A DNA stretch of 31,504 nt. It comes from Thermofilum pendens Hrk 5 (lineage in GTDB: Archaea > Thermoproteota > Thermoprotei > Thermofilales > Thermofilaceae). This document shows, piece after piece, positions 1-31,504 of this stretch; positions within the stretch are counted from its first letter, which is position 1; every line of letters starts with the position of its first letter. The stretch lies in NCBI RefSeq assembly GCF_000015225.1, contig NC_008696.1, positions 1-31,504 on the forward strand. Reading direction: 5' to 3'. The position numbers were made by a program, and so were the translations under genes. Below the pieces are notes generated by a model. It did no database searches. It was not told the DNA's origin and saw nothing but the letters and a program-made list of their open reading frames with translations.

Positions 1-6812: not shown

Positions 6813-7586
6813 TTACTGTCTCCGCGCCGTCGAAAAGCCCCGGCGACCCTTCTTCTGAGAGCCGTAAAGGGCTCGCCTAAGCTCCTCCCTCTCCTTTCTA
6901 ACCTCGGCGATACGCTCATACATCCTAGCAAGCTCTGCCTCGATTTTAGCCGCCCTCGACAGCATCTCCTTGTCCTTGTTATCGTCCCTGAAAACCTCCT
7001 TTCTAAGCTTCATCCAGACGTAGTAGAGCTTCCAATACCTAGAAATGACCGCGTCAACCTCCCTCAGCCTTCCCGCCAGCTCCTTCATCCTCTTCGCCTT
7101 ATACTCCTCCACGAAAGCTTGGAAAGCCTGACGCCCCCACATCTCCCCTCTACCCTCCACTTTCACCCACTTATCGTGTAGATGCGGCGGTACCTCCTTC
7201 TCGGCGTAATGCCTAGCCTCCTCATCCAGCCCCTGCCACTCCCCCCACAGCATCTTCACTTCATCGACAGCCTTTGCGAGCGCAGGTCTCAGCTCCTCCC
7301 AGCTCCTAGCGAAATCATTGAACTGTGCTACAGCCAAGGGGGGCACGCCCGCCACCTCCGCCGTAAGGCTTCCATCGCGCGCCTGAGCTACAGCCTTCTC
7401 CTCGAACACGTTGCTGAGCCCGAGCCTCACGCTGTCCGCCTCGATTTTCTCCTTGAGCGCCTGTCTAACATACTCGCTTACGCTTACGCCGAGCTGAGCC
7501 GCGATGCGCTTAGCCTGCTCGTAAAGCTCACCTTCCAAGACCAAAGGCACGACCTTAGCGTTTCTAAGCTTTTTGGGACGGGGCAT
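6813..7586 (-). CDS. Ribbon-helix-helix (CopG/Arc-like) DNA-binding protein with a long helical C-terminal domain (257 aa)
   Basis: The N-terminus KVVPLVLEGELYEQAKRIAAQLGVSVSEYVRQALKEKI fits a strand-helix-helix pattern. TATA-like TTTATTTG lies ~35 nt upstream. The gene is bracketed by inverted 27-bp palindrome-containing repeats. Confidence 0.75.
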   Translation of the reverse strand: MPRPKKLRNAKVVPLVLEGELYEQAKRIAAQLGVSVSEYVRQALKEKIEADSVRLGLSNVFEEKAVAQARDGSLTAEVAGVPPLAVAQFNDFARSWEELRPALAKAVDEVKMLWGEWQGLDEEARHYAEKEVPPHLHDKWVKVEGRGEMWGRQAFQAFVEEYKAKRMKELAGRLREVDAVISRYWKLYYVWMKLRKEVFRDDNKDKEMLSRAAKIEAELARMYERIAEVRKEREELRRALYGSQKKGRRGFSTARRQ

Positions 7587-7631
7587 AAGCGTTCAAAACA
7601 CACAGCAATGTCCACACAAATAAAGCCATCG

Positions 7632-7647
7632 TTAATTAATTAATTAA
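7632..7647. repeat. (TTAA)4 16-nt palindromic tract
   Basis: ttaattaattaattaa lies immediately upstream (minus strand) of the RHH gene TATA. Confidence 0.8.
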
Positions 7648-7716
7648 CAAATAATCGAAACCCCGGTAAGAAGAAAAAGTAGCCGAGAAGACAGCGCCTC
7701 TGCGCGCCAGTTTTCG

Positions 7717-7732
7717 CCACAAAATTTTGTGG
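7717..7732. promoter_or_regulatory. Palindrome box copy (perfect), right arm of the 27-bp inverted repeat around the RHH gene
   Basis: CCACAAAATTTTGTGGCTAATCCTCCC spans 7717-7743, ~90 nt upstream of the RHH TATA. Confidence 0.9.
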
Positions 7733-7774
7733 CTAATCCTCCCGTTTTTCTTTTCACGGACTTCCCCCTGTTTT

Positions 7775-7849
7775 CCGCTAAAAATCATTTTTACCTTTTA
7801 TGAGCCGCTCCCAGCGCTCCCCGGTAAAACTCGTTTTCATTTTTATGGG
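7775..7849 (+). repeat. Two ~29-nt direct repeats (7775-7804, 7821-7849)
   Basis: ccgcTAAAAaTCaTTTTtaccTTTTATGaG versus ccggTAAAAcTCgTTTTcatTTTTATGgG, both T/A-rich and TATA-like. Confidence 0.7.
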
Positions 7850-7888
7850 TTGTTCTCTGTTTTCTGAGAGTAGGGGGTATGCTGAACC

Positions 7889-7902
7889 GGGGGTATACCC
7901 CC
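7889..7902. repeat. 14-bp perfect palindrome GGGGGTATACCCCC
   Basis: Read directly. Related GGGGGTAT(A/G) words occur at 7873, 8005 and 8013. Confidence 0.8.
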
Positions 7903-8069
7903 AACCCCCTATTATAATAAGTCTAGACTAAAATAGTATAGGGGGTTAATTATATAACTATCCAACCTTCCTAGTCTATTTTAGACCTATTCTTACCGCG
8001 AAAACGGGGGTATAGGGGGTTCTGGGCATACCCCTTTTCTCAACGAGAACAAAAAAGAAAAAACTCATT

Positions 8070-8768
8070 TTAGGCGGGTGTGGGAGCGGGGGCTCCCGCG
8101 GGTGCAGGTGCTCCAGCCATCTCTTTTAGCTTTGCTAGGAGCTGTCTGGCTACAGCCTCGCTTGTGGCGAATTCGACCACGGTTTCCCCCTTAACGTTAT
8201 ATTTGCTGAGAACCTGCTCGATGATGTCGTAGCTTCCCGGGATGTTGTCCACGATAGTCTTGAGGATTCTCGCGGAGACGGTTATAATCTCGGCTACAGC
8301 CTTGCTCATCTCTGCAATTTCGTCATGCTTCCTAGCCGTGGCTAGGGCTAGGGCGCGCTTGAACACCTTCTCCCCCTCTAGGAAGCTCTTGACGTCCTCG
8401 ACGTTCTTGAACAGGCTTACGAGCTGGTACTCCGCCTTGTTCACCTCGACGACGTCGGCCCATAACAGGTGCAATGCTCCCTTGCCCGTGTCAACGCTCG
8501 CCGCTAGGGATTGAGGCGCGTGGAAGAGGTAGCTGGGAGCCATGTGCATGTAGTACCAGCTGGGGAATAGCCGGATGGCTATCTTGGCGGGTATGTTCCA
8601 CCACTTGGAGGCGGCTCTCTTAGCCCTCTTCACCCCGTCGTCCATCTTGTCGAATGTAGAGAAGACGACCTTAGCCACCATGACCAGCTCCGTCTCTAGG
8701 AAGCCCATCTCCTCTATGCGAGCGTAGAGCGCTTTAGCCTCTACGGGGTCGAATACTAGTAGCCACAT
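8070..8768 (-). CDS. Hypothetical protein (232 aa), Ala/Pro-rich C-terminal tail
   Basis: I start it at the ATG at 8768 (MWLLVFDP...), 22 nt downstream of GTTAAAAGG (minus strand). The track start at 8855 would include the promoter. Confidence 0.65.
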   Translation of the reverse strand: MWLLVFDPVEAKALYARIEEMGFLETELVMVAKVVFSTFDKMDDGVKRAKRAASKWWNIPAKIAIRLFPSWYYMHMAPSYLFHAPQSLAASVDTGKGALHLLWADVVEVNKAEYQLVSLFKNVEDVKSFLEGEKVFKRALALATARKHDEIAEMSKAVAEIITVSARILKTIVDNIPGSYDIIEQVLSKYNVKGETVVEFATSEAVARQLLAKLKEMAGAPAPAGAPAPTPA

Positions 8769-8951
8769 ACGATTCTCCCTCGGCGCTCCCCCTTTTAACG
8801 CTATTTCTCTGTGGCTATGCACGGATACACGGGGATACACAAAGATGATGTGCATGAAAATGCACGGGAAAACTTCCTAGGGGGGAGAGGGGGGCTTTCT
8901 TCTCATAAAAAGCGTTTTTAACGCATTTTGCGCGTTTAGAACGGGGGTAAA

Positions 8952-9350
8952 ATGCCCAGAGATAAGAACTACCTGTTCAAGGTGAAGGTTAAGCGGTACA
9001 AGCGGGGAGGGCACGTAGTAGAGATTGTGGCGCGCGGGCAAGGCTTGAAGAGCGCCTACTACCTAATCGACAAGCTCCTAAACAACGAGCTTATCCACTA
9101 CCAGCCCACGAGCGTCGTCCGAAGGCTCAAGAAACGCCAGCGCTTGGAAGGCGGGGGTAAAAGGTTCGTAATCGAGAGCAAGCCGGTCAAGCCGCGCGAG
9201 AAGAAGCCCCCTGAGAACGAAAAGCCACAAAATTTTGAGGCTAATCCGCCGCCATCCCCGCCGGCTCCCGCCGAGGACTCCGAGGAGGAGCTACCCAGCT
9301 TCGTCAAGGGCAATCCTTGGGTCGGGATACTGTCTCAGGGTCGGAGGTAG
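8952..9350 (+). CDS. Basic small protein (132 aa) with a Pro-rich/acidic tail; possible nucleic-acid binding
   Basis: The N-terminal half is Lys/Arg-rich. ATAAAAAG lies ~40 nt upstream and GGGGGT precedes the ATG. A palindrome copy (9225-9240) lies in frame in the tail. Confidence 0.65.
   Translation: MPRDKNYLFKVKVKRYKRGGHVVEIVARGQGLKSAYYLIDKLLNNELIHYQPTSVVRRLKKRQRLEGGGKRFVIESKPVKPREKKPPENEKPQNFEANPPPSPPAPAEDSEEELPSFVKGNPWVGILSQGRR
9225..9240. promoter_or_regulatory. Palindrome box copy (CCACAAAATTTTGAGG, 1 mismatch) inside a CDS tail
   Basis: In frame in 8952..9350, encoding PQNFE. Confidence 0.7.
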
Positions 9351-9502
9351 CGTTTGTTTTGTTTCCTTGAGTGTTTGGATTGTCTTTTCAGCGAAAAAAC
9401 GGTTTTTTAACGGCTTGTCTCGGGCTTTTCCCGTCAATCTAAACGCTGTTTGAAAATCGATTCAACGCTAGGTTTATATGCTTGGTCTGCGGGCGTTTAA
9501 CC

Positions 9503-9862
9503 GTGGCTAGGGAGAAAAACCTCGAAATGCGAAAAGCAATCCTACAGTTATGGAATCAGGGCTTCAGGACGCCTAGGGCTGTGGCGGAACGGTTAGGGGT
9601 GCCTACGGGGAAAGTAAGGTGGTACATGTGGCAGATGCGCCGCGAGGGTCTTCTCCCGAAGAAAGACACGGAGGGAGACCTTTTGGACAAGAGCCTGACG
9701 CTCTTGAAGGGCGCGCTTTTCCACATCTCCTCTACTCGCATCGACATCTACGCCTCAAACCCAAAGCTGGCTGACTCTCTGGCCCGCGCCGAGAACTACG
9801 TGAGGGAAGCCATGGAGTTGATTCAGGTATACAGAAGGATGAAGTGGGTGGTTAACAGGTGA
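9503..9862 (+). CDS. Helix-turn-helix DNA-binding protein (~119 aa)
   Basis: AILQLWNQGFRTPRAVAERLGVPTGKVRWYMWQMRREG is HTH-like. The in-frame GTG at 9503 lies ~26 nt from TTTATATG (9469-9480). Alternative starts are TTG 9482 and ATG 9527. Confidence 0.6.
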   Translation: MAREKNLEMRKAILQLWNQGFRTPRAVAERLGVPTGKVRWYMWQMRREGLLPKKDTEGDLLDKSLTLLKGALFHISSTRIDIYASNPKLADSLARAENYVREAMELIQVYRRMKWVVNR

Positions 9863-10311
9863 AGCGGGAGGACTGGGAGGTCATAGAGGAAGATGAGGAA
9901 ATCGTAGAAGAGGAGGAGGAGCCCGTGGAAGAGGAGGTCGTAGAGGAGGACGAGGAAAGGGTTAACGAGCCGGATGAAGTAGTGATTGCTAAGCCGGAGC
10001 CGAGCCTAGAGAGCTACATGACTCGGACGGAGCTGTTCTTGATGCACGTGTACGAAACAAAGAGGTACTTCAACATGAGCCAAGAGGCTAAGAGGAGGGG
10101 GATGAAACAGCTCGCCTCTCGCTTCCTCAGGGAATCTAGGCAACACTTACGGGTAGCGTTTCACATGTGCCCCTATCGGCCTCACATGTGCCCCTTGTAC
10201 GACGTCTGGACGGGCAAGTGCCCAGTAGGGCTGGAGGACAGGTGCCGCCCGCTGGCATGGTCTAAGGCGAGACCGAAGAAGATACGGGGCTGGTTCAGGA
10301 AGAAAAAGTAA
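9859..10311 (+). CDS. Acidic N-terminus / Cys-His-rich C-terminus protein (150 aa), probable metal binding
   Basis: GTGA overlap with the upstream gene. Contains HMCPYRPHMCPLYDVWTGKCPVGLEDRC. Confidence 0.65.
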   Translation: MKREDWEVIEEDEEIVEEEEEPVEEEVVEEDEERVNEPDEVVIAKPEPSLESYMTRTELFLMHVYETKRYFNMSQEAKRRGMKQLASRFLRESRQHLRVAFHMCPYRPHMCPLYDVWTGKCPVGLEDRCRPLAWSKARPKKIRGWFRKKK

Positions 10312-10343
10312 GCCTGTCTCCCTGAAACGTTAAACGTTTTTTG

Positions 10344-10441
10344 TTTTTATAGAGGCAACAGACGAGAAAGAGATTTCTCCGCTTAATTTATTTTTATTTT
10401 ATAGAGGCAAGAGACGAATAAGAGATTTCTGCGCTTAATTT
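10344..10441. repeat. Tandem direct repeat, two units of ~47-50 nt
   Basis: TATAGAGGCAA(C/G)AGACGA(G/A)(A/T)AAGAGATTTCT(C/G)CGCTTAATTT occurs twice, in the convergent intergenic region between 9859..10311 and 10445..10825. Confidence 0.8.
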
Positions 10442-10444
10442 CAT

Positions 10445-10825
10445 TCATCTGGGGAAGGTGTAGGCGCGGAAGGCGTTGTCCACAAAATTTTGTAGCCTTT
10501 TCTCGCGGAGCCACAGGGCTAGAAGCGCGGTTAGCCGTGCGTAGACCGTCAGCCCCATGAGCCACGAGTAGACGGGTATCTTTACGAAGAAGTCCGCGTC
10601 CCACCACTTCTCCCAGCCCAGCAAGCCGAGCTGGTACCGGTACCACGTGTAGGGGTCTACGCTGTAGCCAAGCGGTATAGCCGCCCATAGGTACGCTAGG
10701 TCGTCGAAGAGCGTGTAGGCGAGGAAGTTCCTCAAAGTAGCGCTCCACGCGTCCTCCAAGCTGACGGCTAGGACTAGGAGCGTGAACAACAGGTGGTAGC
10801 CGGGGGGCTTAACCTCCATGGTCAT
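10445..10825 (-). CDS. Trp/Tyr-rich membrane protein (~126 aa)
   Basis: ATG at 10825 lies ~30 nt from GGTTTATTGAGG (minus strand). The TTG at 10912 used by the track would overlap the divergent gene. A palindrome copy lies in the last 17 codons. Confidence 0.45.
   Translation of the reverse strand: MTMEVKPPGYHLLFTLLVLAVSLEDAWSATLRNFLAYTLFDDLAYLWAAIPLGYSVDPYTWYRYQLGLLGWEKWWDADFFVKIPVYSWLMGLTVYARLTALLALWLREKRLQNFVDNAFRAYTFPR
10480..10495. promoter_or_regulatory. Palindrome box copy (CCACAAAATTTTGTAG, 1 mismatch) near a CDS 3' end
   Basis: Lies within the last 17 codons of 10445..10825. Confidence 0.7.
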
Positions 10826-10898
10826 GTACGCGTCGAACACGGTGAGTACCGCCGCCCTCAATAAACCGTTAAATAGGCCTCTAAACACGTCTAAAGCG

Positions 10899-12032
10899 AT
10901 GCGTATGGACAAGAAAAAGCTGTTGGTAGTAGCGTTACTGCTAGCAGTTGTAGCCGGAGCCGTCTACCTCGCACACCTAGACGCCGACAAGAGGGAGGTG
11001 CCCTCCGAGACCATCGACACAGGCAAGTACATAGACGCCTACGTCTCCGTCTACGTCAACGGTAGGCTCGCGGCTACCCAGAGGATGCACAGCTTTACGA
11101 GCGCCTTCTCCTACCTAGCGCCCATAGCGTTCACGCCTACCTCCAGCTTCACGCAGACTTCCACGTTTACCGGAGTGGTGGAGCCCGTCTCCGCGTACGG
11201 CGCGGCGCTGACCCCGGGGAGCTACAGCTGGATACTGCAGAAGGGCAGGTTCTACGGGTGTCCGGCGAGCGCGGCGAGCCCGTGGCAGGTAGCCATAACG
11301 CAGACCCCGCTTCCTAGGCTGGTGGCGGTCTTCTACAACACGTCCGGCTCGAAGATAGGGGAGGCGGTTTTCTCCGGTACGAGCGTAGACCTAGCGAACA
11401 AGGTGGTGAACGCTACCGGCACGGTGCTGTACTTAACCGCGAGCTTCACCTACACCGGTGCTACGGCCACCAATATAAAGGAGGTGCACTTGGCTAGACC
11501 CACCGGACAGGTATACTCGCTGGCACCCGGGGCTTCGTGCGGCGGGATGAGGATTACTAACGACTCGTTCGCCACGGCTATAACCGTCAACCCCAACGAC
11601 GTCGTTACAGTCGTCTACACCTTCTACTTTAAGAAGCCCCTGACCACCAACTTCGCCTACATGTTCCTAGCATTCCTCTACAACGCGAAAGACCAAGTCG
11701 TGCCGCTCAACGCTACGGACGGCTCCACCTTCACCTTCAACGTCGCCGTCGCCGTCCCCATAAACACCACCATATCTGTCTTCACGTCGAGCGGCACCGT
11801 CTCCGTGAAGGAGCCAACCGTCACCGTGGGCCCGGGGGTATGGGCGCTGAGCCAAGCCTTCAAGTTCACCAGCAACGACTACGTGACTAGGATACAGCTG
11901 AGGGTTAGGTTCGAGAACGGGAAGGACGTCGTGATAGTGGACTACGTGCCGAGCCAGCCGATACCCGTCAAGCCCGATAGGCCCTACATCTTCAGCGTGA
12001 GCTTCAGCTACCCCTTTGTAAACAAGCCTTAA
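10899..12032 (+). CDS. Secreted or membrane-anchored Thr/Ser/Val-rich beta-type protein (377 aa), candidate structural/adhesion glycoprotein
   Basis: ATG lies 21 nt after TTAAATAGG. There is an N-terminal hydrophobic anchor (KKLLVVALLLAVVAGAVYLA) and about five N-x-S/T sequons. Confidence 0.7.
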   Translation: MRMDKKKLLVVALLLAVVAGAVYLAHLDADKREVPSETIDTGKYIDAYVSVYVNGRLAATQRMHSFTSAFSYLAPIAFTPTSSFTQTSTFTGVVEPVSAYGAALTPGSYSWILQKGRFYGCPASAASPWQVAITQTPLPRLVAVFYNTSGSKIGEAVFSGTSVDLANKVVNATGTVLYLTASFTYTGATATNIKEVHLARPTGQVYSLAPGASCGGMRITNDSFATAITVNPNDVVTVVYTFYFKKPLTTNFAYMFLAFLYNAKDQVVPLNATDGSTFTFNVAVAVPINTTISVFTSSGTVSVKEPTVTVGPGVWALSQAFKFTSNDYVTRIQLRVRFENGKDVVIVDYVPSQPIPVKPDRPYIFSVSFSYPFVNKP

Positions 12033-12043
12033 GGCGAGGAGGG

Positions 12044-12730
12044 ATGAGGAGGAGCGTAGTAGCGCTACCGCTACTACTCCTAGCCCTGCTAACCGTCAAC
12101 GCCGTGCCGGTCAACCCTCCAGCCTACACACTGGGAGTCAGCGTGACGCTTGGAGGAGAGGAGGTGCCCGAGCCCGTAGCCGTCGTGTTGAGGGTGGCTT
12201 TCAACAAGACGCTCACGGTCAGGTTCATCGGGGAGTCCAACGGGGAGAAGGTCGGGCTAACCGTAGCGTACAAGGTTAACGGCACGGAGAGGACTGCCAC
12301 CGCCGGCGTGGACGCGTTGAACGTGACCGCGGCTTACATCACGCCTATCATATACGTATTCACGGTGCCCCAGAACGTCACGGTGGGAGGGACAACCTAC
12401 AAGCTGAGCAATAGCTCGACGGCTACGGTTGACCCCGTATCTACGGACACCGTGCTCTTCGTCTACACCGCTCCGTCCACGGCTCCGCCTAGCGGTGGCG
12501 GTGGAAACCAGCCCACGGCTCCGACGATGCCGTCTCAGCCCTCCATCAACACTCCATCGGAGAAGAGTAGGATAAACCTAGGCGAGCTTCTGGTCTGGGT
12601 TCAAGGGGTCTTAGCATGGCTGATGGAGCACCCCGAGTACCTACTGCTGATAGTCCTAGCCCTGCTCGTAGTGCTGGTAGCCTACTACCTGAAGAAGAGG
12701 CGGGAGGAGCTGGTCATAGAGATAGGGTAA
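12044..12730 (+). CDS. Secreted protein with signal peptide, Pro/Gly/Ser linker and C-terminal TM anchor (228 aa)
   Basis: GGAGGG precedes the ATG. It has a signal-like N-terminus, about five sequons, and a C-terminal hydrophobic helix followed by KKRREE. Confidence 0.75.
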   Translation: MRRSVVALPLLLLALLTVNAVPVNPPAYTLGVSVTLGGEEVPEPVAVVLRVAFNKTLTVRFIGESNGEKVGLTVAYKVNGTERTATAGVDALNVTAAYITPIIYVFTVPQNVTVGGTTYKLSNSSTATVDPVSTDTVLFVYTAPSTAPPSGGGGNQPTAPTMPSQPSINTPSEKSRINLGELLVWVQGVLAWLMEHPEYLLLIVLALLVVLVAYYLKKRREELVIEIG

Positions 12731-12734
12731 AGGA

Positions 12735-12751
12735 AAAACGATAGGTTTTTT
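12735..12751 (+). promoter_or_regulatory. Plus-strand promoter/terminator motif AAAACGATAGGTTTTTT
   Basis: Lies 4 nt after the stop of 12044..12730 and 25 nt before ATG 12776. Confidence 0.6.
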
Positions 12752-12775
12752 CTCCGGTTTTCCGCCCGTTTACAC

Positions 12776-13279
12776 ATGCGCAGGTTAATCGAGCTTGTAA
12801 AGGTGTTGAGGAAGCATAAGAGGGTGCTGAAAGCCGGCACCGCCTTCGCGGCTAGCGTCGTAGCCCTAGGCGTCCTGTGGGTTACAAGCCCACTGCACTT
12901 CCTCTTCGCGCTCTATGTGGTCACGGGGCTCCTCTTCCTAGCCGTCCTCCACGGCTTGGACAAGACCTTCGCCTTCCTCCCCTTCGCGCTCATGGTCTTC
13001 CTAATCACGGGGTTGACGGGGCTCTCGGCTCTACTGCTGACGGGCAGTTACGGGCTACACCGCTACGACCTCCAGCTCCAGATAGTCGCGGGAAGCATAG
13101 CCGCCGTTACGGCGTACCTCTCGGTTTACTGGCTCGTGCCCCGGGGCAAGTTCGAGGTGATAGAGGGCTACGGGGAGCAGTTCCTCGACGAGGTAAGAAG
13201 GGTCTTCGAGAGGCCCCCTGACGAGAGGAAGGTCTTGGAGGCTAAGAAGGCTCTCAAGGCGGGGGCGAGCCCCCTGTGA
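12776..13279 (+). CDS. Membrane protein (167 aa, ~4 TM helices)
   Basis: ATG lies ~25 nt after promoter motif AAAACGATAGGTTTTTT (12735-12751). Confidence 0.7.
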   Translation: MRRLIELVKVLRKHKRVLKAGTAFAASVVALGVLWVTSPLHFLFALYVVTGLLFLAVLHGLDKTFAFLPFALMVFLITGLTGLSALLLTGSYGLHRYDLQLQIVAGSIAAVTAYLSVYWLVPRGKFEVIEGYGEQFLDEVRRVFERPPDERKVLEAKKALKAGASPL

Positions 13280-13575
13280 GCGAGAAGAAATGCGAGGTGA
13301 TGAGCTTCGGCGAGTGGGTTCAGCTTTACGGAGGCGGTGTCAGGGAGTACTTCGAGTACTTGGTGCTGGAGATGGTGAGGCAGAGGGGGGAGGTGTCGCT
13401 CACGGCGATAATGGACGAGCTGAGGAGGCAGGCCGACGGGGATAAGCGGGTCAGGGCGTGGTATACCCCCCAGAGGGTCGTGACGCTCCTCGCAATCATG
13501 GCTAAACAGGGGAAGATAAGGCTCAAGCTCGTGGGCAGTAAGCGGGTGGTCGAGGATGGGAGAAGAGGTGCCTAG
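13276..13575 (+). CDS. Winged-helix-like DNA-binding protein (99 aa)
   Basis: GTGA overlap with the upstream gene. LVLEMVRQRGEVSLTAIMDELRR...RVVTLLAIMAKQGKIRL resembles a MarR-type wHTH. Confidence 0.5.
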   Translation: MSEKKCEVMSFGEWVQLYGGGVREYFEYLVLEMVRQRGEVSLTAIMDELRRQADGDKRVRAWYTPQRVVTLLAIMAKQGKIRLKLVGSKRVVEDGRRGA

Positions 13576-13774
13576 GTGCTTCTGCGGGGAGGTAGCCGTT
13601 ATACGCGTGGGTGACGTACTGCTCTGCAAGAACCACTGGCGCAAGGTGCTCGGTGCTCTAGCCAAGATTGGCGACTCGCGGGGGGAGGCTACCTTGGAGG
13701 ACGTGAAGGTGGAGGGCGGGGAGCTGGTGCTGAGGGTGTCGGGTCGTATAATCAAGGTTAGGGAAAAGCGATAG
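13556..13774 (+). CDS. Small Cys/His protein (72 aa; CxC...CxxH)
   Basis: Overlaps the upstream gene by 20 nt. Contains CFCGEVAVIRVGDVLLCKNHW. Confidence 0.5.
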   Translation: MGEEVPRCFCGEVAVIRVGDVLLCKNHWRKVLGALAKIGDSRGEATLEDVKVEGGELVLRVSGRIIKVREKR

Positions 13775-13782
13775 AGATTTTA
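13764..13782 (+). promoter_or_regulatory. Plus-strand promoter motif variant AAAAGCGATAGAGATTTTA
   Basis: Overlaps the stop of 13556..13774 and lies 24 nt before GTG 13806. Confidence 0.55.
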
Positions 13783-13793
13783 ACCCCCGTTTT

Positions 13794-13809
13794 CCACAAA
13801 AATTTGTGG
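13794..13809. promoter_or_regulatory. Palindrome box copy (CCACAAAAATTTGTGG, 1 mismatch) overlapping a start codon
   Basis: Lies between the TATA-like motif (13764-13782) and the GTG start at 13806, and includes that start. Confidence 0.75.
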
Positions 13810-14255
13810 CTAGAAAACCCCGCTCCCAGATAGTCTGCCCCCGTTGCGGTGCACCGGGTAGCATCGAGCGTTTCTACAGCAACGGGAGGGCGTACCTCAG
13901 GGTCAGGCACAGCTTGGGCGGAGGGAAGAGGTCTTACTGCTACATAGGCCCCGCGGACAGCTACGTACACGTGGAGCTGTTGCACGCCTTGACGCTCACC
14001 AACCTAGTAAACACAGACCCGGCTCAGGTAGCGGAGAGGGCTTTGGAGGAGCTGATAAGCTCCGCTAGGTTCGTCCACGGTAAGAAGGACTTGGAGGGCT
14101 GGGTAGCCCGGGCTAAGCTCGCGGTAGACGCCGTTGAAATCGCGTTGGAGAAGCTTAAACGGGTCTTGGAGGAAAAGGAGGCTGAGCTGGAGGCGCTTAG
14201 AAGGGAGGAGGAGAGGGAGCTGTTGAGGCAGAACGGTTTACTCGTGTACAAGTAA
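13806..14255 (+). CDS. N-terminal zinc-ribbon plus C-terminal coiled-coil protein (149 aa)
   Basis: Contains CPRCG...CYIG, then a Glu/Leu/Lys-rich helix. The GTG start lies inside imperfect palindrome 13794-13809 and ~24 nt after promoter motif 13764-13782 (leaderless). Confidence 0.65.
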   Translation: MARKPRSQIVCPRCGAPGSIERFYSNGRAYLRVRHSLGGGKRSYCYIGPADSYVHVELLHALTLTNLVNTDPAQVAERALEELISSARFVHGKKDLEGWVARAKLAVDAVEIALEKLKRVLEEKEAELEALRREEERELLRQNGLLVYK

Positions 14256-14270
14256 AACGATAAGTTTTTT
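14254..14270 (+). promoter_or_regulatory. Plus-strand promoter/terminator motif AAAACGATAAGTTTTTT
   Basis: Begins within the stop codon of 13806..14255 and ends 34 nt before ATG 14305. Confidence 0.6.
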
Positions 14271-14304
14271 AACCCCCTCTTTTTCCAATTTTCGTGGTGA
14301 AACC

Positions 14305-14574
14305 ATGAGCATAAGAGAAAACGTCGTTATAAAGGTACGACGTCTAAAGGATTTCGTCGAGCACACTAGCAGGGCTGACCGCGTCTTCTACTACTCTAGG
14401 GGCACCTACTACGTGGCGATTGCAGGGAGTATGATTTGGGCGGGGGACATAGGCGTTGAGCCCGAGGACGTCAGGAAGGAGTTCCTCAAGGTCTTGAACG
14501 TTAAAGGCGTGGAGGTGGAGGACATACTCAAGCCCTACGAGGTTCCGGACTACCTCAAGAGCCTCATGGAGTGA
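14305..14574 (+). CDS. Hypothetical protein (89 aa)
   Basis: Promoter motif at 14254-14270, and GGTGA lies 5 nt before the ATG. Confidence 0.65.
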   Translation: MSIRENVVIKVRRLKDFVEHTSRADRVFYYSRGTYYVAIAGSMIWAGDIGVEPEDVRKEFLKVLNVKGVEVEDILKPYEVPDYLKSLME

Positions 14575-14876
14575 GGGGCATGCGCGCCAAGGACTTCCTA
14601 GTCGAGGAGGTAAGGGAGTGGCTGGCCGAGTACCTTGCAAGGCATCAGGGGGGCATAGCCACCGTGCTGGCTAGGTACGCGGCTAGAGACCTGCGCCGAT
14701 ACCACCCCGTAGCCGTCAGCCTAGCGATAACGCAGGTGAAGATGGTCACGGACAAGCTGGGGAGGGTCTGGGTCTTGGACGACAAGCTTACTAGGTATGC
14801 GAAGGTAAGGAAGTACGTTTACAGGCGGGAGAACGGCGGAGTGGGTGAGGTGGTACGCGAGTACTATGCGAATTGA
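14571..14876 (+). CDS. Hypothetical basic protein (101 aa)
   Basis: GTGA overlap with the upstream gene. An alternative ATG is at 14580. Confidence 0.6.
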   Translation: MRGMRAKDFLVEEVREWLAEYLARHQGGIATVLARYAARDLRRYHPVAVSLAITQVKMVTDKLGRVWVLDDKLTRYAKVRKYVYRRENGGVGEVVREYYAN

Positions 14877-15067
14877 TAGACGTCTTGGCTTTCGGCTTAG
14901 CCGCGCTCTTCGTCCTAGCGTGGTTCGTCTACACGGTGAGGCTGGCGGTCAAGCCCAGCCTTTTATTCCCCTTCGAATTCGTCGTCTCCGTCTTCTTCCT
15001 CCTCTTCTTCCTAGCCCTGCTCCTAGCGGTGCACGAGGCGGTGAAGGAGTCGTGCAGAGAGAGGTGA
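14873..15067 (+). CDS. Small membrane protein (64 aa, 2 TM helices)
   Basis: TTGA overlap with the upstream gene. Product is strongly hydrophobic. Confidence 0.55.
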   Translation: MIDVLAFGLAALFVLAWFVYTVRLAVKPSLLFPFEFVVSVFFLLFFLALLLAVHEAVKESCRER

Positions 15068-15402
15068 AGCTCTGCCTAGCCCTAGCGGGTCTCAGCAGGG
15101 TAGCCGACATGGCTACAACCCTGCCGATACTCCAGAAGTACGGGCTACAGGGGGAGCTGAACCCCGTGGCTCGGGCGTTTTTCGGCATGGGCGTAACCGG
15201 CATAGCCTTCGCCTTGGTCGCCGGCACCGTTCTAAGCGTCTTTCTCGCGTGGGTCAACTGGAGGAGGGGCGGGAAGAAGTACCTCTACCTGTTCACCGCT
15301 TTCCTCTGGATACCCTTCTTCAACAACATTGTCGCATACTTTAACGCCCGCAACTATACACTCGTGGACTTTCTTTTCCTAGCCCTCCGACCTCTACCTT
15401 AA
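15052..15402 (+). CDS. DUF5658-like membrane protein (~116 aa)
   Basis: SRVADMATT...GELNPVARAFF followed by TM helices matches the D..T / E.NP pattern of that family. I chose GTG 15052; the 14845 track start gives an Arg/Pro-rich extension. Confidence 0.55.
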   Translation: MQREVKLCLALAGLSRVADMATTLPILQKYGLQGELNPVARAFFGMGVTGIAFALVAGTVLSVFLAWVNWRRGGKKYLYLFTAFLWIPFFNNIVAYFNARNYTLVDFLFLALRPLP

Positions 15403-15416
15403 AATAGGGGTTTTTT
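15401..15416 (+). promoter_or_regulatory. Plus-strand promoter/terminator motif variant AAAATAGGGGTTTTTT
   Basis: Overlaps the stop of 15052..15402 and lies 15-21 nt before ATG 15432/15438. Confidence 0.5.
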
Positions 15417-15431
15417 CTCCCCTTTTTCTCG

Positions 15432-17306
15432 ATGGGCATGAAAAGGTACATACCCCTGTTACTGCTACTGGTAACGGTAGCCTTGGGCATCGCCACCGTA
15501 AAGGCGGCTCCCGTCACGACTTACACGGTCTTCGTCAACTACACCATGTACACGGGCACCGCTCCAGCCGCGGGTAGCACCTACTGGTTCAACTTCACAA
15601 TCACTCCAAGCCTCGACGTCGTCATCGTGACGGTAGAGGACTTGGGAGGCGCTAGCCAGAGGACGGTCTACGTGGACAACGTGGCTGTAACCCTGCCCTA
15701 CAAGCTGAAGGCTGGAGAGACCCACAGGGTAGCCGTCAAGGTCTACTTCCCGAGCGCGCTGACTGTAGCGTGGTTCGGCAAGACGATACTCGCCTACAAC
15801 AGGACTGAGGACGTAAACCTGCAGGTAAAGTACGTGGGCTACGGCTTCGACTCCGTGTCCTACGGGAGCTACGTGGGTAGCGTGGACAACGTGGCAACGC
15901 TGACCGTCAAGCTGGACACGCCTTACACCATGGGGGTCACACACACGTTCAGCTCTGTGTCCACGGTCGTCTGGCTCAGGTTCCACCCGGCGATGCCGAT
16001 TAAGGGCTACACGGGCACCGCCTACTACACCACGACCTTCAACGCCTACACGATTGGAAGCCAGCCCGCGGGCACCGATAGCTACACCATCTCCAACAAC
16101 CCGGTAACCGTCACGGTTGACTGTCCACCGCCAGTAGGGCTCTACGAGCTTGTCTGGTACGTGAGCTGGGGAGGCTTGACGGAGAAGATGCTCGGGGCGC
16201 CGGGCACCCCCACCCCCAACAAGAACTACGCTAGGCTGGTCGGCGCCACGTTTACTTGGAAGTTCACCCCCAACGCCACGTACTTCCCCACGACCAAGGT
16301 TGACGAGTACCTCTTGGTGAACGGTAGCAAGGCTTCGAGCCTCGCGCTGAGCAAGAAGGGGCTCTACAACGCCACCTTCGTCAACATCGGAAAGATGAAC
16401 ACCACGTTCTACGGAGTGCTGGCATACCTGCCCCCCGTGGTCAGGGCGGGTACCATGTACGTCTACGCCGCGGAGCTTAAGGTCAACGTGCTCTCTCAGG
16501 TAGGCACGGTGGGAGCCCCGAGCCCCGGCTTCACTCTCAGCTTAGCCGGCGCGAACGCTCCCGGCTACTTCGCGCTTCAGGTCAAGGTGCCCGAGGGAGT
16601 CGTCACGGTCGAAAAGGCTGAGGGAGTGGCGTGGAACAGGACTGTGCTCCCCGGCATAGCCAAGGACGTCAAGACGAGCCTCGACGCCGATAAGCTGGTC
16701 TACACCGTGAACTACACGTACACGCTGTACTACGCGCCTATAGTGGGAGGCGTCAACTTCCTAGGCGCGTGGGGCATAGAGGAGACTCCGAGCCTTACGC
16801 CGACGAGCCCGACTATAGCCACTCTGACTGCCAGCAAGCCAGTGGTGCTCAACGCTACTAGAAACGTGATAAGGGTCTTGGACTCCGCGGGCAACGACGT
16901 CAGCTTCGTCGGGAAAGCCATAGCGATAAAGAGTAGCGGCACCTACACCGTCAAGCTTGAGACCGTGATAAAGGTCGTCAACCTCTACCAAGGCAAGAAG
17001 ATACCCGCCACGGTCAGGCTCTACGACGCTAAGGGCTTGCGCCTAGCGGAGAAGACCGGGGAGGAGGTAACGTTCACGGTTGAGCCCGGACTGCTCTACA
17101 CGGTCGAATCGGACAACGGTAACGAGGTGCTGACTCAGCGCGTCACGCCTACACAGGACGTCGATGTAACAATGGAGTTCACGAAGCCTCCCGCCGTGGT
17201 AATTCCGTGGGAGTGGGTGTGGCTAGCGCTGGCCATAGTGTTCCTAGTGGTTCTGATATACTTCGCTAAGAGGCTCAAGGAGGGTCTAGAGATAGTAGTG
17301 GGGTAA
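15432..17306 (+). CDS. Large secreted Thr/Val/Tyr-rich protein with signal peptide and C-terminal TM anchor (624 aa); candidate virion fibre/adhesin glycoprotein
   Basis: Motif AAAATAGGGGTTTTTT (15401-16) lies just upstream. It has a signal-like N-terminus, about ten N-x-S/T sequons, and a C-terminal helix plus KRLKEG. Confidence 0.8.
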   Translation: MGMKRYIPLLLLLVTVALGIATVKAAPVTTYTVFVNYTMYTGTAPAAGSTYWFNFTITPSLDVVIVTVEDLGGASQRTVYVDNVAVTLPYKLKAGETHRVAVKVYFPSALTVAWFGKTILAYNRTEDVNLQVKYVGYGFDSVSYGSYVGSVDNVATLTVKLDTPYTMGVTHTFSSVSTVVWLRFHPAMPIKGYTGTAYYTTTFNAYTIGSQPAGTDSYTISNNPVTVTVDCPPPVGLYELVWYVSWGGLTEKMLGAPGTPTPNKNYARLVGATFTWKFTPNATYFPTTKVDEYLLVNGSKASSLALSKKGLYNATFVNIGKMNTTFYGVLAYLPPVVRAGTMYVYAAELKVNVLSQVGTVGAPSPGFTLSLAGANAPGYFALQVKVPEGVVTVEKAEGVAWNRTVLPGIAKDVKTSLDADKLVYTVNYTYTLYYAPIVGGVNFLGAWGIEETPSLTPTSPTIATLTASKPVVLNATRNVIRVLDSAGNDVSFVGKAIAIKSSGTYTVKLETVIKVVNLYQGKKIPATVRLYDAKGLRLAEKTGEEVTFTVEPGLLYTVESDNGNEVLTQRVTPTQDVDVTMEFTKPPAVVIPWEWVWLALAIVFLVVLIYFAKRLKEGLEIVVG

Positions 17307-17313
17307 GCCCCGT

Positions 17314-17331
17314 AAAACGATAGCTTTTTTT
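17314..17331 (+). promoter_or_regulatory. Plus-strand promoter/terminator motif AAAACGATAGCTTTTTTT
   Basis: Lies 7 nt after the stop of 15432..17306 and 24 nt before ATG 17355. Confidence 0.6.
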
Positions 17332-17354
17332 CTTTCTCTCTTCTTTTCAAGCAT

Positions 17355-17555
17355 ATGAGCTGGGATTGTGGAAGGTGCGAGGACGACACGCACGTCAGGA
17401 GCATGGAGGGGAGGGTGGGAGGGGGAGACGGCGCCGTGTGCTACCTGTGCGGTCTACCCGCATACGCCTACGTGGACGGTAAGCCCGTGTGCGTGTACCA
17501 CTACGCACAGCTCATCTCCAAGAAAAAGGTGGCGGCGGAGGTGAGGGCTAGGTGA
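17355..17555 (+). CDS. Zinc-finger small protein (66 aa; CxxC...CxxC...CxxH)
   Basis: ATG lies 24 nt after AAAACGATAGCTTTTTTT (17314-31), leaderless. Confidence 0.65.
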   Translation: MSWDCGRCEDDTHVRSMEGRVGGGDGAVCYLCGLPAYAYVDGKPVCVYHYAQLISKKKVAAEVRAR

Positions 17556-17845
17556 TGGAGCTGGCGGGGGTTGGGGCTGTAAGCGTGGTCTTGGGGTACG
17601 CGGTTAGAAAGGGGGTCAACTTCATACTGGGGCTTCTAGGCGTTTTCGTCGCCTTCCTCCTAGTCCTTCAGGCTCTGGGCTACGCGGTGGTGGACTGGGC
17701 TAAGCTGGTAAACGACGCCTACGGGCTCCTCGAATCCCTGCTATCCCAGCAGGACTTAGCCTCGAAGCTTGAACAGGTCTTACCCGGGGGACTGGTGGGC
17801 ATAGCCGGCTTCATGGTGGGCTGGAAGCTCGGGGGGAAGCTGTAA
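17552..17845 (+). CDS. Membrane protein (97 aa, 3 TM helices)
   Basis: GTGATG overlap with the upstream stop. Product is hydrophobic. Confidence 0.65.
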   Translation: MMELAGVGAVSVVLGYAVRKGVNFILGLLGVFVAFLLVLQALGYAVVDWAKLVNDAYGLLESLLSQQDLASKLEQVLPGGLVGIAGFMVGWKLGGKL

Positions 17846-17858
17846 AGAGGGGGGCTAA

Positions 17859-18299
17859 ATGGAGGCTGAGGACTTCCTAGCCGTAGCCTTCGTTCTAGCG
17901 CTAGCCACAGCCCTAGCCCTCGGGCTGTTCACGGAGGGGGTAAAGGCTGTCAGCCCGGCGTGGGCTGGGGGAAGTAGCGGAGGGGGAGGAGGGGGGTCTC
18001 AGGTTAGCCTAGGCGTCGTAGAGCTGGAGGTAGAGGGGTACGCGCCGAGGAGCGCTATACCCCCCGGGGTTCTTTTATCCGCTAAGCCCCTAAACGTTGT
18101 CAACGCTACCTGCAGGTGCCCCGAAGACCCGGAGACGTTCAAGGGCGGGGTAAAGTGTATATGCTGGGTCACGGTCAAGGAGGGGTGCTACCCCCTGTAT
18201 CCCACCCTGTGCGCTAGGACTAACGTGGTGTGCACGGGTAAAAAGTACAGGGTCTGGTGGGTATCGGGGGGCTGGGTCATCCCCACCACGGGGGGCTAG
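17859..18299 (+). CDS. N-terminally anchored/secreted Cys-rich protein (146 aa) with a Gly-rich linker
   Basis: Hydrophobic N-terminus, GGSSGGGGGGS linker, then 8 Cys in the C-terminal domain. Confidence 0.65.
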   Translation: MEAEDFLAVAFVLALATALALGLFTEGVKAVSPAWAGGSSGGGGGGSQVSLGVVELEVEGYAPRSAIPPGVLLSAKPLNVVNATCRCPEDPETFKGGVKCICWVTVKEGCYPLYPTLCARTNVVCTGKKYRVWWVSGGWVIPTTGG

Positions 18300-18300
18300 A

Positions 18301-18462
18301 ATGGAGGGGTTTAGGCGGGAGCTGAAGGAGAGGGCTTTGAGGGCTCTACGGGAGGGGGTAAAAGGGGTGGACTTGGAGAGGGCTCTGAGAGAATTCGAGG
18401 AGACTAGGAGCGAGGTGTGGAGGGAGCTGGAGAAAAAGTATAGGGAGAGGGGGCTAATCTAG
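18301..18462 (+). CDS. Small coiled-coil protein (53 aa), below the ORF-track cutoff
   Basis: My own translation: MEGFRRELKERALRALREGVKGVDLERALREFEETRSEVWRELEKKYRERGLI. The ATG lies 1 nt after the upstream stop. Confidence 0.45.
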   Translation: MEGFRRELKERALRALREGVKGVDLERALREFEETRSEVWRELEKKYRERGLI

Positions 18463-18707
18463 CCCAGCTCTACCTCCAGCTCGAAGTCCTCGCGTATCTC
18501 TTTCACTAGGCGCTTGGCGGCTCTCTCGCTCGCCGCTCTACCTATCTTCTCCAGCTCTCTCTCGAGGTGCACCCAGTCCTCCGAGAGCGCTAGGGTGCTC
18601 AGGAGGGGGTAATCCCAGAACTCGGCTACTTCCTCTCTCCAGTAGTCGCTGAAGTAGGAGGAATCGGCTAGGTACCTGTCCACTACCTCCTTTCTCCGCT
18701 CGCTCAT
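18459..18707 (-). CDS. Hypothetical acidic protein (82 aa)
   Basis: I start it at the ATG at 18707 (MSERRKEVV...), ~30 nt downstream of ATATTTTAAAG (minus strand). The track start at 18881 would run through a repeat arm. Confidence 0.55.
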   Translation of the reverse strand: MSERRKEVVDRYLADSSYFSDYWREEVAEFWDYPLLSTLALSEDWVHLERELEKIGRAASERAAKRLVKEIREDFELEVELG

Positions 18708-18743
18708 CGAGGGGTATAGAGGGGGAGGGGGCTTTAAAATATT

Positions 18744-18841
18744 CCTCGGGAAAAGCCCCGAGAATATGAGGGGTCTACCTCCCTCGTTTTCGCCGTTTCT
18801 GTGGGGCTCGGGGTATAGCCCAAAAGCCCCGTAAGAGGGGG
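18744..18841 (+). repeat. Inverted-repeat arm A (98 nt)
   Basis: Its reverse complement aligns with 22994-23091. The first 28 nt are identical, the next ~27 nt carry 2 mismatches, the middle diverges, and the last ~18 nt match again. Confidence 0.8.
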
Positions 18842-18875
18842 CTAGCCCTCGGACCGAGGGGTGGGGGCTGAATAG

Positions 18876-18891
18876 CCACAAAATTTTGTGG
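18876..18891. promoter_or_regulatory. Palindrome box copy (perfect)
   Basis: Abuts the stop of 18892..19323 and lies just outside repeat arm A. Confidence 0.9.
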
Positions 18892-19323
18892 CTAAATCGC
18901 GGCTAAAGCGTGCTCTACCTTCGCGATTGCTTCGAGGGCCCGGGCGTCCCTGCTCATCCTCCCCTCGACGGCTAGCTCCCTCAGCACTCTTACGTCTTTC
19001 CACGTGTAGGGGTACCTAGACTTGTAGACGTTGAGCAATCTGACTAGGTCGGCGTACTCCCTTCTGCACAGGGCTATCAGGCGGGCTAGGCTCTCCCATT
19101 CATGCGCGCTCAGCCTAGCCCTCTTAGTCTTTTTTCCTCCCCATTCGACCACTACGTAGCCCCCTATCCTCTCAGCCTCCCTTATGTCCTCTACAGCCCT
19201 AGCCGGGATTCCTAGGGCTAAAAGGCTCCTCGCCAAACACTCCGCGGGGTTGTCCGTGCACTCGAATGGTCTAAGCCTCTCGTATACCGCTCGGTAAAGG
19301 GACTCAATCCTAGCCCTGCTCAC
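18892..19323 (-). CDS. Hypothetical protein (143 aa)
   Basis: ORF with a GTG start. Its stop codon abuts palindrome 18876-18891. Confidence 0.6.
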   Translation of the reverse strand: MSRARIESLYRAVYERLRPFECTDNPAECLARSLLALGIPARAVEDIREAERIGGYVVVEWGGKKTKRARLSAHEWESLARLIALCRREYADLVRLLNVYKSRYPYTWKDVRVLRELAVEGRMSRDARALEAIAKVEHALAAI

Positions 19324-19361
19324 GGGGGGATAAGGGAAAAACAGGGATAAAAAGCCACTTT

Positions 19362-19532
19362 TCAGTACTCCCTAACATCGGCTAGGAAGTCTCGGACTAA
19401 CTGCTTTACCTCGGGGTCTTGTAGCAATTCCTCTATAGCCTCTCTAAGAGCCTCCTTTATAGCCTCCTTCACGGTGTCCTTAAGCTCTTTTCTTAGCTCT
19501 TGTAGCTCCTTTATTACCGCTAGCTCTAACAT
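19362..19532 (-). CDS. Small coiled-coil protein (56 aa), below the ORF-track cutoff
   Basis: My own translation: MLELAVIKELQELRKELKDTVKEAIKEALREAIEELLQDPEVKQLVRDFLADVREY. GCTTATATCC lies ~30 nt upstream. Confidence 0.4.
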   Translation of the reverse strand: MLELAVIKELQELRKELKDTVKEAIKEALREAIEELLQDPEVKQLVRDFLADVREY

Positions 19533-19650
19533 TGCTTATTCGATGGCTATACGCCTTAGGGGGATATAAGCCCATCGTTTAAGCCTACAGGCCCTAAAAC
19601 GAAAAAGCCCCGAGGAAAAAGCCGAGAGAAAAAAGCGAGGAAAAAAGGGC

Positions 19651-19749
19651 TTAATTCTTCTGGGGCTGGGGGCTGAGGTACTCAGTCAGAGTCCTCTGGT
19701 CTAGGTAGACGTTTATCGGCACCTGTTTCTTCGGGATTTTCCTCGGCAT
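19651..19749 (-). CDS. Possible 32-aa peptide resembling the N-terminal strand-helix of an RHH protein
   Basis: MPRKIPKKQVPINVYLDQRTLTEYLSPQPQKN lies downstream of type-B promoter block 19774-19824. Its N-terminus resembles that of 6813..7586 (MPRPKK...VVPLVL). Confidence 0.3.
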   Translation of the reverse strand: MPRKIPKKQVPINVYLDQRTLTEYLSPQPQKN

Positions 19750-19773
19750 TTCTCGCCTCACCGAGGTATAGGT

Positions 19774-19824
19774 AAACGGGGTAGCTAATAAGGATTTCGT
19801 TTAACTTTTCACAGGGCTATACGT
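19774..19824 (-). promoter_or_regulatory. Type-B promoter block copy 1
   Basis: aaacggggtagctaataaggatttcgtttaacttttcacagggctatacgt. On the minus strand it reads ...AAACGAAATCCTTATTAGCTACCCCGTTT. Confidence 0.7.
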
Positions 19825-19827
19825 TAG

Positions 19828-19843
19828 CCACAAAATTTTGTGG
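19828..19843. promoter_or_regulatory. Palindrome box copy (perfect; 24-bp palindrome TTAGCCACAAAATTTTGTGGCTAA at 19824-19847)
   Basis: Lies ~36 nt upstream of the TATA of type-B block 19774-19824. Confidence 0.9.
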
Positions 19844-19922
19844 CTAAAGCCCCGAGGAAAAAAGCGAGGAAAAATCTAGGGATAAAATCCTAGGAAAAGC
19901 CCCGGGAATAAGGGCAGTAGCC

Positions 19923-19978
19923 CCCCCTCATTTTCAACGATTCTGCGGGGCACGGGGTATAGCCCAAAAGCCCCTAGA
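19923..19978 (+). repeat. Partial direct copy (B) of arm A
   Basis: Shares GGGGTATAGCCCAAAAGCCCC (19954-19974 versus 18810-18830) plus flanking similarity. Confidence 0.7.
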
Positions 19979-19985
19979 AAAAGGG

Positions 19986-20183
19986 CTATTTCCTGGGCTT
20001 CCTAGCCTCTATGTAGACTCTCACGCCTCTCCTCATTTTCCTAGCCGTGTACGGTCTACTCCTGCGCACCTGTAGCCCCATCCTTATGAGTAGCTCTTCG
20101 ACTGCGCTCACTATCAGCCTGTATTCCTCCTCGCTTATCCTTTCCTTGTCCGCGATAATCCTGATTTGCACGTCTCCCCTCAC
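19986..20183 (-). CDS. Small basic protein (65 aa) translationally coupled to the helicase
   Basis: GTGA overlap with the helicase stop. Confidence 0.6.
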   Translation of the reverse strand: MRGDVQIRIIADKERISEEEYRLIVSAVEELLIRMGLQVRRSRPYTARKMRRGVRVYIEARKPRK

Positions 20184-22081
20184 TGCAATCCCCTCCTCGC
20201 GAATATCGCCTTTAGCTTGTGAAACGCCGTCTCCTCGTGCGTGTAAGCCACGTAGACGTAGAACAGCGTGGCTTTCGTCTTTCCAGGCGCCGGTCTCAAT
20301 AGCCTCCCTGCTCTCTGTATGAGCTGTCTGTCAGTCGTACCGCTCGCTAGCATTACGCCTACGCTTACCTCGGGTACGTCTACTCCCTCGTCTAGCACTC
20401 TGCACGTCACTAGTACTCTGAAGGTTGAGCCCCACTCTTTGAGTATCCTCGCGCGCTCGGTCTTAGGCGTCTTGCTGAGTATCGCTTTTCCTCCGAGTGT
20501 CTGGGCTAGCTTTAACGCCACGTCTTGGCTCTCAGTCCACACTAGTACTCTGTTGTGCTCCTGTGCTAGCCTGTTGATAAGCGCTAGCGCCGAGCTCCAC
20601 TTAACAGGGCTCCTCGCGGCTAGCTGTTTCCTTAAGTTTACCAGCTTCATCAAGTCCTTCTTCAAGTGTTTCTCCCCGTCCTCTATGCGCCTGCTTAGGC
20701 GCCTAATCTTCTCCTGTATCTCCTCGTACTGCTGGTAGAACTCCTGTGTCTCCGTCACTCTTATCCCCACTAGCTCGATTGGCACCATGTAGCCTTGCTC
20801 CTGTAGCTCGCTCGGGCTTACCTCATAGCGCTTAGGTAGTAGCATGTCAAGCACCCACTGCTCTTCTGTGTCCTCGCGCTTGTGCGTCGCGCTAAAGCCA
20901 TAGATGTGCACGCCTAGCCTAGCCAGCCTCGCCAGAGTCCTCGCTAGCTCCCTAGCCCCTGCATGATGGCTTTCGTCAACTATCACTGCGAAAGGCGTGT
21001 AGCCCCGCTTAACCTCGCTCACGAAAGTGTTGTAGACCATTACCGTGATTAGCTCGCCTAGCCCTTGTCCTCGCCTGTTCACTCCCCCGTACTTCACGTT
21101 CACTCTGAGCCTCCACTCCCTCTCAAAGTGGCTAGCCCACTGCTCAGCCAGCACTTGCGTGGGCACGATAATAGCCGTGTCATAGCCCCATAGCGCTAGG
21201 TTCACGGCTAGCGTGCTACCGATAAGCGTCTTTCCGCCGCCTGTGGGGATTTGCACGGCGCCGTGCGCGCTGAGTAGCCATCTAAGCGCTATCCTCTGGT
21301 AGTCGCGCATTTTCTTCGGCACGACAATTTTAGCCACGCGTATTTTCCTAATGCGCTCGCTTAAAACTCTAGCCGTGTAGTCTCTCTCGGTTAGCCCCTG
21401 CTCCCTTAAAAGTTCTTTGAGCCTTTCCTCGTCGCCTGCTAGGTCGGCTAGCAGTTCATAGCCCCATATCGACGTGTCCACGCCTAGGATTATCTGGGTG
21501 CTGGCTTCTTCCTCGGTTAGCTCTAGCTCGCTTATGGCTTGTGGGGCTAGGATTTGTCTCCAGTCTACGTACTGCTCTACGCCTAGCTTTTGGGCTAGCT
21601 CTGCGTATTTGTCTTTTAGGCGAGGATTCTGGGCTAGGATTTGCTTAGCTTCCTCGATTTCCTCGGGGCTAGCCTCGCCTAGCTCTACCTTGTCGGCTAA
21701 CACCGCGAGGCGGCTCTCAAGCCATGAATTGTACTGCGCTTCGACTTCCTCGGGGCTATTATTATCAGAATAATAAGCCCCGCCTAGCCATTTAGCGAGG
21801 ATTTTTTCGACGATAGCCAAATTCTCGCCTAGCGAAAGACTAGAATCTACGGCGTCGCATATGTCGTTGACGATTTCCTGTGTGTCTAGCCCTTTAGCCC
21901 TTATAAGGGCTAAGCGCGAGGCTATAGCCCTAGCTATTTCGAATTCAAGGCTAGGGGCTAAATCGCGGTTACGCCTTATGGCTAGGCGCAATCGCTCTAC
22001 CTCGCTATTGTAGGCGCTTAGAGGATTAGAGTCGGGGCTAACTTCTTTTCCTATAGCCCCCCACGCCTTTTTCTCTCGCAT
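20180..22081 (-). CDS. Superfamily-2 DExH helicase (633 aa; XPB/Rad25 or type III restriction res-subunit-like core) with a ~250-aa unknown helical N-terminal domain
   Basis: Motifs appear in order: I PTGGGKT, Ia IIVPTQ, II VIVDESHH, III FSAT, V TCRVLDEGVDVP, VI QRAGRLLR. TTTTAAGC lies ~26 nt upstream of the ATG. Confidence 0.9.
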   Translation of the reverse strand: MREKKAWGAIGKEVSPDSNPLSAYNSEVERLRLAIRRNRDLAPSLEFEIARAIASRLALIRAKGLDTQEIVNDICDAVDSSLSLGENLAIVEKILAKWLGGAYYSDNNSPEEVEAQYNSWLESRLAVLADKVELGEASPEEIEEAKQILAQNPRLKDKYAELAQKLGVEQYVDWRQILAPQAISELELTEEEASTQIILGVDTSIWGYELLADLAGDEERLKELLREQGLTERDYTARVLSERIRKIRVAKIVVPKKMRDYQRIALRWLLSAHGAVQIPTGGGKTLIGSTLAVNLALWGYDTAIIVPTQVLAEQWASHFEREWRLRVNVKYGGVNRRGQGLGELITVMVYNTFVSEVKRGYTPFAVIVDESHHAGARELARTLARLARLGVHIYGFSATHKREDTEEQWVLDMLLPKRYEVSPSELQEQGYMVPIELVGIRVTETQEFYQQYEEIQEKIRRLSRRIEDGEKHLKKDLMKLVNLRKQLAARSPVKWSSALALINRLAQEHNRVLVWTESQDVALKLAQTLGGKAILSKTPKTERARILKEWGSTFRVLVTCRVLDEGVDVPEVSVGVMLASGTTDRQLIQRAGRLLRPAPGKTKATLFYVYVAYTHEETAFHKLKAIFARRGLQ

Positions 22082-22660
22082 ATTCCTCGCCTAGAATATA
22101 CGCCTAAGCTTAAAACGTGGTATTAGTAATCGACGTTATTAATCGACTCTGGGCTAAAAGAAGTTAGCCAAAATCGCCTATTAGCAATGGCTATAGCCAA
22201 TAGCAGTAGCCATTAGCTATAGCCATTAAGCATTAGAAAAAGAGTCGAATCGCAATTCGACTAAAGGCTATTAGCCCAAAAACGAAACAAAATTCGACTC
22301 TTACGCTATTATTCGAATTGTCAAAACAAAAATCGACGATAGCCTATTAGCCTTTAGGCTAAACGCTTATCGACTCTTACTAATCGACAAAAAGCTAGCC
22401 GAATTTAGCCTAAGAGTAAACGACTATAGGCTAAAGCTCTTTAGCCTATTGGCTATTAGCCCAAAAACGAATAGCCATTCGACTATAGGCTATTAGCCCA
22501 TTGGCTAAAGGCTATTCGACTCTTACGCTATTAGCCCCTATTCCTCTCGCTCTAGCCCCTATTAGCCCTAGCCCTATAGCCCCGTAGAGGTAGAGGAAAA
22601 GGCGAAAACCCTCTAGCCCCTAGGCTAGCCTGTATCCCTTCTTTCCTCCTTTTTCTTTTT
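22082..22660. repeat. Repeat-dense, visibly AT-richer non-coding region; putative replication origin with iterons
   Basis: No credible ORF. The 19-mer TTCGACTCTTACGCTATTA occurs at 22293-22311 and 22515-22533, with variant ATCGACTCTTACTAATCGA near 22369. The 21-mer GGCTATTAGCCCAAAAACGAA occurs at 22266-22286 and 22451-22471. There are at least 8 copies of CTATTAGC(C). The region lies immediately upstream of the helicase gene. Confidence 0.55.
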
Positions 22661-22722
22661 GTTTTTCTTTTCCCTTCTTTTCCAATTTCGCGGAATTGGA
22701 AATGAGGTTTCGGGGCTTTCGT

Positions 22723-22770
22723 GGGGCTTTTGGGCTATGCCGCGAGCCCGTTTACCCCCGTTTCTCTCCC
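22723..22770 (-). repeat. Partial inverted copy (C) of arm A
   Basis: ggggcttttgggctatgccgcgagccc... is the reverse-complement counterpart of the arm core. Confidence 0.6.
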
Positions 22771-22993
22771 TAGCCCCCCTCTGTATCCCCCCTCCCGTAT
22801 ATTGCTCCCGCGACGGGGCGTTTTACACCGATAAAACGAAACAGGGGAAGCCTCCCGTTTTTTCCCTTTTCGCAAAATTGGAAAAAGCGGAGAAACCTAA
22901 AGGAAAAAAGCGCTTAAAACTAGGGCCTGTAAAACGCAATTTTCCCCTCGAACCCGGGGCTAAAGCCCAAGGGCTAGACCCCCTCCGTTAAAC

Positions 22994-23091
22994 CCCCCTC
23001 TTACGGGGCTTTTGGGCTATACTCTGAGCCCCACAGAAACGGCGAAAAAACGGGGGGCTAACCGATTTTGTACCCGGGGCTTTTCCCGAGG
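22994..23091 (-). repeat. Inverted-repeat arm D (98 nt)
   Basis: ccccctcttacggggcttttgggctatactctgagccccacagaaacggcgaaaa...cccggggcttttcccgagg. Confidence 0.8.
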
Positions 23092-23096
23092 AAAAC

Positions 23097-23123
23097 GCGA
23101 GAAAAAAAGAACAGTTTTAGGGG
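23097..23123 (-). terminator. Conserved 3' block / oligo-T terminator (minus strand CCCCTAAAACTGTTCTTTTTTTCTCGC)
   Basis: Directly follows the stop of 23125..23532 and contains a T7 run. Confidence 0.6.
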
Positions 23124-23124
23124 T

Positions 23125-23532
23125 TTACCTGAGGATGCCGCGCTCCCGGGCTATTTTCTCTATTGGGGGAAACGTGTGTTCAAAGCTTGTCCCCAGCCAC
23201 GTCAGAAACTCGCAGTACTCGCTTTCGAAGCCGTCGGTCTCCAAGGCGCGTATCATGCGGTAGTACTGCTCCATGTAGCTAGCCCTGACGAGGATTGTGT
23301 TCTTGAACCCGTAGGCGCATACGAGAGCCTTGAGAGCCCCGAGGAAGTCAACCCAAGCCTGAAGCCCCTCCTCTTCAGCCTTCTTCTGAAGCTCCTCTAT
23401 CTCGTCGATGAGGACGGGTACGTTGACGTCGTTGACCTCGCGGATGGTGTGCACGAGCATGTCTAGGAAGGTGTGCTTGAGGACTGCGCGGCTAGCGTCC
23501 TTGATTTTATCGGCGAATTTCTCGTAGACCAT
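23125..23532 (-). CDS. Hypothetical protein (135 aa), cassette gene 1
   Basis: Type-B promoter block lies upstream and a conserved 3' block lies downstream. Confidence 0.65.
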   Translation of the reverse strand: MVYEKFADKIKDASRAVLKHTFLDMLVHTIREVNDVNVPVLIDEIEELQKKAEEEGLQAWVDFLGALKALVCAYGFKNTILVRASYMEQYYRMIRALETDGFESEYCEFLTWLGTSFEHTFPPIEKIARERGILR

Positions 23533-23555
23533 GGCTTTTCGCCGAGAATAGAGTA

Positions 23556-23606
23556 AAACGGGGTAGCTAATAAACCTTTCGTTTTACACAAAACGGGGCT
23601 AAACGC
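23556..23606 (-). promoter_or_regulatory. Type-B promoter block copy 2
   Basis: aaacggggtagctaataaacctttcgttttac...ggggctaaacgc. The TATA TTTATTAG lies ~35 nt from ATG 23532. Confidence 0.75.
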
Positions 23607-23623
23607 ATGCTAGCCGCGAAAAA

Positions 23624-23639
23624 CCACAAAATTTTGTGG
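23624..23639. promoter_or_regulatory. Palindrome box copy (perfect)
   Basis: Lies ~50 nt upstream of the TATA of type-B block 23556-23606. A T5 run follows on the minus strand. Confidence 0.9.
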
Positions 23640-23693
23640 CTATTCAGCGCGACGGACTCTCCTCACACCCTCGGTAGCCGAGCCTCATCACAC

Positions 23694-23723
23694 GCGAGAG
23701 AGAAAAAAGAACGATTTTAGGGG
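23694..23723 (-). terminator. Conserved 3' block / oligo-T terminator
   Basis: gcgagagagaaaaaagaacgattttagggg follows the stop of 23724..24191. Confidence 0.6.
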
Positions 23724-24191
23724 TTATTCTTCGCAAAAGCCTTCCCAATCCTCCTCTTCCTCCTCCCAGTCCTCCTCGGCGCCTAGGTAGTAGTTGACGA
23801 TGTCCTCGAAGTCCTCGTGGAATTCGACCATCACGTGAATGTCTAGGTCGCTCCACAGCTCAATGACCTCGCCGACGTATCCGAGGAACCACAGGATAAC
23901 CCCGTCTCCTTCAGCCCCCTCCCAGACCTTCAGCTCGTCGTGCTCCTCTATTATGTCCTCGAAAAACTCGCCCTCCCAAATCTCCCTGAGGTGGACGATT
24001 GCGAAGGTCTTGTCCTCGGCGTAGTCGTGACCAAAGGTAAGGACGTAGTCGTAGATATGCTCGGGTGCGGCTAGGTACACGCGCACGTACCTGACGGGGG
24101 AATCGACCTTCTTCAGCTGTGCTCCCCTGTAAAGCTCTCTGACCCTCTTTATCTGCTCCCTCGTTTTCTCAACGGTTGTTGTCACGCTCAT
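23724..24191 (-). CDS. Hypothetical acidic protein (155 aa) with EEDWEEEEEDWEGFCEE tail, cassette gene 2
   Basis: Type-B promoter block lies upstream and a conserved 3' block lies downstream. Confidence 0.65.
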   Translation of the reverse strand: MSVTTTVEKTREQIKRVRELYRGAQLKKVDSPVRYVRVYLAAPEHIYDYVLTFGHDYAEDKTFAIVHLREIWEGEFFEDIIEEHDELKVWEGAEGDGVILWFLGYVGEVIELWSDLDIHVMVEFHEDFEDIVNYYLGAEEDWEEEEEDWEGFCEE

Positions 24192-24203
24192 AGCGGGGTA
24201 TAG

Positions 24204-24257
24204 AACGCGGGGGTAGCTAATAAAGGTTTCGCTTTATTTTTCACGGGGGCTAAACGA
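24204..24257 (-). promoter_or_regulatory. Type-B promoter block copy 3
   Basis: aacgcgggggtagctaataaaggtttcgctttat...gggggctaaacga, upstream of 23724..24191. Confidence 0.75.
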
Positions 24258-24383
24258 AAGCATTTTGTAGCAAATCAGAGCTGTAGGCTCTCCTCACGGC
24301 TCGGCGCCAAGCATGCTCATCACGCGGTTCAACACCGAAACCCTGTTTCGGTCCGAAACTAGAAAAAAGCTTCGAGCGAAAGA

Positions 24384-24412
24384 GCGAGAGAAAAAAAGAG
24401 TAATTTTAGGGG
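24384..24412 (-). terminator. Conserved 3' block / oligo-T terminator
   Basis: gcgagagaaaaaaagagtaattttagggg follows the stop of 24413..24997. Confidence 0.6.
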
Positions 24413-24997
24413 CTAATACTCCTCGTCCTCCCAGTCCTCCTCATCCCAGTCGATGGGCTCGTATTCCTCTCCGTAGTCGTCGAAGTCCTCTTCTTCCTCT
24501 TCGCTAGCCGAGTCGTAGCAGACGCGAGAAGAGTCACACTCGCAGGGTAGCTCGTCCTCGTCTCCGGGCTTCTCCCAGTAGGGTCTAAGAGTGCCCCAGT
24601 CGAAGCCCTCGATAAGCTCCAAGGCTTGAGCCAAGGAGAGCCTCCTGTAGACCCATACCTCGGTCACGATTTCCTCCACAGCCCTCTGAAGCCACACGGG
24701 GGCACACCTAGACGCTTGAACCTTCACCCACCTTTTGCCACCGCGACGGAAGAGCCCCACGTAGACGGCGCGCCTGACGACCGTGCTGTCCGTGATGCCG
24801 TCTCTTCGCCACACGTCGAAGGTGCCCGGTACTCTGAAGCGGTGCTCGCCTATGCGTCCGGCGCAGTAGCCGCCGTCTCCGCAGGGGTAGATGCCGCGCC
24901 ACACGGCTAGCCGTGTGGCTCGGTAGCTCTCGACTGCGTGCTCGGTGCACAAGCCCTGCCTGTCGTCGCAGTTGACCCAGCAGTCTAGTAGGCTCAT
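24413..24997 (-). CDS. Cys-rich protein (~194 aa) with an acidic Trp/Tyr tail, cassette gene 3
   Basis: I prefer ATG 24997 (GTG 25006 is the alternative), ~32 nt from the TTTATTAG TATA. The N-terminus has 6 Cys. The tail is EEEEEDFDDYGEEYEPIDWDEEDWEDEEY. Confidence 0.65.
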   Translation of the reverse strand: MSLLDCWVNCDDRQGLCTEHAVESYRATRLAVWRGIYPCGDGGYCAGRIGEHRFRVPGTFDVWRRDGITDSTVVRRAVYVGLFRRGGKRWVKVQASRCAPVWLQRAVEEIVTEVWVYRRLSLAQALELIEGFDWGTLRPYWEKPGDEDELPCECDSSRVCYDSASEEEEEDFDDYGEEYEPIDWDEEDWEDEEY

Positions 24998-25015
24998 GCT
25001 TATCACGTAAGAGTG

Positions 25016-25066
25016 AAACGGGGTAGCTAATAAACCTTTCGTTTAACTTTTCTCGGGGCTAAACGC
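25016..25066 (-). promoter_or_regulatory. Type-B promoter block copy 4
   Basis: aaacggggtagctaataaacctttcgtttaacttttctcggggctaaacgc, upstream of 24413..24997. It directly abuts the DpdA-like stop. Confidence 0.75.
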
Positions 25067-25848
25067 TAAAAGAACGATAAAATCGAGGGCTGAGACCCCC
25101 ACCTCCTCGCTATCTCCTCGTAGCGCGAGATATAGGCGCGTATAGCCTCAGCCCTCTCCTCGATATCGCTACACCAGCTGTTCTCGCACCACCGGTACAT
25201 AGCGCTACTATCGAAGCTGAAGAACCGCCTAGTCCTCCCAGCCACGCGCGCCACAGCCCTGAGGCTCGGCCCGAAGACGTGGAAAGGCTTAGCCGTCACG
25301 GAGTCAAAGGCTAGAATCATCTTAGCCAAGACCCCCCACCTATTGCTGGCACAGGTGGGGCCCAAGGCTACAAGCTCGAACTCGTCGTATAGCTCCCTGT
25401 TCTCCGAGTACACCCTGACGGGGCTCAAGGGGTCGTCCTTCTTACCCTGCACCACGGCTACAGCCGTGCCCGGCAGGCTATCGACGCGCGTCAGCCACCG
25501 CTTGATGCTCTCTAACGTCTTCTCGACGTTGAGGGGGTAGAATTGCTCCATCCCCGGGTAGTCCGAGGGGTAGTCCGGAATCACGTAGTAGAACTCCTCG
25601 ACCCTAGCCTGAGCGTGAACCCTAGAGATGAACCTAGCATAGCCGTACTCGAAGCCCGAGGGGTACTCGAAGCCCCCCGACTCCTTAAACACCTTGTGGA
25701 CACCCGTATCGACTAAGACGCCCTCAGGTCTACACTTCTTCAGCCACTGCTCCCAGTCGTAGTACACGTATGGATTGACAACTACATGGGGGTAGCACAC
25801 CCCAGCGCTCCTCAACCTACTCACGCTTATGTAGAGCCGCGGAACCAC
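25066..25848 (-). CDS. dpdA: tRNA-guanine transglycosylase (TGT) superfamily protein, DpdA-like candidate DNA 7-deazaguanine transglycosylase (260 aa)
   Basis: TGT-like motifs appear in order: LVDTG (DSG position), IPDYP, VVQG (GIVQGG position), ALGP, HVFGP, FDSS (FDSAS/FDCV position). The N-terminal ISVSRL resembles DpdA N-termini. There is no C-terminal Zn subdomain. Confidence 0.65.
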   Translation of the reverse strand: MVPRLYISVSRLRSAGVCYPHVVVNPYVYYDWEQWLKKCRPEGVLVDTGVHKVFKESGGFEYPSGFEYGYARFISRVHAQARVEEFYYVIPDYPSDYPGMEQFYPLNVEKTLESIKRWLTRVDSLPGTAVAVVQGKKDDPLSPVRVYSENRELYDEFELVALGPTCASNRWGVLAKMILAFDSVTAKPFHVFGPSLRAVARVAGRTRRFFSFDSSAMYRWCENSWCSDIEERAEAIRAYISRYEEIARRWGSQPSILSFF

Positions 25849-26120
25849 GGGGAAAAAGGCGGGCTAGGCGAGAAAAAGCCAACCTTTTTGATTTTCACCC
25901 TGACGCTCTCGGCTACGTCCTCCTCGGTGTAGTGTGTCTCGCTCTCCTCGTATACGTAGAGCAGGCGGTTCCACCTCGCGATAATGTAGTCAACAGTCCT
26001 CCAGACCTCCTCCTCGCCGTTCTTGAAGGTGACGTCGCAGAACACCATGGGGAAAGAGGGCTCGCTCCAGTTGTACTCCGTTGAACGCTTGACCCTGACG
26101 GTTGTTTTCACCGCCTTCAC
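25827..26120 (-). CDS. Hypothetical protein (97 aa)
   Basis: GTG start lies downstream of type-B-like block 26134-26184. It overlaps the DpdA-like gene by 22 nt. Confidence 0.55.
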   Translation of the reverse strand: MKAVKTTVRVKRSTEYNWSEPSFPMVFCDVTFKNGEEEVWRTVDYIIARWNRLLYVYEESETHYTEEDVAESVRVKIKKVGFFSPSPPFSPWFRGST

Positions 26121-26133
26121 CGGGTTAGATAGT

Positions 26134-26184
26134 GAAAGGGCCGGCTAATAAAGCTTACGCTTAACCCTTCTCGGGGAAAAACGC
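26134..26184 (-). promoter_or_regulatory. Type-B promoter block copy 5 (more divergent)
   Basis: gaaagggccggctaataaagcttacgcttaacccttctcggggaaaaacgc, upstream of 25827..26120. Confidence 0.6.
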
Positions 26185-26217
26185 TTATATACCCCTTCAG
26201 CTATAACTCTACCGGCT

Positions 26218-26727
26218 ATGCCGATACTGGTACAGTTTGAGCGGTTCAACAGCGACGTGAAGCGCTGGATAGTCAGCTACCTATCTCCCCACGGCTGGGA
26301 GAAGCTAGCCACCCACAAGGTCTTCGTCGTAGACCCCGAGAGCGAAGAAAAAGAGGAGGAGGTGGAGGCGCCCATAGGCACCACGATACTCGTATCCGCT
26401 AGAAAGGTGGAGTTCTACGGAAACGCTAGGGGAGACGACATCGATAAGGCGGGCTACGTCAAGGTCTACGTGGACAGGTGTGGGAGCTTCCCCGTCATGG
26501 CTATCAAAGACCCAGAGAGGCGTAACAAGGACGTAGTCCTAGACACGCCCCTCGGTAGCTACACGTGCACCGAGGTCGTAGTCAACGAGGAGGAGGACTA
26601 CGTGAACGTGGCGGACGCAGAGTACATAGCCGTGGCTCTGATGGCTAGATTCGTGGCTCTGGTGCCCTCCGAGCCCTTCAAGTACAAGGCGCTGATAAGC
26701 ACCAAGGCGAAGCCCAAGCCCGAGTAA
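26218..26727 (+). CDS. Hypothetical protein (169 aa)
   Basis: GCTTATATACC lies ~40 nt upstream. A T-rich tract follows the stop. Confidence 0.65.
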   Translation: MPILVQFERFNSDVKRWIVSYLSPHGWEKLATHKVFVVDPESEEKEEEVEAPIGTTILVSARKVEFYGNARGDDIDKAGYVKVYVDRCGSFPVMAIKDPERRNKDVVLDTPLGSYTCTEVVVNEEEDYVNVADAEYIAVALMARFVALVPSEPFKYKALISTKAKPKPE

Positions 26728-26745
26728 AAACATTCTTTTTTCTTT

Positions 26746-26943
26746 TCAGCTCCTCAGAATCATGGCCGTTTTACCGCCTAGGTCGTAGACCATCCAGCTC
26801 TTAACGTCCGTGGTGACTAGATGGGGGGCTGGCTTGCCGTCCAAGAAGACCTCGTCAACCTCGAACTTGTCCTTGATCTGCCCCGAGGAGTCCAAGAGGT
26901 AGACCGTGTATCGCCCACCGTTGCGCTCTACCCTGACCCTCAT
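26746..26943 (-). CDS. Small beta-rich protein (65 aa)
   Basis: ATGA overlap with the upstream gene. Confidence 0.55.
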   Translation of the reverse strand: MRVRVERNGGRYTVYLLDSSGQIKDKFEVDEVFLDGKPAPHLVTTDVKSWMVYDLGGKTAMILRS

Positions 26944-27413
26944 CGGCTGTCCCTGTCCTCCCTTATCAGCTTAGCCGCGTCTATACCCTTCTCTTTGAGA
27001 GCCTGAGTGACCGTCTCCCTGAGCCTATCCGTCTCCTCGGCGGCGAAGCCCAAGCTACCCCACTCCTCCAGCAATGTCTCGATTGCCACCCAAGCGGTCT
27101 TGTACAAAGCCTGAAGCTTCTCCACGGTCTCGGGGCTCAAATCCCCGCTCGTGCCGGCCTCCTCTACGTGGACTATGAGGCTGGATAGATGCTTCAAGAC
27201 GCACCACTGGGGCTTCCACTTGCAAGCCCACTTAAGCTCCTTTGCAAGCTGGGCTACGAAGTCGCGCCTAACCTCCTTTATCGCGGTAGCCTCCTCGACC
27301 TCCCCCATCTCCCACTTATGCTCCTCCAAGTTTATGAGGTGCCCCAAGACCCATACCAGCTCCTCAACGGTGCCTCTACCCGGTCTTTTCTCCTCAGGCT
27401 TTTCCCCGCTCAT
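26940..27413 (-). CDS. Hypothetical helical protein (157 aa)
   Basis: I start it at the ATG at 27413 (MSGEKPEE...), 22 nt after GGCTTTATAGCCC (minus strand). The track start at 27542 would read through the TATA box and palindrome 27461-27476. Confidence 0.6.
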   Translation of the reverse strand: MSGEKPEEKRPGRGTVEELVWVLGHLINLEEHKWEMGEVEEATAIKEVRRDFVAQLAKELKWACKWKPQWCVLKHLSSLIVHVEEAGTSGDLSPETVEKLQALYKTAWVAIETLLEEWGSLGFAAEETDRLRETVTQALKEKGIDAAKLIREDRDSR

Positions 27414-27437
27414 ATGCTTGAAGGAGCTGGCGCGGGC

Positions 27438-27446
27438 TATAAAGCC
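27438..27446 (-). promoter_or_regulatory. TATA box (minus strand GGCTTTATA) for 26940..27413
   Basis: Same palindrome-TATA-leaderless-ATG architecture as the type-A cassettes. Confidence 0.6.
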
Positions 27447-27460
27447 ACCGCGCAGAAAAT

Positions 27461-27476
27461 CCACAAAATTTTGTGG
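27461..27476. promoter_or_regulatory. Palindrome box copy (perfect)
   Basis: Lies 15 nt upstream of TATA 27438-27445 of 26940..27413. Confidence 0.9.
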
Positions 27477-27606
27477 CTTTACCGTCAGCCTAAAAAGCCC
27501 CCGCGCCCCCCTATACCCGATGAAGTGGTGGAGAAAGCTCATGACGATAGGGAGCCCGATACCGCTACAAACTAGAGAAACCTACCTAGGCACCCCGCTG
27601 GAAAAA

Positions 27607-27629
27607 GAGAGAAAAAAGACTTTATTTTA
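27607..27629 (-). terminator. Related oligo-T terminator block
   Basis: gagagaaaaaagactttatttta at the stop of 27627..27818. Confidence 0.5.
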
Positions 27630-27818
27630 GAGGATTAGCTGGGGCGTGTACCCGGCTCCGCCTACCGGGCAACCCTTAGCCCGGGCTATGTTCTCGATGT
27701 ACGTAGCCGCCTGTACCTGTCCCATTAGGCGGAAGCCGTTGGCTAGGCTTTCAAGCGCCTCGCAACTGGCGAGGGCGAGGGTGTTTCTGTCGAGCTTGAC
27801 CTTGACCACGCTTGTCAC
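27627..27818 (-). CDS. Small protein (63 aa), own promoter
   Basis: CTTTAAAG lies 24 nt upstream, and GAGGT directly precedes the GTG start. Confidence 0.55.
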   Translation of the reverse strand: MTSVVKVKLDRNTLALASCEALESLANGFRLMGQVQAATYIENIARAKGCPVGGAGYTPQLIL

Positions 27819-27843
27819 CTCTTAGCTAGTCGTTGTAGGCGCT

Positions 27844-28041
27844 TTAAAGGGCGCCGATGCTGACGAAGAACGCCTTGAGCCCGCTCTCCCAGTTGGGAGC
27901 CCACTTCTGACCGACTATCTGAGCCATTCCAGCCCTGCATCTGTCAACGTTGAGACCGGGGAATATCCTTGCGGCGAACTCGCAGTACTTGACGGGGTAC
28001 TTTGCCTCGGTCTTCCTAATTATGTACTCGGGTACCGGCAT
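27844..28041 (-). CDS. Small protein (65 aa), own promoter
   Basis: AAACGAAAGCTAAAACTTATAAAC (BRE/TATA-like) lies ~33 nt upstream. Confidence 0.6.
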   Translation of the reverse strand: MPVPEYIIRKTEAKYPVKYCEFAARIFPGLNVDRCRAGMAQIVGQKWAPNWESGLKAFFVSIGAL

Positions 28042-28093
28042 GTCTGGTCACTCCCAATGGAGGGCTTCCCGTTTATAAGTTTTAGCTTTCGTT

Positions 28094-28309
28094 TTACGGC
28101 TTCACCGTGGGAGGCACGGGCTTGGTAGCCACCCTGTAGTACCCGTTACCGATGTTGCAGACGAGGACGGCTACCCTGTTCTTCTGGAACCAGAAGACGA
28201 CGCACTCGTTTGGGTTGAGCTTGCTGAAGTTGTAGTCCGCGTAGTCTGTTGTAGTCACGGGTATCGTCTCTACTAAACTCAGCCCCTGAAGCTGGAGCGT
28301 GCTCGGCAT
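28094..28309 (-). CDS. Small beta-rich protein (71 aa)
   Basis: TATTTAAAGG lies ~29 nt upstream and is shared with the divergent gene. Confidence 0.6.
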   Translation of the reverse strand: MPSTLQLQGLSLVETIPVTTTDYADYNFSKLNPNECVVFWFQKNRVAVLVCNIGNGYYRVATKPVPPTVKP

Positions 28310-28377
28310 ACCTTTTCGCCTTTAAAGGCTCCCCCCACCTTTAAATAGTTGTCTCTCCCTTCTTAGCCCGATGAGCA

Positions 28378-28872
28378 ATGATTAGCCCGATAATCCTGCT
28401 CCTGTTGATATGGCTGGGCACCAGCATAGGCATAGTGTTCGTGACCCTCAACGAGTACATCAAGGAGAACGGAAAGCTCGACGTAGCCGCCGCGTTATTC
28501 GCACTAAGAGAACTATCGGCGATTGCCCTCCAGTTCATATGGCTGATAGTCCTCCTCCACGTCTGGGGCTTCCTAGACATCAGAACCGAGCTGGGTTGGA
28601 CGGCGCAGATACCCGATTTGAGCACGCCTCAGGGGCAGGCGGCGTACGTCTTCATCTTCGCGAGTCTGGTAATCATCGCAATCCTCTACGCTGAGGGATA
28701 CGTCAACCTCGCGTTCACGGTGGCGGTGTTCAGCGGGGTAGCGATGCTCGGCTACATAGACGCCAACGTGTACTTGCAGTTGCTCGGCATAGGAGTAGCG
28801 ATGCTCGCGGTCTTCGCCTACGTCTTCAGGAGCGAGCTAGAAGAAGAGCTGAGGCGCTGGAAACTCCGTTAA
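28378..28872 (+). CDS. Membrane protein (164 aa, ~5 TM helices)
   Basis: CTTTAAATAG lies ~30 nt upstream. Product is hydrophobic. Confidence 0.7.
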   Translation: MISPIILLLLIWLGTSIGIVFVTLNEYIKENGKLDVAAALFALRELSAIALQFIWLIVLLHVWGFLDIRTELGWTAQIPDLSTPQGQAAYVFIFASLVIIAILYAEGYVNLAFTVAVFSGVAMLGYIDANVYLQLLGIGVAMLAVFAYVFRSELEEELRRWKLR

Positions 28873-29591
28873 AAACCCTCCTCTTTTTCTCCCCCTTCTT
28901 CCTCCTCGCCCAACTCCTCCAAGTCCACCTCCTCGAACTCGGGCTCCCCTTCTTCTCCGCCCCCCTCGGGATTAGCCACAAAATTTTGTGGCTTTTCGCG
29001 GGGGAGCCGCGGCTTGACGGGCACGGGGGGAGGCGGGGGCTTGACCTCTACCGGTTGAAGGGGCACCTCGACGACCTCGGGCTTCAAGCCCTGAACCCTC
29101 GAGACGTAGTAGAGGTAGGGGTCGTTGTCCGGCGTGAAGTAGCCGCTAGCCACGTAGCCAAGCTGTGGAGCCACGTAGAACGAGTTTCTCCGAGCCAGTA
29201 TAGCCCTGAAATCGCCCCGCCACACCAAGTGCCCCGTCACCACGGTGTCCTCGCCCGGTCTAAGCCTCGCAAGCTCGCCTCTCAGGTAGCTGAACGAGGG
29301 GTCTCTGAACCTGATTCGGGGGTTGAACCTCAGCAATTCGAAGACGGTGAACGCGAAGGCAGGGTCAACGTCCACAGGAAACTCCAGTATGAAGGTGCAC
29401 CTCCTGTTCAACCTGCTGAGAATGGCTAAGCTGTGGAGGTCTGAGACGTCGTGTATCAACACCACGTACTCGCCCATCGGCAGAACCTTGGGGCTCAGGT
29501 CGTTGAGCCAAGCCACCACGTCCCTCCCAGCCGCCACGTCCGCGTCAGTCTCCCACTTGACCCTCGTGACCGGTCTCCTGTCCGCGCTCAC
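28869..29591 (-). CDS. Hypothetical protein (240 aa) with a Pro-rich then acidic tail
   Basis: The GTG start is preceded by GGAGGT at a 7-nt spacing. A palindrome copy lies in frame in the tail (EKPQNFVANP). Confidence 0.65.
   Translation of the reverse strand: MSADRRPVTRVKWETDADVAAGRDVVAWLNDLSPKVLPMGEYVVLIHDVSDLHSLAILSRLNRRCTFILEFPVDVDPAFAFTVFELLRFNPRIRFRDPSFSYLRGELARLRPGEDTVVTGHLVWRGDFRAILARRNSFYVAPQLGYVASGYFTPDNDPYLYYVSRVQGLKPEVVEVPLQPVEVKPPPPPVPVKPRLPREKPQNFVANPEGGGEEGEPEFEEVDLEELGEEEEGGEKEEGF
28976..28991. promoter_or_regulatory. Palindrome box copy (perfect) inside a CDS tail
   Basis: In frame in 28869..29591, encoding PQNFV. The flank is ATTAGCC. Confidence 0.8.
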
Positions 29592-29695
29592 GTAGTAGAC
29601 CTCCTGTATCCCAGCCCCGGGTATGTAGCCGTGCCTGCCGAACGGCTCCTTTATGAAGGACTTGAAGTACCCGGGGGGTAAACCCTCGACTATGA

Positions 29696-30157
29696 CTAGC
29701 GCCGTCTCCCACCACCCCTCCCCTTCTTCTTGGGCTTAGCCTCCTCCTCTTCCTCACCCCTCTCCTTTTCGGGCTTCCTAGGCCTCAAGGGCAGACGGAC
29801 GTCCGTACCGTAGAGGAGGGAGCTGAGCGCCACGTGTATCTTCGTCTCGTCCATGTCCGGCGGCAGTCCCGGTAGCACCCTGATGTGCTCGGGCATGCTC
29901 ACTATGACCGTGGGGGTCTTGACTCCCGCCACGGTTCTGAGACCGCCCTCCGCAATCCTTTCAAGCCGCTCGCGCTCCGAGAGGTACAGGTAGAAGGCTG
30001 TGACAAGCTGTAGCTCGTCCTCGACGTCTATGCTCAGCCTCTCGGCGTGGCTCCTCCACAGCGCCCTAAACGAGTAGCTGTTCTCCAAGGCGTACTTGCA
30101 GTGGGGGCACTCAGACCCCACCACGACGTAGACTTTACCCGAAGGGGGCTTCGGCAC
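29696..30157 (-). CDS. Thioredoxin-fold protein with CPHC active-site motif and a Lys/Arg/Glu-rich tail (153 aa)
   Basis: KVYVVVGSECPHCKYA (strand then CxxC at the helix start), followed later by KTPTVIV (cis-Pro loop position). Confidence 0.7.
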   Translation of the reverse strand: MPKPPSGKVYVVVGSECPHCKYALENSYSFRALWRSHAERLSIDVEDELQLVTAFYLYLSERERLERIAEGGLRTVAGVKTPTVIVSMPEHIRVLPGLPPDMDETKIHVALSSLLYGTDVRLPLRPRKPEKERGEEEEEAKPKKKGRGGGRRR

Positions 30158-30653
30158 CTCCCACCACCTCTATGACCTTGGTGACGCTACGCGTGAAGCT
30201 GTAAGCCTGCCTAGCGCTGGTCACTACGATTTGGAGTTCAGCGAGGAGGTTCTCGGGAGGCATCACCACCGTGTTACCCGAGATGTTGACCTGAATAACG
30301 GTGGCGCTAGCCTTCCCCCTCAGCAGTGTGGTCTTGACCCACTCCCTCGTAAACGGGTCTGAGCCGGCTACGTTACCCAAGCACTCCGAGGACACGCGCT
30401 CGAAGATTTCGAGTATCTCGATGACGGCTCGCTTAGCCTCATCGCTCAGCTGTGTAGTCTTGGCGAAGGTCAGCACGGCGTGCCTACCCCTGTATACCAC
30501 CTCGCCCGTGGGGGGAGTCCCCAGCAACTTGTTAATCACGGCGCTCAGGCTCAGCACGGCTAGCTGAGGCGTGGGAGGGTTGTTACGGGAGACGTCCTGC
30601 TCCACGAAATGGAGTAGCTCCTGCATCCTGTCCAGAAGCTCCTCAAGCTCCAT
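30135..30653 (-). CDS. Hypothetical protein (172 aa)
   Basis: The ORF lies 8 nt downstream of the integrase stop and overlaps the next gene by 23 nt. Confidence 0.6.
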   Translation of the reverse strand: MELEELLDRMQELLHFVEQDVSRNNPPTPQLAVLSLSAVINKLLGTPPTGEVVYRGRHAVLTFAKTTQLSDEAKRAVIEILEIFERVSSECLGNVAGSDPFTREWVKTTLLRGKASATVIQVNISGNTVVMPPENLLAELQIVVTSARQAYSFTRSVTKVIEVVGGAEAPFG

Positions 30654-30661
30654 AAAGACAC

Positions 30662-31498
30662 CTACAGCTTTATCGTCAGGGCAGAGTCTATGGCGTCCAC
30701 CATTCTCGCTACATCGACCTTTGTATATACTTGAGTCGTTGTTAGCTGAGCATGACCCAGTAGCGTCTGAATCGTCCTGATGTCAACCCCGTTGTTCAAC
30801 AGGAGAGTAGCGTAGGTGTGCCTCAGCGTGTGGGGAGTCACGCGTTGAAGACCCGCGCGCCTAGCCACCCTTGAGACCAAGTGCTGTATGCTCCTAGCGC
30901 TTACCGGCTTATCGGGGTCTAACGGGCTGGGAAAGATGTAGCCAGCCCTACCCGTGCACCTCGCCTTGATAATCTCGACTACGTCCTTCGTCAGCGGTAC
31001 AAGCCTGACCTTGTCACCTTTGCCCCTGACCCTCAGCATGTACCTGCCATCGCCCACCACCAGCACGTCCTCGCACCTGCTGTGCACGAACTCGCTTACC
31101 CTCAGCCCCGTCTTCAACAGGAATACTATGACCTCGCGCTCGGCTGGGCTAGCCACTGACAACAGCTTCCTGACGTCCTCGGTTCCCAGTGCTTTGGGGA
31201 CGGACTCGGGCTTCTTAACCGGTGGCAGAGTCCAAGGCAGACCGGCGAACTTGTGGAAGCCCCTGAGCACGACGTACGCGGTTCTGATGCTAGTCCTCTT
31301 TTCCCAGCCGTTCTTTTCGAGCCACGAGATGAACGCGGCTGGGTCAGGCTTACCCGTATCCTCTACGAACTTGGCGTACGCGAACAGCACGCTCGCGTAG
31401 GTCTTGTACGTGTTGTGGCTCCTAAGCGCCTTGACTACTCCCAGATAGTTCTCCACCAGCGCCCTGATGTCCTCCGGCTTTGCCACCGCCTCTTGCAC
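30662..31498 (-). CDS. int: Tyrosine recombinase/integrase (XerC/D-like, 278 aa)
   Basis: It has a SAM-like N-terminal domain. The catalytic signature is present: TGLRVSE (Arg I), HTLRHTYAT (H-x-x-R), LLGHAQLTTTQVY (His/Tyr). Confidence 0.9.
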   Translation of the reverse strand: MQEAVAKPEDIRALVENYLGVVKALRSHNTYKTYASVLFAYAKFVEDTGKPDPAAFISWLEKNGWEKRTSIRTAYVVLRGFHKFAGLPWTLPPVKKPESVPKALGTEDVRKLLSVASPAEREVIVFLLKTGLRVSEFVHSRCEDVLVVGDGRYMLRVRGKGDKVRLVPLTKDVVEIIKARCTGRAGYIFPSPLDPDKPVSARSIQHLVSRVARRAGLQRVTPHTLRHTYATLLLNNGVDIRTIQTLLGHAQLTTTQVYTKVDVARMVDAIDSALTIKL

Positions 31499-31504
31499 GG
31501 CTCA

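Follow-up and report, generated by a model that had tools for sequence, protein, structure and literature searches.

Iteron-type bacterial plasmid origins can be accompanied by auxiliary initiator sites; examples are P1 incA, R6K and the inverted repeats found at the repA promoter of pSC101, and iteron plasmids are described by handcuffing and titration models. The oriV of RSF1010/IncQ plasmids carries, beside its iterons, the conserved hairpin signals ssiA and ssiB on opposite strands, which serve a primase and a helicase that are both encoded by the plasmid. The ORB dyad core has the form TCCA-NN-GGAAA. Archaeal origins combine an AT-rich region, flanking inverted repeats that bind the initiator and an adjoining initiator gene, and outlying repeat clusters act as negative regulators (review, PMC4010727).

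The window analyzed here spans the whole of the circular plasmid of Thermofilum pendens Hrk5 (pTPEN01; 31,504 bp). It had been predicted to carry a 98-nt inverted repeat, and self-BLAST confirms such a repeat between 18742-18841 and 22994-23093 (100 nt, 84% identity), the top non-self match of the replicon (E 1e-24). The predicted block pattern of the arms holds as well: they start with an identical run (CCCCCTCTTACGGGGCTTTTGGGCTATAC), of 29 nt instead of the claimed 28, followed by two mismatches, a diverged middle and outer ends that match again. These arms belong to a family of three full copies of about 112 nt and one partial copy, confined to 18.7-23.1 kb. A profile search (nhmmer) recovered the full copies at E values of the order of 1e-34 to 1e-36, namely copy A at 18737-18848 (minus strand, E 5e-36) and copy B at 19882-19993 (minus strand, E 6e-34), both also recovered by self-BLAST and lying in direct orientation, and copy D at 22987-23097 (plus strand, E 6e-35; E 1e-24 to A), inverted relative to both. 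Copy A, which shows CCCCCTCTTACGGGGCTTTTGGGCTATAC on the minus strand, points away from the helicase gene and the likely origin. Copy C at 22717-22749 (plus strand, E 6e-4) comprises only the core and is oriented like D. Two partial core copies had originally been placed inside the module; C is indeed partial, but B is a full third copy and not a 21-nt fragment. The core ATAGCCCAAAAGCCCC occurs exactly four times (0.38 expected), confirming the arrangement A> B> ... <C <D around the helicase gene and the likely origin. A doubtful fifth core-like fragment, E, at 22568-22595 (minus strand, oriented like A and B; TAGCCCTATAGCCCCGTAGAGG on the plus strand) borders the iteron field on the right, and its nhmmer E value of 0.42 is not significant alone. 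The 112-nt non-coding element is previously undescribed.

Conservation within the element is concentrated in two CGGGGCTTTT boxes, exactly 71 nt apart, and a TATAGCCCAAAAGCCCC core. The full copies have diverged by substitution at 16-22% of positions with no indels and with the 71-nt box spacing kept exactly; the A-D pair (84%) is closer than B is to either (78-82%). The mismatches are not randomly placed, with identical runs of 18-29 nt in each copy pair (p 0.01-0.02), the A-D differences clustering in one 25-nt stretch (p 1e-4) and one 16-mer invariant across all four copies, including fragment C. It is conceivable that the copies are neutral or nearly neutral duplication relics of rearrangements in the pTPEN01 lineage, with identical runs kept by occasional gene conversion, which could replace selection as the source of the long runs. 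The greater likeness of A to D would suit such an origin, as would the absence of the element from relatives and the rearrangement of this region in the pTPEN01 lineage, where one finds a fused helicase, a T-tract unit turned around with respect to the helicase gene, cassette genes in changed orientations and an integrase at another position. However, the lack of indels at this level of divergence, the exact box spacing, the 16-mer shared even by C and the significant mismatch clustering make neutrality quite improbable.

An iteron-like site, GGTATAGCCCAAAAGCC, which is akin to the iteron unit GGCTATTAGCCCAAAAAC, is also present once in each full copy. The iteron field itself, at 22100-22560, consists of 66-nt units and the short words TTCGACT, GCTATTAGCC and GGCTATAGCC; the 1,043-bp non-coding region beside the copies is the largest of the replicon and is dense in iterons. 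Inside the field lies the AT-richest 200 bp of the whole replicon (22221-22420, GC 0.365), about 300 bp to the left of a T-rich tract that is followed by the palindrome TTCCAATTTCGCGGAATTGGAA (22620-22702, plus strand; conserved part of the tract at 22649-22671, CTTTTTCTTTTTGTTTTTCTTTT). The 10-mer TAGCCCAAAA occurs seven times in the replicon (0.055 expected), four times in element cores, twice in iteron units and once in the helicase gene. Site polarity switches at the T-tract and palindrome, 22.62-22.70 kb: TA(T)TAGCCC is on the plus strand at all eight sites in 21.9-22.6 kb and in copies A and B, and on the minus strand in C and D, and GGGGCTTT is on the minus strand at 6/6 sites on the left and on the plus strand at 4/4 on the right, these sites making up 10 of its 14 copies in the replicon. 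For those iteron words that are themselves nearly palindromic, polarity is assigned through the flanking CCC(AAAA). With forks departing from 22.6-22.7 kb, GGGGCTTTT would in every case be on the lagging-strand template.

Of the two readings originally offered, symmetric control elements around an origin fit best, given the 10-mer common to core and iterons, the polarity flip and the nearby AT-richest stretch, whereas an exchanged or invertible cassette finds no support. We tentatively suggest, from the sequence patterns, that the 112-nt elements may be cis-acting, double-stranded DNA modules for protein binding within the replication-control region of the plasmid. As at archaeal origins, an AT-rich, repeat-dense non-coding region adjoins the gene that is most likely replicative, repeated sites on either side of a central tract face opposite ways, and further copies lie kilobases away, beyond the gene. 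In contrast to archaeal origins, pTPEN01 has no Orc1/Cdc6 gene, the adjoining gene encodes an XPB-like SF2 helicase, and the putative binding unit is a 112-nt composite instead of a box of about 22-36 nt. The ORB dyad core, in the form given above, is found in the replicon only at chance level (8 found, 5.9 expected).

The gene beside the iterons encodes a 633-aa protein (20180-22081, minus strand) in which an N-terminal domain without known function (aa ~20-120) is fused to an XPB/Rad25-like SF2 helicase core (aa 257-616). In agreement with the original prediction that the module holds the only recognizable replication functions, this helicase is the sole replication-type match when all ORFs of at least 53 aa are compared with Pfam. 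It is XPB/Rad25-like and not a known initiator type, so its replicative role is putative. The last gene of the helicase operon encodes a 65-aa basic orphan protein (19986-20183, minus strand), with a 4-nt overlap between its start and the stop of the helicase gene. Between A and B lie a 56-aa protein (ABL79268; 19362-19532, minus strand), a candidate DNA-binding regulator by virtue of weak ribbon-helix-helix (CopG-like) matches (RHH_1 E 1.3e-3, below cut-off), and a 143-aa orphan (18892-19323, minus strand), the stop codon of which is inside a copy of a plasmid-wide palindrome. Reuse of signal blocks is common across the replicon, as with promoter blocks and a palindrome that has 11 copies.

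Under our preferred reading of the copies as control sites, the origin proper would comprise the iteron field at 22.10-22.56 kb and the T-tract and palindrome at 22.62-22.70 kb, beside the helicase gene, with the iteron-like sites to the left of the T-tract, including those of A and B, pointing one way and C and D on the right pointing the other. A plasmid-encoded origin-binding protein would occupy both the iterons and the flanking elements, with the N-terminal domain of the helicase, the 56-aa, 143-aa and 65-aa proteins as candidate binders. The outlying copies may be auxiliary sites that titrate the protein or pair with the origin in copy-number control or handcuffing. Points against this reading are the distance of A and B from the proposed origin centre (2.6-3.8 kb), the fact that the helicase is not a known initiator, a GC skew that tracks gene strand and a second AT-rich gap at 7587-8069. 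As in iteron-type bacterial plasmids, tandem iterons lie by an AT-rich stretch and a replication gene, and extra iteron-related copies are found outside the origin, some inverted and promoter-proximal; pTPEN01 differs in being archaeal, in having no recognizable Rep protein and in that its outlying copies form part of a far longer conserved module that also has two CGGGGCTTTT boxes. The resemblance to RSF1010/IncQ lies in a plasmid helicase, iterons and hairpin-bearing elements on opposite strands on either side, with GGGGCTTTT on the putative lagging-strand template. However, no primase is recognizable on the replicon, the copies lie at distances of 0.05-3.8 kb from the centre and not inside a compact oriV, and nothing in pTPEN01 points to strand-displacement replication.

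All copies are non-coding and are located at junctions between transcription units, and because each sits exactly at such a junction, they could also regulate or insulate the adjoining units. Copy A separates the stop of the 143-aa gene from the TATA box (TTTAAAATA, 18733-18741, adjoining the outer end of A) of an 82-aa orphan gene (18459-18707, minus strand). Copy B starts where the 65-aa gene, the last of the helicase operon, has its stop codon, and the outer end of D borders the stop, with its T7 block, of a convergent gene (23125-23532). Within 10 nt of each outer end there is an A/T-rich box. These locations might instead indicate duplicated intergenic boundary modules, each a stop signal joined to an upstream regulatory region for the next promoter, that have no replication role and owe their symmetry to local gene order. 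In keeping with this, CCTCGGGGCTTTT units recur in two T-run arrays on the minus strand, one at 19597-19650, composed of CCTCG(G)GGCTTTT units with one CGGGGCTTTT box and following an unannotated 32-aa mini-ORF (19654-19749), and the other, with CCTCGGGGCTTT, at 19840-19892 between copy B and a palindrome at 19825-19846. Moreover, transcription of the cassette genes on the right proceeds towards the non-coding region in pTPEN01, unlike in its relatives, which would call for a barrier at D, and replicon-wide reuse is also seen for other signal blocks (the promoter blocks and the 11-copy palindrome). However, T-runs in the element are only T4 on the outward strand and T4-T6 on the inward strand, compared with T6-T7 at evident transcription stops elsewhere in the replicon; a scan for hairpins followed by T-runs found no enrichment over shuffled sequence (9 vs 6.4 +/- 2.7); C and D point along the plus strand, where no gene is annotated; and neither a 112-nt length with an invariant 16-29-nt core, needless for a stop signal, nor the word shared with the iterons is accounted for. 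We regard boundary modules as unlikely. Promoter conservation as the sole explanation of the arms fails, as no A/T-rich TATA-like octamer is found within the element except at the outer border.

It is distinctly unlikely that the copies are small non-coding RNA genes transcribed inward (A and B on the plus strand, D on the minus strand), for instance to regulate replication or convergent genes. Some features would accommodate such RNAs. The plus strand has TATA-like boxes immediately upstream of A and of B, and on the minus strand D follows a CCCCTAAAA-N-T7-CTCGCG block (23096-23123, directly after the stop of gene 23125-23532) that in the neighbouring cassette directly precedes a C/D-box sRNA candidate. 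Two short hairpins are retained in all copies, with one pair showing the series U-A, U-G, C-G, tolerated on the inward strand only, and copy A alone folds well (z -4.0). On the other hand, no Rfam family matches the copies on either strand, even at E 10, the folds of B and D are not significant (z -0.9 and -0.85), folds of sub-blocks disagree between copies and strands, and no RNA structure consistent between copies was found. The covariation term is about zero with three sequences, the predicted transcription start falls at a different place in relation to the element in D than in A/B, and the TATA box next to A clearly belongs to the 82-aa gene on the opposite strand. No conserved peptide was found in the copies.

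Relatives of the plasmid found in metagenomes (L222/L223 and L224; 26-34 kb, 32-78% protein identity) carry the same block of N-terminal domain and XPB helicase, in the same orientation, beside a non-coding region of ~1.1 kb and convergent with the same 66-aa/FUN14 block. These relatives contain neither the 112-nt element nor a long inverted repeat but do share the helicase module, so the element cannot be essential to the replication mechanism of the family. The T-tract and palindrome are the only non-coding DNA conserved with L222 and L224 (96% over 24 nt, E 5e-5), and both have a co-oriented GTATA(G/A) iteron cluster between T-tract and helicase module.

The lower GC and GCTAGC/TAGCC-rich wording claimed for the segment are borne out, with GC dropping to 0.46 at 21.5-23 kb and CTAG, TAGCC and GCTAGC enriched 3-5 fold in 19-23 kb. 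CTA makes up 52% of helicase Leu codons (17% elsewhere), and GC3 is 0.53-0.69 in the four genes between A and D compared with 0.77-0.78 just outside. Since the helicase genes of L222 are also low in GC3 (0.46-0.51 vs about 0.6-0.69 in neighbours), this compositional dip is a family trait and not the mark of a recent import.

These observations bear on whether the copies are recombination sites or transposon ends, allowing A/D or B/D inversion of the helicase and origin segment, A/B excision of the segment encoding the RHH-like and 143-aa proteins, or movement of a cassette with 100-nt terminal inverted repeats. As in invertible segments and transposons with terminal inverted repeats, long inverted repeats surround a gene-bearing segment of 4.1 kb on a replicon that encodes a tyrosine recombinase; identical runs of 22-29 nt are common to inverted and direct copies, and the T-tract unit, between the opposed core-like sites E and C, is flipped relative to relatives. 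Despite these features and the GC3 difference, we consider such a role highly improbable. The segment is present and collinear in relatives that lack the repeats, and collinearity in relatives had originally been named as evidence that would refute the cassette. A target-site duplication is missing at the outer ends, and the replicon encodes neither a transposase nor Cas1. The tyrosine recombinase, the replicon's only recombinase, is 7.5 kb from the repeat segment and has a counterpart of 38% identity in the repeat-less relatives. Only one orientation is seen, an independent Logan contig (L217, SRR9438660) spanning copy A in the reference configuration, and the 16% divergence of the arms argues against frequent exchange. 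The copies look like lineage-specific control sites of an origin and not like the ends of a mobile or invertible cassette.

An independent Logan assembly (SRR9438660) yielded one contig that joins window positions 3178..1 to 31504..30845, the 633-aa helicase encoded on the window was 100% identical to a T. pendens protein, and ten further proteins had exact matches among T. pendens Hrk5 entries, one of which carries the label "Tpen_1857 (plasmid)". The window is therefore the complete circular plasmid of T. pendens Hrk5, which we take to be the one named pTPEN01. One substitution in the 660 nt of 30845-31504, near the integrase gene, separated this assembly from the reference, and the rest of the 6.7 kb compared was identical. 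Our gene calls agreed with the NCBI accession run ABL79266-ABL79273; every gene at 18459-25848 lies on the minus strand, and no gene is annotated between that for the 633-aa helicase (20180-22081, minus strand) and the 135-aa gene. The largest non-coding region of the replicon, 22082-23124 (1,043 bp), includes a low-complexity, unannotated ORF at 22659-22991 and holds, from left to right, an iteron field, a T-rich tract with a palindrome, and two of the repeat copies described below, C and D. No tRNA or tmRNA was found on the replicon, and a literature search on pTPEN01 returned nothing.

The helicase segment was originally predicted to be bracketed by inverted repeats with nested partial copies. 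The arms, at 18742-18841 and 22994-23093, are 84% complementary over 100 nt and constitute the strongest self-similarity of the replicon (self-BLAST, E 1e-24). The underlying element was searched for with a profile built from three full copies. Over the replicon, the profile recovered copies A (18737-18848, E about 1e-35), B (19882-19993, E about 1e-34) and D (22987-23097, E about 1e-35), a partial copy C (22717-22749, E 6e-4) and a doubtful fragment, E (22568-22595, E 0.42); there were no further copies, so that all are confined to 18.7-23.1 kb. The predicted layout A> B> ... <C <D was confirmed through the 16-mer core ATAGCCCAAAAGCCCC, which occurs exactly four times versus 0.38 expected. 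Copy B had been taken for a partial copy of the core, wrongly: it is a third full-length copy, with 78-82% identity to the others over 82-96 nt.

Copies A, B and D align without a single indel, with 66 of the 105 columns invariant. Conservation is concentrated in two blocks, each with CGGGGCTTTT, at a spacing of exactly 71 nt in all three full copies; the first block runs on into GGGCTATAC(C)CCGAGCCCCACAGAAACGGCGAAAA, and a poorly conserved stretch of about 25 nt lies between the two. In permutation tests, identical runs of 18-29 nt exceeded the expected length in every pair of copies (p 0.01-0.02), the A-D pair containing a 29-nt identical run inside 100 nt at 84% identity, and the A-D mismatches were clustered (p 1e-4). 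Run lengths and mismatch clustering indicate selection on sub-blocks or patchy gene conversion. This block-wise, indel-free conservation argues against the copies being relics of a rearrangement-associated duplication, which we regard as improbable.

We then considered whether the element is itself a gene. An ATG-initiated frame (22 codons) is present only in A, with none in B or D, and a coding role was rejected. A known RNA, including a C/D-box sRNA, was likewise rejected, as there was no Rfam match on either strand in whole-window or focused scans at E up to 10. The copies retain two short hairpins, one around the core (GGGGCT...AGCCCC) and one at the outer end (CTCGGG-AAAAGC-CCCGAG). Fold z-scores of the whole element were -4.0 for A, which is significant, and -0.9 and -0.85 for the other two, and the sub-block folds differ between copies and between strands. 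With three sequences only there is virtually no covariation; one base pair shows compensatory changes. Given the missing Rfam match, the weak and inconsistent folds and the near-zero covariation, a structured RNA is not supported by these three sequences. These results also count against the copies being small RNAs transcribed inward, an explanation that draws on the position of D, in a slot that in the next cassette holds a C/D-box sRNA candidate; overall we consider it rather unlikely. There are two such candidate archaeal C/D-box sRNA genes, at 23642-23695 and 24273-24327 (both minus strand), in gaps between tandem cassette genes. At canonical spacing, each carries the boxes C (GUGAUGA), D' (CCGA), C' (GUGAGGA) and D (CUGA); the two score 19 and 28.8 bits against Rfam sR33 (gathering score 37; local E 0.06 and 3e-4). 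C/D sRNAs borne on a plasmid would be unusual.

All three full copies are located where one transcription unit meets the next. Copy B starts at the stop codon of the 65-aa gene, the last of the helicase operon; copy A has the 143-aa gene on one side and, on the other, the TATA box (TTTAAAATA, 18733-18741) of the leaderless 82-aa gene; and copy D adjoins the convergent gene 23125-23532 at its stop codon and T7 block. Within 10 nt of every outer end there is an A/T-rich box. The element itself contains no TATA-like octamer, and thus ordinary promoter conservation, raised originally as an alternative, does not account for the arms. The copies might instead be boundary modules of transcription units with no role in replication, as their position and the reorientation of the cassette genes in pTPEN01 would suggest. 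However, the T-runs are short, a bacterial-type promoter and terminator scan of the sequence showed no enrichment, and the orientation of C and D speaks against such a role, which we judge unlikely, if the least so of the rival explanations.

Whole regulatory modules are reused within the replicon. Five copies of a promoter block of about 55 nt (AAACGAAAGGTTTATTAGCTACCCCGTTT...) lie directly upstream of minus-strand genes (19774-19826, 23550-23606, 24210-24256, 25010-25068 and 26131-26185), and a second intergenic family, TAAAACGATAG followed by a T-run, occurs between plus-strand genes. A likeness of the element to the 57-nt promoter-block family is visible by eye and received no support from the profile search. 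A 22-nt palindrome, TAGCCACAAAATTTTGTGGCTA, or near copies of it occur 11 times versus 0 expected (5192, 5634, 6792, 7714, 9222, 13791, 18873, 19825, 23621, 27458 and 28973), mostly at gene ends or starts and sometimes over stop codons; its probable role is that of an operator, or of a bidirectional stop signal, for a regulator specific to pTPEN01. An unannotated 32-codon ORF at 19654-19749 (minus strand; MPRKIPKKQVPINVYLDQRTLTEYLSPQPQKN) has its own promoter-block copy and is followed by a strong multi-T-run array; it may specify a tiny DNA-binding peptide or act as a decoy.

Used directly as queries, the helicase, the element core and the plasmid-wide palindrome recovered no relatives. No helicase relative exceeded 29% identity among 5.8 billion proteins, none was present in IMG/VR, and identity to lipothrixvirus helicases was only 22-26%. 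Relatives were reached solely through the N-terminal 256 aa of the helicase, for which an exhaustive search gave a small family and, from it, a profile. This profile matched proteins on three replicon-sized contigs: L222 (JGI 3300036468 Ga0392390_00201; 33,664 bp) and L223 (Logan SRR12226569, SRR12226569_977), both of 33.7 kb, and L224 (Logan SRR25522551, SRR25522551_1620; 25,871 bp, or 25.9 kb). These previously unlinked relatives have a GC content of 0.45-0.47 and share at least 11 genes with pTPEN01, with amino-acid identities of 33-38% for the N-terminal domain, 32% for the XPB-like helicase, 38% for the tyrosine integrase, 35% for FUN14, 30% for DUF5658 and up to 78% for small proteins. 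Two adjacent genes of the relatives encode the N-terminal-domain protein (330-337 aa) and, separately, the helicase (374-375 aa); in pTPEN01 the two are fused. Contigs encoding relatives of the 624-aa protein (L220, L221) are too short to inform on the module. Separately, a 149-aa protein (13806-14255, plus strand) gave a sub-threshold match to the PSV_ORF131-like domain of Pyrobaculum spherical virus (E 1.5e-5, 25.3 bits versus a cut-off of 27), which hints that this 'plasmid' family may be related to globulovirus-like viruses.

All of these replicons share a layout: next to a non-coding region of about 1.1 kb comes the helicase block, whose transcription leads away from that region and converges on the 66-aa/FUN14 block. 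The element profile had no match in the relatives (best E 1.5), inverted repeats around their helicase do not exceed 35 nt, the word GGGGCTTT occurs once in each, and the CCACAAAATTTTGTGG palindrome and TAGCCACAAAATTTTGTGGCTA are absent. The sole non-coding DNA common to pTPEN01 and the relatives is a T-tract, CTTTTT(C)TTTTT(T)GTTTTTCTTTT, after which a palindrome comes in each replicon; the relatives have, between this tract and the helicase module, a cluster of co-oriented GTATA(G/A) iterons. From this comparison, the helicase block is a conserved, collinear backbone module of the replicon family, and the 112-nt elements are an addition of the pTPEN01 lineage. Between L222 and L224, identity in the non-coding region of about 1.1 kb is 81% over 945 nt, a high value for DNA of this kind. 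The unit of T-tract and palindrome (pTPEN01 22620-22702, L222 9650-9715, L224 4270-4340) is on the helicase-sense strand in the relatives and on the opposite strand in pTPEN01, where the core-like sites E and C flank it in opposite orientations; this arrangement suggests a small local inversion in one lineage.

These comparisons bear on the proposal that the segment is a horizontally exchanged, mobile or invertible cassette. Copies A and D do flank it as inverted repeats with identical cores, as would be expected of an invertible segment. In the relatives, however, the segment is collinear without any repeats, and the helicase block is oriented as in pTPEN01 with respect to the 66-aa/FUN14 block. 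The outer ends show no target-site duplication (left flank ...CTTTAAAATA, right flank AACGCGAGAA...), and neither a transposase nor Cas1 was found inside the segment. The only recombinase of the replicon, a tyrosine recombinase (30662-31498, minus strand; Phage_integrase, E 8e-34), is 7.5 kb from the segment and has orthologues (38% identity) in the repeat-less relatives; no tRNA-like attachment sequence was found on the replicon. A contig from the independent assembly (L217, 100% identical to 16179-19063) crosses copy A in the reference configuration, an assembly-level result for the A side only. Because of the collinear backbone, the absence of a target-site duplication and transposase, the distant and conserved integrase, the reference junction in L217 and the family-wide base composition described next, we consider such a cassette very unlikely, and the same evidence makes it equally doubtful that the copies are recombination sites. 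A transposon, MITE or casposon was also rejected, there being no target-site duplication, no transposase or Cas1, and no copy in the replicon beyond 18.7-23.1 kb. An apparent cassette between inverted repeats thus need not be mobile or invertible.

The compositional contrast that had been noted by eye held up on measurement. GC drops to 0.46 at 21.5-23 kb; at 19-23 kb, enrichment of CTAG, TAGCC and GCTAGC is 3-5 fold; and 52% of the Leu codons in the helicase are CTA, versus 17% elsewhere. GC3 is 0.53-0.69 in the four genes enclosed by A and D and 0.77-0.78 just outside. In L222, too, the helicase genes have the lowest GC3 among their neighbours (0.46-0.51 versus about 0.6-0.69), so that low GC3 of the helicase block is a family trait. 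The helicase gene body (20180-22081) is itself 3-5 fold enriched in CTAG/TAGCC/GCTAGC, and its L222 orthologue is not; TAGCC also forms the half-site in the iterons, in the element core and at the palindrome ends.

The iteron field (22100-22560), immediately upstream of the helicase gene, which starts at 22081, is made up of 66-nt units and short words and contains the AT minimum of the whole replicon (22221-22420, GC 0.365). The core 10-mer TAGCCCAAAA occurs seven times versus 0.055 expected: in the four element cores, in two iteron units (GGCTATTAGCCCAAAAACGAA) and once in the helicase gene. Sites of the TA(T)TAGCCC type are all on the plus strand at 21.9-22.6 kb (8/8), as they are in A and B, and on the minus strand in C and D. 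The word GGGGCTTT is on the minus strand at 18752-19967 (6/6) and on the plus strand at 22712-23076 (4/4), these two intervals holding ten of its 14 copies in the replicon. The switch in polarity coincides with the T-tract and palindrome. A second AT-rich intergenic region (7587-8069; 483 bp, GC 0.42) carries TTAATTAATTAATTAA, one palindrome copy and GGGGTATACCCCC-type repeats, and is a possible alternative origin or regulatory region.

We tentatively favor the view that the copies are cis-acting DNA modules of a replication-control region, a possibility that we rate above each rival but short of probable. Each full copy carries an iteron-related site and two CGGGGCTTTT boxes, and the copies are mirrored about a probable origin formed by the iterons and the T-tract/palindrome. 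By analogy with archaeal ORB arrays and bacterial iteron plasmids, the copies may bind the same plasmid protein as the iterons and serve as auxiliary sites that control the origin and regulate or insulate the adjoining transcription units. Candidates for an iteron-binding initiator are the N-terminal domain of the helicase, the 56-aa RHH-like protein (ABL79268), and the 143-aa (ABL79267) and 65-aa orphans. Of the original suggestions, that of symmetric control elements around an origin fits best. The mirror orientation and the word shared with the iterons are read directly from the sequence; the position of the origin, the binding and the function are what we infer. Several points weigh against a replication-control role: the relatives manage without the element, A and B lie 2.6-3.8 kb from the center, the binding protein is represented by candidates only, and the XPB-like helicase, the only putative replicative enzyme, is not proven to be one.

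More speculatively, the elements could be polar origin-flanking signals of an unrecognized archaeal replicon type, in which an XPB-like SF2 helicase bearing a dedicated N-terminal domain drives replication. On this reading, the CGGGGCTTTT boxes would be priming or helicase-loading signals, like IncQ ssi sites, and the iteron-like core would recruit the plasmid's own initiator. If forks leave the T-tract, the boxes are always on the would-be lagging-strand template. We nevertheless consider this version improbable.

The arrangement resembles known origins in part. As in an iteron-type plasmid origin, a cluster of direct repeats lies beside an AT-rich region and a putative replication gene, and, as in such origins with auxiliary sites, the iteron-related word recurs outside the origin, in 4/4 element cores. 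As in archaeal ORB/Orc1-Cdc6 origins, there is an AT minimum, with iteron-like sites on the plus strand left of the T-tract and on the minus strand (C, D) right of it; unlike in those origins, where an orc1/cdc6 or whiP initiator gene is adjacent, the neighboring gene encodes the XPB-like helicase. Pfam and NCBIfam scans of all ORFs of at least 53 aa found no Orc1/Cdc6 or AAA+ initiator. Taking the ORB/mini-ORB consensus as the dyad TCCA-NN-GGAAA, we found 8 matches with up to 1 mismatch versus 5.9 +/- 2.7 expected, which is chance level; those in A and D are the outer hairpin TCCTCGGGAAA, and the CCCCACAGAAACGG segment has no match. Membership in the ORB/Orc1 class therefore fails. In archaeal ORB arrays, outlying repeat clusters are repressive (PMC4010727).

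Searches for the element elsewhere covered viral, genome and metagenome collections, with the host chromosome outside their scope, and gave no true match. The core 17-mer had three matches in IMG/VR, all by chance; an 18-mer had 92 bacterial chance matches among 185,579 genomes, none extending, with T. pendens absent from those returned; and among the metagenome matches listed for a 16-mer, too short a query, none extends. The plasmid-wide palindrome had one chance match in IMG/VR, and phage collections and PLSDB yielded no DNA match. The repeat observation is thus confirmed and extended to an undescribed, lineage-specific element family, in kind a variant of origin-associated repeated control sites and not categorically new.

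To our knowledge, almost nothing is known about replication of Thermoproteales plasmids and viruses, and pTPEN01 has no recognizable initiator. The main value of the analysis is a map of the replication region in a family without a known initiator, together with new relatives that enable comparison. This testable map comprises a probable origin (the iteron field and the T-tract/palindrome, the latter kept in the relatives), an XPB-like helicase with a family-specific N-terminal domain, fused here and split there, and lineage-specific composite sites in mirror orientation, with a word in common with the iterons. Should a plasmid protein bind these sites, they would provide an entry point to the way origins are recognized and copy number is controlled in replicons of a family that has no Orc1/Cdc6; if not, they exemplify fast invention and copying of regulatory DNA modules in archaeal mobile elements. 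Elsewhere on the plasmid, three paralogous orphan genes at 3846-4226, 4677-5198 and 5211-5609 (all minus strand), with 33-46% amino-acid identity and upstream blocks in common, form a small tandem gene family.

Follow-up and report, generated by a model that had tools for sequence, protein, structure and literature searches.

Iteron-bearing theta origins of bacterial plasmids, such as those of pSC101, R6K, RK2, P1 and F, contain a series of direct repeats, each about 20 bp long and all in one orientation, an adjoining AT-rich meltable segment and a neighbouring gene of the replication module, with further repeat copies at the promoter of that gene (PMC2926602, PMC4081077). For the Thermococcales plasmids pTN2, pP12-1 and pT26-2, the origin is predicted to lie in the largest intergenic region, which is rich in direct and inverted repeats and is located upstream of a helicase or polymerase–helicase cassette; all of these are predictions, backed by cumulative GC skew (PMC2926602). 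The origin of the crenarchaeal plasmid pRN1 is a single stem-loop of ~100 nt, free of iterons and situated downstream of the rep (primase–SF3 helicase) gene, and the origins of pRN1-type plasmids adjoin a CopG/primase-type module (PMC4234260).

The DNA considered here (the window; 31,504 nt of contig NC_008696.1 from Thermofilum pendens Hrk 5) belongs with pHA1 to a family of plasmids from hyperthermophilic archaea (the pHA1 family), and its largest gene-free gap contains a repeat array upstream of a helicase gene. As in iteron theta origins, a set of direct repeats of ~20 bp, here about 8–10, share one orientation, an A+T-rich, easily unwound segment adjoins them (22289–22349), and copies of the repeat occur at the promoter of the neighbouring gene. 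Unlike those origins, the array is spaced at ~37 rather than ~22 bp, has a period of ~7.4 bp and many dyads, belongs to an archaeal host, and is not accompanied by a gene for a winged-helix Rep, the adjoining gene encoding an XPB-like SF2 helicase with a novel N-domain. The position of the gap matches that of the repeat-rich regions of pTN2, pP12-1 and pT26-2, although the helicases of those elements belong to other families.

A repeat array in the largest gene-free gap

The gap spans 22082–23124 (1,043 bp) and is the longest gene-free stretch in the 31.5-kb replicon; its left half, 22082–22660, had been proposed in an earlier note as a candidate replication origin. That note found no credible ORF in the left half, which held up, and the gene-free DNA extends even further, to 23124. 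The sole ORF of at least 60 aa within the gap (22659–22991) has a TTG start, is of low complexity, has no Pfam match and is missing from a protein collection that contains all flanking genes tested. Scans of GC content and repeat density also agreed with the note in finding the left half AT-richer than its surroundings and dense in repeats. GC content is 0.41 at 22001–22500 versus 0.565 contig-wide, the 400 bp of lowest GC in the contig fall inside the gap, and no 200-bp segment of the contig is less stable than 22259–22459, which ties for last place. Within the gap, the least stable 60 bp lie at 22289–22349 (GC 0.31), making this segment a candidate unwinding element at which the duplex may melt. 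Repeat density (k = 9) at 22082–22660 is 150, versus a contig median of 14 and a value of 13.4 ± 6.9 in dinucleotide shuffles, while the contig maximum (164) occurs in scanning intervals that overlap it. The features of the helicase gene and the gap are as follows.

20180–22081, minus strand: helicase gene, 633 aa
22082–22122, minus strand: predicted helicase promoter with a TATA-like element, TTTTAAG, at 22109–22115, read from the sequence by comparison with other upstream regions
22123–22147, plus strand: two tandem 13-bp repeats, TTAGTAATCGACG and TTATTAATCGAC (TRF period 13)
22152–22169: inverted repeat GGCTAA-N6-TTAGCC
22185–22236: about four tandem 13-bp units, CAATGGCTATAGC
22243–22262: palindrome AGTCGAAT-CGCA-ATTCGACT, with the sole inverted TCGAC box, bounding the main array on the left
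22257–22537, plus strand: main iteron-like array with eight TCGAC boxes, one of them a variant (ACGAC)
22545–22630, plus strand: cluster of TAGCCC(C) words, with CTCTAGCCCCTA present twice
22636–22685, plus strand: 50-nt polypyrimidine tract, polypurine on the helicase-sense strand
22676–22702: palindromic TTCCAATT...AATTGGAA, with a partner at 22861–22907
22686–23124: GC-richer right half of the gap
22708–22800 and 23001–23096: partial and full copies of a ~95-nt dispersed element in the right half
23096–23123: terminator-like block of the neighbouring gene

The eight boxes of the main array are all on the plus strand, at 22257, 22294, 22333, 22370, 22384, 22420 (the ACGAC variant), 22479 and 22516, giving spacings of 37, 39, 37, 14, 36, 59 and 37 bp. 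The repeating unit can be written as TCGAC-N5/6-GCTATTAGCC, of which there are about 8–10 in one direction, often 37 bp apart, and a sub-period of ~7.4 bp is evident from the enrichment of offsets of 7, 15, 22, 30 and 37 bp (z = 4.3–6.4). Across the region 22082–22660, one strand carries nine exact TCGAC boxes and the ACGAC variant, with one further box inverted; at the density seen in the remainder of the contig, 0.9 plus-strand copies would be expected instead of nine (p = 6e-7). GGCTA/TAGCC half-sites, which occur in both orientations and at variable spacing, are ~5-fold over-represented contig-wide (318 copies), and the region holds 30 of them where the remainder of the contig would predict 5.4 (p = 2e-13).

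Longer words are confined to the region: CTATTAGCC (six copies in one orientation), ATTCGACT (four copies and one inverted) and TCGACTCTTAC (three copies) have no copy outside it on either strand of the 31.5 kb. The 19-mer TTCGACTCTTACGCTATTA (22293 and 22515; variant TCGACTCTTAC at 22370) and the 21-mer GGCTATTAGCCCAAAAACGAA (22266 and 22451) were found where the earlier note had placed them, whereas its count of at least eight CTATTAGC words was too high: seven exact copies lie in the region, and an eighth, at 3105, sits in coding sequence. All copies of this word are on the plus strand. The array is real, statistically extreme, one-directional and iteron-like.

Towards the helicase gene, the array begins about 10 bp upstream of the TATA box, the centre of which lies ~31 nt before the helicase ATG. 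It starts there with the two 13-bp repeats at 22123–22147, each carrying one TCGAC box (22130 and 22143), and these form a candidate operator for autoregulation. The word TATTAGC, described earlier as shared between the iteron core and the TATA element of type-B promoters, does recur there, with five of its six minus-strand copies lying in the conserved block AAACGAAAGGTTTATTAGCTACCCC.

The helicase module and its conservation in the pHA1 family

Residues ~250–633 of the adjoining helicase form an XPB/Rad25-type SF2 core (Pfam ResIII, DEAD, Helicase_C and ERCC3_RAD25_C), and match PDB 2fwr, the XPB of A. fulgidus (E = 1e-33). The premise of a replicative helicase, on which the origin had been proposed, does not stand, as the gene product is not an MCM, DnaB or SF3 helicase. 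To our knowledge, no member of the XPB/Rad25 family acts as a replicative helicase or initiator. A linker separates this core from a novel, entirely helical N-domain (residues ~17–125). The AF2 model of the N-domain is confident (pLDDT ~90 for residues 21–100), though comparison with the PDB gave no fold match and no detectable DNA-binding fold, so the modelled fold is no evidence for DNA binding.

Relatives of the helicase were found by exhaustive phmmer with its N-terminal 240 aa followed by profile searches, and those in the profile search include proteins from Thermofilum and Thermofilaceae MAGs. An exact look-up and a close-relative search with the full helicase returned nothing, and a word-indexed search returned generic SF2 helicases only. 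Searches of phage and plasmid collections with the window by megablast and blastn likewise gave no match, nor did tblastn of a 624-aa protein. Five relatives were compared with the window, namely pHA1 (GU722198.1), for which 23 of the 59 proteins match the window, and four metagenome contigs (L081, L088, L089 and L092). In all five, the longest gene-free gap, of 0.68–1.14 kb, lies directly upstream of an N-domain gene and an XPB-like helicase (1,002 bp in pHA1, 1,137 bp in L081, 1,100 bp in L088, 678 bp in L089 and 1,121 bp in L092, versus 1,043 bp in the window). Each gap contains the lowest-GC interval of its locus and has a repeat density that is the highest or among the highest there. In the relatives, the N-domain has a gene of its own, immediately ahead of the helicase gene, while the two are fused in the window.

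The closest comparison is with pHA1, where the gp31–gp32 intergenic region (18091–19092) occupies the same position and is the longest, lowest-GC and most repeat-dense gap of the plasmid. Both gaps have a short-period tandem substructure. The array of pHA1 consists of 8-bp tandem units and that of the window of ~20-bp TCGAC...GCTATTAGCC units about 37 bp apart, and the pHA1 locus also differs in having the N-domain and helicase as separate genes and divergent genes flanking the gap. The repeat words are specific to each element, for example TTATCTAACCTTTAAAAT in L088, TACATGTAAA in L081 and about 45 tandem copies of the 8-bp GGTATANN in pHA1, and the sub-periods are ~7.4 bp in the window, 8 bp in pHA1 and L092, and 7 bp in L088. 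The gaps showed no DNA similarity to one another, and the GC-rich "core" of the gaps proved highly divergent when aligned across the relatives. The same layout with element-specific words is the pattern expected if a site co-evolves with its binding protein, and its recurrence beside the same helicase module agrees with a cis-acting site for protein binding, for instance an origin.

Other features are shared by part of the family. A comparable purine/A-rich tract occupies the same relative position in L088 and L089, and the repeat words of L081 and L088 resemble local TATA boxes by eye. The gap and helicase module are kept without a detected primase-like gene in the window and, as judged from Pfam listings, in the examined parts of L081 and L089, a point in favour of an origin in the gap. 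Against it, L094 and L095 encode related helicases and have no large upstream gap. The dispersed palindrome GCCACAAAATTTTGTGGC, tried as a probe for the family, gave only single chance matches in viral, genome and metagenome collections and was discarded.

A proposed replication origin and competing readings

Nearly all ORFs of at least 89 aa were compared with Pfam, and the larger ones with PHROGs and NCBIfam as well; these scans detected no gene for Rep, Orc1/Cdc6, MCM or primase in the window. An origin of the archaeal oriC type would adjoin orc1/cdc6, and the proteins scanned gave no AAA+ or Orc1 match. A search for origin recognition boxes (TCCASWGGAAA and TCCANNGGAAAC, 0–1 mismatch) found none in 22082–22660 and one 1-mismatch match in the wider gap (23084), with a consensus based on Sulfolobus, Aeropyrum and Pyrococcus that may differ from the host's own. 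For partition genes, the proteins scanned gave no family match to ParA or ParM, and the strict Walker-A motif [AG]xxxxGK[ST], searched in six frames, had no match inside a credible gene, leaving the helicase as the only NTPase identified in the window. The protein encoded at 6813–7586 has weak, sub-threshold matches to ribbon-helix-helix (RHH) families, and several small plasmid proteins begin MPR.... Scans for bacterial sigma-70 promoters and terminators carry no meaning here because the replicon is archaeal.

GC skew, which the earlier note had put forward as a check, gave no support to an origin at 22082–22660. Raw skew tracks gene strand (r = 0.62); its cumulative curve bottoms out at 7,822 and peaks at 18.9 kb, and the profile of pHA1 is a broad trough inseparable from gene orientation. 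Skew at four-fold sites has its minimum at 21.2 kb (site-permutation p = 0.0025), a signal that is driven by few genes and was rejected as origin evidence on permutation of gene order (p = 0.46). GC skew was dismissed as evidence in either direction.

We tentatively favour the reading that the region is a cis-acting binding array for a plasmid protein and, most likely, the origin of vegetative replication or a region controlling it. The array itself, its AT-richness and the conserved layout are in keeping with the origin proposed earlier, while the replicative helicase on which that proposal also drew has fallen away and skew lends no support. A serious if rather unlikely competitor places the origin at the AT-rich locus 7587–8069, where a pRN1-like stem-loop lies by the RHH gene; the gap would then be a partition, copy-control or regulatory region, overlapping with the next two readings. 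The earlier note had named 7.6–8.1 kb as an alternative, and its stability profile, stem-loop and shared words make it a credible one. The least stable 40–100-bp segments of the contig are found here, at 7.6 and 7.9 kb, together with a dyad stem-loop of ~190 nt whose centre is AT-rich (DNA fold z = −6.8). The raw cumulative skew minimum also falls within this locus, close to diverging transcription at 8.9 kb, although gene strand accounts for it. The locus adjoins a homologue of pHA1 gp05 and shares the 12-mers TAATTAATTAAT, GTTTTCATTTTT and CTATTTTAGACC with a spacer of 351 bp that follows the primase-like gene (DUF5906) of pHA1; this gene lies with a CopG gene about 17 kb from the pHA1 gap. 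However, each shared 12-mer is non-significant, their order is not fully collinear, they were not found in the examined parts of L081, L088, L089 and L092, the pHA1 spacer has no significant structure (z = −0.33), and the window has no homologue of the primase-like gene. The array shares with the pRN1 origin a crenarchaeal plasmid setting and a DNA structural element near a replication operon, while the single stem-loop of pRN1 is better matched by 7.85–8.05 kb of the window (PMC4234260).

The array is unlikely to serve solely in controlling transcription of the helicase operon, through multiple operators, activator sites and TATA-like decoys and with no part in replication: its closeness to the TATA box, with two TCGAC repeats there, the match of the iteron core TATTAGC with the TATA element of type-B promoters and the TATA-like words of L081 and L088 suit such a role, yet 400–500 bp with tens of sites, polypurine tracts and ~450 bp of further gene-free DNA far exceed any other promoter here, and the gap is the most AT-rich DNA in every relative examined. 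Improbable as well is a centromere-like partition or copy-control site coated by an RHH protein and serving segregation or incompatibility. RHH centromere-binding proteins use arrays with periods of 4–11 bp, a range that includes the ~7.4-bp period found here. The parH site of TP228, parS of pSM19035 and parC of R1 likewise consist of short (4–11 bp), degenerate, plasmid-specific repeats, both direct and inverted, as do the 7–8-bp sub-periods, half-sites in both orientations and element-specific words of this family, and the plasmid encodes the RHH-like protein at 6813–7586 and the small MPR... proteins. In contrast to those centromeres, the array lies outside any par operon, the window has no partition NTPase gene linked to one for a binding protein, and the synteny of the array is with the helicase module. 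Very improbable, finally, is transcription of the region as one or more structured non-coding RNAs, such as an RNA that controls copy number and terminates at the T-rich tract 22636–22685. The array has RNA fold z-scores of −8.5 and −10.0 on the two strands, indicating strong self-complementarity, and a strong oligo-T run follows just 3' of it on the plus strand, while the right half of the gap has no significant structure (z = −0.67). Because both strands fold equally well, dyad sites at the DNA level fit better than a strand-specific RNA; moreover, the Rfam scan gave no match, the tRNA scan found none, sequence and structure are not conserved with the relatives, and no convincing rightward promoter was seen.

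A possible initiation mechanism and its implications

If the region is an origin or its control region, as we favour, a plasmid-encoded protein would bind the ~20-bp TCGAC-N5/6-GCTATTAGCC units and the 7–8-bp sub-repeats cooperatively and in one orientation. We infer both that replication starts there and which protein binds: our candidate is the novel N-domain, which is part of the helicase here but the product of a separate adjoining gene in the relatives, with one of the plasmid's many ribbon-helix-helix proteins as the alternative. Binding would distort the adjoining low-stability DNA at 22289–22349, the tethered XPB-type double-strand DNA translocase may assist its opening, and components of the host replisome would be loaded next, since genes for a polymerase and a primase are both missing from the plasmid. 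Through the two 13-bp TCGAC repeats by the TATA box, the same protein may regulate the helicase gene. A partial parallel is offered by the SV40 core origin, which also has pentanucleotide half-sites in both orientations (GAGGC, versus GGCTA/TAGCC here) with a flanking AT-rich tract and palindromes, and a helicase with an extra N-terminal domain, here a putative origin-binding domain; the SV40 helicase is an SF3 AAA+ protein rather than SF2, and the present array is ten times longer.

A bolder extension, which we regard as a long shot, is that the N-domain and the XPB-type SF2 translocase constitute a new kind of replication initiator. XPB within TFIIH opens promoters. By analogy, the N-domain would anchor on the element-specific array while the XPB motor tracks along the neighbouring duplex and twists the AT-rich segment open, allowing host MCM and primase to load without a Rep or Orc protein. 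We know of no link between XPB and replication initiation in any domain of life, and the proposed mechanism, if true, would tie an XPB-type DNA-opening motor to this process. The gap and helicase would then represent the minimal replicon of this Thermofilum/Thermoproteales plasmid family and of related viruses.

Should the array prove to be a centromere or regulatory site instead, it would still spell out which sequences an as yet unknown DNA-binding protein of archaea recognises, and six natural sequence variants of the array could be compared. We know of no plasmid or virus of the Thermoproteales with a mapped replication origin, and genetic tools for these hyperthermophiles are scarce. The conserved, delimited cis-element and its helicase module are a candidate minimal replicon and a starting point for a shuttle vector.

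Repeat architecture of the gap upstream of the helicase gene

The helicase gene (20180–22081, minus strand, 633 aa) is preceded by the longest intergenic region of the contig, at 22082–23124. The ~580-bp non-coding stretch described in the earlier note is free of genes as claimed, but the gene-free sequence extends further than was stated there; mechanical ORFs within the gap gave no family matches and were missing from a protein collection that includes all flanking genes tested. The left half of the gap (22082–22660) had a k = 9 repeat score of 150, compared with a contig median of 14 and with 13.4 ± 6.9 in dinucleotide shuffles, and windows overlapping it reached 164, a repeat density unmatched elsewhere in the contig. 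It also contains the contig's lowest-GC 400-bp window (0.383 versus 0.565 overall). Its description as repeat-dense and AT-rich held, and every repeat word listed for it was found in place. The words CTATTAGCC, ATTCGACT and TCGACTCTTAC are confined to this region within the contig, while GGCTA/TAGCC is over-represented contig-wide and still exceeds that background here (30 copies versus 5.4 expected, p = 2e-13).

Features of the gap, read on the plus strand
22082–22122: helicase promoter, with a TATA-like element at 22109–22115 on the minus strand
22123–22147: two 13-bp repeats with TCGAC, adjoining the helicase TATA element
22152–22169: dyad
22185–22236: four 13-bp tandem units
22243–22262: palindrome
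22257–22537: main array, eight TCGAC boxes in a single orientation
22545–22630: cluster of TAGCCCC words
22636–22685: polypyrimidine tract of 50 nt
22686–23124: GC-richer part with copies of a dispersed ~95-nt element

Within the main array, each TCGAC box is followed after 5–6 bp by a near-palindrome resembling GCTATTAGCC, and the boxes are spaced 37, 39, 37, 14, 36, 59 and 37 bp from start to start. Autocorrelation is enriched at offsets of 7, 15, 22, 30 and 37 bp, a sub-period of ~7.4 bp with five sub-units per 37 bp. Folding of either strand of the region is far more favourable than that of shuffled controls (z = −8.5 and −10.0), a pattern typical of DNA dyads and not of a strand-specific RNA, and an Rfam search of the region returned no match. 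The assignment of the region as a putative protein-binding array is well supported.

The ~95-nt element occurs at 18749–18844 (−), 19893–19988 (−) and 23001–23096 (+), with a partial copy at 22708–22800 (+), placing two copies in the right half of the gap. Its core, GGGGCTTTTGGGCTAT, is invariant; the element also has a hairpin, CTCGGGGCTTTTCCCGAG, and in two copies is followed by a TATA-like box.

The helicase module and its plasmid family

The contig, covered in full by the window (31,504 bp), has no terminal repeats and encodes a tyrosine integrase, a single helicase, a protein whose ribbon-helix-helix matches are weak and below threshold, and several proteins that appear by eye to be secreted or membrane-like; archaeal BRE/TATA-type blocks lie about −30 before its gene starts. 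Because 23 of the 59 proteins of pHA1 (GU722198.1; circular, 33,795 bp, from a hyperthermophilic archaeal enrichment) match the window, it can be assigned by sequence to the pHA1 plasmid family. Four tandem paralogous genes at 3846–5609 share the motifs LGGC(R/I)VE and SPEELY and have no family assignment.

The helicase core (aa ~250–633) matches PDB 2fwr (E = 1e-33), NCBIfam XPB and Pfam ERCC3_RAD25_C. On these matches it is an archaeal XPB/Rad25-type SF2 enzyme, not MCM, DnaB or SF3, and the earlier premise of a replicative helicase was wrong. The N-terminal ~125 residues make up an all-helical domain of their own (N-domain; AF2 pLDDT ~90 for residues 21–100), whose AF2 model had no match in a PDB fold comparison and whose homologues were found by exhaustive phmmer search. 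The window's single gene joins what in all relatives are two or three separate genes, encoding an N-domain protein, an XPB-like core and, in some cases, a coiled-coil protein (compared with L081 6490–8667, L088 9387–11167, L089 7929–9646 and pHA1 19093–21314).

Relatives gathered by profile searches and contig look-ups
L081: 31.2-kb contig, at least 12 genes common with the window; gap repeat word TACATGTAAA
L088: helicase 49% identical to the window's; gap repeat words TTATCTAACCTTTAAAAT and GGTTA/TAACC
L089: helicase 45% identical to the window's
L092, L093: from 33.6-kb contigs
pHA1: plasmid relative; gap repeat of about 45 tandem 8-bp units of GGTATANN

The N-domain and XPB-like helicase genes, fused in the window, form one module in all five distinct relatives, each with a 0.68–1.14-kb gap directly upstream. 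In every case the lowest-GC window of the locus falls inside the gap, and the gap ranks first or near the top for repeat density. The order of parts is similar, most plainly so in the window, L088 and L089: a purine- or A-rich tract (helicase-sense strand), an AT-rich short-repeat array, then the promoter. Comparison of the gaps found no sequence in common, and the repeat words differ from element to element; a conserved position with rapidly changing words is expected of a binding array co-evolving with an element-encoded protein. L094 and L095, whose helicases are more distantly related, have no such gap.

Five independent contigs from different samples (L083–L087) have a free-standing 132-aa N-domain as their first gene, and all five start 125–278 nt upstream of it; two have homologous ends. 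These start positions and ends suggest the termini of linear archaeal viruses. In the two contigs read (L083 and L085), the common upstream sequence has a palindrome, CGACAATTGTCG, adjoining a TATA-like box, and a promoter block, ACGAAAGGTTTATATACCCC, resembling the window's type-B block.

Other repeats and word biases

A 16-bp perfect palindrome, CCACAAAATTTTGTGG, has 14 copies at ≤1 mismatch (0 expected by chance), at 4286, 5195, 5637, 6480, 6795, 7717, 9225, 10480, 13794, 18876, 19828, 23624, 27461 and 28976. Inspected copies lie at gene boundaries or starts, with none in the 22.1–23.1 kb gap; the palindrome could be a terminator element or the operator of a regulator acting across the plasmid.

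Short palindromic words resembling restriction sites are strongly depleted (counts and Markov expectations both sum the two strands, a palindromic site counting as 2): GATC (2, one site, versus about 122 expected), GGCC (56 versus 394), GCAGC/GCTGC (0 versus 69), CCAGG/CCTGG (2 versus 67), GGACC/GGTCC (2 versus 56) and GTCGAC (0 versus 22). Among tetramers, AGCC/GGCT shows the strongest over-representation. The intergenic region second in repeat density, 19324–19985, contains small uncalled minus-strand ORFs (~55 aa at 19365–19533; ~32 aa from near 19745, ribbon-helix-helix-like by eye), a type-B promoter block near 19784, and tandem GAAAAAGCCxxGAG repeats.

Candidate functions of the array

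Of the functions that the array could have, replication origin or control region is the best fit, since this is the longest intergenic region and the extreme one in AT and repeat content, is tied to the sole DNA-motor gene, is kept in family members without a detected primase-like gene, and shares its layout with regions predicted as origins in other archaeal plasmids (PMC2926602). Against an origin, no known initiator family was found among the window-encoded proteins and no ORB element within the array, and the pHA1 gap lies opposite a CopG gene and a primase-like gene (DUF5906).

GC skew, proposed earlier as a check, gave the origin no support. Raw skew (minimum 7.8 kb, maximum 18.9 kb) is correlated with the strand on which genes lie (r = 0.62). 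At four-fold sites the minimum, at 21.2 kb, reached significance by site permutation (p = 0.0025) but not by gene-order permutation (p = 0.46), and the pHA1 trough is inseparable from gene orientation; skew is uninformative here. A local four-fold-site reversal occurs inside a co-oriented gene block at 21330–25006, where plus-strand G is well above C in the N-terminal part of the helicase gene and the three genes right of the gap, and the helicase core has the opposite skew; by gene-order permutation this reversal falls short of significance.

A candidate origin in place of the array is the locus at 7587–8069, likewise AT-rich and free of genes. It has the contig's least stable DNA and a stem-loop formed by a dyad of ~190 nt (DNA fold z = −6.8); three 12-mers of this locus recur in the spacer that follows the primase-like gene in pHA1, and the locus resembles a pRN1-type origin (PMC4234260). 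It contains TTAATTAATTAATTAA and repeats of GGGGGTAT. By analogy, the array may instead be centromere-like, as arrays with this 7–8-bp periodicity resemble centromeres bound by ribbon-helix-helix proteins, although the window encodes no partition NTPase.

The origin interpretation of the array is plausible: it loses its replicative-helicase premise but gains strength from the conservation of the layout across the family, and we rate the region as an iteron-like array linked to a module with an XPB-type helicase. In such a system, the N-domain would anchor on the array, 22289–22349 would be opened with the help of the XPB motor, the host replisome would be recruited, and the promoter-proximal repeats may allow autoregulation.

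Follow-up and report, generated by a model that had tools for sequence, protein, structure and literature searches.

We consider it reasonably probable that a 31.5-kb plasmid (pTPEN01) of the hyperthermophilic archaeon Thermofilum pendens Hrk 5 codes for a base-exchange enzyme from the DpdA branch of the tRNA-guanine transglycosylase (TGT) superfamily, a minimal (beta/alpha)8 barrel without Zn, and that this enzyme modifies plasmid DNA with a base supplied by the host. The window (the whole stretch of DNA that was analyzed, 31,504 nucleotides) carries the candidate gene on its minus strand, where NCBI labels the product "hypothetical" with a gene model of 252 aa. A 260-aa open reading frame with a GTG start, as called in the earlier note, was borne out at the same position (Table 1). 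On sequence conservation and the structural model, the 260-aa start is better supported than the 252-aa NCBI model because residues 3-8 form a conserved, confidently modeled beta1 strand. The motifs VLVDTG (Asp47), IPDYP (Asp92), VVQG (Gln134), ALGP (Gly163), HVFGP (Gly193) and SFDSS (Asp213) were found at the residues that the note had assigned to them, and its landmark spacings of 45, 42, 29, 30 and 20 residues were correct.

Table 1. Features of the dpdA-like locus and its surroundings in the window.
Feature	Position	Strand	Description
dpdA-like ORF, 260 aa, GTG start	25066..25848	-	Minimal TIM-barrel member of the TGT/DpdA superfamily, as supported by ORF call, AlphaFold, Foldseek and homology chain
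Asp47 codon (VLVDTG)	25708..25710	-	Predicted general acid/base; equivalent to bDpdA Asp95 and Z. mobilis TGT Asp102
Asp92 codon (IPDYP)	25573..25575	-	Predicted base-edge recognition Asp; equivalent to bDpdA Asp130 and TGT Asp156
Gln134 codon (VVQG)	25447..25449	-	Predicted second base-edge ligand; equivalent to TGT Gln203
His190-Val-Phe-Gly193 codons (family motif H-x-F-G), beta7	25270..25281	-	Position of the base-stacking TGT Met260 / bDpdA Leu236
Asp213 codon (SFDSS)	25210..25212	-	Predicted catalytic nucleophile; equivalent to bDpdA Asp256 and TGT Asp280
ORF97, 97 aa, directly upstream of the dpdA-like ORF	25827..26120	-	Overlaps the dpdA start by 22 nt
Promoter-like 57-nt element	26128..26184	-	Purine-rich AAGCGTAAG followed by TATA-like TTTATTAG; repeat family D8, alignment A6
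Next 57-nt promoter-like copy	25010..25066	-	Abuts the dpdA stop codon and heads a 197-aa ORF
PbeA-like SF2 helicase, 3 kb from the dpdA-like ORF	20180-22081	same as dpdA-like ORF	PADLOC PbeA 1.6e-46; weak DpdF match, 5e-4

Searched alone, the 260-aa protein gave nothing meaningful against Pfam, NCBIfam, PHROGs, PADLOC or the PDB sequences, and it had no match at E<=10 to the Pfam families for DpdA (PF23859) and TGT (PF01702). A profile of nine close homologs, run against 1.84 billion representative proteins, recovered 309 relatives, of which 44 had E<=1e-30. Among 106 relatives sampled from this set, 39 matched PF23859 (best 1.4e-27) and 14 matched PF01702 (best 1.2e-8), so that the comparison with PF01702 proposed in the earlier note held for some of the family and not for the query itself. 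One relative, P0100, scored 66 bits against PF23859, for which the cutoff is 27 bits. Profiles of the query clade (A3), of the P0100 group of Pfam-positive relatives (A5) and of the wider family (A2) were then compared by hhalign. The query clade matched the P0100 group over its full length (99.94 %, E 3.1e-37), the P0100 group matched the DpdA of mycobacteriophage Scarlett (98.6 %, E 6.3e-16), and the wider family matched the genetically validated CAjan DpdA1 (gp35; 94.6 %, E 6.8e-8). The family assignment is transitive because the query has no Pfam match and its own clade, taken alone, matches Scarlett DpdA weakly (E 0.023). Neither A3 nor A5 aligned significantly with the single E. coli TGT sequence, and the link to the TGTs therefore rests on structure and on the Pfam matches of the relatives.

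Other searches by sequence recovered little. No TGT or DpdA match was obtained from the PDB sequences with profiles A1 and A2 or with P0100, and neither the window (megablast) nor the protein (tblastn) matched the INPHARED phages or the PLSDB plasmids. A search for related loci in viral and genome contigs yielded none with the single protein, two MAG loci only with the A3 alignment and one uninformative high-GC phage-like contig with A5. Neither the query nor the 106 relatives matched PF20314 (DUF6610; Halovirus HVTV-1 gp69), the archaeal-virus-specific family DpdA4, which is likewise a candidate DNA 7-deazaguanine transglycosylase of archaeal mobile elements. Membership in DpdA4 was rejected on this basis, the family connecting to PF23859 instead.

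The AlphaFold model of the 260-aa protein (pLDDT 88.4, pTM 0.88) is a beta/alpha barrel of eight strands alternating with helices, in which each motif lies at the C-terminal end of a successive strand from beta3 to beta8. In the Foldseek comparison that the earlier note had proposed, the best PDB matches of the model were TGT (Z. mobilis; 4.5e-6) followed by the bacterial DpdA 7ui4 (1.5e-5, TMq 0.57), and the best 50 matches were all TGT or DpdA, at moderate TM-scores of 0.55-0.63. Against BFVD, the best match was a mycobacteriophage protein annotated as queuine tRNA-ribosyltransferase (8.2e-8); a rudivirus homolog (6.9e-4) and phiST DpdA3 were also recovered, with generic glycosidases ranking lower. 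A Zn site (CXCX2C...H) was found by motif search neither in the query nor in any of the 106 relatives, only 47 residues remain after the nucleophile Asp213, and the DNA-contacting insertion Ins8 of bacterial DpdA is missing. The DpdA-like identity within the TGT superfamily, which had been claimed from motifs, is thus backed by profile searches, profile-profile comparison and structure prediction, and we regard this fold and family reading as supported by sequence and model.

We assigned predicted roles to the active-site residues (Table 1) from published work (PMC10164549). Asp47 was conserved in 103, Asp92 in 106 and Asp213 in 104 of the 106 diverse relatives; the corresponding counts for Gln134, His190, Phe192 and Gly193 were 105, 105, 101 and 102. 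The motifs of the dpdA-like ORF are not a product of chance. In Scarlett DpdA and CAjan DpdA1, the residues aligned with Asp47 were the Asp of LDSGGF and LDSGAF, respectively, and those aligned with Asp92 were the Asp of QDW and LDG. The H-x-F-G motif aligned with vHgFG (Scarlett), LHAFG (CAjan) and, in a weak alignment, LMGVG (E. coli TGT), while Asp213 aligned with the Asp of aDS, CDSS and, again weakly, mFDC of the same three proteins. Asp47, Asp92 and Asp213 stay in register along the whole hhalign chain. The earlier proposal that Gly193 is the counterpart of TGT Met260 needs correction, since the weak E. coli TGT alignment puts His190 there instead.

The column of Gln134 bears on a reading that we consider quite improbable, namely that RNA (tRNA) and not DNA is the substrate, the plasmid encoding a minimal tRNA-guanine transglycosylase, or that the chemistry is different, such as that of a base-removing DNA glycosylase. 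Gln134 was aligned to Gln in the iiQGs motif of E. coli TGT and corresponds to TGT Gln203, unlike the His found in this column in bacterial DpdA and CAjan DpdA1, and the best PDB matches are themselves tRNA-guanine transglycosylases. However, Scarlett DpdA also has Gln at this position (LQG), and in sequence the protein lies nearest to phage DpdAs and not to cellular TGTs. The plasmid protein is also without the Zn subdomain and Ins3/Ins8, which form the tRNA grip of TGT, and without the C-terminal domains of ArcTGT. In addition, the set of nucleophile, acid/base and base-pocket residues is fully retained, which points to exchange and not to simple excision.

We compared the protein with the characterized members of the superfamily. 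The phage DpdA1 enzymes (CAjan gp35, phage 9g DpdA) and the DpdAs of the Rosebush-group mycobacteriophages (e.g. Scarlett gp44) have the TIM-barrel TGT-superfamily fold in common with it, are of similar length (about 250-300 aa) and carry D-[ST]-G, D, H-x-F-G and [SC]-x-D-S in the same order. Identity is nevertheless below about 20 %, and the plasmid protein is missed by PF23859. It further differs from phage DpdA1 in having only 47 residues past the nucleophile Asp, in having His51 where phage DpdA1 has Phe/Tyr four residues past the first Asp, in its hyperthermophilic archaeal host and in being carried by a plasmid and not a virus. The phage DpdA1-type enzymes, which replace guanine in DNA by a 7-deazaguanine, work without DpdB, and genomes with a lone dpdA are known (Scarlett, Orion, 7-11). 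bDpdA (S. enterica Montevideo, 7ui4) inserts preQ0 as part of the Dpd restriction-modification system; the plasmid protein has the same catalytic Asp triad and would follow the double-displacement mechanism proposed for bDpdA. bDpdA is a 413-aa protein with Ins1, Ins2, Ins3, Ins8 and a CXCX2CX22H Zn site, none of which the plasmid protein has; it depends on the ATPase DpdB and is encoded within a dpdA-K cluster, neither of which is on the plasmid. The missing Zn subdomain had been read as a DpdA trait; this applies to phage DpdA1, as CAjan gp35 is without the Cys cluster, but not to bacterial DpdA, in which the Zn site is kept. Because the validated CAjan enzyme has no Zn site, such a site is not required for DpdA activity. 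The TGTs (Z. mobilis 2pot/1p0d; ArcTGT) are the top PDB fold matches, with their FDC nucleophile Asp at the position of Asp213, but the plasmid protein is without their tRNA-gripping insertions and their PUA or C-terminal domains, and direct sequence comparison was insignificant.

A biological parallel lies in viruses of hyperthermophilic Thermoproteota, among them rudiviruses such as Sulfolobales Beppu rod-shaped virus 1 and the bicaudavirus STSV-2, mobile elements that carry a TGT-fold gene with no preQ0 pathway, as the plasmid does. The earlier note overrated the novelty of the gene, since DpdA homologs in such viruses and phages with a lone DpdA had already been described; the plasmid protein is a divergent addition to that known group. 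Its structural match to the rudivirus homolog is weaker than that to mycobacteriophage DpdA (6.9e-4 vs 8.2e-8), tblastn of the protein against the phage/virus collection gave no match, and STSV-2 encodes an ArcS whereas the plasmid does not. STSV-2 DNA carries dCDG, and the source of its base is unexplained.

On the plasmid, the dpdA-like ORF is probably the second gene of a two-gene transcription unit that begins with ORF97, a protein with no Pfam or PADLOC match and no homolog found beside the DpdA relatives. In the promoter-like element ahead of ORF97, some 27 nt separate the TATA-like part from the start of that gene. This 57-nt family has five copies on the plasmid; no copy lies immediately upstream of the dpdA-like ORF itself. 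The next copy abuts the dpdA stop codon and heads a 197-aa ORF, so that the ORF97-dpdA unit is bounded by it on the 3' side. A Pfam scan of the 52 plasmid ORFs found no genes for preQ0 synthesis, DpdB, DpdC or ArcS, and none for preQ0 synthesis turned up when CAjan proteins were run against the plasmid by phmmer, a screen of low sensitivity. The earlier statements that queC/D/E and folE are missing from the window and that a lone DpdA occurs here without que genes were therefore correct. Transporter genes for the base were not found on the plasmid either.

DpdB (a ParB-like ATPase), DpdC and dpdD-K gave no Pfam or PADLOC match except a weak DpdF-like one (5e-4) that reflects a generic SF2 helicase core. 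The protein concerned is better matched by PADLOC PbeA, and we evaluated the possibility that it pairs with the dpdA-like gene in a compact Dpd-like restriction-modification or exclusion system, the DpdA-like enzyme marking self DNA and the helicase attacking unmodified DNA that enters. The two genes are on the same strand, bacterial DpdA is part of such a system, and many solitary pbeAC loci are described near base-modifying genes. We regard the proposal as very improbable. The match is confined to the helicase core, with no HKD nuclease motif found, and a full PbeABCD or Dpd defense system was rejected on that account; PbeB/C/D, DpdB/C and the other Dpd components were not found on the plasmid. 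The helicase and the dpdA-like ORF are separated by three ORFs with promoters of their own and by an origin-like repeat block, and at no relative's locus examined was DpdA paired with such a helicase.

The relatives sit on contigs resembling mobile genetic elements, with ParA, VirB11-type ATPase or type IV CRISPR genes, and one adjoins a DUF1156 DNA-methylase-like gene. Within 10 kb of the relatives examined there were no genes of the preQ0 pathway, DpdB or DpdC; the contigs of P0011, P0100, P0021 and P0048 are about 1 kb only. A conserved partner gene was rejected, as the relatives have no neighbor in common with the plasmid or with one another. The dpdA-like gene behaves as a self-contained cassette passing from one archaeal mobile element to another, unrelated one.

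We infer by analogy with bDpdA and phage DpdA1 that DNA would be the substrate. Asp213 would attack C1' of deoxyguanosine in double-stranded DNA, the leaving guanine would be protonated by Asp47, and the covalent enzyme-DNA intermediate would be resolved by a free 7-deazaguanine. The most likely base is preQ0 drawn from the archaeosine precursor pool of the host, so that plasmid DNA, and possibly chromosomal DNA too, would contain 2'-deoxy-7-deazaguanosine. The gene is probably co-transcribed with ORF97 from the plasmid-specific leaderless promoter, and the likely benefit would be the shielding of element DNA from restriction-type nucleases of the host or of competitors. In support of such a scheme, phage 9g DpdA alone places dPreQ0 in plasmid DNA in E. 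coli from host preQ0, and deletion of CAjan dpdA leads to loss of both the modification and restriction resistance. Against this reading we counted the transitive family assignment, the moderate TM-scores, the missing Zn site and Ins8 insertion, the lack of preQ0-pathway, DpdB and DpdC genes on the plasmid and near the relatives, the biosynthetic losses of Thermofilum, the lone-DpdA phages with little or no modification, and the catalytic residues lost in some clade members.

The proposed modification depends on the supply of preQ0 by the host, and it is possible, if doubtful, that the gene encodes a genuine DpdA homolog that is silent here, a passenger working only in other hosts because T. 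pendens neither makes nor imports 7-deazaguanine. Lone DpdAs offer a precedent: mycobacteriophage Orion encodes only DpdA, and its DNA carries no modification since preQ0 is produced by neither the phage nor its host; phage 7-11 has traces only. Thermofilum species have undergone an extreme loss of purine and cofactor biosynthesis, the plasmid offers no que, folE or transporter genes, and the cassette moves between unrelated elements. Against a silent passenger, the T. pendens copy has all of its catalytic residues intact, which argues for ongoing selection, and degenerate relatives occur elsewhere in the clade (P0033 with losses at several positions; P0003 with D47E). Moreover, ArcTGT-family proteins are described as highly conserved across all archaea, including the Crenarchaeota, implying that preQ0 is generally available in archaeal cells.

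Apart from preQ0-dependent modification by a DpdA-branch enzyme, which we prefer, we considered a bolder and rather unlikely version in which the protein belongs to a separate lineage of minimal, Zn-free DpdAs specialized for the mobile elements of archaeal hyperthermophiles. The 7-deazaguanine that it would place in the plasmid, and perhaps in the chromosome, would have to be made by the purine-auxotrophic host or salvaged from the community. The inserted base might then be a non-preQ0 derivative, by analogy with dCDG in STSV-2, and the removal of N7 might bring a side benefit against heat-driven depurination.

The analysis predicts a function for a protein that is missed by Pfam, NCBIfam and PADLOC and called hypothetical by NCBI, and it defines a Zn-free, ~250-aa DpdA-like clade on plasmid- and virus-like elements of Thermoproteota from hot environments. 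Nucleoside mass spectrometry could test the prediction directly in T. pendens Hrk 5, a cultured type strain. A thermostable DNA guanine transglycosylase of such minimal size could also serve as a DNA-labeling tool. If the prediction is true, 7-deazaguanine DNA chemistry would reach an archaeal plasmid and its host, beyond phages, haloviruses and bacterial Dpd islands, and would bear on the question raised by STSV-2 of where such elements get their 7-deazaguanine base. The plasmid may chemically disguise its own DNA, but only if the host can supply that base.

The dpdA-like ORF encodes a protein 100 % identical to an NCBI entry named 'hypothetical protein [Thermofilum pendens]', and this protein alone found no match in Pfam, NCBIfam or the PDB sequences. 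It has just 9 relatives in an index of 5.8 billion proteins; a profile of these nine, searched exhaustively against 1.84 billion representatives, recovered 309 sequences at E<=1e-3, 121 at <=1e-10 and 44 at <=1e-30. The Pfam search proposed in the earlier note, negative for the query itself, was positive for its relatives: of 106 sampled, 39 matched PF23859 (DpdA; best 1.4e-27), 14 matched PF01702 (TGT; best 1.2e-8) and none matched the halovirus-type family PF20314. The relative P0100 (245 aa) scored 66 bits against a DpdA gathering cutoff of 27, and its tblastn search yielded about 400 mycobacteriophage genes labelled 'queuine tRNA-ribosyltransferase' or 'dpdA-like'. Profile-profile comparison joined the query clade to the P0100 group (probability 99.94 %, E 3.1e-37, 245 columns), that group to mycobacteriophage Scarlett gp44 (98.6 %, E 6.3e-16, 231 columns), and the whole family to CAjan DpdA1 (gp35; 94.6 %, E 6.8e-8, 172 columns), the phage enzyme whose deletion abolishes both dPreQ0 and restriction resistance. 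The query clade alone matched a single phage sequence weakly (E 0.023), yet in the same register; the family assignment is therefore transitive, each link being strong.

We modelled the protein with AlphaFold2 from the 9-sequence alignment (pLDDT 88.4, pTM 0.88) and obtained eight strands alternating with helices. Compared with Foldseek as the earlier note had suggested, the model returned TGT and DpdA structures first: the top 50 PDB entries were exclusively of these two kinds, with Z. mobilis TGT (4.5e-6) and DpdA 7ui4, which inserts preQ0 into DNA (1.5e-5), at the head of the list; query-normalised TM-scores were 0.55-0.63. Among viral models the best was a mycobacteriophage enzyme (8.2e-8), and the matches included a Sulfolobales rudivirus 'putative queuine tRNA-ribosyltransferase' (6.9e-4) and Cellulophaga phiST DpdA3 (4.4e-3); generic TIM-barrel glycosidases ranked below the TGT/DpdA matches. 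The relatives' Pfam matches, the profile-profile chain and the predicted barrel bear out the proposed identity, and we regard the protein as almost certainly a DpdA-like enzyme of the TGT superfamily.

The 260-aa ORF is confirmed, with a GTG start, and its TGT landmarks lie at the residues and spacings (45, 42, 29, 30 and 20) previously listed. The NCBI gene model is 252 aa long and starts at 25824 rather than 25848, 8 codons downstream. Residues 3-8 align with the conserved hydrophobic-aromatic strand beta1 of homologs and are modelled at a pLDDT of about 91, so the 260-aa start is better supported; the shorter one would cut into beta1. In bacterial DpdA (bDpdA), Asp95 is the acid/base, Asp130 and His181 are base-edge ligands, Asp256 is the nucleophile, Phe99 and Leu236 stack on the base, and the Zn site is CXCX2CX22H (PMC10164549). 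The assignment of D47, D92 and D213 to catalytic positions held: in the alignments the partner of D47 is the Asp of LDSGGF/LDSGAF, that of D92 is the second Asp, and that of D213 is the nucleophile Asp (in aDS, CDSS and mFDC). The three query residues are conserved in 103, 106 and 104 of 106 sequences, respectively, and Q134, H190, F192 and G193 are each kept in 101-105. The query H-x-F-G pairs with vHgFG and LHAFG; the Q134 column holds Gln in TGT and the Scarlett enzyme and His in CAjan and bDpdA. The placing of TGT Met260 opposite G193 was not upheld, a weak TGT alignment putting it at H190, a three-residue shift. In the model the motifs sit at the C-terminal ends of strands beta3 to beta8, as expected of a TIM-barrel active site. 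Two clade members depart from this pattern, P0033 (D47T, Q134P, H190Y, D213Q) and P0003 (D47E), which suggests that they may be inactivated or repurposed.

No member of the ~250-aa family carries a Zn motif or Ins8-like insertion, and only 47 residues follow D213 in the query. TGT and bDpdA have a defining Zn site, and the Scarlett enzyme, unlike the query family, retains a compact GCSHAKCSNC; CAjan DpdA1 likewise has no Cys cluster, so the Zn site is dispensable for phage-type DpdA activity. Reading its absence as a sign of the DpdA branch therefore agrees with CAjan DpdA1 and fails for bDpdA. A tRNA-directed or other chemistry is improbable, since tRNA-gripping elements are absent and phage DpdAs are the nearest relatives.

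The window is a complete plasmid of a hyperthermophilic crenarchaeon. Among its products are a tyrosine integrase, an SF2 helicase, RHH and toxin-antitoxin-like proteins and a domain also present in Pyrobaculum spherical virus; the remainder are mostly ORFans, and the whole window holds no tRNA genes or Rfam families. PLSDB does not contain its sequence, and searches of the GTDB genome collection did not retrieve it even when its own protein served as the query. Features are listed below.

Features of the T. pendens plasmid around and beyond the dpdA-like gene
Feature	Position	Strand	Remarks
dpdA-like ORF	25066-25848	-	260 aa
ORF97	25827-26120	-	upstream of dpdA
ORF197	24413-25006	-	downstream of dpdA; acidic tail
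ORF155	23724-24191	-	downstream of dpdA; acidic tail
57-nt promoter-like element	19768-19824, 23550-23606, 24200-24256, 25010-25066, 26128-26184		5 copies, directly upstream of minus-strand start codons
27-nt family GAGAGAAAAAAAGA..TTTTAGGGG	1758-1784, 23097-23123, 23698-23724, 24386-24412, 27607-27633		immediately 3' to stop codons of the minus strand
Perfect palindrome (G)CCACAAAATTTTGTGG(C)	4286, 5195, 5637, 6480, 6795, 7717, 9225, 10480, 13794, 18876, 19828, 23624, 27461, 28976		
Four small adjacent ORFs	3846-4226, 4306-4677, 4677-5198, 5211-5609	-	paralogs, 28-46 % identity; palindromes 4286, 5195, 5637 in and around block 3846-5609
AT-rich block	22246-22533		four copies of a 66-nt repeat with GGCTATTAGCC palindromes
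SF2 helicase	20180-22081	-	633 aa; PADLOC PbeA model 1.6e-46, helicase half only (residues 255-626)

The 57-nt element (AAACGAAAG..TTTATTAGCTACCCCGTTT) consists of a purine-rich box and then TTTATTAG; the start codon comes about 25-30 nt further on, a spacing that implies leaderless mRNAs; the five copies would imply a co-regulated set of such transcripts. They head ORF97, ORF197, ORF155, ORF135 and a 36-aa ORF. The dpdA gene has no copy of its own, overlaps ORF97 (no detectable family) by 22 nt, and has the following copy abutting its stop codon; ORF97-dpdA is therefore likely a single transcription unit. The 27-nt family, with oligo-T on the coding strand, looks like an archaeal terminator module. 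Asp and Glu make up 55 % of the last 40 residues of ORF197 and 45 % of those of ORF155; neither matches a family, and these extremely acidic tails may mimic DNA or mediate contacts with proteins. The palindrome (8 exact copies, 14 with <=2 mismatches, apparently intergenic) may serve as operator for a dimeric regulator encoded on the plasmid, or may be a TATA-like element working in both directions. The AT-rich block falls in the plasmid's lowest-GC kilobase (0.46) and looks like a replication origin.

Metagenomic contigs are the source of the close relatives, along with two MAGs, one of a Thermoprotei archaeon from Guaymas and the other of a member of the Desulfurococcales. The contigs that carry them resemble mobile elements: small ORFans are numerous and are accompanied by genes for ParA, ThyX, a VirB11-type ATPase or type IV CRISPR components (Csf1, Csf3). 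The relative P0005 (locus L010, 957-8186; also L011) has type IV CRISPR-Cas genes (Csf1, Csf3) on one side and, directly downstream on the other, a 721-aa DUF1156 methyltransferase-like gene beginning 20 nt past its stop codon; P0005 and this neighbour may be paired in DNA modification on an element resembling a plasmid. Apart from dpdA the plasmid has no gene in common with these loci, nor does any neighbour recur consistently among them, and no que genes occur within 10 kb; dpdA therefore behaves like a self-contained cassette. Such behaviour is consistent with an enzyme that has no need of a protein partner, like phage 9g DpdA, which works when expressed alone in E. coli.

A modification role within a defence system, partnered by the PbeA-like helicase, is highly improbable: the helicase match covers the core alone, its N-terminal 250 residues contain no HKD nuclease motif, and neither PbeB-D nor co-occurrence was found. 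The helicase also gave a weak DpdF-like signal (5e-4), the only trace of Dpd components found by PADLOC on the plasmid. QueC, QueD, QueE, FolE, ParB-like DpdB and DpdC are all absent from the plasmid, confirming the lack of queC/D/E and folE reported earlier; phmmer with CAjan pathway proteins was also negative, at a low sensitivity at which CAjan DpdA missed DpdA homologs too.

The best-supported reading, which we consider probable, is a DpdA-type DNA guanine transglycosylase. The predicted enzyme would take a 7-deazaguanine from the host, in the simplest case preQ0, and place it in the DNA of the element, which would thereby be shielded from nucleases. Base supply is the weak link, and bears on the rather unlikely case that the homolog is a silent passenger in its T. 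pendens host. Thermofilum species no longer possess purine and cofactor biosynthesis. Published precedents point both ways: the DNA of lone-DpdA phage Orion is unmodified and that of phage 7-11 carries traces only; 9g DpdA functions on host preQ0, and STSV-2 DNA carries dCDG of unexplained origin.

The division of DpdA into the subfamilies bDpdA and DpdA1-4 is established. Sixteen archaeal viruses, among them 12 Ligamenvirales and 2 Bicaudaviridae, are on record as encoding DpdA, genes for G+ synthesis or both, and genomes with DpdA alone form an accepted class; the novelty of a lone DpdA-like gene in a hyperthermophile element had accordingly been overrated. The T. pendens protein is a divergent, hitherto unannotated DpdA-like enzyme that adds a member to this known kind, and its location on a plasmid of a cultured hyperthermophile makes the prediction directly testable.
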